NCBI GenBank assembly: GCA_027318645.1
Contig: DAHVOV010000133.1
Coordinates: forward strand, 1-46,634
Origin: Candidatus Aminicenantes bacterium
Lineage (GTDB): Bacteria; Acidobacteriota; Aminicenantia; UBA2199
Reading direction: 5' to 3'
Length of the DNA: 46,634 nucleotides
The translations under genes were made by a program, and so were the position numbers. Shown here piece by piece: positions 1 through 46,634 of this stretch. Position 1 is the first letter of the stretch, and every line of letters starts with the position of its first letter. Below the pieces are notes generated by a model. That model did no database searches and was not told the origin of the DNA. It worked only from the letters and a program-made list of their open reading frames with translations.

Positions 1-167
1 GCACCATCGACGATGTCCAGGCCCTCAACCAGGCCCTGGTCGACTACCTCCTCTGGTACAACACCAGAAAACCTCACCGCGGCATTGGCAACCTCACCCC
101 CATGGAGTACTATGTACGATCAGCTCGCCTTCAAAGGCAGATGTCCAATATGTAATGGACTCCTACA
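1..167 (+). mobile_element. Right end of an IS481-like (rve/DDE) insertion sequence, truncated by window start
   Basis: Transposase C-terminus in frame 3 followed by TGGACTCCTACA ending at 167; IS481 ends are TGT...ACA. Left end not in window, so TIR and target duplication cannot be confirmed. Confidence 0.65.
3..155 (+). CDS. Transposase integrase-core C-terminal fragment (IS481/IS3-like), partial; not in ORF track
   Basis: Own translation: TIDDVQALNQALVDYLLWYNTRKPHRGIGNLTPMEYYVRSARLQRQMSNM*; WYNxxxPHxxxxxxTP is the rve integrase-core tail. Confidence 0.8.
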   Translation, partial: TIDDVQALNQALVDYLLWYNTRKPHRGIGNLTPMEYYVRSARLQRQMSNM

Positions 168-172
168 TGCCC

Positions 173-201
173 TTGCGCCTCCCCCCTGGCTCGCGTATAA
201 T
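173..201 (+). promoter_or_regulatory. sigma70-type promoter for thioredoxin-OsmC genes
   Basis: TTGCGC(173-178)-17 nt-TATAAT(196-201); GGAGG at 211-215. Confidence 0.7.
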
Positions 202-219
202 CAGCCGCCAGGAGGCGCC

Positions 220-789
220 ATGATCTGTCCCCGCTGCCGCCAGTTCACGCCCGACGAGGGATTCGCCTGCATCCAGTGCGGCGCCCCCGTCCAGAGGGCC
301 CAGACCGTTGCCGGCGCGGGGCGGGATCCCTCCCGGCGCACGGAGTCGCGGAGCTTCTTCCGCTCCTGGATGCTGGCCCTGCTGGCGCTGGTGGCGCTGC
401 TGGGCTACGTGGCCTACGGCCGGCTGAACCGCAGCCACGCCGCCAACGCCTTCGCTCCCGGCGCCGAGCTGGCCGTCGAAGGATACCTGGTGAAGGGCCG
501 GACCACCATCGTCGACTTCTACAGCGACTACTGCCCGCCCTGCCGCAGGATGTCGCCGCTGCTGGCCAAGCTGGCCAGGATGCGCCCCGACCTGGCGGTG
601 GTCAAGCTGGACATCAACCGCAAGGGGGTCGAGGGCATCGACTGGGCCTCGCCGCTGGCGCGGCAGTACGAGCTCAGCTCCATCCCCTATTTCCGCATCT
701 ATGACGGCGAGGGCAACCTGCTGCAGGACGGGCCGGAGGCGACGCAGGAGATCGTGACCATGCTGGCACGCGCCGGGATCGAACTGTAG
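220..789 (+). CDS. Zinc-ribbon + TM helix + thioredoxin-domain protein
   Basis: ATG220 after GGAGG; CPRC...CIQC ribbon, hydrophobic helix, VDFYSDYCPPC thioredoxin motif, SIPY cis-Pro loop. Confidence 0.85.
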   Translation: MICPRCRQFTPDEGFACIQCGAPVQRAQTVAGAGRDPSRRTESRSFFRSWMLALLALVALLGYVAYGRLNRSHAANAFAPGAELAVEGYLVKGRTTIVDFYSDYCPPCRRMSPLLAKLARMRPDLAVVKLDINRKGVEGIDWASPLARQYELSSIPYFRIYDGEGNLLQDGPEATQEIVTMLARAGIEL

Positions 790-838
790 CGGGCCGGGCG
801 CGGCCCCGGCCCGAGAATCCAGGCAAAGGAGGGACGAC

Positions 839-1234
839 ATGGACATGAAGATCACGTTCCACGGGGGCAAGAAGGTCCACGCCGACTACCACGGCTTCAC
901 CCATAAGACCGACCAGCCCGTCGCTGCCGGCGGCGAGAACACGGCGCCCTCGCCCTTCGAGCTGTTCCTGGCCTCGCTGGGCACCTGCGCCGGCTTCTAC
1001 GTCCTCTCCTTCTGCCAGGGGCGCGGCATCGACACCGCCGGCATCGAGCTGAACATGGGCATGGAATGGGACGAGCGCAGCCACCTGATCGCCCGGATGA
1101 ACATCGAGGTCGTCCTGCCCGCCTCCTTCCCGGAGAAGTACCGGGCCGCCGTGCTGCAGGCGGCCCAGTCGTGCACGGTGAAGAAGCACCTGCAGAACCC
1201 GCCGCAGTTCAACCTCTACGCCACTGTGCGCTGA
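839..1234 (+). CDS. OsmC family protein
   Basis: AAGGAGG RBS; TDQP..GG...APSPFELFLASLGTC and SCTVKK two-Cys motifs. Confidence 0.9.
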   Translation: MDMKITFHGGKKVHADYHGFTHKTDQPVAAGGENTAPSPFELFLASLGTCAGFYVLSFCQGRGIDTAGIELNMGMEWDERSHLIARMNIEVVLPASFPEKYRAAVLQAAQSCTVKKHLQNPPQFNLYATVR

Positions 1235-3445
1235 TCATTCCCCGGCGCCGGGGTCGGTCACCTCGACGAGGCCGTTGCCGCAGACCACGCGCACGCTGCG
1301 CCCCAGGGCCAGCGCCGGCGCCAGCTCCGGGTGGGCGCGCAGCAGCGCGAAGTATTCGCTCGAGGCGAAGGCCACGCGCGTCAGCGGCAGCTTCCCCCGC
1401 GACGGGATGCGGCCGTCCACCCAGGTGCCGCGGTTCAGGTAGAAGGCGACGCCGCCGGCCGTCCGCACCTGGCCCGCGGCGGCGGCGAAGGCGCCGGAGA
1501 GCGGGCGGGCGGCGTCGACGGTCGACGCCTGGTTCAGCTTCTGCAGCTCGACGCTGGCGCGCACGCTGCCGGCCCCCGACTTGTCCTTCATGGCGGCGAA
1601 CTCCTCGCGCCGCTCGCGCTCCAGGGCCGGTGCGCCGGGGATGCCGCCGACGGTCATGTCGCTCTCGGCCAGGTCGCCGCGGCCGCGGCGGGCCGCCTCG
1701 TCCTCGACGATCAGGTAGCTGGTGTAGGGCGTGACGATGCCGTACTGCCGGGCCAGGCGCGTCGCCTCTTCGACCAGCTCCCGCTCCTCGCCGTGCAGGC
1801 GGATCTGGTCGAGCAGGAAGCCCACCCGGCGCGCGGCCCACAGCGGCGGCAGGAAGTCGTGGTTCGCGCTCTCCCGCGGCAGGTCGGCGCGGAAGGCGAA
1901 TTCCTCGGCGCGGCCGTTGACCGTGCCGCGCAGGGTGAAGACGGCCGGCCCGGAGCCGCGATAGCGGCCGACGACCGTCAGCGACGAGCCGCGATAGAGG
2001 TCGCCCAGCCGCCTCGGGTGGAGCTGCGAGGCGCCGGCCTGCGGCGAGACCTCCAGGCGAACGTCGCTCAGCACCGGCGAGCGGATCTTGTCGTAGAAGC
2101 GGGCGATGCCCGCCTCAAGGTCGTCGCCGGCGGCCAGGTAGGTGCGGAAGGTGCGCGTGCGCTCGGCGAACCCGTCCAGCAGGTGGGTGTTGATCTCGCT
2201 GCCGATGGCCACCGGGAACAGGCGCGCCCCGGCGGCGGCGCGGCCGGCCAGGGCCAGCAGCGCCTCGTCGCCGGTCTCGCCGATGGTCGGCCGGCCGTCG
2301 GTGACCAGGACGATCGCCCGCGAGCGTTCGGCGGAGCCCTTCTCCGCCAGTGCGGCCTTCAGCGCCTCCTCGCAGTTGGTGCCGCCGGCCGCCTGCCAGC
2401 CGGCGACGAACTCGCGCGCCCGGGCCAGGTTCGCGCCGTCGGCCGGGACCAGGCCGTTGAACAGCGACTCGGCCTCGGTCGAGAAGCGGACGACGCTGAA
2501 GCGGTCCCGGCGGCCCAGCCGCTCCAAACAGCGGGCGATCGCCGCCCGCGCCTGCTCGATGGCCCGGCCGGCCATGCTGCCCGACGTGTCGACCACGAAG
2601 GTGACGTCCTGGGCAGCGGCCTCCTCGCCGCCGCGCGCGAAGGACGGGGCGACGCTGAGGAAGAAGAAGCCGTCCTGGCCGCCGGCGCGGTGGGCGAGCA
2701 GGGAGAAGCCGAGGCGGCCCGTCGCCGGCGTGAAGACCAGGCGGAAGTCGCGGTCGGGGAGTGTGTCGCGGGCCGCGTAGCGGACCGTGGCGCCGCCGGC
2801 GCCGGCGCGCGAGACCTCCGCCGCGTGGGTGGGGCAGTGGATGTCGGCCAGGCCCTCCGAGGAATGCACCTCGACCACGAGGCTGACCTCGGGAACGGCC
2901 CGGGAGGAGAACTTCTCGGTGGCGAGCGGGTAGAGGTAGGAGACGGCGCCGTTGTCCTTCTCCAGCACCTCGTGGTAGGAGATGCGGATGCGCTTGCGGC
3001 CGCGCGGCTCGATGGGGAAGACGCGCATGCGGAACGCGCCGCGGCCGTCGTACTCCAGCAGCGCCGGGTCGCGCAGCCGGCGCACGATGTCCTCGTAGAT
3101 GCCGCGCGCCTTGGCGGCGTCGAGCAGCTCGGCCCGGGTCTCGCGGCCGTCGATCCACATGCTGAAGCGCTCGATGACGGCGCCGGCGGGCAGCGGGAAG
3201 AGGTAAACGCCCTCCAGGCGCGCGTCGTTGGGGTTGTAGAATTCCTGGTCGACCGAGGTCGTGGCCAACTGCCCGTCGATGGTCACGCGCACGTCGTGGC
3301 GCACCACCTCCAGCGGGAAGGGCGAGGCCGGCCCCGGCCGCGGCGGCCGCGGCACCACGATGAAGCCGTCTCCGCGCAGCGCCCCGGCGCCGGCGGCCAG
3401 CGCGGCCAGCAGCATCAGCATGACCTTCATGTTCGCATGTCCCAT
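1235..3445 (-). CDS. Secreted VIT + vWA domain protein (inter-alpha-trypsin inhibitor heavy chain-like)
   Basis: Signal peptide; VIT motifs (QEFYNP..EGVYLFPLP, DPALLEY); MIDAS DTSGSM...TDG; GIVTPYTSYLI; GAGGAGG RBS. Confidence 0.9.
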   Translation of the reverse strand: MGHANMKVMLMLLAALAAGAGALRGDGFIVVPRPPRPGPASPFPLEVVRHDVRVTIDGQLATTSVDQEFYNPNDARLEGVYLFPLPAGAVIERFSMWIDGRETRAELLDAAKARGIYEDIVRRLRDPALLEYDGRGAFRMRVFPIEPRGRKRIRISYHEVLEKDNGAVSYLYPLATEKFSSRAVPEVSLVVEVHSSEGLADIHCPTHAAEVSRAGAGGATVRYAARDTLPDRDFRLVFTPATGRLGFSLLAHRAGGQDGFFFLSVAPSFARGGEEAAAQDVTFVVDTSGSMAGRAIEQARAAIARCLERLGRRDRFSVVRFSTEAESLFNGLVPADGANLARAREFVAGWQAAGGTNCEEALKAALAEKGSAERSRAIVLVTDGRPTIGETGDEALLALAGRAAAGARLFPVAIGSEINTHLLDGFAERTRTFRTYLAAGDDLEAGIARFYDKIRSPVLSDVRLEVSPQAGASQLHPRRLGDLYRGSSLTVVGRYRGSGPAVFTLRGTVNGRAEEFAFRADLPRESANHDFLPPLWAARRVGFLLDQIRLHGEERELVEEATRLARQYGIVTPYTSYLIVEDEAARRGRGDLAESDMTVGGIPGAPALERERREEFAAMKDKSGAGSVRASVELQKLNQASTVDAARPLSGAFAAAAGQVRTAGGVAFYLNRGTWVDGRIPSRGKLPLTRVAFASSEYFALLRAHPELAPALALGRSVRVVCGNGLVEVTDPGAGE

Positions 3446-3473
3446 CGGCTCCTCCTCGGCGGCTTTCGCCGGC

Positions 3474-4598
3474 TCACTTCCCGAACACGTAGCCCTTTTG
3501 CTCCGCCTGGCGGCGCAGGGCGCTGATGACGGCCTCGTCGAGCCCGCCGGCCGCGGCCTGGCTCTTCTGCCGCTCGCGGAGGAAGCGCTCGCGCTCGGCG
3601 TTCAGCGCCGAGACCTTCTTGCGCATCTCCTCGCGCTTCTTCTGCATGGACGCCACGTATTCCTTGCGCTGCGCGGCCGACATCCCCTTCATCTCACGGG
3701 GCAGCTCGTCCTCGGCCAGCTCCTCCAGGCGGACGAGCCCCTTCTTCTCGGCGTCGACCAGGTCCCAGGCGGAGCTGTCGTACATCGGCGCCGCCTTGGC
3801 CGCGGCGCGCTCGGCCATGAACGCCCCGCCGACGGCGGCGGCGTTGGCGTCCTGGGCCTCCTGGCGCCGCTTGCCGTCCGCTCCCTGGCGGCCGTAGGCG
3901 ACGTAGGTGGCGTTGAGCTCGCGGCCCAGGCGCGCGATCTCGGCGTCCTGCGGCGCCGGGGGCGGCGGCGGGGCGTTGTCGGCGTCGATGGCGGCGTACT
4001 GGCCGTCGGCCAGGTCGGCGCCCTCCTTCCAGCCCGTCCGCACCCCTTCCGCGCGCGGGCCGCAGAAGATGGTGTTGACGACGATGCCGCCGCGGATGGC
4101 CTCGGCGCAGGCGGCGCGGTAGTCGACGCCGCCCTGGCTGAACGGCTCGTTGCCGGCGATGACGATCAGCTTCAGGTCGCCGCTGCCCGGGCTCCACTCG
4201 AGGCCGCGCGCGGCCTCGCGGATGACCTGGCCGCAGTACTCGTCGCCGCCGTTGGTGCGCAGGCGGAACAGCTCCTCGGAGACGCGGTCGAGGTCCTCGC
4301 TCAGCGGAACGACGCGCCGCAGGTACCCTTCAGCGGCGGGGATGGAGCTCTGGCCGTACTCGTACAGCGCCACCTGCAGCCGCGGGACGCGGCCCTGCCG
4401 GCGGGCCGTGGCCAGCTCGTTGACGATCTTCCAGATGCGCGAGCGCGCCTGGTCGATCAGGCCGTCCATGCTGCCCGAGGTGTCGAGCAGCACCGCCAGC
4501 TGGATCCGCGGGGCCGGTGATGCGGGAACCGCGCCGCCCCAAAGGCCGGTGCCCAATGAAACCGCCGCCAAGGTCAACCACACGCTTGTTTTGTTCAT
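3474..4598 (-). CDS. Secreted vWA domain protein with C-terminal coiled coil
   Basis: Signal peptide; LLDTSGSM MIDAS, GGDEYCG, IAGNEPF; AAGGAGG RBS. Confidence 0.85.
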   Translation of the reverse strand: MNKTSVWLTLAAVSLGTGLWGGAVPASPAPRIQLAVLLDTSGSMDGLIDQARSRIWKIVNELATARRQGRVPRLQVALYEYGQSSIPAAEGYLRRVVPLSEDLDRVSEELFRLRTNGGDEYCGQVIREAARGLEWSPGSGDLKLIVIAGNEPFSQGGVDYRAACAEAIRGGIVVNTIFCGPRAEGVRTGWKEGADLADGQYAAIDADNAPPPPPAPQDAEIARLGRELNATYVAYGRQGADGKRRQEAQDANAAAVGGAFMAERAAAKAAPMYDSSAWDLVDAEKKGLVRLEELAEDELPREMKGMSAAQRKEYVASMQKKREEMRKKVSALNAERERFLRERQKSQAAAGGLDEAVISALRRQAEQKGYVFGK

Positions 4599-4658
4599 GC
4601 CGCCTCCTTTCGCGGGGTTGGACGGCAGGATGCGCCCCGATTGCCCGGCGCGGGCGCA

Positions 4659-4687
4659 TTGACAAAGAGGCCCGGCGGGCTTATAGT
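4659..4687 (+). promoter_or_regulatory. sigma70 promoter of gatE-gatD
   Basis: TTGACA(4659-4664)-17 nt-TATAGT(4682-4687); GAGG at 4701-4704 before ATG4709. Confidence 0.8.
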
Positions 4688-4708
4688 AGCCATTCTCCCC
4701 GAGGAATC

Positions 4709-6712
4709 ATGAAACCATCCTTCGACCCGCTGCAGAACTGTGAAAGGAGCCGGAAAACGGTCGGCTGGACGCCGCGCCGCGAGACCCCGGCCGACTCCTA
4801 TGCCCGCCTGGGTTTCAAGTGCGGCCTGGAGATCCACCAGCAGCTGAAGACCGGCCAGAAGCTCTTCTGCCACTGCCCGGCCGGCCGCTACCACCGCCAC
4901 GACGACTTCGACGCCGAGATCGTGCGCCACATGCGCCCGACCCTTTCCGAGCTGGGCGAGTACGACGGCACGGCGCTGATGGAGTTCAAGACGCGCAAGG
5001 TCGTCGTCTACCGCATCAAGAACGAGACCACCTGCACCTACGAGATCGACGATACGCCCCCCTTCCGCATCAACCGCCAGGCCATGGAGATCGCCATCGA
5101 GGCGGCGCTGCTGCTGAAGTGCAACATCGTCGGCGAGCTGCACATCACCCGCAAGCAGTACCTCGACGGCAGCATCCCCACCGGCTTCCAGCGCACCGGC
5201 ATCCTGGGCATCGAGGGCGAGATCCCGCTGAGCCGCAAGAAGGTGCGCGTCATCCAGCTCAGCGTCGAGGAGGACGCCTGCCGCGAGGTCTCGGACCGGG
5301 GGCACGTGCGCGTCTACTCCACCGACCGCCTGGGCATGCCGCTGATGGAGATGGTCACCTATCCCGACATGCTCACCCCCGACGAGGCGGCCGAGGCGGC
5401 GCACTACCTGCGCTTCCTGGCGCGCAGCACCGGCAAGGTGCGCACCGGCATCGGCGCCGCCCGCGAGGACGTCAACGTCAGCGTCGCCGGCGGCACGCGC
5501 GTCGAGATCAAGGGCGTGGCGCACATCGCCTGGATCCCCGAGCTGGTGCACAACGAGGCCTTCCGCCAGAAGGCGCTGCTGGAGATCCGCGACGAGCTGA
5601 AGCGCCGCGTCGCCGACCCCGGCGGCTGGACGCCCGGCCACGCCGAGCTCGACCCGGCGGCGCTGGACTGCCGGCACCCCTTGCTGCAGGAGGCGCGGCG
5701 CAACAAGCTGCGGCTGCTGGCGGTCAACCTGCCCGCCTTCCAGGGTATCCTCTCCTTCTTCACCCAGCCGGGCCAGTCGTTCGCCGACGAGATCGCCGGC
5801 CGGCTGAAGGTCATCGCCTGCCTGGAGAAGCCCAACATGCTGCATTCCGAGCCCCTCGGCCCCGAAGCGGCCGACGAGGCGCTGTTCCAGGACGCGCGCC
5901 GGGCGCTGCAGGCGCGGGAGGGCGATGCCCAGGTCGTCTTCTGGGCCGCCGACGATGACGTGAAGACGGCGCTGGAGACGATCGCCGAGCGCTGCCGCCT
6001 GGCCTTCCAGGGCGTGCCCAACGAGACGCGCAAGAGCTTCGCAGACGGCACCACCGTCTTCGAGCGCGTCCTGCCCGGCCCCGACCGCATGTACCCCGAC
6101 ACCGACTCGGCGCCCATCCCCATCGAGGAGGAGCTCATCGCGCGCGTGCGCGCCGGGCTGCCGCAGGACGTCGACCGCCGCTTCGCCCAGTTCCGCCAGT
6201 GGGGCGTGCCCGCGGGCGCCTTCGCCTTCCTGCTGAAGCACAACCTGGCGCCGCTGATCGAGGGCATCGCGGCCGACTTCGCCGCCGAGCCGCGCTTCGT
6301 GGCCACGCTGCTGGCCCACGACCTCAAGCACCTGCTGGGCCGCCGGCGCTCCGCGCTGCCGGCGCCCTCCGGCGAGGCGGCCTTCCCCTTCGCCCGCCTG
6401 CGCGAGCTCTTCGCCCTCCTGGAGGAGGAGAAGCTGGAGCGCGGGATCGCCCGCGCCATGCTGCCGGTGCTGGTCGAGCACCCGAACATGGACCTGCGGT
6501 CGGTGCTGACCACCGTGGGCTTCAGCCGGCGGACGCGCAAGGAGGTGCTGGCGCTGCTGCCGCCGCTGCGGAAGAAATACCGGCACATCGCCACCTCCAA
6601 GGACCCCGGGGCGCCGGCGCGCTGGATCGCCGGCCAGCTGCGCCAGGCGGCGCTGGGCAACCTGCCCATGCGCGAGGTGGCCGAGGCGGCCGCCGCCGGA
6701 GGTGAAGCGTGA
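4709..6712 (+). CDS. gatE: Glu-tRNA(Gln) amidotransferase subunit E (archaeal-type GatE)
   Basis: GFKCGLEIHQQL, KLFCHCP, DGSIPTGFQRT, EEDA, DRLGMPLME, DVNVS..GG.RVEIKGV, RVLPGPDRMYPDTD; ~667 aa, longer than GatB, with an insertion region; start set to ATG4709 from promoter and RBS. Confidence 0.92.
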   Translation: MKPSFDPLQNCERSRKTVGWTPRRETPADSYARLGFKCGLEIHQQLKTGQKLFCHCPAGRYHRHDDFDAEIVRHMRPTLSELGEYDGTALMEFKTRKVVVYRIKNETTCTYEIDDTPPFRINRQAMEIAIEAALLLKCNIVGELHITRKQYLDGSIPTGFQRTGILGIEGEIPLSRKKVRVIQLSVEEDACREVSDRGHVRVYSTDRLGMPLMEMVTYPDMLTPDEAAEAAHYLRFLARSTGKVRTGIGAAREDVNVSVAGGTRVEIKGVAHIAWIPELVHNEAFRQKALLEIRDELKRRVADPGGWTPGHAELDPAALDCRHPLLQEARRNKLRLLAVNLPAFQGILSFFTQPGQSFADEIAGRLKVIACLEKPNMLHSEPLGPEAADEALFQDARRALQAREGDAQVVFWAADDDVKTALETIAERCRLAFQGVPNETRKSFADGTTVFERVLPGPDRMYPDTDSAPIPIEEELIARVRAGLPQDVDRRFAQFRQWGVPAGAFAFLLKHNLAPLIEGIAADFAAEPRFVATLLAHDLKHLLGRRRSALPAPSGEAAFPFARLRELFALLEEEKLERGIARAMLPVLVEHPNMDLRSVLTTVGFSRRTRKEVLALLPPLRKKYRHIATSKDPGAPARWIAGQLRQAALGNLPMREVAEAAAAGGEA

Positions 6713-8091
6713 GCGACCTCTTCAAGGGCTACAAGGGGCCGGCGCTGGAGCTGCTCAAGAAGTTCAACATCCGCGTCTGGAGCGACGCCAGCGTCAAGAC
6801 CAGCCGCGGCGACTTCCGCGGCATCGTGCTGCCGCGCGCCGAGAACGACGACGACCGGCACATCGTCCTCAAGCTGGCCACCGGATACAACGTCGGCATC
6901 GACGCCGGCACCGTGCGCGGCATGGAGGAGCTGGGCTACAAGGAGGCGCACTACAAGATCCCCGAGAAGGAGTTCCCGGTCTCGAAGGAGAAGAAGAACG
7001 TCAAGCTGCTGGGCACCGGCGGCACCATCGCCTCGCGCCTGGACTACCGCACCGGCGCCGTCATCCCCGCCTTCTCGCCCGGCGAGCTGTACGGCGCCGT
7101 CCCCGAGCTGGCCGACATCTGCAACCTGACGACCGAGAAGCTCTTCGCCGTCTTTTCCGAGAACATGGGCCCCGAGCAGTACAAGGGGCTGGCCAAGGCC
7201 ATCGGCGAGGAGATCCGCAAGGGCACCGACGGCATCGTCATCGGCCACGGCACCGACACCATGCACCACACCGCCGGCATCCTCTCCTTCATGGTGCAGA
7301 ACCCGCCCATCCCCATCGTCATGGTCGGCTCGCAGCGCTCCTCGGACCGGCCGTCGTCGGACGCGGCGCTCAACCTGATGCACGCCACCAAGACCGCCGC
7401 CGAGTCGGACATCGCCGAGGTCATGGTCTGCATGTTCGGCCCGACCTCGGACGAGTACGGCCTGCTGCACCGCGGCACGCGCGTGCGCAAGATGCACTCC
7501 TCCTACCGCTCCACCTTCCGCACCATCGGCGACATCCCGCTGGCCATGGTCGACCGCCGCCGGATCACGCCGCTGCGCAGCGACTACAACCGCCGGCGCA
7601 GAGACCGCGAGGTGAAGATCCTGCCGTACTTCGAGGAAAAGGTCGGGATGCTCTACTACTACCCCAACATGCAGCCCGACATGATCGACTCCATGGTCGA
7701 CCACGGCTACCGCGGCATCGTCATCGCCGGCACCGGGCTGGGGCATGTGAACAAGCCGCTCTACCCGGCCATCGTGCGCGCCGCCGAGAAGGGCGTGGCC
7801 ATCTACATGACGGTGCAGACGCTGTGGGGCTACGTGCACATGTTCGTCTACGACACCGGCCGCGACCTGATGGCCAAGGGCATCGTGCCGGCCGAGAACA
7901 TGCTGCCCGAGGTGGCGTACGTCAAGCTGGCCTGGGCGCTGGGGCAGACCGCCGACCTGGGCGAGGTGAAGCGGCTGATGCTCACCCCCATCGCCGGCGA
8001 GATCACCGAGCGCGAGCCGTACAACGGCTATTTGATCTTCCAGGGCGGCATCCCCGAGGTCGAGGAGTTCATCCGCAAGTTCCACAAATAG
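6709..8091 (+). CDS. gatD: Glu-tRNA(Gln) amidotransferase subunit D (GatD, asparaginase-type glutaminase)
   Basis: GTG start overlaps gatE stop (GTGA); N-terminal KLATGYNVG domain; GTGGTIASRLDYRTGAV, HGTDTM, GSQRSSDRPSSD, RKMHSS, MLPEVAYVKL. Confidence 0.95.
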   Translation: MSDLFKGYKGPALELLKKFNIRVWSDASVKTSRGDFRGIVLPRAENDDDRHIVLKLATGYNVGIDAGTVRGMEELGYKEAHYKIPEKEFPVSKEKKNVKLLGTGGTIASRLDYRTGAVIPAFSPGELYGAVPELADICNLTTEKLFAVFSENMGPEQYKGLAKAIGEEIRKGTDGIVIGHGTDTMHHTAGILSFMVQNPPIPIVMVGSQRSSDRPSSDAALNLMHATKTAAESDIAEVMVCMFGPTSDEYGLLHRGTRVRKMHSSYRSTFRTIGDIPLAMVDRRRITPLRSDYNRRRRDREVKILPYFEEKVGMLYYYPNMQPDMIDSMVDHGYRGIVIAGTGLGHVNKPLYPAIVRAAEKGVAIYMTVQTLWGYVHMFVYDTGRDLMAKGIVPAENMLPEVAYVKLAWALGQTADLGEVKRLMLTPIAGEITEREPYNGYLIFQGGIPEVEEFIRKFHK

Positions 8092-8183
8092 GCCGACGGA
8101 ACCGCCGGCGGCTTGAAATTTCGCAGGCGGATGGTTCATGCCGCGCCTATTGCAACTTCGGCGAAACCAGATAAAATCCGTTC

Positions 8184-8756
8184 ATGACTTCCCGACCGAT
8201 CCATCACAAATTACGCCGCGACCTGGAAGAAAGCCGGATTGATGGCAAGGTGATCGTTTTATTCCTGCCGATCGCGTTCGTCACGTATCTCATCCACGAG
8301 TCCGGGCATTGGGCATTCGGCGAGCTTCTGGGAAACGACATGGTGCTGGGCCTGAACAGCTCTGCCCCGAAAAGCGGCCATTTCATCCATGGTTCCCATG
8401 CTCTGTGGTCCGCGCTGGGGGGGCCTGCCTTCACATTGCTGCAAGCGCTCGTATTTTTCTTGATCGCACGGATGACAAGATCGATCCATGCATATTCCGC
8501 CGTATTTTTCGCCGCGTTCTCGAGACTCTTCTCGATCGTTTTCGGCGGCATCGACCTGCAGGACGAGGCAAGAATCGCCTCCGCTTTGGGCGCGAACAAG
8601 TATTGCGTCGCGGCGATCGTGATGGCGCTGCTTTTTCTGGTCTTGTGGTGGTGCACGCGGATGATGAAGCTGAAAATGAAGGCCGTGGGATATTTTGCCG
8701 TTCTAGGAACGACGGCCATGCTGATCGTGATCGGAGTAAACGGATTGATCGCGTGA
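8184..8756 (+). CDS. Membrane protein with HExxH motif (M50/site-2-protease-like)
   Basis: Several TM helices; IHESGH, GGP turn, later QDE motif; lower GC than flanks. Confidence 0.6.
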   Translation: MTSRPIHHKLRRDLEESRIDGKVIVLFLPIAFVTYLIHESGHWAFGELLGNDMVLGLNSSAPKSGHFIHGSHALWSALGGPAFTLLQALVFFLIARMTRSIHAYSAVFFAAFSRLFSIVFGGIDLQDEARIASALGANKYCVAAIVMALLFLVLWWCTRMMKLKMKAVGYFAVLGTTAMLIVIGVNGLIA

Positions 8757-8927
8757 TTCGGTCCTTGCCTTTTCGTGCCCAGGGGAATAGCATCTGCCGG
8801 GGCAACGCATGGCGAACGGCGTTCAGCGTTCGCTTCCCCCTTTCCAGTCCCGATTCAAGGAGGAACCGTGGCAATCAAGGCAAAAACCGGCATTGCATTT
8901 CCGGCCAGTGTTGCCAATAATGGAATC

Positions 8928-9662
8928 ATGAAGAAAAATAGTCTTCCCAGTCTGCTTGTTTTGCCGGTGCTCCTTCTGGCCGCCGCCGCCACGGTCCAAG
9001 CCCGGAACCTGGACATAAAGTGGATCGAGGTCGAGGGGGGAGCGTTCACGCCGGCAAGCGGCGGTTCGACACGTCCGATCACGCTCGACGGTTTCTTCAT
9101 GAGCGCGACGGAGGTGACCTTCGATCAGTTTGACGCCTACTGCGAGGCGACAGGGGCAAGAAAGCCGGATGACGCGGGTTGGGGCAGGGGCAGCCGGCCG
9201 GTCCTGAACGTGTCCTGGGAGGAGGCGGCCGCCTTCTGCCGCTGGCTGAGCCGGGAGATCGGGGCTGAAATCCGCCTGCCGAATGAGGCGGAATGGGAAT
9301 ATGCCGCAGCGGGCGGCAACCGGAGCAAAGGCTACCGGTACAGCGGCAGCAATACCTGGCGGGAGGTATCGTGGTCCGAGGGGAATTCCGGCGGCATGCC
9401 CCACCCGGTCGGGGGAAAGAAGCCCAATGAACTGGGCCTGTACGACATGAGCGGCAACCTCTGGGAGATGTGCGCAGATTGGCCTGCAGGCGATCCGGCG
9501 AAGCCGCGATCCGCCAGCGGGAGCCGCGACGGGGGCGTGAAGCGCGCGGTGCATGGGAATTCGTATGACAATCCCGCCAGCGACCCCAGGCGCGCCGACG
9601 TGCACGTCTTTCTCGGGGAAGGCCACATCAACGTTGGCTTTCGCGTCGTTAAGACGATATAA
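8928..9662 (+). CDS. Secreted FGE-sulfatase (SUMF1/EgtB/PvdO) family protein
   Basis: Signal peptide; TEVT, PVLNVSW, RLPNEAEWEYAA, PNELGLYDMSGNLWE, VGFRVV. Confidence 0.85.
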   Translation: MKKNSLPSLLVLPVLLLAAAATVQARNLDIKWIEVEGGAFTPASGGSTRPITLDGFFMSATEVTFDQFDAYCEATGARKPDDAGWGRGSRPVLNVSWEEAAAFCRWLSREIGAEIRLPNEAEWEYAAAGGNRSKGYRYSGSNTWREVSWSEGNSGGMPHPVGGKKPNELGLYDMSGNLWEMCADWPAGDPAKPRSASGSRDGGVKRAVHGNSYDNPASDPRRADVHVFLGEGHINVGFRVVKTI

Positions 9663-9809
9663 GGCGGTCCCGCCCCAATGCTGGAGCGGAACGGCAGCAG
9701 CGGAGATCGGACCGGCGTCTTGAATTTTCGCCGCCGGTGGAGTATAGATGCCATCCGCGAAAAGCACGCGGACCCGCTCCGCGAAGCGGAGGGTCCGGCG
9801 GGAGGGAAA

Positions 9810-10781
9810 ATGAACAAGACCGCCCATGTCGCCGCCTGGATCATGGCGCTGGCCATCGGCCTGGCGGCCGCGCCGCTGCCGGCGCGGACGGCCCCCGAGA
9901 TGAGGAAATGGGAGGCGCTCGGCGCGCAGCACAGGAACGAATTCTCCGGCCAGCCGCAGAAGAAGGCGATGTTCATCGCCGGCCTGGTCGCGGAGCGCCT
10001 GGCCCAGGACGGCGTCAAGCCCAACGCCGACGTCATCGGCCGCGCGGGGGCGCTGGCGACGCACGGCGACCAGGCCGCCGGGACCTGCGGCGACGTCGCC
10101 GAGGTCATGCGCAACGCCTTTGTCGGCGCCGGCTTCGCCCACCACGAGATATTCAAGCTGGTGGTGAGGAAGTTGGGGCTGAACCAGCTGAACCGCGGCT
10201 GGGTGTTCGACGTCAACATCGAGCACGTCGTGTTCGGCGCCGTGGTGGACGGCAAGCCGGTCGTGTTCGAGGCCTGGGGCTACGGCGGGGAGAACGGCTC
10301 GTTCGCCGGCTTCTACAAGAGCGTCTGGAACGGCATGGACCTGCACGTCTGGCTCGCCACGATGCGCAAACACGGCTACGACACCTACTCGTACGGCGAC
10401 GACCATTTCCGGCCGGTCGACGCCGACCGCATCTCGAACTTCCTGAGGAAGCTCGAGTTCAAGGGCTCCAGCCGGCCGGCCAAGCGCCCGACGCTTGTTC
10501 CGGGAACAAGCCCCGGCGGCGGCGACGACACCGCCCGCGTCGAGTCCGAGTTCCGTTCGCTCTATCCCCTCTGGCTAAGGAAACGGGACGACCCCACGAG
10601 CGTCACCACCGTCCTGGTCAACGCCCGCAGGGAGGGCGACGGCCGCTACTTCATCAGCATCGAGACCCGCTGCCGCAACGCCCAGGGCGCCAGCTGGGTG
10701 TGCGCGTCGCGCACCCTGTACATGACGCTCGCCGACCTGCGCGAGAGCGTCCAGGTCTACAAGCGCGACCTGGGGCGATGA
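9810..10781 (+). CDS. Secreted hypothetical protein, possible transglutaminase/papain-like Cys-His-Glu fold
   Basis: GGAGG RBS; signal peptide; GTCGD...EHVVF...VVFEAW. Confidence 0.6.
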   Translation: MNKTAHVAAWIMALAIGLAAAPLPARTAPEMRKWEALGAQHRNEFSGQPQKKAMFIAGLVAERLAQDGVKPNADVIGRAGALATHGDQAAGTCGDVAEVMRNAFVGAGFAHHEIFKLVVRKLGLNQLNRGWVFDVNIEHVVFGAVVDGKPVVFEAWGYGGENGSFAGFYKSVWNGMDLHVWLATMRKHGYDTYSYGDDHFRPVDADRISNFLRKLEFKGSSRPAKRPTLVPGTSPGGGDDTARVESEFRSLYPLWLRKRDDPTSVTTVLVNARREGDGRYFISIETRCRNAQGASWVCASRTLYMTLADLRESVQVYKRDLGR

Positions 10782-10848
10782 GCACACCCGGGCAGCCGAT
10801 GAAGGAAAGGGACGTCGCCGGCCATTCGCGCCACCGGGGCCACGCCGC

Positions 10849-11934
10849 GTGCTGATCGCCGCCGTGCTCGCCTTTTCCGCGCTGCTGGCCGCATGGGGCG
10901 TCCTGCTGGCGTTGAGCCCGGGCCGGCCGGCCCCCGTTCCCGGGAAGGACGGAAAGCCCGTTCCGGGCAGCGTGGCGGAAAAAATTTACGTCGCGATCAA
11001 CGGCGTCGAGCAGGGGATGTTCATCATCGGCAGGGACGCCCGGAATCCCGTCCTGCTGGTCCTGCACGGGGGAATGCCGGAATACTTCCTGGCCGACCGC
11101 TATCCGACCGGCCTGGAGGACCTGTTCACCGTCGCCTGGTGGGAGCAGCGCGGCTCCGGCATGTCCTATCGCGGCGACATCCCCAAGGAATCCATCACCC
11201 CCGAGCAGCTGATCGCCGACACCGTGGCGGTGACGAACTACCTGCGCCGGCGCTTCGCGAAGGAGACGATCTACCTGATGGCCCACTCGGGGGGGAGCTT
11301 CTTCGGCATCCAGGCCGCCGCCCGGCATCCGGAGCTGTACGCCGCCTATGTCGGCGTGGCCCAGATCGCCGACCAGGTCCGCTCCGAAAAGCTGGTTTAC
11401 GAGCACATGCTCCAGGCCTACAGGACGCTGGGGAACCGGCGCATGGTCCGGGCGCTGGAAGCGGCCCCGGTCACGCTGGATGGCGGCACGCCGCGCAAGT
11501 ACCTGGCCGTGCGCGACCGGGGCATGCACGGCCTGGGCATCGGCACCACCCGCCGCATGCGCTCCATCTTCACCGGATTGTTCCTCCCGTCCCTGGCCTT
11601 CCGGGGGTATTCGCTGCCGGAAAAGATCAATTTTTGGCGCGGCAAGGCCCGCAACGGCGTCAGCGTGATCTGGGAAAAGTCGCTGTTCGCCGACATGGGC
11701 CGGCTGGTGCCGGAACTGAGGATCCCGGCATATTTCCTTGAGGGGGTCCATGACCATACCTGCAATTACGGGCTGGCCAGGGAATATTTCACCCGGCTCC
11801 AGGCGCCGGTGAAGGGATTCTATTCGTTCCGGGATTCCGCCCACTGCCCCCATTTCGAGGAGCCCGAGAAGACGCGCCTCGTGATGCGGAATGACGTCTT
11901 GAACGGAACGAACGGACTGGCGGACTTGACGTGA
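10849..11934 (+). CDS. Alpha/beta hydrolase (proline iminopeptidase-like)
   Basis: LVLHGG, WEQRGSG, AHSGG nucleophile elbow, HD, SAHCPHFEEP; start codon uncertain. Confidence 0.85.
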   Translation: MLIAAVLAFSALLAAWGVLLALSPGRPAPVPGKDGKPVPGSVAEKIYVAINGVEQGMFIIGRDARNPVLLVLHGGMPEYFLADRYPTGLEDLFTVAWWEQRGSGMSYRGDIPKESITPEQLIADTVAVTNYLRRRFAKETIYLMAHSGGSFFGIQAAARHPELYAAYVGVAQIADQVRSEKLVYEHMLQAYRTLGNRRMVRALEAAPVTLDGGTPRKYLAVRDRGMHGLGIGTTRRMRSIFTGLFLPSLAFRGYSLPEKINFWRGKARNGVSVIWEKSLFADMGRLVPELRIPAYFLEGVHDHTCNYGLAREYFTRLQAPVKGFYSFRDSAHCPHFEEPEKTRLVMRNDVLNGTNGLADLT

Positions 11935-12105
11935 CCTCCCGGCCGCGGGGAGCGGATATCGGCCGCCGGCTCATGCCCAAAAAGCGCGGAAAATTGATTT
12001 TAAACCCAAAGTTCTAGTTACTTGCCCGCTGTCGCGGCGTCTTACCAGGTGATGTCGGCGGCGTCCGGACGCCGCCGGGGTCAAGCCAATACCCAGTGAG
12101 GCGCC

Positions 12106-14760
12106 ATGAAGATGAAAAGCACGCTGCTGCTATTGTTCGCATTATGGATGGCCCCGGCCGTCGCGGCCCGGACGGCCAACGATTCCCCGCCGCCCGCGGT
12201 CACGGCCGTGCGTGCCGAGGAGGCGATCCAGGTCGACGGACTGCTTAACGAGAAAGTCTGGCAAACCCCGGGGTATTCGGCGTTCACGCAGGTCGATCCC
12301 GCCGACGGCAGCGAGCCCAGCGAAAAGACCTCGGTCTGGGTGGCCTACGACGACCAGGCCCTTTACGTGGCGGCGTACCTCTATGACTCGGACAAGGCGA
12401 AGATCATGACCCGCCTCGGCCGCCGCGACGATTACGGCGAGTCCGACTGGTTCCTCTTCTGCGTCGACCCCTATCTCGACCGCCGGACCGGCTACCAGTT
12501 CGCCGTCAACCCCTCCGGGACGGTCTGTGACTGGACGCTGCAGAACGACACCTGGAGCGACAGCACCTGGGACGGCGTATGGGAGGCCAAGGCGGCCCTC
12601 AACGGCGAAGGCTGGGCGGTGGAGATGAAGATCCGCTTCAGTCAGCTGCGCTTCAAGCGCCAGGACGAGGCGGTCTGGGGCGTCGATTTCCAGCGCCTGA
12701 TCAAGCGCCGGAACGAGTTCATCACCTACGCCTGGAAGCCCAAGGAGAAGGTGGGCTTCGTCTCCTATTTCTCGCGCCTGGAGGGGCTGCGCGGGCTGAC
12801 GCCCAGCCGCTACCTCGAGCTCACGCCCTATTCCTTCGCCCAGGCGCGCTTCCGTCCCGGCGAGCCCGGGAACCCCTTCCAGACCGGCTCGAAGCTGCTC
12901 GGCGACGCCGGCCTCGACCTCAAGTGGGGGCTGAAGAGCGACCTGACCCTCGACGCCACCTTCAACCCCGATTTCGGCCAGGTCGAGGTCGACCCGGCGG
13001 TGATCAACCTGAGCGCCTACGAGACCTACTACGAGGAGCGCCGCCCCTTCTTCATCGAGGGCGCCGACACCTTCAACGGCTTCGGCCAGGGCGGCTCCAT
13101 GGGCGGCCCGATCTTCAACTGGCCCTCGCCCGTCTTCTTCTACAGCCGGCGCATCGGCCGCGAGCCCCAGGGAAGTTATGACGGCGACGGCTTCAGCACG
13201 GCGCCCGACGGCGCCACCATCCTCGGCGCCGCCAAGCTGAGCGGCAAGATCGGCGCCTGGAAGCTCGGCGTGCTCTCCGGCGTCACCGCCCGCGAGTTCG
13301 CCCGCATCGACGAGAACGGCGCGCGCTCGAGCCAGGAGGTCGAGCCCTTCACCTGGTACGGCGTGGCGCGGGCCCAGCGCGAGTTCGCCGCCGGCCGCCA
13401 CGGCCTGGGCTTCATCGCCACCGGCGTGCGGCGCGACCTGCGCGACGAGGCCCTGGCCGGCATGCTCAACCGCAGCGCCCAGGCCCTGGGCGTCGACGGC
13501 TGGACCTTCCTCGACGCCAGGCGCAACTGGTTCATCACCGGCTGGCTGGGCGCCACCCGCGTGAGCGGCGACCCGGAGCAGATGCTGCGGCTGCAGAAAT
13601 CCTCCATGCATTACTTCCAGCGGCCCGACGCCGATTATCTCCGGCTCGACCCGCAGGCCGGGTCCCTGAGCGGCTGGGGCGGCATGCTGCGCTTCGGCCG
13701 CGAGCAGGGCCGCTTCTGGATGCACGTCAACGCCGGCGCCATCTCGCCCGGCTTCGATCCCAACGACATGGGCTTCCAGTACAGCCTGTCGGACACGGTC
13801 AACAGCAGCGTCGACTTCTCCTACCGCTGGCCGCACCCGGGCAAGGTATTCCGCAGCGTCTTCACCTGGATCGGCGCGTATCGCACCTGGGACTTCGGCC
13901 TCAGCCGCACCGGCAACGGCGTCTCCGGCTCGCTGCAGACCGAGTGGCTCAACTACTGGTTCACCTATCTCAATTATTCCCTCTCCGCCTCCTTCTACAG
14001 CGATACCTTGACCCGCGGCGGGCCCCAGGCGCTGATGCCGTTCGGCTATTCGCTCAGCGCCGGGCTGAGCAGCGACTCGCGAAAGAAGGTCGTTCTCTCC
14101 TTCGACGGCTATTGGAGCCGACGGCCCGGATTCAATGCCACATGGGAAGGCAGCCTCTATGTCAAGGTGAAGCCGCAGAAAAGCCTGACCGTGAGCCTCG
14201 GCCCGGTGCTTTCACTCTCTCACACCGAGCTGCAGTACCTGAAGAGGGTCGCCGATCCGCTGATGCCCGCGACCTACGGCAGCCGCTATCTCTTTGGCCG
14301 CATCGACCAGAAGACCCTGGCCTGCGAACTCCGCCTCAACTGGTCGTTCAGCCCCAAGCTCAGCCTGCAGGCCTACATGCAGCCTTTCCTCTCGGTCGGC
14401 GCCTACAGCCGCTTTAAGGAGCTGGCGCGGCCGCGCAGCGACCAATACAACGTCTACGGCGAGGGCGCCTCGACCGTCGTGCGCGGGGAGGATGGCTACC
14501 TCCTCGACCCGGACGGCCCCGGGCCGGCCGCCTCGTTCGCCCTGGCCGATCCCGATTTCAACATGAAGTCGCTGCGCGGCACCGTGGTGCTGCGCTGGGA
14601 GTACCGGCCGGGCTCCCTGCTCTATTTCGTCTGGACGCAGAACCGGGCCGACTACTCCCACCCGGGCGACCTGCAGCTCGGCCGCGACCTGGATGCGCTG
14701 CTGACGGCCCCGGGCGACAACATCTTCATGATGAAGTTCACCTATCGCTTCAACATCTGA
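12106..14760 (+). CDS. CBM9-like + DUF5916 outer-membrane protein
   Basis: Signal peptide; IQVDGLL..VW, YDDQALYVA, DATFNPDFGQVEVD, YEERRPFFIEG, FYSRRIG; beta-strand C-terminus KFTYRFNI. Confidence 0.85.
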   Translation: MKMKSTLLLLFALWMAPAVAARTANDSPPPAVTAVRAEEAIQVDGLLNEKVWQTPGYSAFTQVDPADGSEPSEKTSVWVAYDDQALYVAAYLYDSDKAKIMTRLGRRDDYGESDWFLFCVDPYLDRRTGYQFAVNPSGTVCDWTLQNDTWSDSTWDGVWEAKAALNGEGWAVEMKIRFSQLRFKRQDEAVWGVDFQRLIKRRNEFITYAWKPKEKVGFVSYFSRLEGLRGLTPSRYLELTPYSFAQARFRPGEPGNPFQTGSKLLGDAGLDLKWGLKSDLTLDATFNPDFGQVEVDPAVINLSAYETYYEERRPFFIEGADTFNGFGQGGSMGGPIFNWPSPVFFYSRRIGREPQGSYDGDGFSTAPDGATILGAAKLSGKIGAWKLGVLSGVTAREFARIDENGARSSQEVEPFTWYGVARAQREFAAGRHGLGFIATGVRRDLRDEALAGMLNRSAQALGVDGWTFLDARRNWFITGWLGATRVSGDPEQMLRLQKSSMHYFQRPDADYLRLDPQAGSLSGWGGMLRFGREQGRFWMHVNAGAISPGFDPNDMGFQYSLSDTVNSSVDFSYRWPHPGKVFRSVFTWIGAYRTWDFGLSRTGNGVSGSLQTEWLNYWFTYLNYSLSASFYSDTLTRGGPQALMPFGYSLSAGLSSDSRKKVVLSFDGYWSRRPGFNATWEGSLYVKVKPQKSLTVSLGPVLSLSHTELQYLKRVADPLMPATYGSRYLFGRIDQKTLACELRLNWSFSPKLSLQAYMQPFLSVGAYSRFKELARPRSDQYNVYGEGASTVVRGEDGYLLDPDGPGPAASFALADPDFNMKSLRGTVVLRWEYRPGSLLYFVWTQNRADYSHPGDLQLGRDLDALLTAPGDNIFMMKFTYRFNI

Positions 14761-14939
14761 GCCCCGGGGGGGCGTCCGCTGCGGCATGAATTTCTGGAAT
14801 CTGCTTGGAACAACCGTCCCGGTGCTCCTTTCCTTCCGATCTCTCCCGGCATGAGAGGGGCCCCTGTGTTTCTTTTTGCGTGAGACGTTCCGGTTTTATT
14901 ACTATTTTTTATATGACTGGACTCATAAAGGGGGGTACA

Positions 14940-16253
14940 ATGACGCGCATCTCATCTTTTGCGATCACGTTATTCGCTGTTTTCTCGTTTTCGCTATCCG
15001 CGCAGAGCATCACCGTGACCAAGCCCGCCGCCAACGAATCCTGGACCAAGGGCGAAAGCCATACGATCCAATGGACAAAACAGGGGGAGATGCCCACCCA
15101 AGTCCGAATCGTCCTGAGAAAAAAAGAGTCCGCGGAGGCCACCCTGGTGATTGCGGATCAAGCCCCGAACAGCGGATTCTACCAATGGCTGGTGCCAGCC
15201 AGTGTCCCGGACGGAGAATACGTGATCCGGGTCAGGGTCAAGACCGCGGAAATCAGCGACGAAAGCGCCGGCTTCAGCATCGTTTCGTCCTCAGCAGGGC
15301 TGCAGCCCGCTTACAAGGCCGTCCGGCCGGGCAGTTTGAAGGGGCAGCCGATCGCCTATTCCATCAAGGTCGTTAATCCTGCCGCCGGCGATTCCTATCA
15401 GCAGTTGGACACGATCAACATTCGGGTCCAGGCCAACACGGGTCCTGCTGACGGGACGGGGGACGGATTCGACCTCGACCTCTACAACGAAGCCGGGACG
15501 GCCATGATGGCCGATATCCTCTCGGGCGCAATGACCCAGACAGCCCCGGGAGTCTACGTCCATGCCTGGAAAATGCCGCTCATCGACTCGGTCCCAGACG
15601 GCCGGTACACCATCCGCGCACGGAGCTGGAGCCAGAAAATCACTGGCTTCAGCGCTCCCTTCTGGATCAGGACGCCAGGCGCCGAGGAGAAGATCTCGAT
15701 CGAGGCCGTGATCGCGAACAATTGGATCTTCAAAAAGGAGCCGTCGGGCCCAAAACCCACTGAACACGTGGCTGATGAGCGACCAGGGGAGGCCCGGATC
15801 GGATGGTACTACTCCGGGACAAGCAGTATTTACTCGCACAGCTACCTGGGCATCATCTACAGGGCGCAAATGCAATTCCCCATGGATTACCTCAAGCCCA
15901 GGCTTGCCAGGTTAAAAAAAGCGACCCTGACTCTCAGGCAAACCCAGTTCGGCGTCCGCAAGAACGTCGGCGTTCGCCCCTGGACCATCGGCAAGCTGTT
16001 GATCCTCAAGCAGTCCTGGAACGACTTCTTCGACACGCCTTCGATCTTTTTCAAGGATGTCCCGATAAACGCCCCGACGGAGTGGAGCTGTGATGCCACC
16101 GGATTGGTCCGGGACTGGCTGGGCGGAGCAAAGCCCAACCACGGTCTCCTCGTTACGGCGGAATCGGAAGGATGGCTTCGCGACATCTTCTGCTACGCGG
16201 TCTCGTTCTACAAGGGGAAGCTCGACTTGACCTTCTTTGAGCCGCTCAATTGA
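14940..16253 (+). CDS. Secreted protein with two Kre9/Ser-Thr-rich-GPI-type Ig-like domains and a DNRLRE-like C-terminal domain
   Basis: ITVTKP...W..G....IQW, NSGFYQW..P...PDGEY.IRV; DATGLVRDWL...NHGLL; lower GC. Confidence 0.65.
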   Translation: MTRISSFAITLFAVFSFSLSAQSITVTKPAANESWTKGESHTIQWTKQGEMPTQVRIVLRKKESAEATLVIADQAPNSGFYQWLVPASVPDGEYVIRVRVKTAEISDESAGFSIVSSSAGLQPAYKAVRPGSLKGQPIAYSIKVVNPAAGDSYQQLDTINIRVQANTGPADGTGDGFDLDLYNEAGTAMMADILSGAMTQTAPGVYVHAWKMPLIDSVPDGRYTIRARSWSQKITGFSAPFWIRTPGAEEKISIEAVIANNWIFKKEPSGPKPTEHVADERPGEARIGWYYSGTSSIYSHSYLGIIYRAQMQFPMDYLKPRLARLKKATLTLRQTQFGVRKNVGVRPWTIGKLLILKQSWNDFFDTPSIFFKDVPINAPTEWSCDATGLVRDWLGGAKPNHGLLVTAESEGWLRDIFCYAVSFYKGKLDLTFFEPLN

Positions 16254-16361
16254 GGGGGTCGGCAAGGAAACCCCTAGGGAAGAGGCGGGACATTTCAGAG
16301 TCACGCGCCCAGGTACGTTTCCCAAATGGCCGGTGCGCGCGGCCATCGTGAGCGCAGAATT

Positions 16362-16628
16362 TCAAGCCCGCTGCCTTCTCTTTCTCCTTCCCGTCCCGGG
16401 CGGCGTGCGCCGGGGGCCGAAGTACTTCTCGCTGCGGTAGCGCAGCCACACGCGCAGCACCTGGGGGACCTGCTCCCGCTGCTCCCGCGACAGGCCTTCG
16501 TACAGCCTCATGGCCATCTCGCGGTGGGTGCGGCAGGCGGGATTGCGGTGGGCGTCCCAGTACGAGCGGGCCAGCCGGATCATGCGGCAGGCCTCCTTGA
16601 CCGGGTCCACTGAGGAGCGTTCGGACAT
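16362..16628 (-). CDS. Small basic hypothetical protein (88 aa)
   Basis: Host-like codon usage; extended -10 TGATACCAT 6 nt upstream of ATG. Confidence 0.65.
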   Translation of the reverse strand: MSERSSVDPVKEACRMIRLARSYWDAHRNPACRTHREMAMRLYEGLSREQREQVPQVLRVWLRYRSEKYFGPRRTPPGTGRRKRRQRA

Positions 16629-16859
16629 GGGAGAATGGTATCACACCCGGGCATTTCCTGTCCCCGCGTCGCAGGCGGCGATATCCTCCGGGGGATTGTC
16701 CGTCCTTGCCGGGATGGCCTGCCGTTCGCCCGGCCGGTTGCCGGAATCACGGGCTGTCGCGGCGGCATCCCGCCCCCGCTGCTGCCGGCAGCGAAAGCCG
16801 GGGGTCGGTCCTGCCGGGCCGCGGGTGAAAATACCTCGCGCCCTTTCTCCCGCCCGCCT

Positions 16860-18341
16860 TCAAAGGTAGCCAAGGCGGCGCAGGTCGCGGAGCAGGGCTT
16901 CCCTTTCCTGGGCGAGATCCAGCGCCGGATCCAGCTTCCCGAGATTCGCTTTCCTCAGCCGCTCGCTCCACCGCCGCCGCTCCAGAATGACAGCGAAGAG
17001 TTTTTTGCGGGCGGCGGGATCGTCGGCGGATCGGTCCAGCAGCTCTTCCGGGTCCGAGGGCAGATGGTAAAGCCGGAACGCGGACTTGGCCGGGTCTTTT
17101 GCGACGACCAGCTTGTAGCCGTCCAGCAGCACGGCATCGATCCCGTTCTCGCCTTCCGGCTCGTTCCGCGCGTCGCTGAAATAGACGGGCCGAATGGATT
17201 GGCGGCCGCCGTCAAGCGACGGCAGGAGGCTGGTCCCCTGTGCGGCGGGGCGCGGCGGGGCGACCCCGAGCATGGCCGCCAGGGTGGGGATGAGGTCGAC
17301 GTGGGCCACCGGCGCGGCGATCGACCTGCGGCGCAGCCCCGGCGCGAACAGGATCAGTGGCACGTGGACCAGCGTCTGCAGGTAGCGGTGGCCGTGCCCC
17401 CAGCGACCGAGCTCGCCCAGCAGCTCGCCGTGGTCGGCGGTGAAGATGAGGATGGTGCGGCGCAGCATGTCCCGGCGGCGCAGGATGTCGAGGACCCGGC
17501 CGATGCGCTCGTCGACCCACTCGACCTCGGCCTTGTAGAGGCCAACGAGGAATTCACGCTCCGCGCCGTCCAGGGGGATGTTCCGCTCCTGAAACTCATC
17601 CCGGATCATGGACAGCGACTTTCCGAGGAACATGCCGGCGTCGACACGGGACCGGGCGCCGGCGGCCGGGATCCTCTCCAGGAAGCGGCGCGGCGGGTCG
17701 TAAGGGGCGTGCGGGTCGTAGAACCAGTTCAGCGCCATGAAGGGCCTGTTCTTCGGGACGGTGGCCAGGTAATGCAGCAGCTTGTCGAAGGTGGCACGGG
17801 GCTTGCCGGGAGCGGGACCGCCCCGGGGATCGGCGGGCGGCTGGCCCCGCCGCCGGTGCCGCGGCCGCGCCGGGAGCGGGAAGCTCCGCGCGTCCCGGAA
17901 ACCCTGGAGGCCGTTGGCGTTCCGCACCAAGGGGTTCTCCAGGTTCATGACGGCATCGTACCCCCTTTCCCGCAGGGCCTCGGCCAGTAGCTGGTCCTTG
18001 GCGTTCACCCAGAATATCCCGCCCGGGATCGGCCCGCCGACGAAATAGGCACTCGAGTAGCGGCCGGTCAGCAGCGACAGGGATGATGGCAGCGTCGTCG
18101 GAGCATTGGCATAGGCGCTCTCGAAGCGGACGCCGTTTCGCGCCAGCCAGTCGATGTGGGGAGTGCGCGCGCTTCCGCCGTAGCAGCCGATCACATCCCG
18201 GCGCAGCGCATCGGAAACGATCCAGACGACGTTGTGGCCGCACCAGCGGGCGGGCCTCGGCCGCAGCAGCCGATATCCAGCGAACAGGACCAGCAGCATG
18301 GCCAGCGCGGCCAGCCACGGGCGAAGGTTCCGGCGTTTCAT
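16860..18341 (-). CDS. Sulfatase-like hydrolase/transferase (alkaline phosphatase superfamily), N-terminal anchor
   Basis: NVVWIVSDALR, TTLPS..SLLTGRY, DPHAPY, TADHGE, HGH, VPLI, DLIPT; start ATG18341 after GAGGAG. Confidence 0.85.
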   Translation of the reverse strand: MKRRNLRPWLAALAMLLVLFAGYRLLRPRPARWCGHNVVWIVSDALRRDVIGCYGGSARTPHIDWLARNGVRFESAYANAPTTLPSSLSLLTGRYSSAYFVGGPIPGGIFWVNAKDQLLAEALRERGYDAVMNLENPLVRNANGLQGFRDARSFPLPARPRHRRRGQPPADPRGGPAPGKPRATFDKLLHYLATVPKNRPFMALNWFYDPHAPYDPPRRFLERIPAAGARSRVDAGMFLGKSLSMIRDEFQERNIPLDGAEREFLVGLYKAEVEWVDERIGRVLDILRRRDMLRRTILIFTADHGELLGELGRWGHGHRYLQTLVHVPLILFAPGLRRRSIAAPVAHVDLIPTLAAMLGVAPPRPAAQGTSLLPSLDGGRQSIRPVYFSDARNEPEGENGIDAVLLDGYKLVVAKDPAKSAFRLYHLPSDPEELLDRSADDPAARKKLFAVILERRRWSERLRKANLGKLDPALDLAQEREALLRDLRRLGYL

Positions 18342-18412
18342 GGTCGTCTCCTCGGATCGCTCCCCAGGATACCATTTTGGCGGGCCGATGGGGAGGGGCC
18401 CGCGGCGCGGGA

Positions 18413-19699
18413 TCAGTCCAGGTCCGCCTCGAACCCGATGCGCTGCCCGGCGACGAGCCGGTCGCACTCGATCGTCAGGACCGGGGCGTCGCCGCCGGCG
18501 GCGATGGTGAAGCCCTTGTTCTCCCCGGGGCGCAAGCCCTTCAGCGACTCGGCGGCGCGCACGCCGTTGACCGCGACCCAGGCATCGTAATAGATCGGCG
18601 CGATCCCCTGGTTCTCGACCGTGACCTGCGCGCTCGTGGTTGCGGCCCGGAAGGCGGTCACGCGGAAGCGGTAGCCGACGGCCATGCCGGCCTGGCGGAT
18701 GCGCTCCGCCGTCTGGAAGGACGGCTGGTCGTCGCCGATCATGTAGCTGACGTTGTACTGCGCCGCCATCTCCTCGAAGGAGATGCCGTACGGCCCCGAG
18801 GGGTCCAGGGCATGGCGCTGGTCGTACGCGGAGTAGTAGCTGAACTCGCCGCCGACCGGCGAGCGCAGCCGCTTCTCCTGGCCGAAGAAGGCGAAGCAGT
18901 CGTGGTTGTAGCCGCCGTGGTCGCGGCAGAGGAAGGAGTCGTCGAAGAGGCCGAAGGGGATCTGCTTGAGCTCCGGCGACGAGGCGAACGGCGCGCGGCT
19001 CGCGTCGGCGGCGTCGATCGAGACGCTCCAGTGCAGCGTCGGGAAGCCGGACTCCATCACGCGGAGGAGCTCCGCCTGGAACTCCTTGGACGGGAAGTTC
19101 ACCCCCAGCTCCTCGCCGGGGTCGTAGACGTGGTACTCGGCCCATAGGCCGAAGCCGACCTGCAGGAAGGCCAGCCGCGGGTCCCGGTCATAGCGCGCGG
19201 CGAAGCGGCGAAAAAACTCCTTGACGAAGTCCTGCAGCGCGGGATGCGACCAGTCGGGGAAGAAGGTCCACAGGCCCTCCGAGCGCGCCCGGCTCTCGCG
19301 GTAGTCCGGGAGACGCTTGAGGAAGGCCGGCAGGGCCGTGGCCCGGCCCGGGTAGGTGTCGAAGAAGCGCAGGATCGCCTGGTGGCGGTGGGAGGCGGCG
19401 CTGGCGAGCAGGCGCTCGACCCGGGCCCAGCTCCAGGTCTGCGGGTCGGCCTCGGCGGCCACCTCGTCGTAGCCGACGTAGGAATATTCGAGCTGGATAT
19501 AGTCGCGGGAGCTGAGCCGGTTGTCGTTCCAGAGGACGATGCCGGCCATGGGCTGGACGTCCCTGATCGAGGAATGCAGGGGCACGTCGCGATAGTCCGG
19601 CGGGGGAGCGGGGCCGTCGGGATCGCGGACGGAGCATGCCGCCGGCAGGAGCAGGGCGGCCAGCAGCAGCGCCAGGAGGCCGGCTTTCTCGTCCTTCAT
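18413..19699 (-). CDS. DUF4832-like lipoprotein (putative glycoside hydrolase fold)
   Basis: LLPAAC lipobox; LQVGFGLWAEYH, GLFDDSF, GGEFSYY, GYRFRV, N.GIAPIY. Confidence 0.7.
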   Translation of the reverse strand: MKDEKAGLLALLLAALLLPAACSVRDPDGPAPPPDYRDVPLHSSIRDVQPMAGIVLWNDNRLSSRDYIQLEYSYVGYDEVAAEADPQTWSWARVERLLASAASHRHQAILRFFDTYPGRATALPAFLKRLPDYRESRARSEGLWTFFPDWSHPALQDFVKEFFRRFAARYDRDPRLAFLQVGFGLWAEYHVYDPGEELGVNFPSKEFQAELLRVMESGFPTLHWSVSIDAADASRAPFASSPELKQIPFGLFDDSFLCRDHGGYNHDCFAFFGQEKRLRSPVGGEFSYYSAYDQRHALDPSGPYGISFEEMAAQYNVSYMIGDDQPSFQTAERIRQAGMAVGYRFRVTAFRAATTSAQVTVENQGIAPIYYDAWVAVNGVRAAESLKGLRPGENKGFTIAAGGDAPVLTIECDRLVAGQRIGFEADLD

Positions 19700-19801
19700 C
19701 CGTCCATGATAGCACAGGGCGCGGGAAAGGAGCGAGGGGGGCGCCGCGCCGCCGGGAACGGCCTCGCGCCGGGCAGCCGGCATGGACGCTTCATTCGCCC
19801 C

Positions 19802-19858
19802 TTGACGGGGGGCGTTGCCTGGATTATAATTTCGACCTAAAAACTAAAATGGTCGAAA
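19802..19858 (+). promoter_or_regulatory. sigma70 promoter with overlapping inverted-repeat operator (probable TetR site)
   Basis: TTGACG(19802-19807)-17 nt-TATAAT(19825-19830); TTTCGACC(19830-19837)-N13-GGTCGAAA(19851-19858). Confidence 0.8.
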
Positions 19859-19866
19859 GGACAATA

Positions 19867-20442
19867 ATGATGAAAAAGAAAGACCTGAGCCGGGAAGCGA
19901 TCCTGCGGGCCGCCGAGGCGCTCATCCAGAAATGGGGGATCCACAAGACCACGCTGGAGGATGTCGCCCGCGAGGCCGGGAAGGGCAAAAGCGCGATCTA
20001 TTACCATTTCCCCAACAAGGAGGCCCTGATCGAGGCCGTGGCCGTCGTGCAGGCCGAGCGGATCGTCGCCGCCGTGCGCCAGGAAGTGAAGCGGCAAGAG
20101 ACGGCCAAGGCCAAGCTCCTGGCCTACGTGACCACCGCCTTCCGCGAGACGCGGCGGGCCGCCGCCCTCTTCGAGATCGCCAAGGGCGAGCTGCGGGCCG
20201 ACCGGGCGCTGATCCAAAAAGTGATGGAAAGGTACCGGGCCCTGCAGGAGAAGGAGGTCGAGGAGATCCTGCGCTTCGGGAACCGGCGGAAGGAGTTCCG
20301 CAGCATCGGCGGCCGCGACGTCCATGCCGTCGCCCGGGCCGTGGTGACCGTCATGAGGAGCCTGATCCTGGACCTGTTCCTGGAGAGCGATGACCGGAAG
20401 AGCTTCGACCTGATCATCGAGATCCTCTCCGGCGGGCTATGA
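19867..20442 (+). CDS. TetR/AcrR family transcriptional regulator
   Basis: HTH TTLEDVAREAGKGKSAIYYHFPNKEAL; AAAGGA RBS; start 19867 or 19870. Confidence 0.92.
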   Translation: MMKKKDLSREAILRAAEALIQKWGIHKTTLEDVAREAGKGKSAIYYHFPNKEALIEAVAVVQAERIVAAVRQEVKRQETAKAKLLAYVTTAFRETRRAAALFEIAKGELRADRALIQKVMERYRALQEKEVEEILRFGNRRKEFRSIGGRDVHAVARAVVTVMRSLILDLFLESDDRKSFDLIIEILSGGL

Positions 20443-20496
20443 GCCGCGCATGAGCGCGGACCGCGAAACGGCATGTCGTTCGCGAAGGAGGATGGG

Positions 20497-21543
20497 ATGA
20501 GAACGAGAGCGAGAAAAATAGGCGGCGCCGTCCTGGTGATCGCCGTCCTGCTGGCTGGCTGCCGGGCGCGGCGCGGGGCGGAGGCCCCGACCCGGCCGGC
20601 GCGGGTCGTGGTCAGCCGGGTCGCCCCGGCCGAGGCGGGCCGGGAATTCGCCTACAGCGGCACCATGGCCGAATCGGAGACCCTGCCCCAGGGCTTCGCC
20701 GTGGCCGGGACCGTCACCCGCGTCCACGTCAACGAGGGCGACGTCGTCGCCCGGGGCGCGCTCCTGGCCGAGCTGGACGACGCGAACTTCCGCCAGGCCG
20801 CCGAGATGACCGCGGCGGCCGAGAAGCAGGCCGAGGACGCCTTCCAGCGCCTCTCGCGAATGTACCGGAACGGCAACCTCCCCGAGATCAAGTACGTCGA
20901 GGTCGAGACCGGCCTGCAGAAGGCCCGCGCCGCCGCCGCTATCGCCCGGAGGAACGTCGCCGACTGCCGCCTGCGCGCCAGCGCTTCCGGCTACGTCGGC
21001 AGGCGGGCCGTCGACCCGGGCATGACGGCCGTTCCCGGGCTGGCCGCGATCACCGTCGTCCGCATCGACAAGGTCTTCGCCCGCGTCCCCGTGCCGGAGA
21101 ACGACCTCCCCCTGCTTCATGAGGGCGGCCCGGCCGCGATCCGCATCGGCGCCCTGGGCGGGCGGGAGTTCGCGGGCCGCATCGAGGACATCGGCGTCGT
21201 CGCCGACCCGCTGGCCCACTCCTACAAGGTGCGCATCGCCGTCGCCAATCCCGACCGGGCCATCAAGCCCGGCATGGTCTGCACGGCGGTCGTCAAGGGG
21301 CTGGAGAGGAGCAGCGGGCTGGTCATCCCCAACCGGGCCGTCCTGGTCGACGAGACCGGCCGCCACTACGTCTATTGCCTCGACGCGGCCGGCGCCAGGG
21401 CCTTCGTGCGCACCGTCCGGCTCGGCGAGCTGCTGCAGAACGGCATCCGCATCACGGAGGGGCTGACCGCGGGGGACGCGGTCGTCGTCTACGGCCAGCA
21501 CAAGCTCGTCGACGGTGCGGCCGTCCAGGCCGTCGAACGGTAG
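20497..21543 (+). CDS. RND efflux periplasmic adaptor (MFP), lipoprotein
   Basis: LLAGC lipobox; GTVTRVHVNEGD lipoyl half; IKPGM; AAGGAGG RBS. Confidence 0.9.
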   Translation: MRTRARKIGGAVLVIAVLLAGCRARRGAEAPTRPARVVVSRVAPAEAGREFAYSGTMAESETLPQGFAVAGTVTRVHVNEGDVVARGALLAELDDANFRQAAEMTAAAEKQAEDAFQRLSRMYRNGNLPEIKYVEVETGLQKARAAAAIARRNVADCRLRASASGYVGRRAVDPGMTAVPGLAAITVVRIDKVFARVPVPENDLPLLHEGGPAAIRIGALGGREFAGRIEDIGVVADPLAHSYKVRIAVANPDRAIKPGMVCTAVVKGLERSSGLVIPNRAVLVDETGRHYVYCLDAAGARAFVRTVRLGELLQNGIRITEGLTAGDAVVVYGQHKLVDGAAVQAVER

Positions 21544-21564
21544 AGCCGGCAAGGGAGCTCCCCC

Positions 21565-24500
21565 ATGACGGAAAAGAAGCGCCAGCTGATCGACGTCCTG
21601 CTGCGCTACCAGCAGCCGGTCGCCGTGCTCGTCGTGATCCTGATCGTCGCCGGGGTCGTCGCCCTGGTCAAGATGCCCCGGGACGAGTTCCCCGAGATCA
21701 AGGTCCGCCAGGGGATCATCGTGGGCGTCTATCCCGGCGCCTCCGCGGAGCAGGTCGAGGCCGAGGTCACCGACAAGGTGGAAAAGTACCTTTTTCAGTA
21801 CAAGTCGGTCCGGCGCTCCCGGACGCACTCGCTGTCCCGCGAGAACGTGATGATCGTCTATGTCGAGGTCGCGGAGGACGAGAAGGACCCCGACGGCTTC
21901 TGGCTGAAGCTCCGCCACGGCCTGAACGAGCTCAAGCCCCAGCTTCCCGCGGGCCTGATATCGCTCACCGCCGACAACGACTTCGGCAACACCTCGGCGC
22001 TGCTGCTGTCGGTGCGCTCCGACGGCAAGACCTACCGGCAGCTGGAGGACTGCATCCGGCGGCTGGAGAGCGACGTCCGCCGCGTCCCCTCGGTTTCCCG
22101 CGTCAAGCGCTACGGCGCCCAGAGGGAGGAGATCGGCGTCTATCTCGACAACGCCCGGCTGGCCCGCTACGGCATCCGGCCCCTGACCCTGGCCGCCGCC
22201 ATCATCCCCCAGAGCGGGGCCGGCTACGCCGGCGAACTGGACGACGGCCGGCTCGTCCGCCCCCTGCACGTTCCCGCCAGCTACCGGACGGAGAACGACC
22301 TGGCCGAGCAGATCGTCTACGCCGATCCCCTCGGCACGGTCGTGCGCCTGAAGGACGTGGCGCGCGTCGTCCGCGAGTACGAGGAGCCGCAGTCGGCCGT
22401 CCGGGTCAACGGCAAGAAGTGCCTGGTCGTCTCGCTGGAGATGCAGGGCGGGAACAACATCGTGGACTTCGGCCGGGACGTCGGCCGGGTGATCGCCGGC
22501 TTCCGCAGGACCCTCCCCGCCGACGTCAAGGTCGATATCATCTCCAACATCCCCGAGGCGGTGGCCCGCTCCATCGGCAGCTTCCTGAGGGAATTCGCCA
22601 TCGCCATCCTGTCGGTCATCGCCGTGACCCTGATCCTGCTTCCCGGCCGCGTGGCCCTGGCCGCGGCCGCGACCATCCCGATCACCATCCTGTCCACCCT
22701 GGGCATCCTGTGGGCCTTCGGCATCGACCTGCAGACGGTCTCCCTGGCGTCGCTCATCCTGGTCCTGGGGCTGGTCGTCGACGATCCCATCGTCATCATC
22801 GACAACTACGTCGAGAAGCTCGACCTGGGCCTCGACCGCCGCGCGGCGGCGTCGCTCAGCGTCAGGGAGCTCTTCCCCTCGGTCTTCGCGGCCACCGTCA
22901 TCATCATCTGCTGCTTCGTGCCCATGCGCTTCTTCCTGTCCGGCATGGCCGGCGACTTCATCCGCTCCATGCCGCCGACGGTCATCACCTCCCTGACCGC
23001 CTCGCTGCTGGCCGCCTCGCTGCTGACCCCGCTCATGTGCTTCCGCTTCATCCGCCAGGGCGTGCGCGTCAACCGGACCGGCCGCAAGGCCGCCTTCCTG
23101 TCCGGGCTGCAGCGGCATTACGACCGCATCGTGGAGAGGGTCTTCAAGAGGAAGGCGCTGGTCATCGCCGCCAGCGCCGTCTCCTTCGCCGCCGGCCTGG
23201 CCATCATCTTCATGGTCCCCACCCAGCCCTTCCCCAAGATCGAGCGCAACCAGTTCGCGGTCGAGGTCACGCTGCCCGCGGGGAGCTCGCTGCAGGAGAC
23301 CGACGCCGTGATGCGGGACCTCGAGGGACAGCTGATGAAGGACGCCCGGGTCAAGGTGGTGACCGCCTTCGTCGGCACCAGCTCGCCGCGCTTTCATTCC
23401 ATCTATGCCCCGCGCTTTCCCTCGCGGGACCTCGGCCAGCTGGTCGTCCTGACCCGTTCCAACCAGGACACCCTGGACATCCTCGACGAATACAGCCGGA
23501 ATTTCGCCGGCCGCTACCCGTCGGCCGAGGTCAAGTGGAAGCAGCTGGAGCTGGTCAACTTCGTCGAGCCGATCGAGGTGCGCATCAGCGGCGACGACAT
23601 CCGCGACCTGAAGGCGACCGCCGGCAAGGTGGCGGCCATCCTCCGGGCGGCCCGGGGCGTGGACCTGGTGCGCAGCGACTTCCGGCAGCCGCTCCAGGGC
23701 GTGGACGTGAAGGTCCGCAAGGACGAGGCCAACCGGCTGGGCTTTCCCCGGGCCATGTTCGGCTATTCGCTCATGACCGGCACCAAGGGGCTGCCCGCGG
23801 CCACGGTCTGGGAGGGCGATTACCCGCTGCCGGTGCGGCTGAAGTTCGAGGGCATGGCGCATGCCGGCCCGGCCGACCTGGAGAACCTCTACCTCACCTC
23901 GCCCCTCCTGGGAGCCTCGGTGCCGCTCCGCCAGCTGGCCGAGCTCCGCCCCTCATGGAGCGAGGGCGACATCGTCCGCCGCAACGGGGTGCGGACGCTG
24001 AGCGTGCTGGCCGAGGTGGAGCGGGGCGTGTACGCGTCCGCCGTCACCCGCAAGGTGAAGCCGCTGATCGACGGCCTGGACCTCCCCGACGGCGTCCGCA
24101 TCGAATACGGCGGCGAGCTGGAGATGAGCCGGGACTACTTCACGCCCTTCTATTACGCCATGATCGTCACCATCATCCTGATCTTCCTCATCCTGATGTT
24201 CGAGTTCCGCAGCCTGAAGAAGTCGCTCCTGATCATGATCATCATGCCCCTGACCCTCTTCGGCGCCGCCTTCGGCATCCTGGTGACGGGCTACCCGTTC
24301 AGCGTCACCGCCTTCATCGGGCTGATCGCCCTGTTCGGCATCGTCGTCCGCAACGGCATCATCTACGTCCAGTACGCCGATGAGCTCCGCCGCGAGCAGG
24401 GGTGCGGGGCGGAGGAGGCGGCCATCGCCGCCGGCAAGCGCCGCATGCGGCCGATCTTCCTGACCGCCATGGCCGCCGCCGTCGGCGTCGTGCCCATGAT

Positions 24501-24654
24501 CCTGAGCGGCTCCTCCCTGTGGGGGCCGCTGGGCTCGGTCATCTGCTTCGGCCTGCTCTTCGCCCTCGTCCTCTCCCTGCTCATCCTGCCGATCCTGTAC
24601 TATCTTCTGCATCGGAACGAGCCCGTGGCCCATGGGAAGGGGGAACCCGCATGA
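21565..24654 (+). CDS. RND efflux permease (AcrB/AcrD/AcrF family)
   Basis: 1029 aa; YPGASAEQVE, GLVVDD, GIVVRNGI, RMRPIFLT. Confidence 0.95.
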   Translation: MTEKKRQLIDVLLRYQQPVAVLVVILIVAGVVALVKMPRDEFPEIKVRQGIIVGVYPGASAEQVEAEVTDKVEKYLFQYKSVRRSRTHSLSRENVMIVYVEVAEDEKDPDGFWLKLRHGLNELKPQLPAGLISLTADNDFGNTSALLLSVRSDGKTYRQLEDCIRRLESDVRRVPSVSRVKRYGAQREEIGVYLDNARLARYGIRPLTLAAAIIPQSGAGYAGELDDGRLVRPLHVPASYRTENDLAEQIVYADPLGTVVRLKDVARVVREYEEPQSAVRVNGKKCLVVSLEMQGGNNIVDFGRDVGRVIAGFRRTLPADVKVDIISNIPEAVARSIGSFLREFAIAILSVIAVTLILLPGRVALAAAATIPITILSTLGILWAFGIDLQTVSLASLILVLGLVVDDPIVIIDNYVEKLDLGLDRRAAASLSVRELFPSVFAATVIIICCFVPMRFFLSGMAGDFIRSMPPTVITSLTASLLAASLLTPLMCFRFIRQGVRVNRTGRKAAFLSGLQRHYDRIVERVFKRKALVIAASAVSFAAGLAIIFMVPTQPFPKIERNQFAVEVTLPAGSSLQETDAVMRDLEGQLMKDARVKVVTAFVGTSSPRFHSIYAPRFPSRDLGQLVVLTRSNQDTLDILDEYSRNFAGRYPSAEVKWKQLELVNFVEPIEVRISGDDIRDLKATAGKVAAILRAARGVDLVRSDFRQPLQGVDVKVRKDEANRLGFPRAMFGYSLMTGTKGLPAATVWEGDYPLPVRLKFEGMAHAGPADLENLYLTSPLLGASVPLRQLAELRPSWSEGDIVRRNGVRTLSVLAEVERGVYASAVTRKVKPLIDGLDLPDGVRIEYGGELEMSRDYFTPFYYAMIVTIILIFLILMFEFRSLKKSLLIMIIMPLTLFGAAFGILVTGYPFSVTAFIGLIALFGIVVRNGIIYVQYADELRREQGCGAEEAAIAAGKRRMRPIFLTAMAAAVGVVPMILSGSSLWGPLGSVICFGLLFALVLSLLILPILYYLLHRNEPVAHGKGEPA

Positions 24655-25997
24655 ACAAGACACCGCTCATCTGCGCGGCGGCATGGCTGCTGGCGGCCGG
24701 CGCGCTCCTGCCCGCGGAGAAACTGACGCTCGAGCAGAGCCGGCGCCTGGCCCTGGAGAACAACGCCGGCATCCGCAACAGCCGCCTGGAGGCCGAGGCC
24801 GCCCGCGAGGCGAAACAAGCGGCCTTCACGAAGTTCTTTCCCGCGCTGAGCGCCGGCGGGGCCTCGTTCAAGGCCGACAAGCCGCTTTTCCAGTTCACCA
24901 TCGAGGGCGGCAACCTGCCGGTCTACGACGGCAACCCGGCCCACCTGCCCTTCGCCACCCAGTTCGCCTATTTCCCCTCCTCGTCGATCGGCATGTTCGG
25001 CAAGGGGACCTTCGGGCTGCTCAACGCCGTCCAGCCGGTCTTCGCCGGCGGGCGCATCGTCAACGGCAACAGGCTGGCCGCCCTCGGCGTCGAGGCCGGC
25101 GGCTACAAGGAGCGGCTGGCCCGCAGCGAGGCGCTCCTCTCCACCGAGGAGCAATACTGGCGGGTGGTCGCCCTGGAGCAGAAGCTGCAGACGGCCGCCG
25201 CCTACGAGGATCTCCTCCGGCGCCTGCAGGTCAAGGTCGAGGCGGCCTATGAGGCCGGCCTGGCGACGAAGAACGAGGTCCTGAAGGTCAGGCTGAAGCT
25301 CGCCGAGCTGATGGTCAACCGCTCCAAGCTCCGCAACGGCCGCGAGATCTCGGCCATGGCCCTCTGCCAGCACATCGGCATCCCCTACGACCCGCCGCTC
25401 GAGCTGGAGGCGGCGCCCCCGGCCGACGGCCCCCCCGATTCCTTCAAGGCCGACCACCGGGCCGTGCTGCCGGCGCGGCCGGAATACAAGCTGCTGCAGG
25501 CGGCCGTCCGCGCGGAGGGCCTGCAGAGCCGGCTGAAGCTCGGCGAATTCCTGCCCCAGGCGGGCATCGGCCTGGCCGGCATCTACATGAAGGCCGACGA
25601 CGCCAAGGGGACCACCAACGGCATGGTCTACGGGAGCGTCTCGGTCCCGCTTTCCGGCTGGTGGGAAGCCGCCCATGCCATGGGCGAGCGCAAGGCCCGC
25701 GAGAGGATCGCCCGCAACAACCTCCAGGACAGGTCCGAGGCGCTGCTCATCCAGATGGAGAAGGCCTGGCAGGACCTGAACGACGCGGCGAAGCTGGTCC
25801 AACTGGCGCAGGCGGCCCTGGCCCAGGCCGAGGAGAACCTCAAGGTCAACGAGGACAGCTTCGAGAACGGCCTGAGCGACGTGTCCGATCTCCTGGAAGC
25901 CCAGGCCATGAGGCAGCAGGCCCTTGACCAGGCGACCGACGCGGCCGTCGCGTACCGCCTGAAGGTGGTCGGCTACCTGGCGGTGACGGGACGCTGA
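24651..25997 (+). CDS. TolC family outer-membrane efflux protein
   Basis: ATGA overlap with permease; signal peptide; QPVFAGG, RPEYK, FENG...DLLEAQ. Confidence 0.9.
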   Translation: MNKTPLICAAAWLLAAGALLPAEKLTLEQSRRLALENNAGIRNSRLEAEAAREAKQAAFTKFFPALSAGGASFKADKPLFQFTIEGGNLPVYDGNPAHLPFATQFAYFPSSSIGMFGKGTFGLLNAVQPVFAGGRIVNGNRLAALGVEAGGYKERLARSEALLSTEEQYWRVVALEQKLQTAAAYEDLLRRLQVKVEAAYEAGLATKNEVLKVRLKLAELMVNRSKLRNGREISAMALCQHIGIPYDPPLELEAAPPADGPPDSFKADHRAVLPARPEYKLLQAAVRAEGLQSRLKLGEFLPQAGIGLAGIYMKADDAKGTTNGMVYGSVSVPLSGWWEAAHAMGERKARERIARNNLQDRSEALLIQMEKAWQDLNDAAKLVQLAQAALAQAEENLKVNEDSFENGLSDVSDLLEAQAMRQQALDQATDAAVAYRLKVVGYLAVTGR

Positions 25998-26017
25998 GCG
26001 ACGACGCGGGCGACCGC

Positions 26018-26046
26018 TTGACTTCAGGAGGGGGAGCGGATAGTCT
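26018..26046 (+). promoter_or_regulatory. sigma70 promoter (leaderless) for EndoU-YacL pair
   Basis: TTGACT-17 nt-TAGTCT, then 6 nt to ATG26053. Confidence 0.65.
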
Positions 26047-26052
26047 CCGGCC

Positions 26053-26565
26053 ATGAAACGTGGTCCCGTCCTGCTGGTCCTGCTGGCGCTGCTGCCGGGG
26101 CTGGTTCTGGCCGGGCCGGGACTGCGCCTGCCGGGACCCGGCGCGGCCGGCGAGCGGAGGATCGACCACCGTGTCCGCGTCTGGTCCGACACCACGCCGC
26201 CGATCAACCTGACCCACCTCTTCGCCGGCGAGATCAACCGCCGCGGCAAGCCGGTCGGCTTCCACTCCCGCCCCGGCGGCGTCGACCCCCATGGCAGCGG
26301 CGTGGCGCGCGTCATCGACCGCCCCGGTCGCTCCGGCGTCTACACCGCCGTGGTCTGGATCGGGCGGCGCGGCCGCACCAAGTTCTCGACCTTTTATCCC
26401 GACCGGCTGACGCGGGCGCAGGTGATCGCCGCCGTCCTGGGCGCCTTCCGCAAGGGGCGGCGCAGCGGCGAGAGCTTCCGCGGCCCGTCGGGGCTCGGAT
26501 TCACCATCGAGGGGTATTTCCAGGGCGGTCGCATCCAGACGGCCTATCCTGTCTATTCCCGCTGA
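26053..26565 (+). CDS. Secreted bacterial EndoU-domain ribonuclease
   Basis: Signal peptide; THLFAGEIN..G..VGFHS, KFSTFYP, IEGY...IQTAYP. Confidence 0.82.
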   Translation: MKRGPVLLVLLALLPGLVLAGPGLRLPGPGAAGERRIDHRVRVWSDTTPPINLTHLFAGEINRRGKPVGFHSRPGGVDPHGSGVARVIDRPGRSGVYTAVVWIGRRGRTKFSTFYPDRLTRAQVIAAVLGAFRKGRRSGESFRGPSGLGFTIEGYFQGGRIQTAYPVYSR

Positions 26566-26576
26566 GAGGAGCAGCC

Positions 26577-26915
26577 ATGGCCTACCGATTCTTCCGCGAC
26601 GATGACGGCGACCTCAGGGCGGCGACCGGCCGCGAGCGGCGCCTGCTCGGCCGCTTCCTCGAGGCCGACATCCAGGGCAGCCGCGCCCTGTGCGACGAGG
26701 CGCTGGCGGCGCTCGCCGGCGTTCTTGCCGGACGCAGGAAGCGCTGGGAGATGACCGGCAACGCCCACACGCTCTCGGCGGGGAAAAGGACCTCGCGCAT
26801 CCATGCCGAAACGGGCCGCGCCGCCGACCTGGTGCTGCCGACCTGCGAGCTGCGCCTGGCGCTGCTGGAGTGGCGGCTGCTGCTCGGCGTCCAGCAGGCA
26901 AGGCGTTCGCGCTAG
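26577..26915 (+). CDS. YacL/UPF0231-like protein, candidate EndoU immunity protein
   Basis: GAGGAG RBS 11 nt after EndoU stop; MxYxFxRDxxG, GRFLEADIQ, WxxxGNxxTL pattern as recalled for YacL. Confidence 0.65.
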   Translation: MAYRFFRDDDGDLRAATGRERRLLGRFLEADIQGSRALCDEALAALAGVLAGRRKRWEMTGNAHTLSAGKRTSRIHAETGRAADLVLPTCELRLALLEWRLLLGVQQARRSR

Positions 26916-27029
26916 GGAGCCGCGTCGGCGGCACTGCCGCCCGGACCGGCAGCACGCCGCCTTGTCGTGCGAGTGAGATATTCCCCTCGTTCTCGCATAG
27001 AATCACCTGGCAGCAATGTGGAGATGAAC

Positions 27030-28424
27030 ATGAAAAAGAACTTGTTTTTTTGCCTGATCGCGCTGGCCGGACTGAGCGGCCTCCTGCTTCCCGCCGCCTC
27101 CATCACGGTGACCAGCCCCGTGGCCGGGGAAACACTGCGCACGGGATGCGTGGCCACGATCCGCTGGACGGCCACCGATGTCGCGGGCGACGTGCGCATC
27201 GCGCTCTACCGCGGCGTCGGCGGCGACCGGCTGGGGCTCATCGAGAACCGCATCCCCGCCGCCGCCGGGTCCTTCTCATGGACGGTGGGGGAGCTGGGCT
27301 CCGGCAGCGCCGGGAGCGGCGACGACTACCGCATCCATGTCGTCGAGATCCTCGGCGCGACCACGGGCCAGAGCGGGGCCTTCTCGATCACGCCTGCGGC
27401 GCCGATGCTTCACGTCATCAGCCCCAACGGCGGCGAGGCCCTTGTCATCGGCGCGGACGGCGGGGTGCGCTACGAGTATTCCAACCTTCCCGGCCGGGAC
27501 CTGGTCCTGGAGCTGTACCGCGGCGGCACGGCAGCGGCCAACCGCGTGGGCCGGCTCTACCCCGACGCCCAGTCCGGGCATTCTCCCTGCGGCAGCTCCT
27601 TCCTGGCCTGGCACAATGGCTACGTCAGCGGGACCTATGCCGCCGAGGGCCGGAACGCCTACTATGTCCGGGTCATGACCCCGGACGGCAGCCTGTCCGA
27701 TTTCAGCGACGCCCCCTTCTCCCTGGCCGCGCCGCCGGCGGAGGAGCCGGCGGAAGAACCTTCCGCGTCCGCCGGCTCGATCACCATCTCGTCGCCGCTG
27801 GCGCCCCTGACCCTCAGCCACGACTTTTCGCTGGGCTGGAACGCCCGCAACATCGACGGCGAGCTGGTGATCAACGTGCTGCGCGAGGCGGGCGGCACCT
27901 GGACCATCGCCACCAGCGTCGATCCCGGCCGGGCCTACGGCCGCTTCCACTGGATCGTCGGCCAGCTGCCGAACCGCAATTCATCCTTCCCGCCCGTGGC
28001 GGGGCAGCGCTTCCGCTTCCAGATCAGCGGCCGGGGCAGCGACGGCCGGGCCGTGATCGCCACCGGGCGCTGGTTCGAGATCGTCTCCCCGGGGATCAGC
28101 GTGTCCGAGCCCCACGCCAACGAGCGCCTGGAGCGCGGCGGCCACAAGACCATCATGTGGAGCGCGCCCGCCCTCCATGGCGGGGTGCACATCGAGGCCT
28201 ACTACCGCCCCAGCGGCGGGGCCTCGTTCTCGAAGTACTCGCGCCTCTTCGAGGATGTCGCCAACAACGGCCACCGCACCTGGAACATTTGGGGTCGCCC
28301 CCACGGCATGACCGGCTCGATCGACGGCCCGCCCTCGGGGAACGGCGTCCGCTGGCACATCCGCGTGATCTCGGCCCGCTGCCCCTGGATCTTCGCCGAA
28401 GGCCCCGAGTTCATCCTGGAGTGA
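27030..28424 (+). CDS. Secreted protein with about four tandem Kre9/GPI-type Ig-like domains
   Basis: Signal peptide; repeats ITVTSP..GE / VISPNGGE / ITISSP / ISVSEP..NE, each followed by W-containing strands. Confidence 0.7.
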   Translation: MKKNLFFCLIALAGLSGLLLPAASITVTSPVAGETLRTGCVATIRWTATDVAGDVRIALYRGVGGDRLGLIENRIPAAAGSFSWTVGELGSGSAGSGDDYRIHVVEILGATTGQSGAFSITPAAPMLHVISPNGGEALVIGADGGVRYEYSNLPGRDLVLELYRGGTAAANRVGRLYPDAQSGHSPCGSSFLAWHNGYVSGTYAAEGRNAYYVRVMTPDGSLSDFSDAPFSLAAPPAEEPAEEPSASAGSITISSPLAPLTLSHDFSLGWNARNIDGELVINVLREAGGTWTIATSVDPGRAYGRFHWIVGQLPNRNSSFPPVAGQRFRFQISGRGSDGRAVIATGRWFEIVSPGISVSEPHANERLERGGHKTIMWSAPALHGGVHIEAYYRPSGGASFSKYSRLFEDVANNGHRTWNIWGRPHGMTGSIDGPPSGNGVRWHIRVISARCPWIFAEGPEFILE

Positions 28425-28591
28425 GCGGCGGCCCCGGCCCTTGCCGGGGAACCGTCCGGGCGAACTCCCGCGCGGCACGCCGGCGCCGCCCGGCGAGACG
28501 CCGGCCTGAAGACGTTTTTTCGCTCCTGATCGCGCGAAGGGTCAGGGGGGATCCACCCGAGTACCATGGCCCGCTGGCGGGCCGAGGCAGC

Positions 28592-28628
28592 AAAAAAAAG
28601 CCGCTCCGGAACGCTCCCGGAGCGGCTT
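28592..28628 (-). terminator. Rho-independent terminator
   Basis: AAGCCGCTCCGG/CCGGAGCGGCTT stem followed by T8 on minus strand, just after the stop at 28651. Confidence 0.85.
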
Positions 28629-28650
28629 GGGCAATGGCGCGGCGAAACGC

Positions 28651-29460
28651 CTAGTTGACGGGCACGGGCACGGGTTCGCCCGCCGGCAGCTCGGTCGCCG
28701 GAACCTCCGCCGCCGGCGCCGGGACCTCGGCGGCGGCATGCTCCTTGGTCCAGCGGGCCTCGCAGGTCTTGCAGAGCTCGGTGATGTTCTTCAGCTCGCG
28801 CGCCTGGGCCACGGTGCCTTCGAAGATCTCGTCGGTCTTGCTGGTGTTGATGTGCTGGCAGTCGGAGTACAGGTGATACTTCGATCCCGACTTGGTCCAG
28901 TAGACGTGGTTCTGGCCGGTGAGCTGCTCGACCTGGGCCGTCTGCTGGGCATACTGCTCCTGCGACGGCGGGTTGAAGTCGATGCCGGTGAAGCCGGCGA
29001 TCAGCAGCGCCACCACGGCGACGGCGCCGACCAGGCCCTTCTGCTTGCCCTTCAGGTCCTTGTTGGTGAGGATGAGCAGCACCAGGGGCAGGAAGGCGAT
29101 GACGGCGATGATCGCGCCCAGCTGGTTCTGCACGAAGAACCGGACCTTCTGCTTCTCCGAGGCCGGGTCGAAGCGGTTGGCCTTCTTCCACAGCAGGTTG
29201 CCGATGACGGCGAAGACCAGGTCGGCGGCGATCAGCACGATGAGCAGCCACGTCTTGATCGGCTGCACCCGCAGCTGCAGGATGGCGGCGACCTCCAGCC
29301 CGATGGCCACGATCCAGGAGAGGACCGCGAAGAGGCGGAACTTCCCGGCCTTGGCCTTGCTCTCGGGAGCGGGGACGAATGTCCGCGCCTCGGCGGCGGG
29401 CGAAGAGGCCGCCTCTCCCTCCACGTGGGTCAGCTTTTTCTTGGTTCCCTTGTCTGGCAT
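28651..29460 (-). CDS. Membrane protein with C-terminal His/Cys metal-binding domain
   Basis: GGAGG RBS; four TM helices; VYWTKSGSKYH...C...LCKTC. Confidence 0.75.
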   Translation of the reverse strand: MPDKGTKKKLTHVEGEAASSPAAEARTFVPAPESKAKAGKFRLFAVLSWIVAIGLEVAAILQLRVQPIKTWLLIVLIAADLVFAVIGNLLWKKANRFDPASEKQKVRFFVQNQLGAIIAVIAFLPLVLLILTNKDLKGKQKGLVGAVAVVALLIAGFTGIDFNPPSQEQYAQQTAQVEQLTGQNHVYWTKSGSKYHLYSDCQHINTSKTDEIFEGTVAQARELKNITELCKTCEARWTKEHAAAEVPAPAAEVPATELPAGEPVPVPVN

Positions 29461-29604
29461 GTTGTTCCCTCCTGGTAGCCGGCATTGTAATACAAATGGG
29501 AGAAAAAATAAACAGGCAGAAGATCCGTCGCCATGCCGGGCTGGACACGGGCCGCCGACGAGGAGCGAATTGACATTCGCCACCGGCCTCACTATAGTGA
29601 CGCG

Positions 29605-30621
29605 ATGAGTGAAAACGCGAGGGTGTGGCTGCTCTTGCTGCTGGTCGGGATCGCCTGGGCCGGATTCGCCGGAGGCATCATGCCCGGGAAGCTTGATGAT
29701 GTGGCCGGCTCCATCGCCCAGTCCGTCGTGGTCAAGGTGGAGCGCATCAGCACAAGGGAGGTCTTCGAGAAGTGCAAGCGAATCCCGGCCCGCACCTACA
29801 TGGACATGCAGTGCCTTGCCCTGCGGACGCTCTATGGCCCCGAGGCGCCGGACACGCTGCATGTCCGGCTGACGCTCGACGCCTGGGCCTGGTACGACGA
29901 GAATTGCAGGGAGCAGGGGCACGCCTGGCTCCTGGTGCCGCATTCGGGGATCGAGTACGAACTGAAAGAGGGCCAGTCCTATGTCTTCAGCTTCAAGGAT
30001 TCCGCTGGGGCGGGGAGCGCGGAAGCCCCCCGGGAGCTGCTGCGGGCCGACCGGGAACAGGACGCCCATGCCGTGCAGGACGCCGTCTGGCAGGCGCATC
30101 GCACGGACGAGAAGCCGATCCTGAAGGAGGTGGCCCAGGCCCTGGTCGCCGAGATCGTCTCCCTGGAGCAGGAGAATCCGCTTCATTCCCAGGACGGCGG
30201 CCCGGAAGGCGGCTGCCCTCCCGCGGCCTTTGACCGCTTCTACCGCTGCCGGGCCATCCGCTTGCTTGCCGGCCCTCCCCTGTCGGGGGAATTCAAGGTC
30301 TCCGTCCTCATGCTGAACCCGAGCGCGGAATGCCGGACCCGCAAGTCGTTCATCCTGGAGCGCGGCGGCGACGCGGCGTTCGTCGCCGAGCCCGAACTCA
30401 AGGTCGGCGGCCGCTACTGCTTCCTCTCCTTCGAGGCCGCCCGGCCGGAGGATGCGGCCGCCTATCTGCCGGCCTGCTGGGTGGACGCGGAAGGCAGGGC
30501 CGACAGCCTAAGCGACAAGATCAGGAAGTGGAGGACCCCGGCCGGGGAGGAAGCTCGGCATCCGAGCAGCTGGGCAGCCTTCCTTTTGAACAGGCTGGAA
30601 TCATCCTGCGGCAGGGAGTGA
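29605..30621 (+). CDS. Secreted Cys-rich hypothetical protein with internal duplication
   Basis: TTGACA-17-TATAGT-6 nt-ATG; signal peptide; ELKEGQSYVFSF vs ELKVGGRYCFLSF. Confidence 0.6.
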   Translation: MSENARVWLLLLLVGIAWAGFAGGIMPGKLDDVAGSIAQSVVVKVERISTREVFEKCKRIPARTYMDMQCLALRTLYGPEAPDTLHVRLTLDAWAWYDENCREQGHAWLLVPHSGIEYELKEGQSYVFSFKDSAGAGSAEAPRELLRADREQDAHAVQDAVWQAHRTDEKPILKEVAQALVAEIVSLEQENPLHSQDGGPEGGCPPAAFDRFYRCRAIRLLAGPPLSGEFKVSVLMLNPSAECRTRKSFILERGGDAAFVAEPELKVGGRYCFLSFEAARPEDAAAYLPACWVDAEGRADSLSDKIRKWRTPAGEEARHPSSWAAFLLNRLESSCGRE

Positions 30622-30628
30622 CGACAGC

Positions 30629-31453
30629 ATGCAGGGAGGATACGGGAACCCCGAGGATCAGCTGGCGCATTACACCTGCTTCCGCGCGCCGGGCCCCATC
30701 CGCGTCGACGGCCGCCTCGACGAGGAGGCATGGCGGGAGGCGCCGCTCTCGCCGCCGTTCGTCGACCTGGTGACGGGCGCCCCGGCGCCGCTGGACACCC
30801 GCATCGCCTGCCTGTGGGACGACCGCGCCCTGTACGTCGCCTTCCGCGTCGAGGAGCCCCATGTCCGCGCCACGCTCACCCGGCGCGACTCGTTCGTCTG
30901 GAACGACAACGACGTCGAGGTCTTCATCGCCGGGGACGACTGCTATTACGAGTTCGAGATCAACGCCCTGGGCACGGTCTACGAGGCATTCTTCGTCTGG
31001 CAGGACGCTCTGAAGCCGGGCGGCCGCTTCGACGCGCCCGAGTACGACCCGCGGCGGCGCGACGTCGACCTGCTGGGCGGCTTCCAGGACGCTTCGCGCT
31101 TCGGCCGCCACCCGCGCGGCAAGCGCTGGGCCTTCCTCGACTGGGACCTGCAGGGGCTGGAGGCCGCCGTTCACGTCGACGGCCCGCTCAACGACCCCGC
31201 CCGTGCCGGCTCGGGCTGGACCGTCGAGCTGGCCTTTCCCTGGCAGGGGCTGGGTCCGCTGTTCGCCGGCCGCCCGCTGCCGCCCCGCGAGGGCGACGTC
31301 CTGCGCGTCGACTTCTCGCGCTTCGAGCCGCTGGGCGACCCGGCGCGCAAGCCGGCGCCGGGCTGGTGCCTGAACGCCCACGGCGTCTACGACTCGCACA
31401 TCCCCGAGTGCTTTTCCTTCGTGCACTTCAGCGGCCGGGCGGCCGGGCGCTGA
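30629..31453 (+). CDS. Carbohydrate-binding family 9-like protein
   Basis: IRVDGRLDE..W, WDDRALYVAF, DVEVFI, YYEFEINALGT, WTVELAFPW. Confidence 0.85.
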   Translation: MQGGYGNPEDQLAHYTCFRAPGPIRVDGRLDEEAWREAPLSPPFVDLVTGAPAPLDTRIACLWDDRALYVAFRVEEPHVRATLTRRDSFVWNDNDVEVFIAGDDCYYEFEINALGTVYEAFFVWQDALKPGGRFDAPEYDPRRRDVDLLGGFQDASRFGRHPRGKRWAFLDWDLQGLEAAVHVDGPLNDPARAGSGWTVELAFPWQGLGPLFAGRPLPPREGDVLRVDFSRFEPLGDPARKPAPGWCLNAHGVYDSHIPECFSFVHFSGRAAGR

Positions 31454-31507
31454 GAGCGGGAAAGGGAACGATCCGGCGGGGCGGCGCGCGGCGGGGAGCC
31501 GGGAAGC

Positions 31508-31966
31508 CTACAGCGCGAATCCGAGCGTGAAGCCGAAGGAGAGGTCGCTGAACAGCTCCTTCCAGGCGGTCAGCATGTAGGCGCCCAGGCGGAACTTGCT
31601 GGCGCGGACCCCGGCCTGGAGCTTCAGCTCCAACGGGATCGACAGGCCGGTGGACTTCAGCCAGATCTCCTTGACGATGCCGGCGCCGACGAACAGCTGG
31701 CCGCGGGTGAAGTTGAAGGTGCCGCCCGGCGCCAGGAGCAGCGAGTCGGTCTCGAACTTGTTGTTCACGTACAGCGTGCACTCCGGGCTGACCATGAACA
31801 GGCCGCCGACGGCGACGTCGAAGGTGACGTTCCCCGAGAAGACCAGCGGCTTGAAGTCGAAATCGCCGCGGGTGAGGATGCCGAAGTTGGCGCTGACGTC
31901 GATGCTCTGCGCCTGGACCAGGCCGGCGCTCGCGAGAACGATGATGACGATCCATGCTTTTTTCAT
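31508..31966 (-). CDS. Small outer-membrane beta-barrel protein
   Basis: Signal peptide, alternating beta-strands, C-terminal FGFTLGFAL; GGAGG RBS; TTGATT-17-TACCAT promoter at 32016-31988. Confidence 0.7.
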   Translation of the reverse strand: MKKAWIVIIVLASAGLVQAQSIDVSANFGILTRGDFDFKPLVFSGNVTFDVAVGGLFMVSPECTLYVNNKFETDSLLLAPGGTFNFTRGQLFVGAGIVKEIWLKSTGLSIPLELKLQAGVRASKFRLGAYMLTAWKELFSDLSFGFTLGFAL

Positions 31967-32036
31967 GCGCCCTCCTGGGACCGCGTAATGGTAGACGAGG
32001 GGAAACGAAAAATCAAGCCCCGGCGCGCGCGGACGT

Positions 32037-32570
32037 TCAAGGGCCGGCCGCGCGAAAGCGATCCGCGGCGACGTGCCACTCCCACTCGCGCTCACCGTCG
32101 TCCATGTCCGGGCGCGCCGCCGGCCGGCGCGTCGCGGGATCGAGCTTCCCATAGTCGCCCGCGGCGCGGAAGCGGACGACGCCGGCGCCCACCCAGCGGA
32201 TGTCGCTCCACGAGTACGGGTAGGGTTCGACGCGGGAGAGGGGAGCGCCCGCGGCCAGCTCGGCGAGGCGGTAGAGGTTGACCGCCTGGTGCCCCTCGCC
32301 GCTGGAAACGGACAGCAGCAGGTCCTTGCCGGGGGAGACGAGCGCCTGGTCGATCGCGGCCAGCTCGTCGGGGAGCTCGGGCACGACCAGGTTGCCGGCC
32401 GCGTCGACCAGCGCCAGGAGGTCGCGGCCGGGCGGGCCCTGGACGTTGCCGATGACCACGATCTCCCGGCATGAGGGCGCATCCACCGCGATGCGGCGCA
32501 GGTTGGGGAACTCCGCGGCCGCTCCGGTCGCGGCCGCCAGCAGCAGCACCGTCCAGGGAATCCGTTTCAT
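32037..32570 (-). CDS. Secreted hypothetical protein
   Basis: GAGGAGG RBS; signal peptide; host-like codon usage. Confidence 0.6.
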   Translation of the reverse strand: MKRIPWTVLLLAAATGAAAEFPNLRRIAVDAPSCREIVVIGNVQGPPGRDLLALVDAAGNLVVPELPDELAAIDQALVSPGKDLLLSVSSGEGHQAVNLYRLAELAAGAPLSRVEPYPYSWSDIRWVGAGVVRFRAAGDYGKLDPATRRPAARPDMDDGEREWEWHVAADRFRAAGP

Positions 32571-32722
32571 GGCCGCCTCCTCGCCAGGGCGCCGCGCGGG
32601 CGCCGGCGTACACTGTACCGGCGGCGCGGATGTTTTTCAAGGGAGCCTTATTTGTCACCGGCGCGGTTTTGGTTTATAATCGCTCCTTAGCACGATCCCC
32701 TTCATCTTTCCGGAGAACGCGA

Positions 32723-34105
32723 GTGGACAATTCCCAGGAACTGGGCCAGGCCCCGGTCGGAAAACTGCTCTGGAGGTATTTCGTCCCCGCCATCATCGGC
32801 GTGGCGGCCAATACCCTCTACAACCTCGTCGACCGCGTCTACATCGGCCAGGGCGTCGGGCCGCTGGCCCTTTCCGGCCTGACCGTCACCTTCCCGATCA
32901 TGATCATCGCCATGGCCTTCGGCATGCTGGTGGGCATGGGCTCGGCCGCGCTGGTGTCGATCCGCCTGGGCGAGGGGAAGCGCGGCGAGGCGGAGAAGAT
33001 CCTGGGCCATGCCTTCGTGCTGCTGGCCGGCATCTCCCTGGCCGTCAGCGTCCTGGGGCTGCTGCTGCGCGATCCCGTCCTGAGGATATTCGGCGCCGGC
33101 GCGCAGACGCTTGGCTACGCCCGCGAGTACATCACCATCATCCTGCTGGGCAACGTGTTCCAGGGCGTGGGCTTCGGCCTCAACAACCTGATCCGCGCCG
33201 AGGGCCACGCCCGCGTCGCCATGACCACCATGATCCTGGGCGCCGCGATGAACATCGTCCTCGACCCGATCTTCATCTTCGTGTTCAAGATGGGGGTGGC
33301 CGGCGCCGCCCTGGCCACGGTGATCTCCATGGCCGCCACCTGCGCCTGGGTGCTGGCCCACTTCACCGGCCGGCGCGGCCTGCTGCGGCTGCGGCGGCGC
33401 AATCTCCGCCTGGAGCGGCCCATCGTCCGCGACATCTTGGCCATCGGCATGGCTCCGTTCGCCATGCAGCTGGCCGGCAGCGTGGTCAACGCCCTGTTCA
33501 ACATCCAGCTGATCCGCTTCGGCGGCGACCTGGCGGTGGGCGCCATGGGCATCATCAACGGCGCGGCCATGATGGCCGTCTTCTGCGTGATCGCCGTCAA
33601 CATGGCGGCGCAGCCGATCATCGGCTTCAACTACGGGGCGCGGCAGTTCCTGCGGGTGAAGCGGACGCTGAAGATCGCGCTGGTCGCCGCCGCCGCCATC
33701 ACCGGCGCCGGCTTCCTGCTGGTGCAGCTCTTCCCGGCGGCCATCATCGGCCTGTTCAGCCGCCACGATCCCCGGCTGCTGGCCATCGGCACGCGCGGCA
33801 TGCGCATCCTGCTGGCCGCCTTCCCGGCGGTGGGGCCGCAGGTGGTCAGCTCCAACTTCTTCCAGGCCATCGGCAAGGCCCGCATCTCCATGGTCCTCAA
33901 CATGCTGCGGCAGGTGATCCTGCTGATCCCGCTGGTGCTGCTGCTGCCGCCGCTGCTGGGCATCGACGGCGTCTGGCTGGCCGGCCCGCTGGCCGACGCA
34001 TCGGCCGCGGTCATCACCGCCTGGGCCATCAAGCGCGAGGTGCGGCACCTCAACCGGCGCTGGCACGAGGGCCGAGCGTCGCTGGCCGTCGACCCCATCG
34101 CCTGA
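32723..34105 (+). CDS. MATE family efflux transporter (MepA-like)
   Basis: GTG after GGAG; LYNLVDRVYIG, NIVLDPIFIF, GVAGAALAT, QPIIGFNYGA, FFQAIGK, LRQ. Confidence 0.92.
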   Translation: MDNSQELGQAPVGKLLWRYFVPAIIGVAANTLYNLVDRVYIGQGVGPLALSGLTVTFPIMIIAMAFGMLVGMGSAALVSIRLGEGKRGEAEKILGHAFVLLAGISLAVSVLGLLLRDPVLRIFGAGAQTLGYAREYITIILLGNVFQGVGFGLNNLIRAEGHARVAMTTMILGAAMNIVLDPIFIFVFKMGVAGAALATVISMAATCAWVLAHFTGRRGLLRLRRRNLRLERPIVRDILAIGMAPFAMQLAGSVVNALFNIQLIRFGGDLAVGAMGIINGAAMMAVFCVIAVNMAAQPIIGFNYGARQFLRVKRTLKIALVAAAAITGAGFLLVQLFPAAIIGLFSRHDPRLLAIGTRGMRILLAAFPAVGPQVVSSNFFQAIGKARISMVLNMLRQVILLIPLVLLLPPLLGIDGVWLAGPLADASAAVITAWAIKREVRHLNRRWHEGRASLAVDPIA

Positions 34106-34154
34106 ACCGCGGCCGCCGGTTGCCATTTCCCCGGCGTTCGCCTACAATCCGGGC

Positions 34155-34919
34155 ATGGACCCGAGGCTGAAGGAAAGGTTTGCCGCGCTGTTCGCGAGGT
34201 ATTTCCCCGGCGCCGAGCCGCCGGTCGCCTTCTTCTACGCCGACGCGCCGCCGCCCGGGATGAAGACGGAGCCGAAGAGCAAGGGCTGGCGCTGCTTTAT
34301 CGCCGACCTGGGCCGGGCGCGGAAAGGGGAGCCCCTGTGCCTGGACGAGCCGGCGCTCGGCTGCGGCAAGCGCTTCTGCGGCTTCCCGGCGCCGCAACGG
34401 CCCGATTTCGAGCACTTCCTGTCGTCGGGCATCCCCGGCAAGATGGAGGGGGAGCGCTACAAGAAGGACCCCGCCACGGTGCGCGAGCTGATGAAGCACA
34501 TGCCGGAGTGGCAGGCACCGGGGCGCTGCCTGGTGCTGAAGCGCTGGGACGCGCTGGCGGGCGCCGACGAGCCCGAGGCGGCGATCTTCTTCGCCGCGCC
34601 CGACGCCTTGTCCGGCCTGTTCACCCTGGCCAACTTCGAGGAGACCGATCCGTTCGGCGTCATCGCCCCCTTCGCCTCGGGCTGCGCCTCGGTGATCCAG
34701 TACCCCTTCCTGGAGAACCGCAAGGCCGCCCCCCGCTGCGTGCTGGGCATGTTCGACGTCTCGGCCCGCCCCTGCGTCGGCGCCGGCGAGCTCACCTTCG
34801 CCGTGCCGATGAGGAAGCTCGAGCGCATGATCGGCCAGATCGAGGAAAGCTTCGTGACCACCCGCTCCTGGGAGAAGGTGCTGCGCCGCCTGCGCGCCGC
34901 CGCCGGCGCCGGGGGCTGA
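34155..34919 (+). CDS. DUF169 domain protein
   Basis: Conserved Cys; GERYKK, PDALSGL, PFASGC, GMFDVSAR; TTGCCA-17-TACAAT-6 nt-ATG. Confidence 0.8.
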   Translation: MDPRLKERFAALFARYFPGAEPPVAFFYADAPPPGMKTEPKSKGWRCFIADLGRARKGEPLCLDEPALGCGKRFCGFPAPQRPDFEHFLSSGIPGKMEGERYKKDPATVRELMKHMPEWQAPGRCLVLKRWDALAGADEPEAAIFFAAPDALSGLFTLANFEETDPFGVIAPFASGCASVIQYPFLENRKAAPRCVLGMFDVSARPCVGAGELTFAVPMRKLERMIGQIEESFVTTRSWEKVLRRLRAAAGAGG

Positions 34920-34999
34920 ACCTTTCATGCCGGCGGCGAGTAGTAGGAGATGAAGCCCGCGCCGACGCGGGCAAGTCCAACCAATCGTGGAGGTGGACC

Positions 35000-36652
35000 G
35001 TGACGCGATCGCAGCGGATGATGCTTGCCCAAACCGTGTTCTTCTGCTTCGTGCTGCTGGGGCTCTTTCTCGCCCCGCTCGCCGCCCTCGATGACGCGCG
35101 CCTGCTGCGCAATCCCGACGTCTGCGCCGGGCGCATCGTCTTCCAGTACGGCGGCGACCTGTGGACCTGCTCCCTGGCCGGCGGCCCGGCCGCGCAGCTG
35201 ACCAGCCATCCCGGCTCGGAGTCGTCGCCGTTCTTCTCGCCCGACGGCCGCTGGGTCGCCTTCAGCGGCCAGTACGACGAGAACATGGACGTGTATGTCG
35301 TGCCGGCCGCCGGCGGCGAGCCGCGGCGGCTGACGTTCCACCCCGGCGCCGACCAGGTCACGGGCTGGTCCGCCGACGGCCGCTCGGTGCTGTTCGCCAG
35401 CACCCGTGCCAGCAGCAACCGCTACGCGCGGATCTTCCGCGTCCCCGTCGAGGGCGGCAACCCCGAGGAGATGCCCATGCCCATGGCCTGGCTGGGCTCG
35501 ATGTCCGCCGACGGCCGCCTCTTCGCCTACACGTCGCTCTCCAACCGCCAGTCCTTCGAGACCTGGCGCCGCTACCGCGGCGGCAATGCGCCGTTCATCT
35601 GGGTCCTGGACCTGAAGACGCTCGCCGCCGACAAGGTGCCCCACCCCGGCAGCAACGACACCTTCCCGCGCTTCTCCGGGGAGTGGGTGTACTTCCTGTC
35701 CGACCGCGACCGCGTCATGAACCTGTACCGCTACAGCGCCGGGAGCCATGAGGTTGAGCCGCTGACGCGCTTCACCGGCGCCGACGTCAAGTCCTTCGGC
35801 GTGCGCGACGGCGTCGTCGTCTTCGAGCGCGAGGGACGCCTGCACCTGCTGCGCGACGGCGCGGTGACGAAGCTGGCCGTCGACGTCCCCAGCGAGCGCG
35901 TCCTCGCCCGGCCGGGGATCGTCCCGGCCGGGGAACTGATCTTCAGCGCCCACCTCTCCCCCGGCGGCAAGCGCGCCGTGTTCGAGGCCCGCGGCGAGAT
36001 CGTCACCGTGCCGGCGGAGAAGGGGGACATCCGCAACCTCACCCGCACGCCGGCCAGCGCCGAACGCGAGCCGGCCTGGTCGCCCGACGGCGGCTCGATC
36101 GCCTACTTCAGCGACGAGCCGGGCGAGTACGCCCTATTCATCCGCGACCAGAAGGGAGAGCGGTCCCCCCGCGTCATCGCCCTGCCCGAGAAGGCGTACT
36201 ATGGCGCGCCGCTGTGGTCCCCCGATTCCAAGCGCATCGCGTTCGTCGACAACCGCCAGGCGGTCTACCTGGCCGACGTCGCCTCCGGCAAGGTCGGCCG
36301 CGTCGCCGTCGACCCCAAGTTCATCTGCGTCCCCGAATACTCCTGGTCGCCCGACTCGCAGTGGCTGTGCTACACGCGGCACGGGGCGAACAACCTGCGC
36401 GACCTCTGGCTGTACCGCGTCGCCGACGGCAAGGCGTTCCGCCTGACCGACGGCATGAGCGACGCCTTCTCCCCGACCTTCGACCGCAACGGCAAGTTCC
36501 TCTATTTCGCCGCCTCGACCAACCTGGCCCACGACATGGGCTGGGTCGACCTCTCCGAGTACCCCCACGAGCCGGTGGCCAACCTCTACCTGGCGGTCCT
36601 GTCCGCCGCCGAGCCGTCGCCGCTGAAGGCGCAGAGCGACGAGGAGGAGTGA
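35000..36652 (+). CDS. Tricorn protease N-terminal half (signal peptide, PD40 beta-propellers)
   Basis: FSPDGRWVAF, RRLTFHP, WRRYRGG, PAEKGDIRNLT, WSPD repeats. Confidence 0.75.
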   Translation: MTRSQRMMLAQTVFFCFVLLGLFLAPLAALDDARLLRNPDVCAGRIVFQYGGDLWTCSLAGGPAAQLTSHPGSESSPFFSPDGRWVAFSGQYDENMDVYVVPAAGGEPRRLTFHPGADQVTGWSADGRSVLFASTRASSNRYARIFRVPVEGGNPEEMPMPMAWLGSMSADGRLFAYTSLSNRQSFETWRRYRGGNAPFIWVLDLKTLAADKVPHPGSNDTFPRFSGEWVYFLSDRDRVMNLYRYSAGSHEVEPLTRFTGADVKSFGVRDGVVVFEREGRLHLLRDGAVTKLAVDVPSERVLARPGIVPAGELIFSAHLSPGGKRAVFEARGEIVTVPAEKGDIRNLTRTPASAEREPAWSPDGGSIAYFSDEPGEYALFIRDQKGERSPRVIALPEKAYYGAPLWSPDSKRIAFVDNRQAVYLADVASGKVGRVAVDPKFICVPEYSWSPDSQWLCYTRHGANNLRDLWLYRVADGKAFRLTDGMSDAFSPTFDRNGKFLYFAASTNLAHDMGWVDLSEYPHEPVANLYLAVLSAAEPSPLKAQSDEEE

Positions 36653-36724
36653 AAGAAGGAGGAGAAGAAGGAGGCGGACAAGAAGAAGGGAGAGGAGGGC
36701 AAGAAGGCCGCCGCGGCCGCGCCC

Positions 36725-38266
36725 GTGCGCATCGACCTGGAGGGGATCGCCGGACGCATCATCGCCCTGCCCGTCCCCACCCGGCCCTATGTCAGCCTCC
36801 AGGCCGGGGAGAACAAGCTCTTCTACAGCGAGCGCGTCAAGCGCCGGCGCAGCGAGACCGAGGTCGACGAGAGCGTCACCCTGAGCGTCTTCGACCTGGA
36901 GAAGCGCGAGAGCGAGGTCCTGGCCGGCGACATCGCCTCCTTCGAGCTCTCCGCCGACGGCAAGAAGATGCTCACCCGCCATAAGCGCGACTGGTTCATC
37001 GTGGACGCGGCCAAGGCCGAGCCCGGCAAGGGCCGGCTGCGGACGCAGGAGATCGCGGTCTACCGCGAGCCGCGGAGCGAATGGCGGCAGATGCTGCGCG
37101 ACGCCTGGCGCATCGAGCGCGACTACTTCTACGATCCCGGCATGCACGGCCAGGACTGGCCGGCGGTCTGGGAGCGCTACGAGTCGTACCTGCCCTATGT
37201 CTCCCACCGCGACGACCTGAACTACCTCATCGGCCAGATGATCGGCGAGCTCTGCGTGGGCCACGCCTACCGCGGCGGCGGCGAGCAGCCGCGCATCAAG
37301 CAGGCGCCGGTCGGGCTGCTGGGCGCCGACATCGGCGTCCGCGACGGCCGCTTCTACCTGAAGAAGGTCTACCGCGGCGAGAGCTGGAACCCCGAGCTGC
37401 GCTCGCCCCTTTCCGAGCCGGGCAGCCGCGTCGAGGAGGGAAGCTACCTGCTGGCCGTGGACGGCCGCGAGCTGGACCCGGCCGCGAATTTCTACTCCTA
37501 CTTCCTGGGCAGCGCCGGCCGCCAGGTGCGCCTGCTGGTCAACGACAGGCCGCAGCCGGCCGGCGCCCGGGAGGTGACCGTGGTCCCCATCGAGAGCGAG
37601 GGCGACCTGCGCTTCCGCGAGAAGATCGAGGAGAACCGGCAGCTGGTGGAGAAGCTCAGCGACGGCCGGCTCGGCTACGTCTACCTGCCCGACACGGCGG
37701 TGGACGGCTACACCTTCTTCAACCGCTACTACTTCTCGCAGCTGTCGAAGCAGGGGATGGTCCTCGACGAGCGCTTCAACGGCGGCGGCTACGCCGCCGA
37801 CTACATCATCGACCTGCTGCGCCGGCCGCTGATGAACTACTGGCAGGGGCGCTGGGGCGAGCTGGGCCGGACGCCGCAGGCGGCGAACTTCGGGCCCAAG
37901 GCCATGCTGGTCAACGAGTACGCCGGCTCGGGCGGCGACGCCATGCCCTATTATTTCAAGCAGCAGAAGATCGGCCCGCTGGTCGGTAAGCGCACCTGGG
38001 GCGGCCTGGTCGGCATCACCGATTACCCGCCGCTGATGGACGGCGGCTACGTGACGGCGCCGTCGGTCTCCTTCGTCGACGTCGACGGCCGGCACACGGT
38101 GGAGAACGAGGGCGTGGCGCCCGACATCGAGGTCGAGTGGACGCCGTCCGCGGTGATCGCCGGCCATGACCCGCAGATCGAGAAGGCGGTGGCCTGGCTG
38201 CTGGAGGAGCTGGGGAAGAACCCGCCCCGCGAGTACAGGCCCGAGCCGTTCCCGCGCGGCCGCTGA
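36725..38266 (+). CDS. Tricorn protease C-terminal half (C1, PDZ, S41 peptidase)
   Basis: FYDPGMHG.DW, GELCVGH, DERFNGGG, AGSGGD (catalytic Ser), RTWGG, ENEGVAPD, DPQIEKAV. Confidence 0.75.
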   Translation: MRIDLEGIAGRIIALPVPTRPYVSLQAGENKLFYSERVKRRRSETEVDESVTLSVFDLEKRESEVLAGDIASFELSADGKKMLTRHKRDWFIVDAAKAEPGKGRLRTQEIAVYREPRSEWRQMLRDAWRIERDYFYDPGMHGQDWPAVWERYESYLPYVSHRDDLNYLIGQMIGELCVGHAYRGGGEQPRIKQAPVGLLGADIGVRDGRFYLKKVYRGESWNPELRSPLSEPGSRVEEGSYLLAVDGRELDPAANFYSYFLGSAGRQVRLLVNDRPQPAGAREVTVVPIESEGDLRFREKIEENRQLVEKLSDGRLGYVYLPDTAVDGYTFFNRYYFSQLSKQGMVLDERFNGGGYAADYIIDLLRRPLMNYWQGRWGELGRTPQAANFGPKAMLVNEYAGSGGDAMPYYFKQQKIGPLVGKRTWGGLVGITDYPPLMDGGYVTAPSVSFVDVDGRHTVENEGVAPDIEVEWTPSAVIAGHDPQIEKAVAWLLEELGKNPPREYRPEPFPRGR

Positions 38267-38276
38267 CGGCGGCGGC

Positions 38277-38819
38277 ATGGAAAAGCTGCCGCTGCCTCGG
38301 GCATACCTGCTGCTGGAGCCGGGGCCGGTGGTGCTGCTGGCCACCGCCTCCGGCGGCGAACGCAACCTCATGACCCTCTCCTGGCACATGGTCATGGACT
38401 TCACGCCGCGCATCGCCTTCGTCACCGGCGCCTGGAACCACTCCTGGCGGGCGCTGGTGCGCGAGCGCGAATGCGTCATCGCCGTGCCCGGGGTCGACCT
38501 GGCCCGCAAGGTGGTGGCCATCGGCGCCTGCAGCGGCGCCGACACCGACAAGTTCGCCAAGTTCAGGCTGACGCCGCTGCCGGCGGCGCGCGTCAGGGCG
38601 CCGCTGGTCGGCGAGTGCCTGGCCAACATCGAGTGCCGCGTCGTCGACCATGTCCGCCGCCACGACCTCTTCGTCGTCCAGGCGCTGCGCGCCTGGGTCG
38701 AGCCGCGGCGCCGGGAGCAGCGGGCGTTCCACGCCGTCGGCGACGGCCGCTTCGTCGCCGACGGCCGCCGCTTCAGCCTGCGGGAGCTCATGCGCGACAA
38801 GATCCCGCCGGGGGTGTGA
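38277..38819 (+). CDS. Flavin reductase-like family protein
   Basis: LLEPGPVVL, NLMTLSW, CSG...DKF, APLVGEC..NIECRV. Confidence 0.88.
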   Translation: MEKLPLPRAYLLLEPGPVVLLATASGGERNLMTLSWHMVMDFTPRIAFVTGAWNHSWRALVRERECVIAVPGVDLARKVVAIGACSGADTDKFAKFRLTPLPAARVRAPLVGECLANIECRVVDHVRRHDLFVVQALRAWVEPRRREQRAFHAVGDGRFVADGRRFSLRELMRDKIPPGV

Positions 38820-38823
38820 CGCC

Positions 38824-39486
38824 TTGGGCGCGCGGCTCGTTGCGGTCGTTGCCCTGCTGTGGGGAACCTTGTCGTTCGCGGCGGAGCCGGCGCCGCCGTC
38901 GTTCCATTCCCGGCTCGAGAGCGAAGTGCTGGCCGAGATCAACCGCGCCCGCACCGACCCCCGGGGATACGCCGCGAGCCTGCGGCGGCTGCGCGAGTCG
39001 TTCCGCGACCGCTTCTCGTACGTGGACGACGGCCTGAACTACCTCACCCAGGAGGGGGTCGCCGCCGTGGACGAGGCCATCGCCTTCCTGGAGGCGGCCG
39101 CTGCCGCGCCCGCGCTCGCCGGATCGCGGGGGCTGGCGCTATCCGCTCGGGACCTGGTAGTGGACCAGGCGCTGCGCGGCGGCACGGGTCACCTGGCGAG
39201 CGACGGCAGCGACCCTCTGGAGAGGATGAACCGCTATGGCCGGCTGGCTGGGGCCCGCCTGCAACCCCTGGGCGGGGGCGCGGCGGCGGGCGAGGTCATC
39301 GCCTACGGCCGCGACCGGGCGCCGGCCATCGTGGCGATGCTCATCGTCGACGACGGCGTGCCCGGCCGCGGCCACCGCCGGGCGCTCTTCGATCCCCTCT
39401 TCAGCCACGCCGGCGTCGCCTACGGCCCCCATCCGCTGTACGGCTGGGCGTGCGTCGTCGACCTGGCGGGCTCGTTCCGGGAATAG
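38824..39486 (+). CDS. CAP (SCP/PR-1) domain protein
   Basis: EINRARTDP, GH..SDGS, GEVIAYG, LIVDDGVPGRGHR; TTG start uncertain. Confidence 0.82.
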   Translation: MGARLVAVVALLWGTLSFAAEPAPPSFHSRLESEVLAEINRARTDPRGYAASLRRLRESFRDRFSYVDDGLNYLTQEGVAAVDEAIAFLEAAAAAPALAGSRGLALSARDLVVDQALRGGTGHLASDGSDPLERMNRYGRLAGARLQPLGGGAAAGEVIAYGRDRAPAIVAMLIVDDGVPGRGHRRALFDPLFSHAGVAYGPHPLYGWACVVDLAGSFRE

Positions 39487-39572
39487 GAACGCTGATCGCC
39501 GGCCGCCCCGGCTTGCATCCGCGCCGCCGCTGCGGTACAAGGAAGGCGATCCGATGCGGGGAGGAGGGGGGC

Positions 39573-39938
39573 ATGAAGATCTACAGCGGGCTGGACCTGG
39601 CGATCGGCGTGGCGGCGTTCTTCTGGGGAGCGGTGCAGATCGCCCGCGGCGGCACGGGCCTCGGGGCGCTGACCATGGCCATCGGCGTCGCCCTGGCCTG
39701 GATCGGCGTCCGCGGCGGGCGGCTGGCGCTGCTGCTCTTCGGCCACGGCGCGGTCATCGCCGGCTGCTACCTGGCGGCCTGGGGCCTCGCCCTGCCGCCG
39801 CTGGAGCGGCCCGGCGCCGCCGACATCCTCGGCCGGCCGCTCTTCTGGGGGCTGTTCGCCGTCGGCGGCGGCGTGTGCGCCATCTTCCACGCCTTCTGCT
39901 CCTCCGTCAGCGGCCGGCGCGAGCGGCCGCCGGCCTAG
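39573..39938 (+). CDS. Small membrane protein
   Basis: GGAGG RBS; four hydrophobic helices; PLFWGLF...GGVCAIFH.FC. Confidence 0.65.
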   Translation: MKIYSGLDLAIGVAAFFWGAVQIARGGTGLGALTMAIGVALAWIGVRGGRLALLLFGHGAVIAGCYLAAWGLALPPLERPGAADILGRPLFWGLFAVGGGVCAIFHAFCSSVSGRRERPPA

Positions 39939-40447
39939 TCGCGGCTGAAGACGAACAGGCCGATGCCGGCCAGGATGGCGACCACGAAGCCGGCGCCCAT
40001 CATGCCCACCACCCCCGTGCCCTGAACGAAGAAGATGAGGAAGACCCCCAGCGGCAGCAGGCCGGTCAGCTTGCCGATGAGGATGGCGCTGGAGCCGCGC
40101 AGGGCGAACAGGATGACCGCCAGGCTGCCGGCCGGGATGAGGGCGATGAACAGGCGCGCCACGCCGATCCAGGCGACTCCCTGCTGCAGGGTCATGCGCG
40201 CCGTCCCGCGGAACAGGCCCAGCAGCTGCACGGCCGAGACGGAAAAGAACAGGACCGTGAACCAGGGCAGGAACAGGGAGACGAGCAGCAGCATGGCGCA
40301 GATGACGGCCGGCCGCTTCAGCCCCTCGGCGGCGGCGTCGCCGCCGCCGGCATGCTGGATGAAGTAGCGGCCGCAGCTGCGGCATTCGCGGGCATCGGCC
40401 GGGTTCACTTCACGGCAATGGCTGCAGACCTTGACTTCGTTGGCCAT
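39935..40447 (-). CDS. Zinc-ribbon membrane protein
   Basis: CSHC..N......CRSCG followed by TM helices; GGAGG RBS. Confidence 0.7.
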   Translation of the reverse strand: MANEVKVCSHCREVNPADARECRSCGRYFIQHAGGGDAAAEGLKRPAVICAMLLLVSLFLPWFTVLFFSVSAVQLLGLFRGTARMTLQQGVAWIGVARLFIALIPAGSLAVILFALRGSSAILIGKLTGLLPLGVFLIFFVQGTGVVGMMGAGFVVAILAGIGLFVFSRD

Positions 40448-40520
40448 GCGTCACCTCCGCCGGAGCCAAGGGTAGCAGGGCGGAGGGACGATTGCAAGAC
40501 GGAGCGGAAGATCGCCTGCG

Positions 40521-40616
40521 AAGTAAAAAGGTAAAAAGGTAAAAGTAAAAGAGCGAAAGCCCATCACTGAAATACAAATATCGATGGCTGGCTGTTCTAC
40601 TTTTACCTTTTTCCTT
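40521..40616. repeat. AT-rich short tandem repeats forming a long inverted repeat
   Basis: GTAAAA(A)G units; AAAAAGGTAAAAGTA(40533-40547) is the exact reverse complement of 40598-40612. Confidence 0.7.
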
Positions 40617-40656
40617 TATAATGCTTCTTCCGAAATCATTTCCCGAGGTTACTCCC

Positions 40657-41556
40657 ATGTCCGGCATGATCGGCGAGGTCGCGGCCCTGCTCACGGCGTT
40701 CTGCTGGTCGTTCAACTCGGTGGTCTTCACCCTGGCCGGCCGCCGGGTGGGGTCGGTCACCGTCAACGCCCTGCGCCTGTGGATCGCCGTCCCGGCGCTG
40801 CTGCTGGTGCACGGGCTTCTCTTCGGGACGCCGTTCCCCTTCGCCATCGAGCCGGCGCGCCTGCTCTGGCTGGGCGCCTCGGGGGTGGTCGGCTTCGTCG
40901 TCGGCGACGCCATGCTCTTCGAGTCCTTCCTGCTGATCGGCCCGCGCCTGGCCATGCTGTTGGCGCTGCTGGTGCCGGTGTTCGGCGCGGCGCTGGCCTG
41001 GGTGTTCCTGGGCGAGACGCTGCAGCCCCTGGAGATCGCGGCCATCCTGCTGACCATCGGCGGCATTGCCTGGGTGGTGGCCGAGGGGAACGCCGGCGGC
41101 GCTGCGCCCCCGGCGCGGCATTATGGCCGGGGGATATGGCTGGCCATCGGCGGGGCGGTCGGGCAGGCGGTGGGGCTCCTGTTCTCCCGGCAGGGGCTCG
41201 CCGGCGGCTACTCGGCCATCTCCGCCACGCTCGTCCGCGTCAGCGTTGCCGCCGTAGTGCTGGCCCTGGCCGGCTTGGCGCGGGGCACGCTCCGCCGGCA
41301 CTTGGCTGGGCTGAAGGACAGGAAGGCGCTGCTGGAGATCAGCGCCGGGGCGCTGACCGGCCCGGCCCTGGGCGTCATCCTGTCCCTGGTGGCCATCGCC
41401 CATGCCTCGATCGGCGTCGCCTCGACGCTGATGTCGCTCACGCCGGTGCTGCTGCTGCCGGTTTCCCATTTCCTCTTCCGCGAGAGGATCTCCCCGCGCG
41501 CGATCGCCGGCACGATGGCGGCCCTGATGGGCGTCGTGCTGCTGTTCCTTACCTGA
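40657..41556 (+). CDS. DMT/EamA family transporter
   Basis: About 10 TM helices; GEVAALLTAFCW, VNALRL, GDA.LF, IGPRL, FLGE. Confidence 0.9.
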   Translation: MSGMIGEVAALLTAFCWSFNSVVFTLAGRRVGSVTVNALRLWIAVPALLLVHGLLFGTPFPFAIEPARLLWLGASGVVGFVVGDAMLFESFLLIGPRLAMLLALLVPVFGAALAWVFLGETLQPLEIAAILLTIGGIAWVVAEGNAGGAAPPARHYGRGIWLAIGGAVGQAVGLLFSRQGLAGGYSAISATLVRVSVAAVVLALAGLARGTLRRHLAGLKDRKALLEISAGALTGPALGVILSLVAIAHASIGVASTLMSLTPVLLLPVSHFLFRERISPRAIAGTMAALMGVVLLFLT

Positions 41557-41627
41557 GCCCGGCGCCCCCGCGGGAACGGGCGCGCGGCCCGCTCGCCAGG
41601 GCCCGGTTTCCTGGATTTTCCCCCGAT

Positions 41628-41661
41628 AAAAAAACAGGCCGCGACCTCGCGGTCGCGGCCT
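41628..41661 (-). terminator. Rho-independent terminator of HU gene
   Basis: AGGCCGCGACC/GGTCGCGGCCT stem followed by T7 on minus strand. Confidence 0.85.
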
Positions 41662-41689
41662 CGTTGCCAGTCGGGTCGCTTTCCCGGTC

Positions 41690-41971
41690 TTAACCGAGGA
41701 TGGCGTCCTTGCAGGCCTTGGCGACGCGGAACTTCACCACGCGCTTGGCCGGGATCTTGATGGCTTCGCCGGTGGCGGGGTTGCGGCCCATGCGCGCCTT
41801 GCGGTTGACCAGCACGAGCTTGCCCAGGCCGGGGACGGTGAAGCCGTTCTTGGCGTTCTTGTACGCCATGATCGCCAGGGTGTCGATGGCCTCCCCGGCC
41901 TGCTTCTTGGTGATCCCGGTCTTCTCCGCGACTCCGGCCACGATCTGACTCTTGGTCATTGCTTTCGCCAT
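41690..41971 (-). CDS. hup: DNA-binding protein HU
   Basis: MTKSQ, PGLGK, RKARMGRNPATGEAIKIPAK...KF; AAGGAG RBS. Confidence 0.95.
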   Translation of the reverse strand: MAKAMTKSQIVAGVAEKTGITKKQAGEAIDTLAIMAYKNAKNGFTVPGLGKLVLVNRKARMGRNPATGEAIKIPAKRVVKFRVAKACKDAILG

Positions 41972-42034
41972 GCGTTCATCTCCTTTTGTGAATTTGTCGT
42001 GGAAGTTCGAGCCCTCTCCACGATCCTGGCCGGA

Positions 42035-42063
42035 ACTATAAACAAATCCCCAAGGAAAATCAA
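42035..42063 (-). promoter_or_regulatory. sigma70 promoter of HU gene
   Basis: TTGATT-17 nt-TATAGT on minus strand. Confidence 0.7.
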
Positions 42064-42107
42064 GCCCCGTCGCGATTTTTCTGATGCCGGGCGCGGCGGC
42101 CGCTCGA

Positions 42108-42136
42108 TTGACAAGTCGCGGACGCTTGGTGATAAT
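42108..42136 (+). promoter_or_regulatory. sigma70 promoter, divergent from HU
   Basis: TTGACA-17 nt-GATAAT. Confidence 0.7.
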
Positions 42137-42195
42137 CCGCTGCACAAGCCGGGCGTGCGCAAAACGCCCGGACTTTCCCGTGACAGGAGGAATCC

Positions 42196-42906
42196 ATGGC
42201 GGCAATGGTCGATCGCTCCATCCTGGTGCTGCGCTGGCCCTTGTCGAAGCGCCGCCTGGTGCGCACGCTGGCGATCATCTCCTGCGTCCTTTTCCTGGCC
42301 GGGCTGCAGGGCCAGGCCGTCCGCTTCCGCACCGGGGACGGCCATCTCTGGGGCTTCACGCCGAAGTTCGACCTTGATGGCGAGATGAACGTCCCGACCT
42401 GGTACTCTTCCGCCCTCTTCGCCCTGTGCGGGCTCCTGAGCCTGCGCGCGGCCGCGGCCGAAACCGAAGCGGGCCGACGCCGGCGGTGGCGGCTGCTGGG
42501 CTGGAGCTTCTTCGTGTGCTCGGTCGACGAAGTGGCGGCCTGCCATGAAATGCTCGTGGGACCCACACGGGAGCTGCTGCATGCCGGCGGCCTCCTTTAC
42601 TTCGCGTGGGTGGTCCCGCTGTCCCTGCTCGTGTGCGTCCTGGCCGCTTATCTTGCGCCCCTCTTCCTCCGCCTCCCCCCAAGGCTGCGCCGCGACTTCA
42701 TCCTGGCCGCGCTGGTCTTTCTTGCCGGCAGCCTGGGGCTGGAGATGATCGGCGGCGCCTACGTGGAGGTCCACGGCCCCGACCACTTCGCTTACAGCCT
42801 CATCGCCCATTTCGAGGAGCTCCTCGAGTTTTTCGGCCAGGTGTTGTTCATCCGCGCCGCCCTGGAACTGCCGGTCCTGCAAGGACATGCCCGGCCGTCC
42901 GCCTGA
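42196..42906 (+). CDS. Integral membrane protein of unknown function
   Basis: AGGAGG RBS; TM helices with DLDGE.NVPTWYSS, SVDE....HE, LEMIGG, EELLE motifs. Confidence 0.7.
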   Translation: MAAMVDRSILVLRWPLSKRRLVRTLAIISCVLFLAGLQGQAVRFRTGDGHLWGFTPKFDLDGEMNVPTWYSSALFALCGLLSLRAAAAETEAGRRRRWRLLGWSFFVCSVDEVAACHEMLVGPTRELLHAGGLLYFAWVVPLSLLVCVLAAYLAPLFLRLPPRLRRDFILAALVFLAGSLGLEMIGGAYVEVHGPDHFAYSLIAHFEELLEFFGQVLFIRAALELPVLQGHARPSA

Positions 42907-42974
42907 ATGCCGTGCCTGGCGCCTTTTTGCCCCCTTTATGATATAGTCGGATTTTCCTCCGGCTTGGAGTGAAC

Positions 42975-44432
42975 ATGACAAGGCATCTTGCGATCCTGGG
43001 ACTCTTGCTGCTGGCGGCGGCGCCGCTGTTCGCGCAGGAGGAGCGCTACGTGCCGGAGACCGATCCCCTGGTGCTGGCGAAGCTGTCGCGCTGGCAGGAC
43101 GCCAAGTTCGGCCTGCTCATGCACTGGGGGCCGTACAGCCAGTGGGGCGTGGTGGAGTCGTGGTCGATCTGCCCCGAGGACGAGGATTGGTGCCGCCGGG
43201 ACGGCGCCGACTACGCCGCCTACGTCCGGAGATACGAGGCGCTGAAGACCACCTTCGATCCCGTTCTCTTCGACCCGGAGCGCTGGGCGGCCGCCGCCCG
43301 GGACGCCGGCATGAGGTACGTCGTCTTCACCACCAAGCATCACGACGGATTCTGCATGTTCGACAGCCGGCTGACCGACTACAAGGTCACGTCGCCCGGC
43401 TGCCCTTTCCATTCTCGCCCCAAGGCCAACGTCGCCCGGGAGGTGTTCGCCGCCTTCCGCCGGGCCGGCTTCATGATTGGCGCCTATTTCTCCAAGCCCG
43501 ACTGGCACAGCGAATATTACTGGTGGCCGAGTTTCCCGCCGCGCGACCGCAACGTGAACTATGACCCGGCCCTCTACCCGGAGCGCTGGGCGAAGTTCCG
43601 CGAGTTCACCCACGGCCAGGTCATGGAGCTGATGTCCGGCTACGGCCGCATGGACATCCTGTGGCTCGACGGCGGCTGGGTGCGGGCGCGGCTCCCCCAG
43701 GAGCGCGAGGAGGATTACCTGCAGGATGCGCGGCGCTCGGAGTCGGGCTTCCTCAAGCGCGGCTACGTCAGCCAGGACATCGGCATGGAGGAACTGGCGG
43801 CCAAGTGCCGCCGCGAGCAGCCCGGGCTGATCATCGTCGATCGCGCCGTTCCCGGGAAGTTCCAGAATTACCTGACCCCCGAGAACCAGGTGCCGGAACG
43901 GCCGCTGGCCGGGCCGTGGGAATCATGCATCATCTCCGGCGGCGGCTGGTCCTACACGCCGCAGGCGAGGTACATGGACGGACGCCGGGCCGTCCACCTG
44001 CTCGTCGACGTCGTGGCCAAGGGCGGCAACCTGCTGCTCAACATCGCGCCCGGCCCCGACGGCGCCTGGCAGCCGGGGGCCTACGCCCTGCTGCGCGAGT
44101 ACGGGGACTGGTTGAAGGTCAACGGCGAGGCGATCTACGCCACCCGGCCGCAGCCTCCCTACTCGGAAGGAAGCGTGCGCCTGACCCGCGGCCGGGACGG
44201 CAGCGCCTACTTCGTGGTGCTGGCCGGGAGCGATGGCGCCATGCCCCTCGAGGTGGCCGTGCGCGCGCATCGCCCCGTTGCCGGCGCCAGGGTGACCCTG
44301 CTGGGCGCGCGGGGCAGGCTGTCGTGGCGACGCGGCGCCGATGGCTTCACGGTCAAGCTTCCCGAGAGGGCCCGCCGCTCCCCTCCCTGCCGCCATGCCT
44401 GGGTCGTCAAGGTCTCGGCCCTCGAGCGCTAG
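42975..44432 (+). CDS. Alpha-L-fucosidase (GH29), secreted
   Basis: KFGLLMHWG, TTKHHDGF, YFSKPDWH, ILWLDGGW (nucleophile), GGNLLLNIAP, NGEAIY. Confidence 0.93.
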   Translation: MTRHLAILGLLLLAAAPLFAQEERYVPETDPLVLAKLSRWQDAKFGLLMHWGPYSQWGVVESWSICPEDEDWCRRDGADYAAYVRRYEALKTTFDPVLFDPERWAAAARDAGMRYVVFTTKHHDGFCMFDSRLTDYKVTSPGCPFHSRPKANVAREVFAAFRRAGFMIGAYFSKPDWHSEYYWWPSFPPRDRNVNYDPALYPERWAKFREFTHGQVMELMSGYGRMDILWLDGGWVRARLPQEREEDYLQDARRSESGFLKRGYVSQDIGMEELAAKCRREQPGLIIVDRAVPGKFQNYLTPENQVPERPLAGPWESCIISGGGWSYTPQARYMDGRRAVHLLVDVVAKGGNLLLNIAPGPDGAWQPGAYALLREYGDWLKVNGEAIYATRPQPPYSEGSVRLTRGRDGSAYFVVLAGSDGAMPLEVAVRAHRPVAGARVTLLGARGRLSWRRGADGFTVKLPERARRSPPCRHAWVVKVSALER

Positions 44433-44442
44433 GAAGGCCGGG

Positions 44443-46634
44443 ATGCGGGTCGCCCCGCTCCTCCTGCTGCTGGCCGCCGCCGGCTTCCTCGCGCCACCGG
44501 GCCGCGCCGCGGGGCCGGAGTGCCGCTTCCCCTTCCAGGACCCCGACCTGGGCCTGGACGAGCGCGTCGCCGACCTCGTCTCGCGCCTGACGCTGGAGGA
44601 GAAAGTGGCCCAGCTGATGCACACGGCGCCGGCGGTCCCGCGCCTGGGCGTTCCGGAGTACAGCTGGTGGAGCGAGGCGCTGCACGGGGTGGCGCGCTCG
44701 GGAGAGGCGGTCACCGTCTTCCCGCAGGCGATCGCCCTGGCCGCGACCTTCGATGACGACGCGGTCCGGCGGCTCGGCGACATCACCGCCACCGAGGCGC
44801 GGGCCATCTTCAACGAGGACCGCCGCCTGGGGCGGGCGGCGCGCATGTACCGCGGCCTGACCGTCTGGACGCCCAACGTCAACATCTTCCGCGACCCGCG
44901 CTGGGGCCGCGGCCAGGAGACCTACGGCGAGGACCCGTTCCTGACGGCGCGCCTGGGCCTGGCCATGGTCCGCGGCCTGCAGGGCGACGACCCGCGCCGC
45001 CTCAAGCTGGCGGCCTGCGCCAAGCACTTCGCCGTCCACAGCGGCCCCGAGAGCCGGCGCCACCGCATCGACGTGCACACCAGCGACTACGATCTCTGGG
45101 ACACGTACCTGCCGGCCTTCCGCGAGCTGGTGGTCCGCGGCGGCGTCAGCGGGGTCATGTGCGCCTACAACCGCTTCCGCTCCCAGCCCTGCTGCGCCAG
45201 CGACGCCCTGCTGACCGACATCCTCCGCCGCCGCTGGGGGTTCGCCGGCACCGTCACCAGCGACTGCTGGGCGCTGGACGATTTTCTCAAGGAGCACCGG
45301 ACCCATGACAGCGAGCGCGCGGCGGCGCTCGACGCCCTGCGGCACGAGGTCGACCTCGAGTGCGGCGGCTCCTACGGCCTGCCCGCCGCCGAGGCGAAGC
45401 CCGGCGTCCTCGGCGCCCTGCTGGCCGCCGTGCGCGACGGCGTGGTCGAGGAGCGGGCCATCGACCGGGCGCTTTGCCGGCTCTTCTCCGTCCGCTTCCG
45501 GCTGGGGCTCTTCGATCCCCCGGAGCGGGCGCCGTACGCCGGCATCCCGTACTCGGCGCTGAACCGCCCCGAGCACCAGGAGCACGCCCTGCGCCTGGCC
45601 CGGGAGTCGATCGTGCTGCTGAAGAACGACCGCTCGCTCCTGCCGCTGCGGGCGGAGCGGCTCCGCTGCGTCGCCGTCGTCGGGCCGAACGCCGACGACC
45701 GCCGCACGCCGCTGGGGAACTACCACGGCGAGCCGCTGCGGGTGATCACGCCGCTGGCTGCCATCCGCGCCAAGCTGGCAGGGAAGGCCGAGCTTCTCTA
45801 CGCCCGGGGCACGGGCTGGCTCGCCCCCGGGCCCGGCGATGAGCCGTTCGCCCTCCTGGCCGGCCGCCTGCGGCGGGCCGACGTGATCGTCTTCGTCGGC
45901 GGCCTGTCGCCGACCCTGGAGGGGGAGGAGGGCGACGCCGCCGGCGACGACAGCGAGGGCTTCTTCCGCGGCGACCGCACCCGCATCATCCTGCCGCCGG
46001 CGCAGACCCGGCTCCTGCGGCAATTGCAGGGGCTGGGCAAGCCCGTGGTGCTGGCGGTCATGGCGGGCGGCGCCGTCGCCATGGAGTGGGAGGCGTCCCG
46101 CCTCGACGCCATTCTCATGGCCTGGTACGGCGGCCAGGCCGGCGGCCAGGCCCTGGCCGATGTCCTGTTCGGCGATGCCTGCCCGTCCGGCCGCCTGCCG
46201 GTCACCTTCTACCGCCGCGACGGCGACCTGCCGCCGTTCGACGACTACTCCATGGCGAACCGCACCTACCGCTATTTCCGCGGCCGGCCGCTCTACCCCT
46301 TCGGCCACGGCCTGAGCTACACGCGCTTCGCCTATTCCGGCCTGCGCGCGCCGGCTCGTGCGGCGACCGGGGAGGCGATCGCCGTGTCGGCGCTGGTGCG
46401 CAACCGCGGCCGCCGCGCCGGCGACGAGGTCGTGCAGCTCTATGTCCGCCACGTCGCGGCGCCGGCGCCCGCCCCGCGCCTCTCCCTGCGGGGGTTCCAG
46501 CGCGTCCGCCTGGGGCCGGGCGAGCGCCGCCGCGTCGAGTTCCGCCTGGGCCCCGAGAATCTGGCGCGGGTCGACGCCGGCGGCCGCCGCTTCCAGGCGC
46601 CGGGCCTCGTCGAGATCCACGTCGGCGGCGGCCA
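44443..46634 (+). CDS. GH3 beta-glucosidase/beta-xylosidase, truncated at window end; not in ORF track
   Basis: Own translation from ATG44443: LTLEEK, EALHGVA, FPQAI, PNVNIFRDPRWGRGQETYGEDP, KHF, MCAYN, TSDC, SIVLLKN, YPFGHGLSY, EVVQLY. Confidence 0.93.
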   Translation, partial: MRVAPLLLLLAAAGFLAPPGRAAGPECRFPFQDPDLGLDERVADLVSRLTLEEKVAQLMHTAPAVPRLGVPEYSWWSEALHGVARSGEAVTVFPQAIALAATFDDDAVRRLGDITATEARAIFNEDRRLGRAARMYRGLTVWTPNVNIFRDPRWGRGQETYGEDPFLTARLGLAMVRGLQGDDPRRLKLAACAKHFAVHSGPESRRHRIDVHTSDYDLWDTYLPAFRELVVRGGVSGVMCAYNRFRSQPCCASDALLTDILRRRWGFAGTVTSDCWALDDFLKEHRTHDSERAAALDALRHEVDLECGGSYGLPAAEAKPGVLGALLAAVRDGVVEERAIDRALCRLFSVRFRLGLFDPPERAPYAGIPYSALNRPEHQEHALRLARESIVLLKNDRSLLPLRAERLRCVAVVGPNADDRRTPLGNYHGEPLRVITPLAAIRAKLAGKAELLYARGTGWLAPGPGDEPFALLAGRLRRADVIVFVGGLSPTLEGEEGDAAGDDSEGFFRGDRTRIILPPAQTRLLRQLQGLGKPVVLAVMAGGAVAMEWEASRLDAILMAWYGGQAGGQALADVLFGDACPSGRLPVTFYRRDGDLPPFDDYSMANRTYRYFRGRPLYPFGHGLSYTRFAYSGLRAPARAATGEAIAVSALVRNRGRRAGDEVVQLYVRHVAAPAPAPRLSLRGFQRVRLGPGERRRVEFRLGPENLARVDAGGRRFQAPGLVEIHVGGG

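Follow-up and report, generated by a model that had tools for sequence, protein, structure and literature searches.

A GatDE amidotransferase operon in Candidatus Aminicenantes belongs to a large bacterial clade and coexists with GlnRS

An intact gatE-gatD pair, under purifying selection, is carried by Candidatus Aminicenantes bacterium (assembly GCA_027318645.1). Such pairs are not rare: this one falls within a large bacterial branch of GatDE that has gone unstudied. The window, by which we mean the whole stretch of DNA analysed, is the 46,634-nt contig DAHVOV010000133.1, and the pair lies within 4659-8091 (Table 1). From homology and genomic context we infer its substrate, activity and physiological role: it is probably a working Glu-tRNA(Gln) amidotransferase of a bacterial GatDE lineage that runs beside GlnRS (probability roughly 0.55). 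In reviews, GatDE is treated as an archaeal signature confined to Archaea, and its absence from bacteria is used in arguments on the last common ancestor and on Archaea never having adopted GlnRS (PMC2330236, PMC9499178). This confinement does not hold: the contig described here is bacterial, and the best 80 of 591 confirmed loci are all labelled bacterial. The bacterial clade thus contradicts the archaeal-signature view and weakens the argument on GlnRS uptake, since GatDE and GlnRS coexist in carriers and are therefore compatible in one cell. A search of the literature outside subscription journals for GatDE in bacteria found no paper, while databases already name these proteins, as had been guessed in the original prediction.

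An intact operon on a bacterial contig

Table 1. Features of the gatE-gatD locus (window coordinates)
Feature	Position	Strand	Description
Promoter-like site, sigma-70-type	4659..4687	+	TTGACA, 17 nt, TATAGT; 11/12 consensus; putative
gatE	4709..6712	+	667 aa, tRNA-dependent kinase/transamidase subunit
gatE/gatD overlap	6709..6712	+	GTGA, comprising the gatD start GTG and the gatE stop TGA; direct reading
gatD	6709..8091	+	460 aa, GTG start, asparaginase-type amidase subunit with GatD_N domain
Hairpin, G+C-rich, terminator-like	8092..8109	.	immediately 3' of the gatD stop, then TTGAAATTT on the + strand

The original prediction of full-length, translationally coupled genes behind a near-consensus sigma70 promoter, with their catalytic motifs and host-like codon usage, agrees with what we found. 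The gatE open frame extends over 4517..6712, within which the ATG at 4709 was chosen; the resulting product matches the closest relatives in length and N terminus, the nearest of them (P0001) having 667 aa and 96% identity at 100% coverage. GGAGG is located 9-13 nt upstream of the gatD start. Region 4400-8400 contains two sigma-70-type sites, where shuffled sequence would be expected to yield 0.3. The hairpin after gatD was scored on the - strand and is weakly supported, since the region has three terminator-like sites and 1.6 would be expected. Third-codon-position GC is 0.94 in gatE and 0.98 in gatD, near the 0.81-0.97 of neighbouring genes. A scan of the whole window with Rfam gave nothing that reaches a gathering score.

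Purifying selection acts on both genes, with Nei-Gojobori dN/dS values of 0.13-0.15 for gatD (three same-genus pairs, L018, L014 and L015) and 0.25-0.33 for gatE (four same-genus pairs). Contigs from an RNA library (run X18) match gatE (4963-5442) and gatD (6926-7078) with 0-1 differences, a weak hint that the pair is transcribed. A second RNA run, X16, was rejected as a transcript source because its 13-38 differences point to relatives of the organism studied. Stretches that lack RNA coverage are uninformative.

The contig is bacterial rather than a chimera. From an independent wastewater run (X3) came a single 30,686-nt contig that spans window positions 2500-10500, with 25 differences and a single gap; in a second run (X2), contigs cross both gene borders. 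Furthermore, the window also encodes an RND efflux operon with an outer-membrane factor and further bacterial genes, and in relatives the contigs that carry the pair reach 481 kb and more. Reviews that describe the family as archaeal might favour an assembly or binning error that placed archaeal DNA in a bacterial genome; this explanation, to which we assign a negligible chance, is refuted by the X3 and X2 contigs, the bacterial neighbours, the matching composition and the long contigs of relatives.

Protein identity and the bacterial GatDE clade

Each catalytic motif occurs once: EIHQQL (aa 41-46), EEDA (187-190) and DVNVS (254-258) in GatE, and GTGGT (102-106), HGTDT (180-184) and KMH (261-263) in GatD. 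Against NCBIfam equivalogs, GatD scores 507.8 bits with NF003217 (cut-off 310) and 505.1 with TIGR02153 (cut-off 324), whereas the type I asparaginase model TIGR00519 gives 380 bits; the assignment of GatD against asparaginases rests on these family scores in place of a GatD tree. GatE reaches 413.7 bits with TIGR00134 (cut-off 319.55) and 459.5 with NF003107 (cut-off 456), the latter by a margin of 3.5. GatB models score 53-143 bits on GatE overall, and the GatB equivalogs, at 121-143, fall below their cut-offs of 315-338. Pfam domains are PF18195 (GatD_N), PF00710 and PF17763 in GatD and PF02934 (GatB_N) alone in GatE, in which PF02938 and PF02637 had no match.

The top solved relatives of both proteins are archaeal, namely GatE and GatD of 2d6f and 1zq1 (E 6e-90 and 9e-117). 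Continuous alignments of GatE cover 32-543 with 2d6f_C and 30-643 with 1zq1_C; its predicted layout is a GatB_N cradle with a putative insertion domain and a C-terminal region that aligns to Pyrococcus abyssi GatE up to residue 643 and may include the YqeY-like tail. According to PMC2330236, the Mg-binding residues of the kinase site in Methanothermobacter thermautotrophicus GatE are His15, Glu157 and Glu184. These align with H43, E187 and E214, which are invariant in 9/9 clade members (alignment A1). About 30 additional N-terminal residues relative to archaeal GatE are conserved within the bacterial-type clade.

Relatives of GatDE occur in at least 591 species-representative genomes. Among the best 80 loci, gatE and gatD are adjacent on the same strand in 71, and six of the nine misses end less than 750 nt from gatE; the order gatE-gatD is fixed in the bacterial-type clade. 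The gene coupling and this adjacency suggest that GatD and GatE join as an alpha2-beta2 complex. In the tree, bacterial-type GatE forms a 39-row clade (support 100) apart from classical archaeal GatE, and GatE is likewise set apart (100) from six GatB outgroup rows, which answers the concern that it might branch inside GatB. For the 39-row clade, assignment to bacteria rests on eight labelled rows and the loci; for the 27-row clade (75-row in the other tree), assignment to archaea rests on how two of its members score against solved archaeal GatE. Against 1zq1_C, proteins of the classical clade score 577-660 bits and the GatE of this window 297. The bacterial-type clade is a well-supported group distinct from classical archaeal GatE, with no direction of inter-domain transfer implied. 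Its stem is long (0.52-0.54 changes per column), which is compatible with altered specificity and equally with adjustment to a bacterial tRNA. One basal row of the tree is labelled Thermoplasmata archaeon, yet its contig is 5.16-Mb.

Five genomes that branch basally in the clade have a Tyr-type GluRS paralogue in common. Among 40 other carriers sampled, which include three family relatives (L026, labelled 'Clostridia', is G031; L018 is G006; L019 is G002), glnS is present in 39, gatB is missing in 34, and a GluRS2-like or non-Arg copy occurs in nine. The coordinates of these three pairs are identical, so that labels of metagenome-assembled genomes are unreliable. From 33 other carriers, 41 GluRS copies were collected, 36 of them with Arg at the column of Thermus thermophilus Arg358.

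Exchange of tRNA-charging systems within the class

Genes for direct charging are present in this genome. glnS (732 bits) and glnA were found, asnS and asnB score over their cut-offs, and searches of the genome for asnA and gatB found neither. The suggestion that GatDE may have replaced GlnRS and GatCAB therefore holds for GatCAB, which is missing, and fails for GlnRS. Glutamine auxotrophy is out because glnA is present, and tRNA-dependent asparagine synthesis is out for this genome as a reason for an amidotransferase because of asnS and asnB.

A non-discriminating GluRS had also been anticipated, and we saw no sign of one: the single GluRS of this genome has Arg at the Arg358 column, which we take to mark a discriminating enzyme. 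The same residue is found in the 25 of 27 same-genus genomes with a GluRS match; none of these 25 has a second full GluRS copy, and GluRS2 was thus not found in the genus. The setting expected for GatDE, a non-discriminating GluRS in an organism that lacks GlnRS, is therefore absent, and nothing in this genome can be seen to supply Glu-tRNA(Gln). Both tRNA-Gln are of bacterial type, with U1-A72 and G73, so that the proposed co-adapted tRNA(Gln) is not of an archaeal kind. Archaeal GatDE recognises A1-U72 of tRNA-Gln, as described in PMC2330236, and recognition must therefore differ here.

Within the class, gatE is over the cut-off in 24 of the 37 genomes of the organism's own family (f1, this genome included), in both genomes of family f3 and in 0/22 from other families, and glnS is distributed likewise (32/37, 2/2 and 0/22). 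gatB is present in 21 of the 22 sister-family genomes (0/37 in f1, 0/2 in f3). The sister families possess a pair of GluRS enzymes: the first carries Arg at the Arg358 column, and the second mostly does not (7/8 second copies examined). There is thus an exact exclusion between gatE with glnS, confined to f1 and f3, and gatB with a second GluRS, confined to the other families, although related genomes are not independent samples and the pattern in f1 and f3 may go back to one or two events. AsnRS occurs across the class (56/61 genomes), so the sister families require their GatCAB for glutamine, the sole job that a Glu-specific GatDE could take over. Together, these observations point to a class history in which GluRS2 and GatCAB would have been displaced by GlnRS and GatDE, and such a switch inside one class offers a clean natural case of replacement in the translation apparatus. 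Of the suggested old, ameliorated transfer, the host-like composition is confirmed, and the pair is inherited within the family; it is not a singular transfer into this organism, the pair being a member of a large bacterial clade.

The failure to find the canonical partner GluRS2 in the genus, and gatE lying in pieces in six same-genus genomes (G001, G003, G005, G007, G027 and G032), would also fit a dispensable remnant of an earlier indirect route, retained passively or propagated as a selfish cassette and now functionless in the genus. We regard this as highly unlikely: dN/dS is well below 1, the genes are intact in 24 of the 37 family genomes, and near-identical DNA is present in runs of at least nine studies. 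Moreover, of the six genomes in which gatE is broken, four are assemblies in 4-20 contigs whose completeness is 71-79%, and two of these four have a broken glnS as well (in G027 it lies in two pieces with 2 TGA, and G005 and G007 give truncated matches). The poor assemblies and the broken glnS suggest that the gatE breaks are assembly errors rather than decay.

Proposed role and comparison with known systems

By homology, GatE would bind Glu-tRNA(Gln) and phosphorylate the glutamyl side chain using ATP and Mg, and ammonia freed by GatD from Gln or Asn would then serve GatE to amidate the glutamyl group. Since GlnRS charges tRNA-Gln directly, GatDE would run beside it and would not be the sole supplier of Gln-tRNA(Gln) for translation; it may act as a second route or in the clean-up of Glu-tRNA(Gln). 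This role is supported by family membership and catalytic residues, low dN/dS, the kept operon, the exchange within the class and the GluRS partner in some carriers. Counting against it are the single Arg-type GluRS, tRNA-free synthesis of Gln and Asn through glnA and asnB, U1-A72, the long stem and the narrow NF003107 margin.

Several of these points could also reflect a bacterial clade with an altered substrate, in which amidase and ATP-dependent amidation act on another aminoacyl-tRNA or a non-tRNA carboxylate, outside Gln-tRNA(Gln) supply; we consider this less likely. It would accommodate GlnRS in this genome and in nearly all other carriers, the frequent lack of gatB, the single Arg-type GluRS of most carriers and the long stem below the GatE clade, as well as Bacteroidales and other carriers that retain the pair despite a complete direct system. 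The unusual constraint on GatD, with identities of 71.9-96.1% among 64 full-length copies from many phyla against 53.0-92.8% for GatE, would fit as well. However, GatE has all the catalytic residues, and the predicted domain order, of a tRNA-dependent enzyme, a tRNA-dependent asparagine route is unneeded here (AsnRS and AsnB), and some carriers have a GluRS2-like partner. Neighbouring genes suggest no other pathway: across the best 80 loci no conserved partner gene lies beside the operon. The most widespread families beyond gatE and gatD are overlapping-frame ORFs, followed by families that each reach no more than 12-15 loci. The top other real family occurs in 12/80 loci and consists of Bacteroidales envelope genes only. 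Ten neighbour families were scanned (FtsX/MacB, OstA/LptD-like, NamZ, Amidase_3, SLT, MlaD, NUDIX, aminotransferase, one sorting-domain protein and one without a family). A cell-wall link of the pair was unsupported, these families being local Bacteroidales synteny. Tentatively, the clade may have spread by gene transfer through many phyla of mostly anaerobic bacteria that already possessed GlnRS and a discriminating GluRS. It may since have given up supplying Gln-tRNA(Gln) and now perform a different amidation, either with another aminoacyl-tRNA as substrate or in the dedicated correction of mischarged tRNA, thereby setting translational fidelity. If true, a tRNA-dependent amidotransferase would here have a new role in the cell.

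The predicted Glu-tRNA(Gln) amidotransferase resembles archaeal GatDE (M. thermautotrophicus 2D6F, P. abyssi 1ZQ1) in its two subunits, predicted domain order, Mg ligands and asparaginase-type motifs, and differs in its host, which has GlnRS and U1-A72 tRNA-Gln, as well as in the separate GatE clade with its N-terminal extension and fixed gene order. Bacterial GatCAB with GluRS2 (Thermotoga maritima, 3AL0), the system of the sister families and mutually exclusive with GatDE in the class, shares the chemistry and, in GatB and GatE, the PF02934 cradle, but its amidase is GatA rather than an asparaginase-type GatD, and GatDE has no GatC. Type I L-asparaginase shares the Thr, Lys and Asp motif set with GatD, unlike which it lacks the PF18195 N-terminal domain and the translational coupling to gatE. 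Thermus, Deinococcus and Bdellovibrio likewise keep an amidotransferase beside direct GlnRS and AsnRS (PMC4206432). In those bacteria it is GatCAB, explained by tRNA-dependent asparagine synthesis; here it is GatDE, and AsnB is present in this genome, so that explanation does not transfer.

The distribution raises the question of what feeds a Glu-specific amidotransferase where the sole GluRS looks discriminating. Three of the best 80 loci are from cultured isolates (Clostridium tagluense A121, Perlabentimonas gracilis M08_MB and Clostridiales bacterium oral taxon 876 F0540), which makes this question testable. Of the 93 genomes scored for each gene in the order of C. tagluense, 65 have glnS and two have gatE (eight genomes unscored for each); glnS is common there anyway and gatE rare, so we draw no conclusion on association. 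In C. tagluense itself, the only GluRS found has Asn at the Arg358 column.

The gatE-gatD operon and its bacterial host

Both proteins of the gatE-gatD operon exceed the NCBIfam equivalog cut-offs, GatE only narrowly for one of two models, and among solved structures their closest relatives are those of archaeal GatDE. The six motifs named in the original prediction are each found, exactly once. The ATG chosen as the gatE start matches the nearest relatives in length and start; the gatE stop overlaps the gatD start in GTGA, with GGAGG just 5′ of the latter, and promoter-like sites occur at 2 per 4 kb around the operon versus 0.3 in shuffles. H43, E187 and E214 of the window GatE align with the three Mg ligands of M. 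thermautotrophicus GatE, whose mutation kills the enzyme according to a passage of one review (PMC2330236), and are invariant among nine clade members.

Features of the window and of its own genome (contigs C23, C51 and C362)
Feature	Position	Strand	Details
Promoter-like site	4659-4687	+	TTGACA-17 nt-TATAGT
gatE	4709-6712	+	667 aa; ATG at 4709; frame open from 4517
gatD	6709-8091	+	460 aa; GTG start 6709; TAG 8089-8091
G+C-rich hairpin	directly 3′ of gatD stop		
Promoter-like site of membrane ORF	8150-8177		
Membrane ORF	8184-8756		190 aa, multi-pass, no Pfam family
Kre9/KNH-like Ig domain protein	14805-16253		in second lower-GC stretch
RND efflux operon	20473-25997		complete, tripartite
EndoU ORF	26053-26565		170 aa, bacterial EndoU nuclease domain
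Kre9/KNH-like Ig domain protein	26967-28424		
gltX (3′ part)	C23 2-841		
glnS	C23 934-2544		732 bits
tRNA-Glu	C51 16224-16296	-	
tRNA-Glu	C362 4122-4196	+	

The host of the operon is truly bacterial. The window also encodes an RND efflux operon (HlyD-type membrane-fusion protein, AcrB-type pump and outer-membrane factor), VIT-vWA proteins, an FGE-sulfatase domain protein and a fucosidase, and the host-like codon usage noted in the original prediction is borne out by a third-position GC of 0.94 in gatE and 0.98 in gatD, like that of the neighbours. The genome (2.8 Mb, 408 contigs, completeness 93.8%, contamination 0.7%) has closest named relatives labelled Acidobacteria and Candidatus Aminicenantes. 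In an independent wastewater run, one contig of 30,686 nt spans positions 2500-10500 and shows 25 differences and a single gap; contigs from an activated-sludge run bridge both operon borders, and near-identical DNA is present in runs from at least nine studies. Gene content, composition and independent contigs rule out a chimeric or archaeal contig, and an artefact is a poorly supported explanation to which we give next to no weight.

The membrane ORF directly after gatD has its own promoter-like site, sits in a lower-GC stretch (0.61 versus about 0.70) and is not kept beside gatD in other loci. The annotated frames of the pump and the outer-membrane protein share about 250 nt; the latter therefore probably starts later. 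Just 3′ of the efflux operon, the small EndoU ORF may be a toxin module of the polymorphic-toxin type. The two Kre9/KNH-like proteins look paralogous.

Glutamine systems in the genome and the class

By sequence the pair belongs to the GatDE family, but it departs from the usual GatDE context on the two points tested, domain of life and absence of GlnRS. Passages of two reviews describe GatDE as an archaeal signature or as confined to Archaea (PMC2330236, PMC9499178), and our literature search found nothing on bacterial GatDE; as anticipated, NCBI and JGI pipelines already call such bacterial proteins GatE.

In the window's own genome, glnS directly follows gltX, and asnS, asnB and glnA are all above cut-off; the search found no gatB besides gatE itself and no gatA above cut-off. 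Both tRNA-Gln genes carry the bacterial U1-A72 pair and G73 (the ARAGORN drawing of the UUG gene was shifted by one base). The single GluRS has Arg at the alignment column of T. thermophilus Arg358, a residue that we take to read C36 of tRNA-Glu and to mark discriminating enzymes. Contrary to what had been proposed as a possibility, GlnRS has therefore not been replaced by GatDE, and the accompanying co-adaptation of tRNA-Gln and GluRS is absent.

The gltX-glnS order is shared in the genus (e.g., contig C72 of genome G024 and C1 of G026), and several relatives have gatE on the same contig, some 37-45 kb away. In both tRNA-Glu genes of the window's genome the acceptor stem opens with a G1.U72 wobble (ends GGCCCGU/ACGGGCU and GGGGCUA/UAGCCCU), repeated at tRNA-Glu(UUC) loci of the family (L194-L223, L226, L227); the one sister-family tRNA-Glu compared (genome G050; L224) has G1-C72 instead. 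Since this first pair is what amidotransferases read, the wobble may bear on discrimination.

Across 61 genomes of the class (37 of the window's family, its own included, 2 of a second carrier family and 22 from seven other families), gatE was above cut-off in 24/37, 2/2 and 0/22, respectively, with seven further genomes of the window's family holding it in pieces; glnS was found in 32/37, 2/2 and 0/22, and gatB in 0/37, 0/2 and 21/22. Since AsnRS occurs throughout (asnS in 56/61), it is for glutamine that the sister families need their GatCAB. Families with gatB have two GluRS genes; all eight such genomes examined encode one GluRS with Arg at the Arg358 column, where the second GluRS has Glu, Asn or Thr in seven of them and again Arg in the eighth. 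A switch from GluRS2 and GatCAB to GlnRS and GatDE is therefore seen in the class, which, kin not being independent, counts as one or two events and not as statistics; the two carrier families have different GatE lineages.

Phylogeny and spread of bacterial GatE

Trees took six sister-family GatB sequences as outgroup (FastTree, 146 rows; quick IQ-TREE, 80 rows). GatE forms a single clade apart from GatB (support 100), and the two methods agree on the remaining topology. The window's GatE belongs to a tight clade that spans many bacterial phyla (support 100, stem 0.52-0.54), nested within a larger clade of 39 rows (support 100) that contains every bacterial-labelled row and the type of the second carrier family. 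A separate clade of 27 rows (support 96) holds proteins scoring 577-660 bits against solved archaeal GatE, versus 297 bits for the window's GatE and 361 for one bacterial-type clade member. Because most rows have no taxon label, we propose no donor. Branching inside the tight clade does not follow taxonomy (Aminicenantes appear at three or more positions), which points to repeated transfer among bacteria. With the type of the second carrier family as root, the basal branches consist of genera that belong to the same family as the window.

Close relatives are very many in the protein collection (best 120 clusters 62-96% identical), and scanning a single genome for each species gave at least 599 pattern matches, 591 of them confirmed. 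The best 80 of these at least 591 loci are all labelled bacterial (Bacteroidales and other Bacteroidota, Ignavibacteria, Zixibacteria, Cloacimonadota, Clostridia, Chloroflexia, Omnitrophota, Desulfobacteraceae and Aminicenantes) and include the isolates Clostridium tagluense A121, Perlabentimonas gracilis M08_MB and Clostridiales bacterium oral taxon 876 F0540. At 71 of the 80 loci gatD lies 3′ of gatE on the same strand; of the other nine, six end within 750 nt past gatE and three lack gatD in the 4 kb that follow. Identity to the window's proteins is 53.0-92.8% for GatE (80 copies) and 71.9-96.1% for GatD (64 full-length copies), and no further conserved neighbour was found around the pair in the 80 loci.

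Whole-genome searches of 40 other carriers, three of which turned out to be family relatives, found glnS in 39 (the lone exception has gatB), gatB in 6, asnS in 37 and two full GluRS genes in 8; 36 of 41 GluRS copies (33 of the 40 carriers) have Arg at the Arg358 column. A divergent type of 500-516 aa, scoring 321-340 bits, comprises the only GluRS found in C. tagluense (locus L238; genome G081, C19 25744-27291) and the second copy of oral taxon 876 (L193; genome G068, C30); its residue at that column, where the alignment is less certain, is Asn or Ser.

Role and selection

We propose, at a probability of about 0.55, that the pair would act as a working Glu-tRNA(Gln) amidotransferase operating beside GlnRS. 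No enzyme mischarging tRNA-Gln was found in the window's genus, where the 25 of 27 genomes giving a match have a single Arg-type GluRS adjoining glnS; the main rival, that bacterial GatDE has changed substrate or role, is a serious though rather unlikely alternative. Five basal-branch genomes have in common an additional GluRS paralogue whose residue at the Arg358 column is Tyr, and another subclade associates with a GluRS2-like paralogue. In such carriers the complete indirect route plausibly operates alongside GlnRS, a point in favour of canonical activity for the clade. The remaining weight goes to explanations not yet thought of.

Nei-Gojobori dN/dS is 0.13-0.15 for gatD (three same-genus pairs) and 0.25-0.33 for gatE (four pairs), ratios that are, if anything, too high, as extreme codon bias depresses dS; decay of the gene pair is poorly supported and, in our judgment, improbable. 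Short contigs from an RNA-library run match both genes with 0-1 differences, a weak hint of transcription, because RNA libraries can contain DNA. At one same-genus locus (L019, genome G002), GatD is 76.8% and GatE 81.6% identical to the window's, other same-genus GatD being about 91% identical, and gatD dN/dS for this pair is 0.50; a GatD less window-like than its GatE is a hint that gatD has been exchanged between members of the genus.
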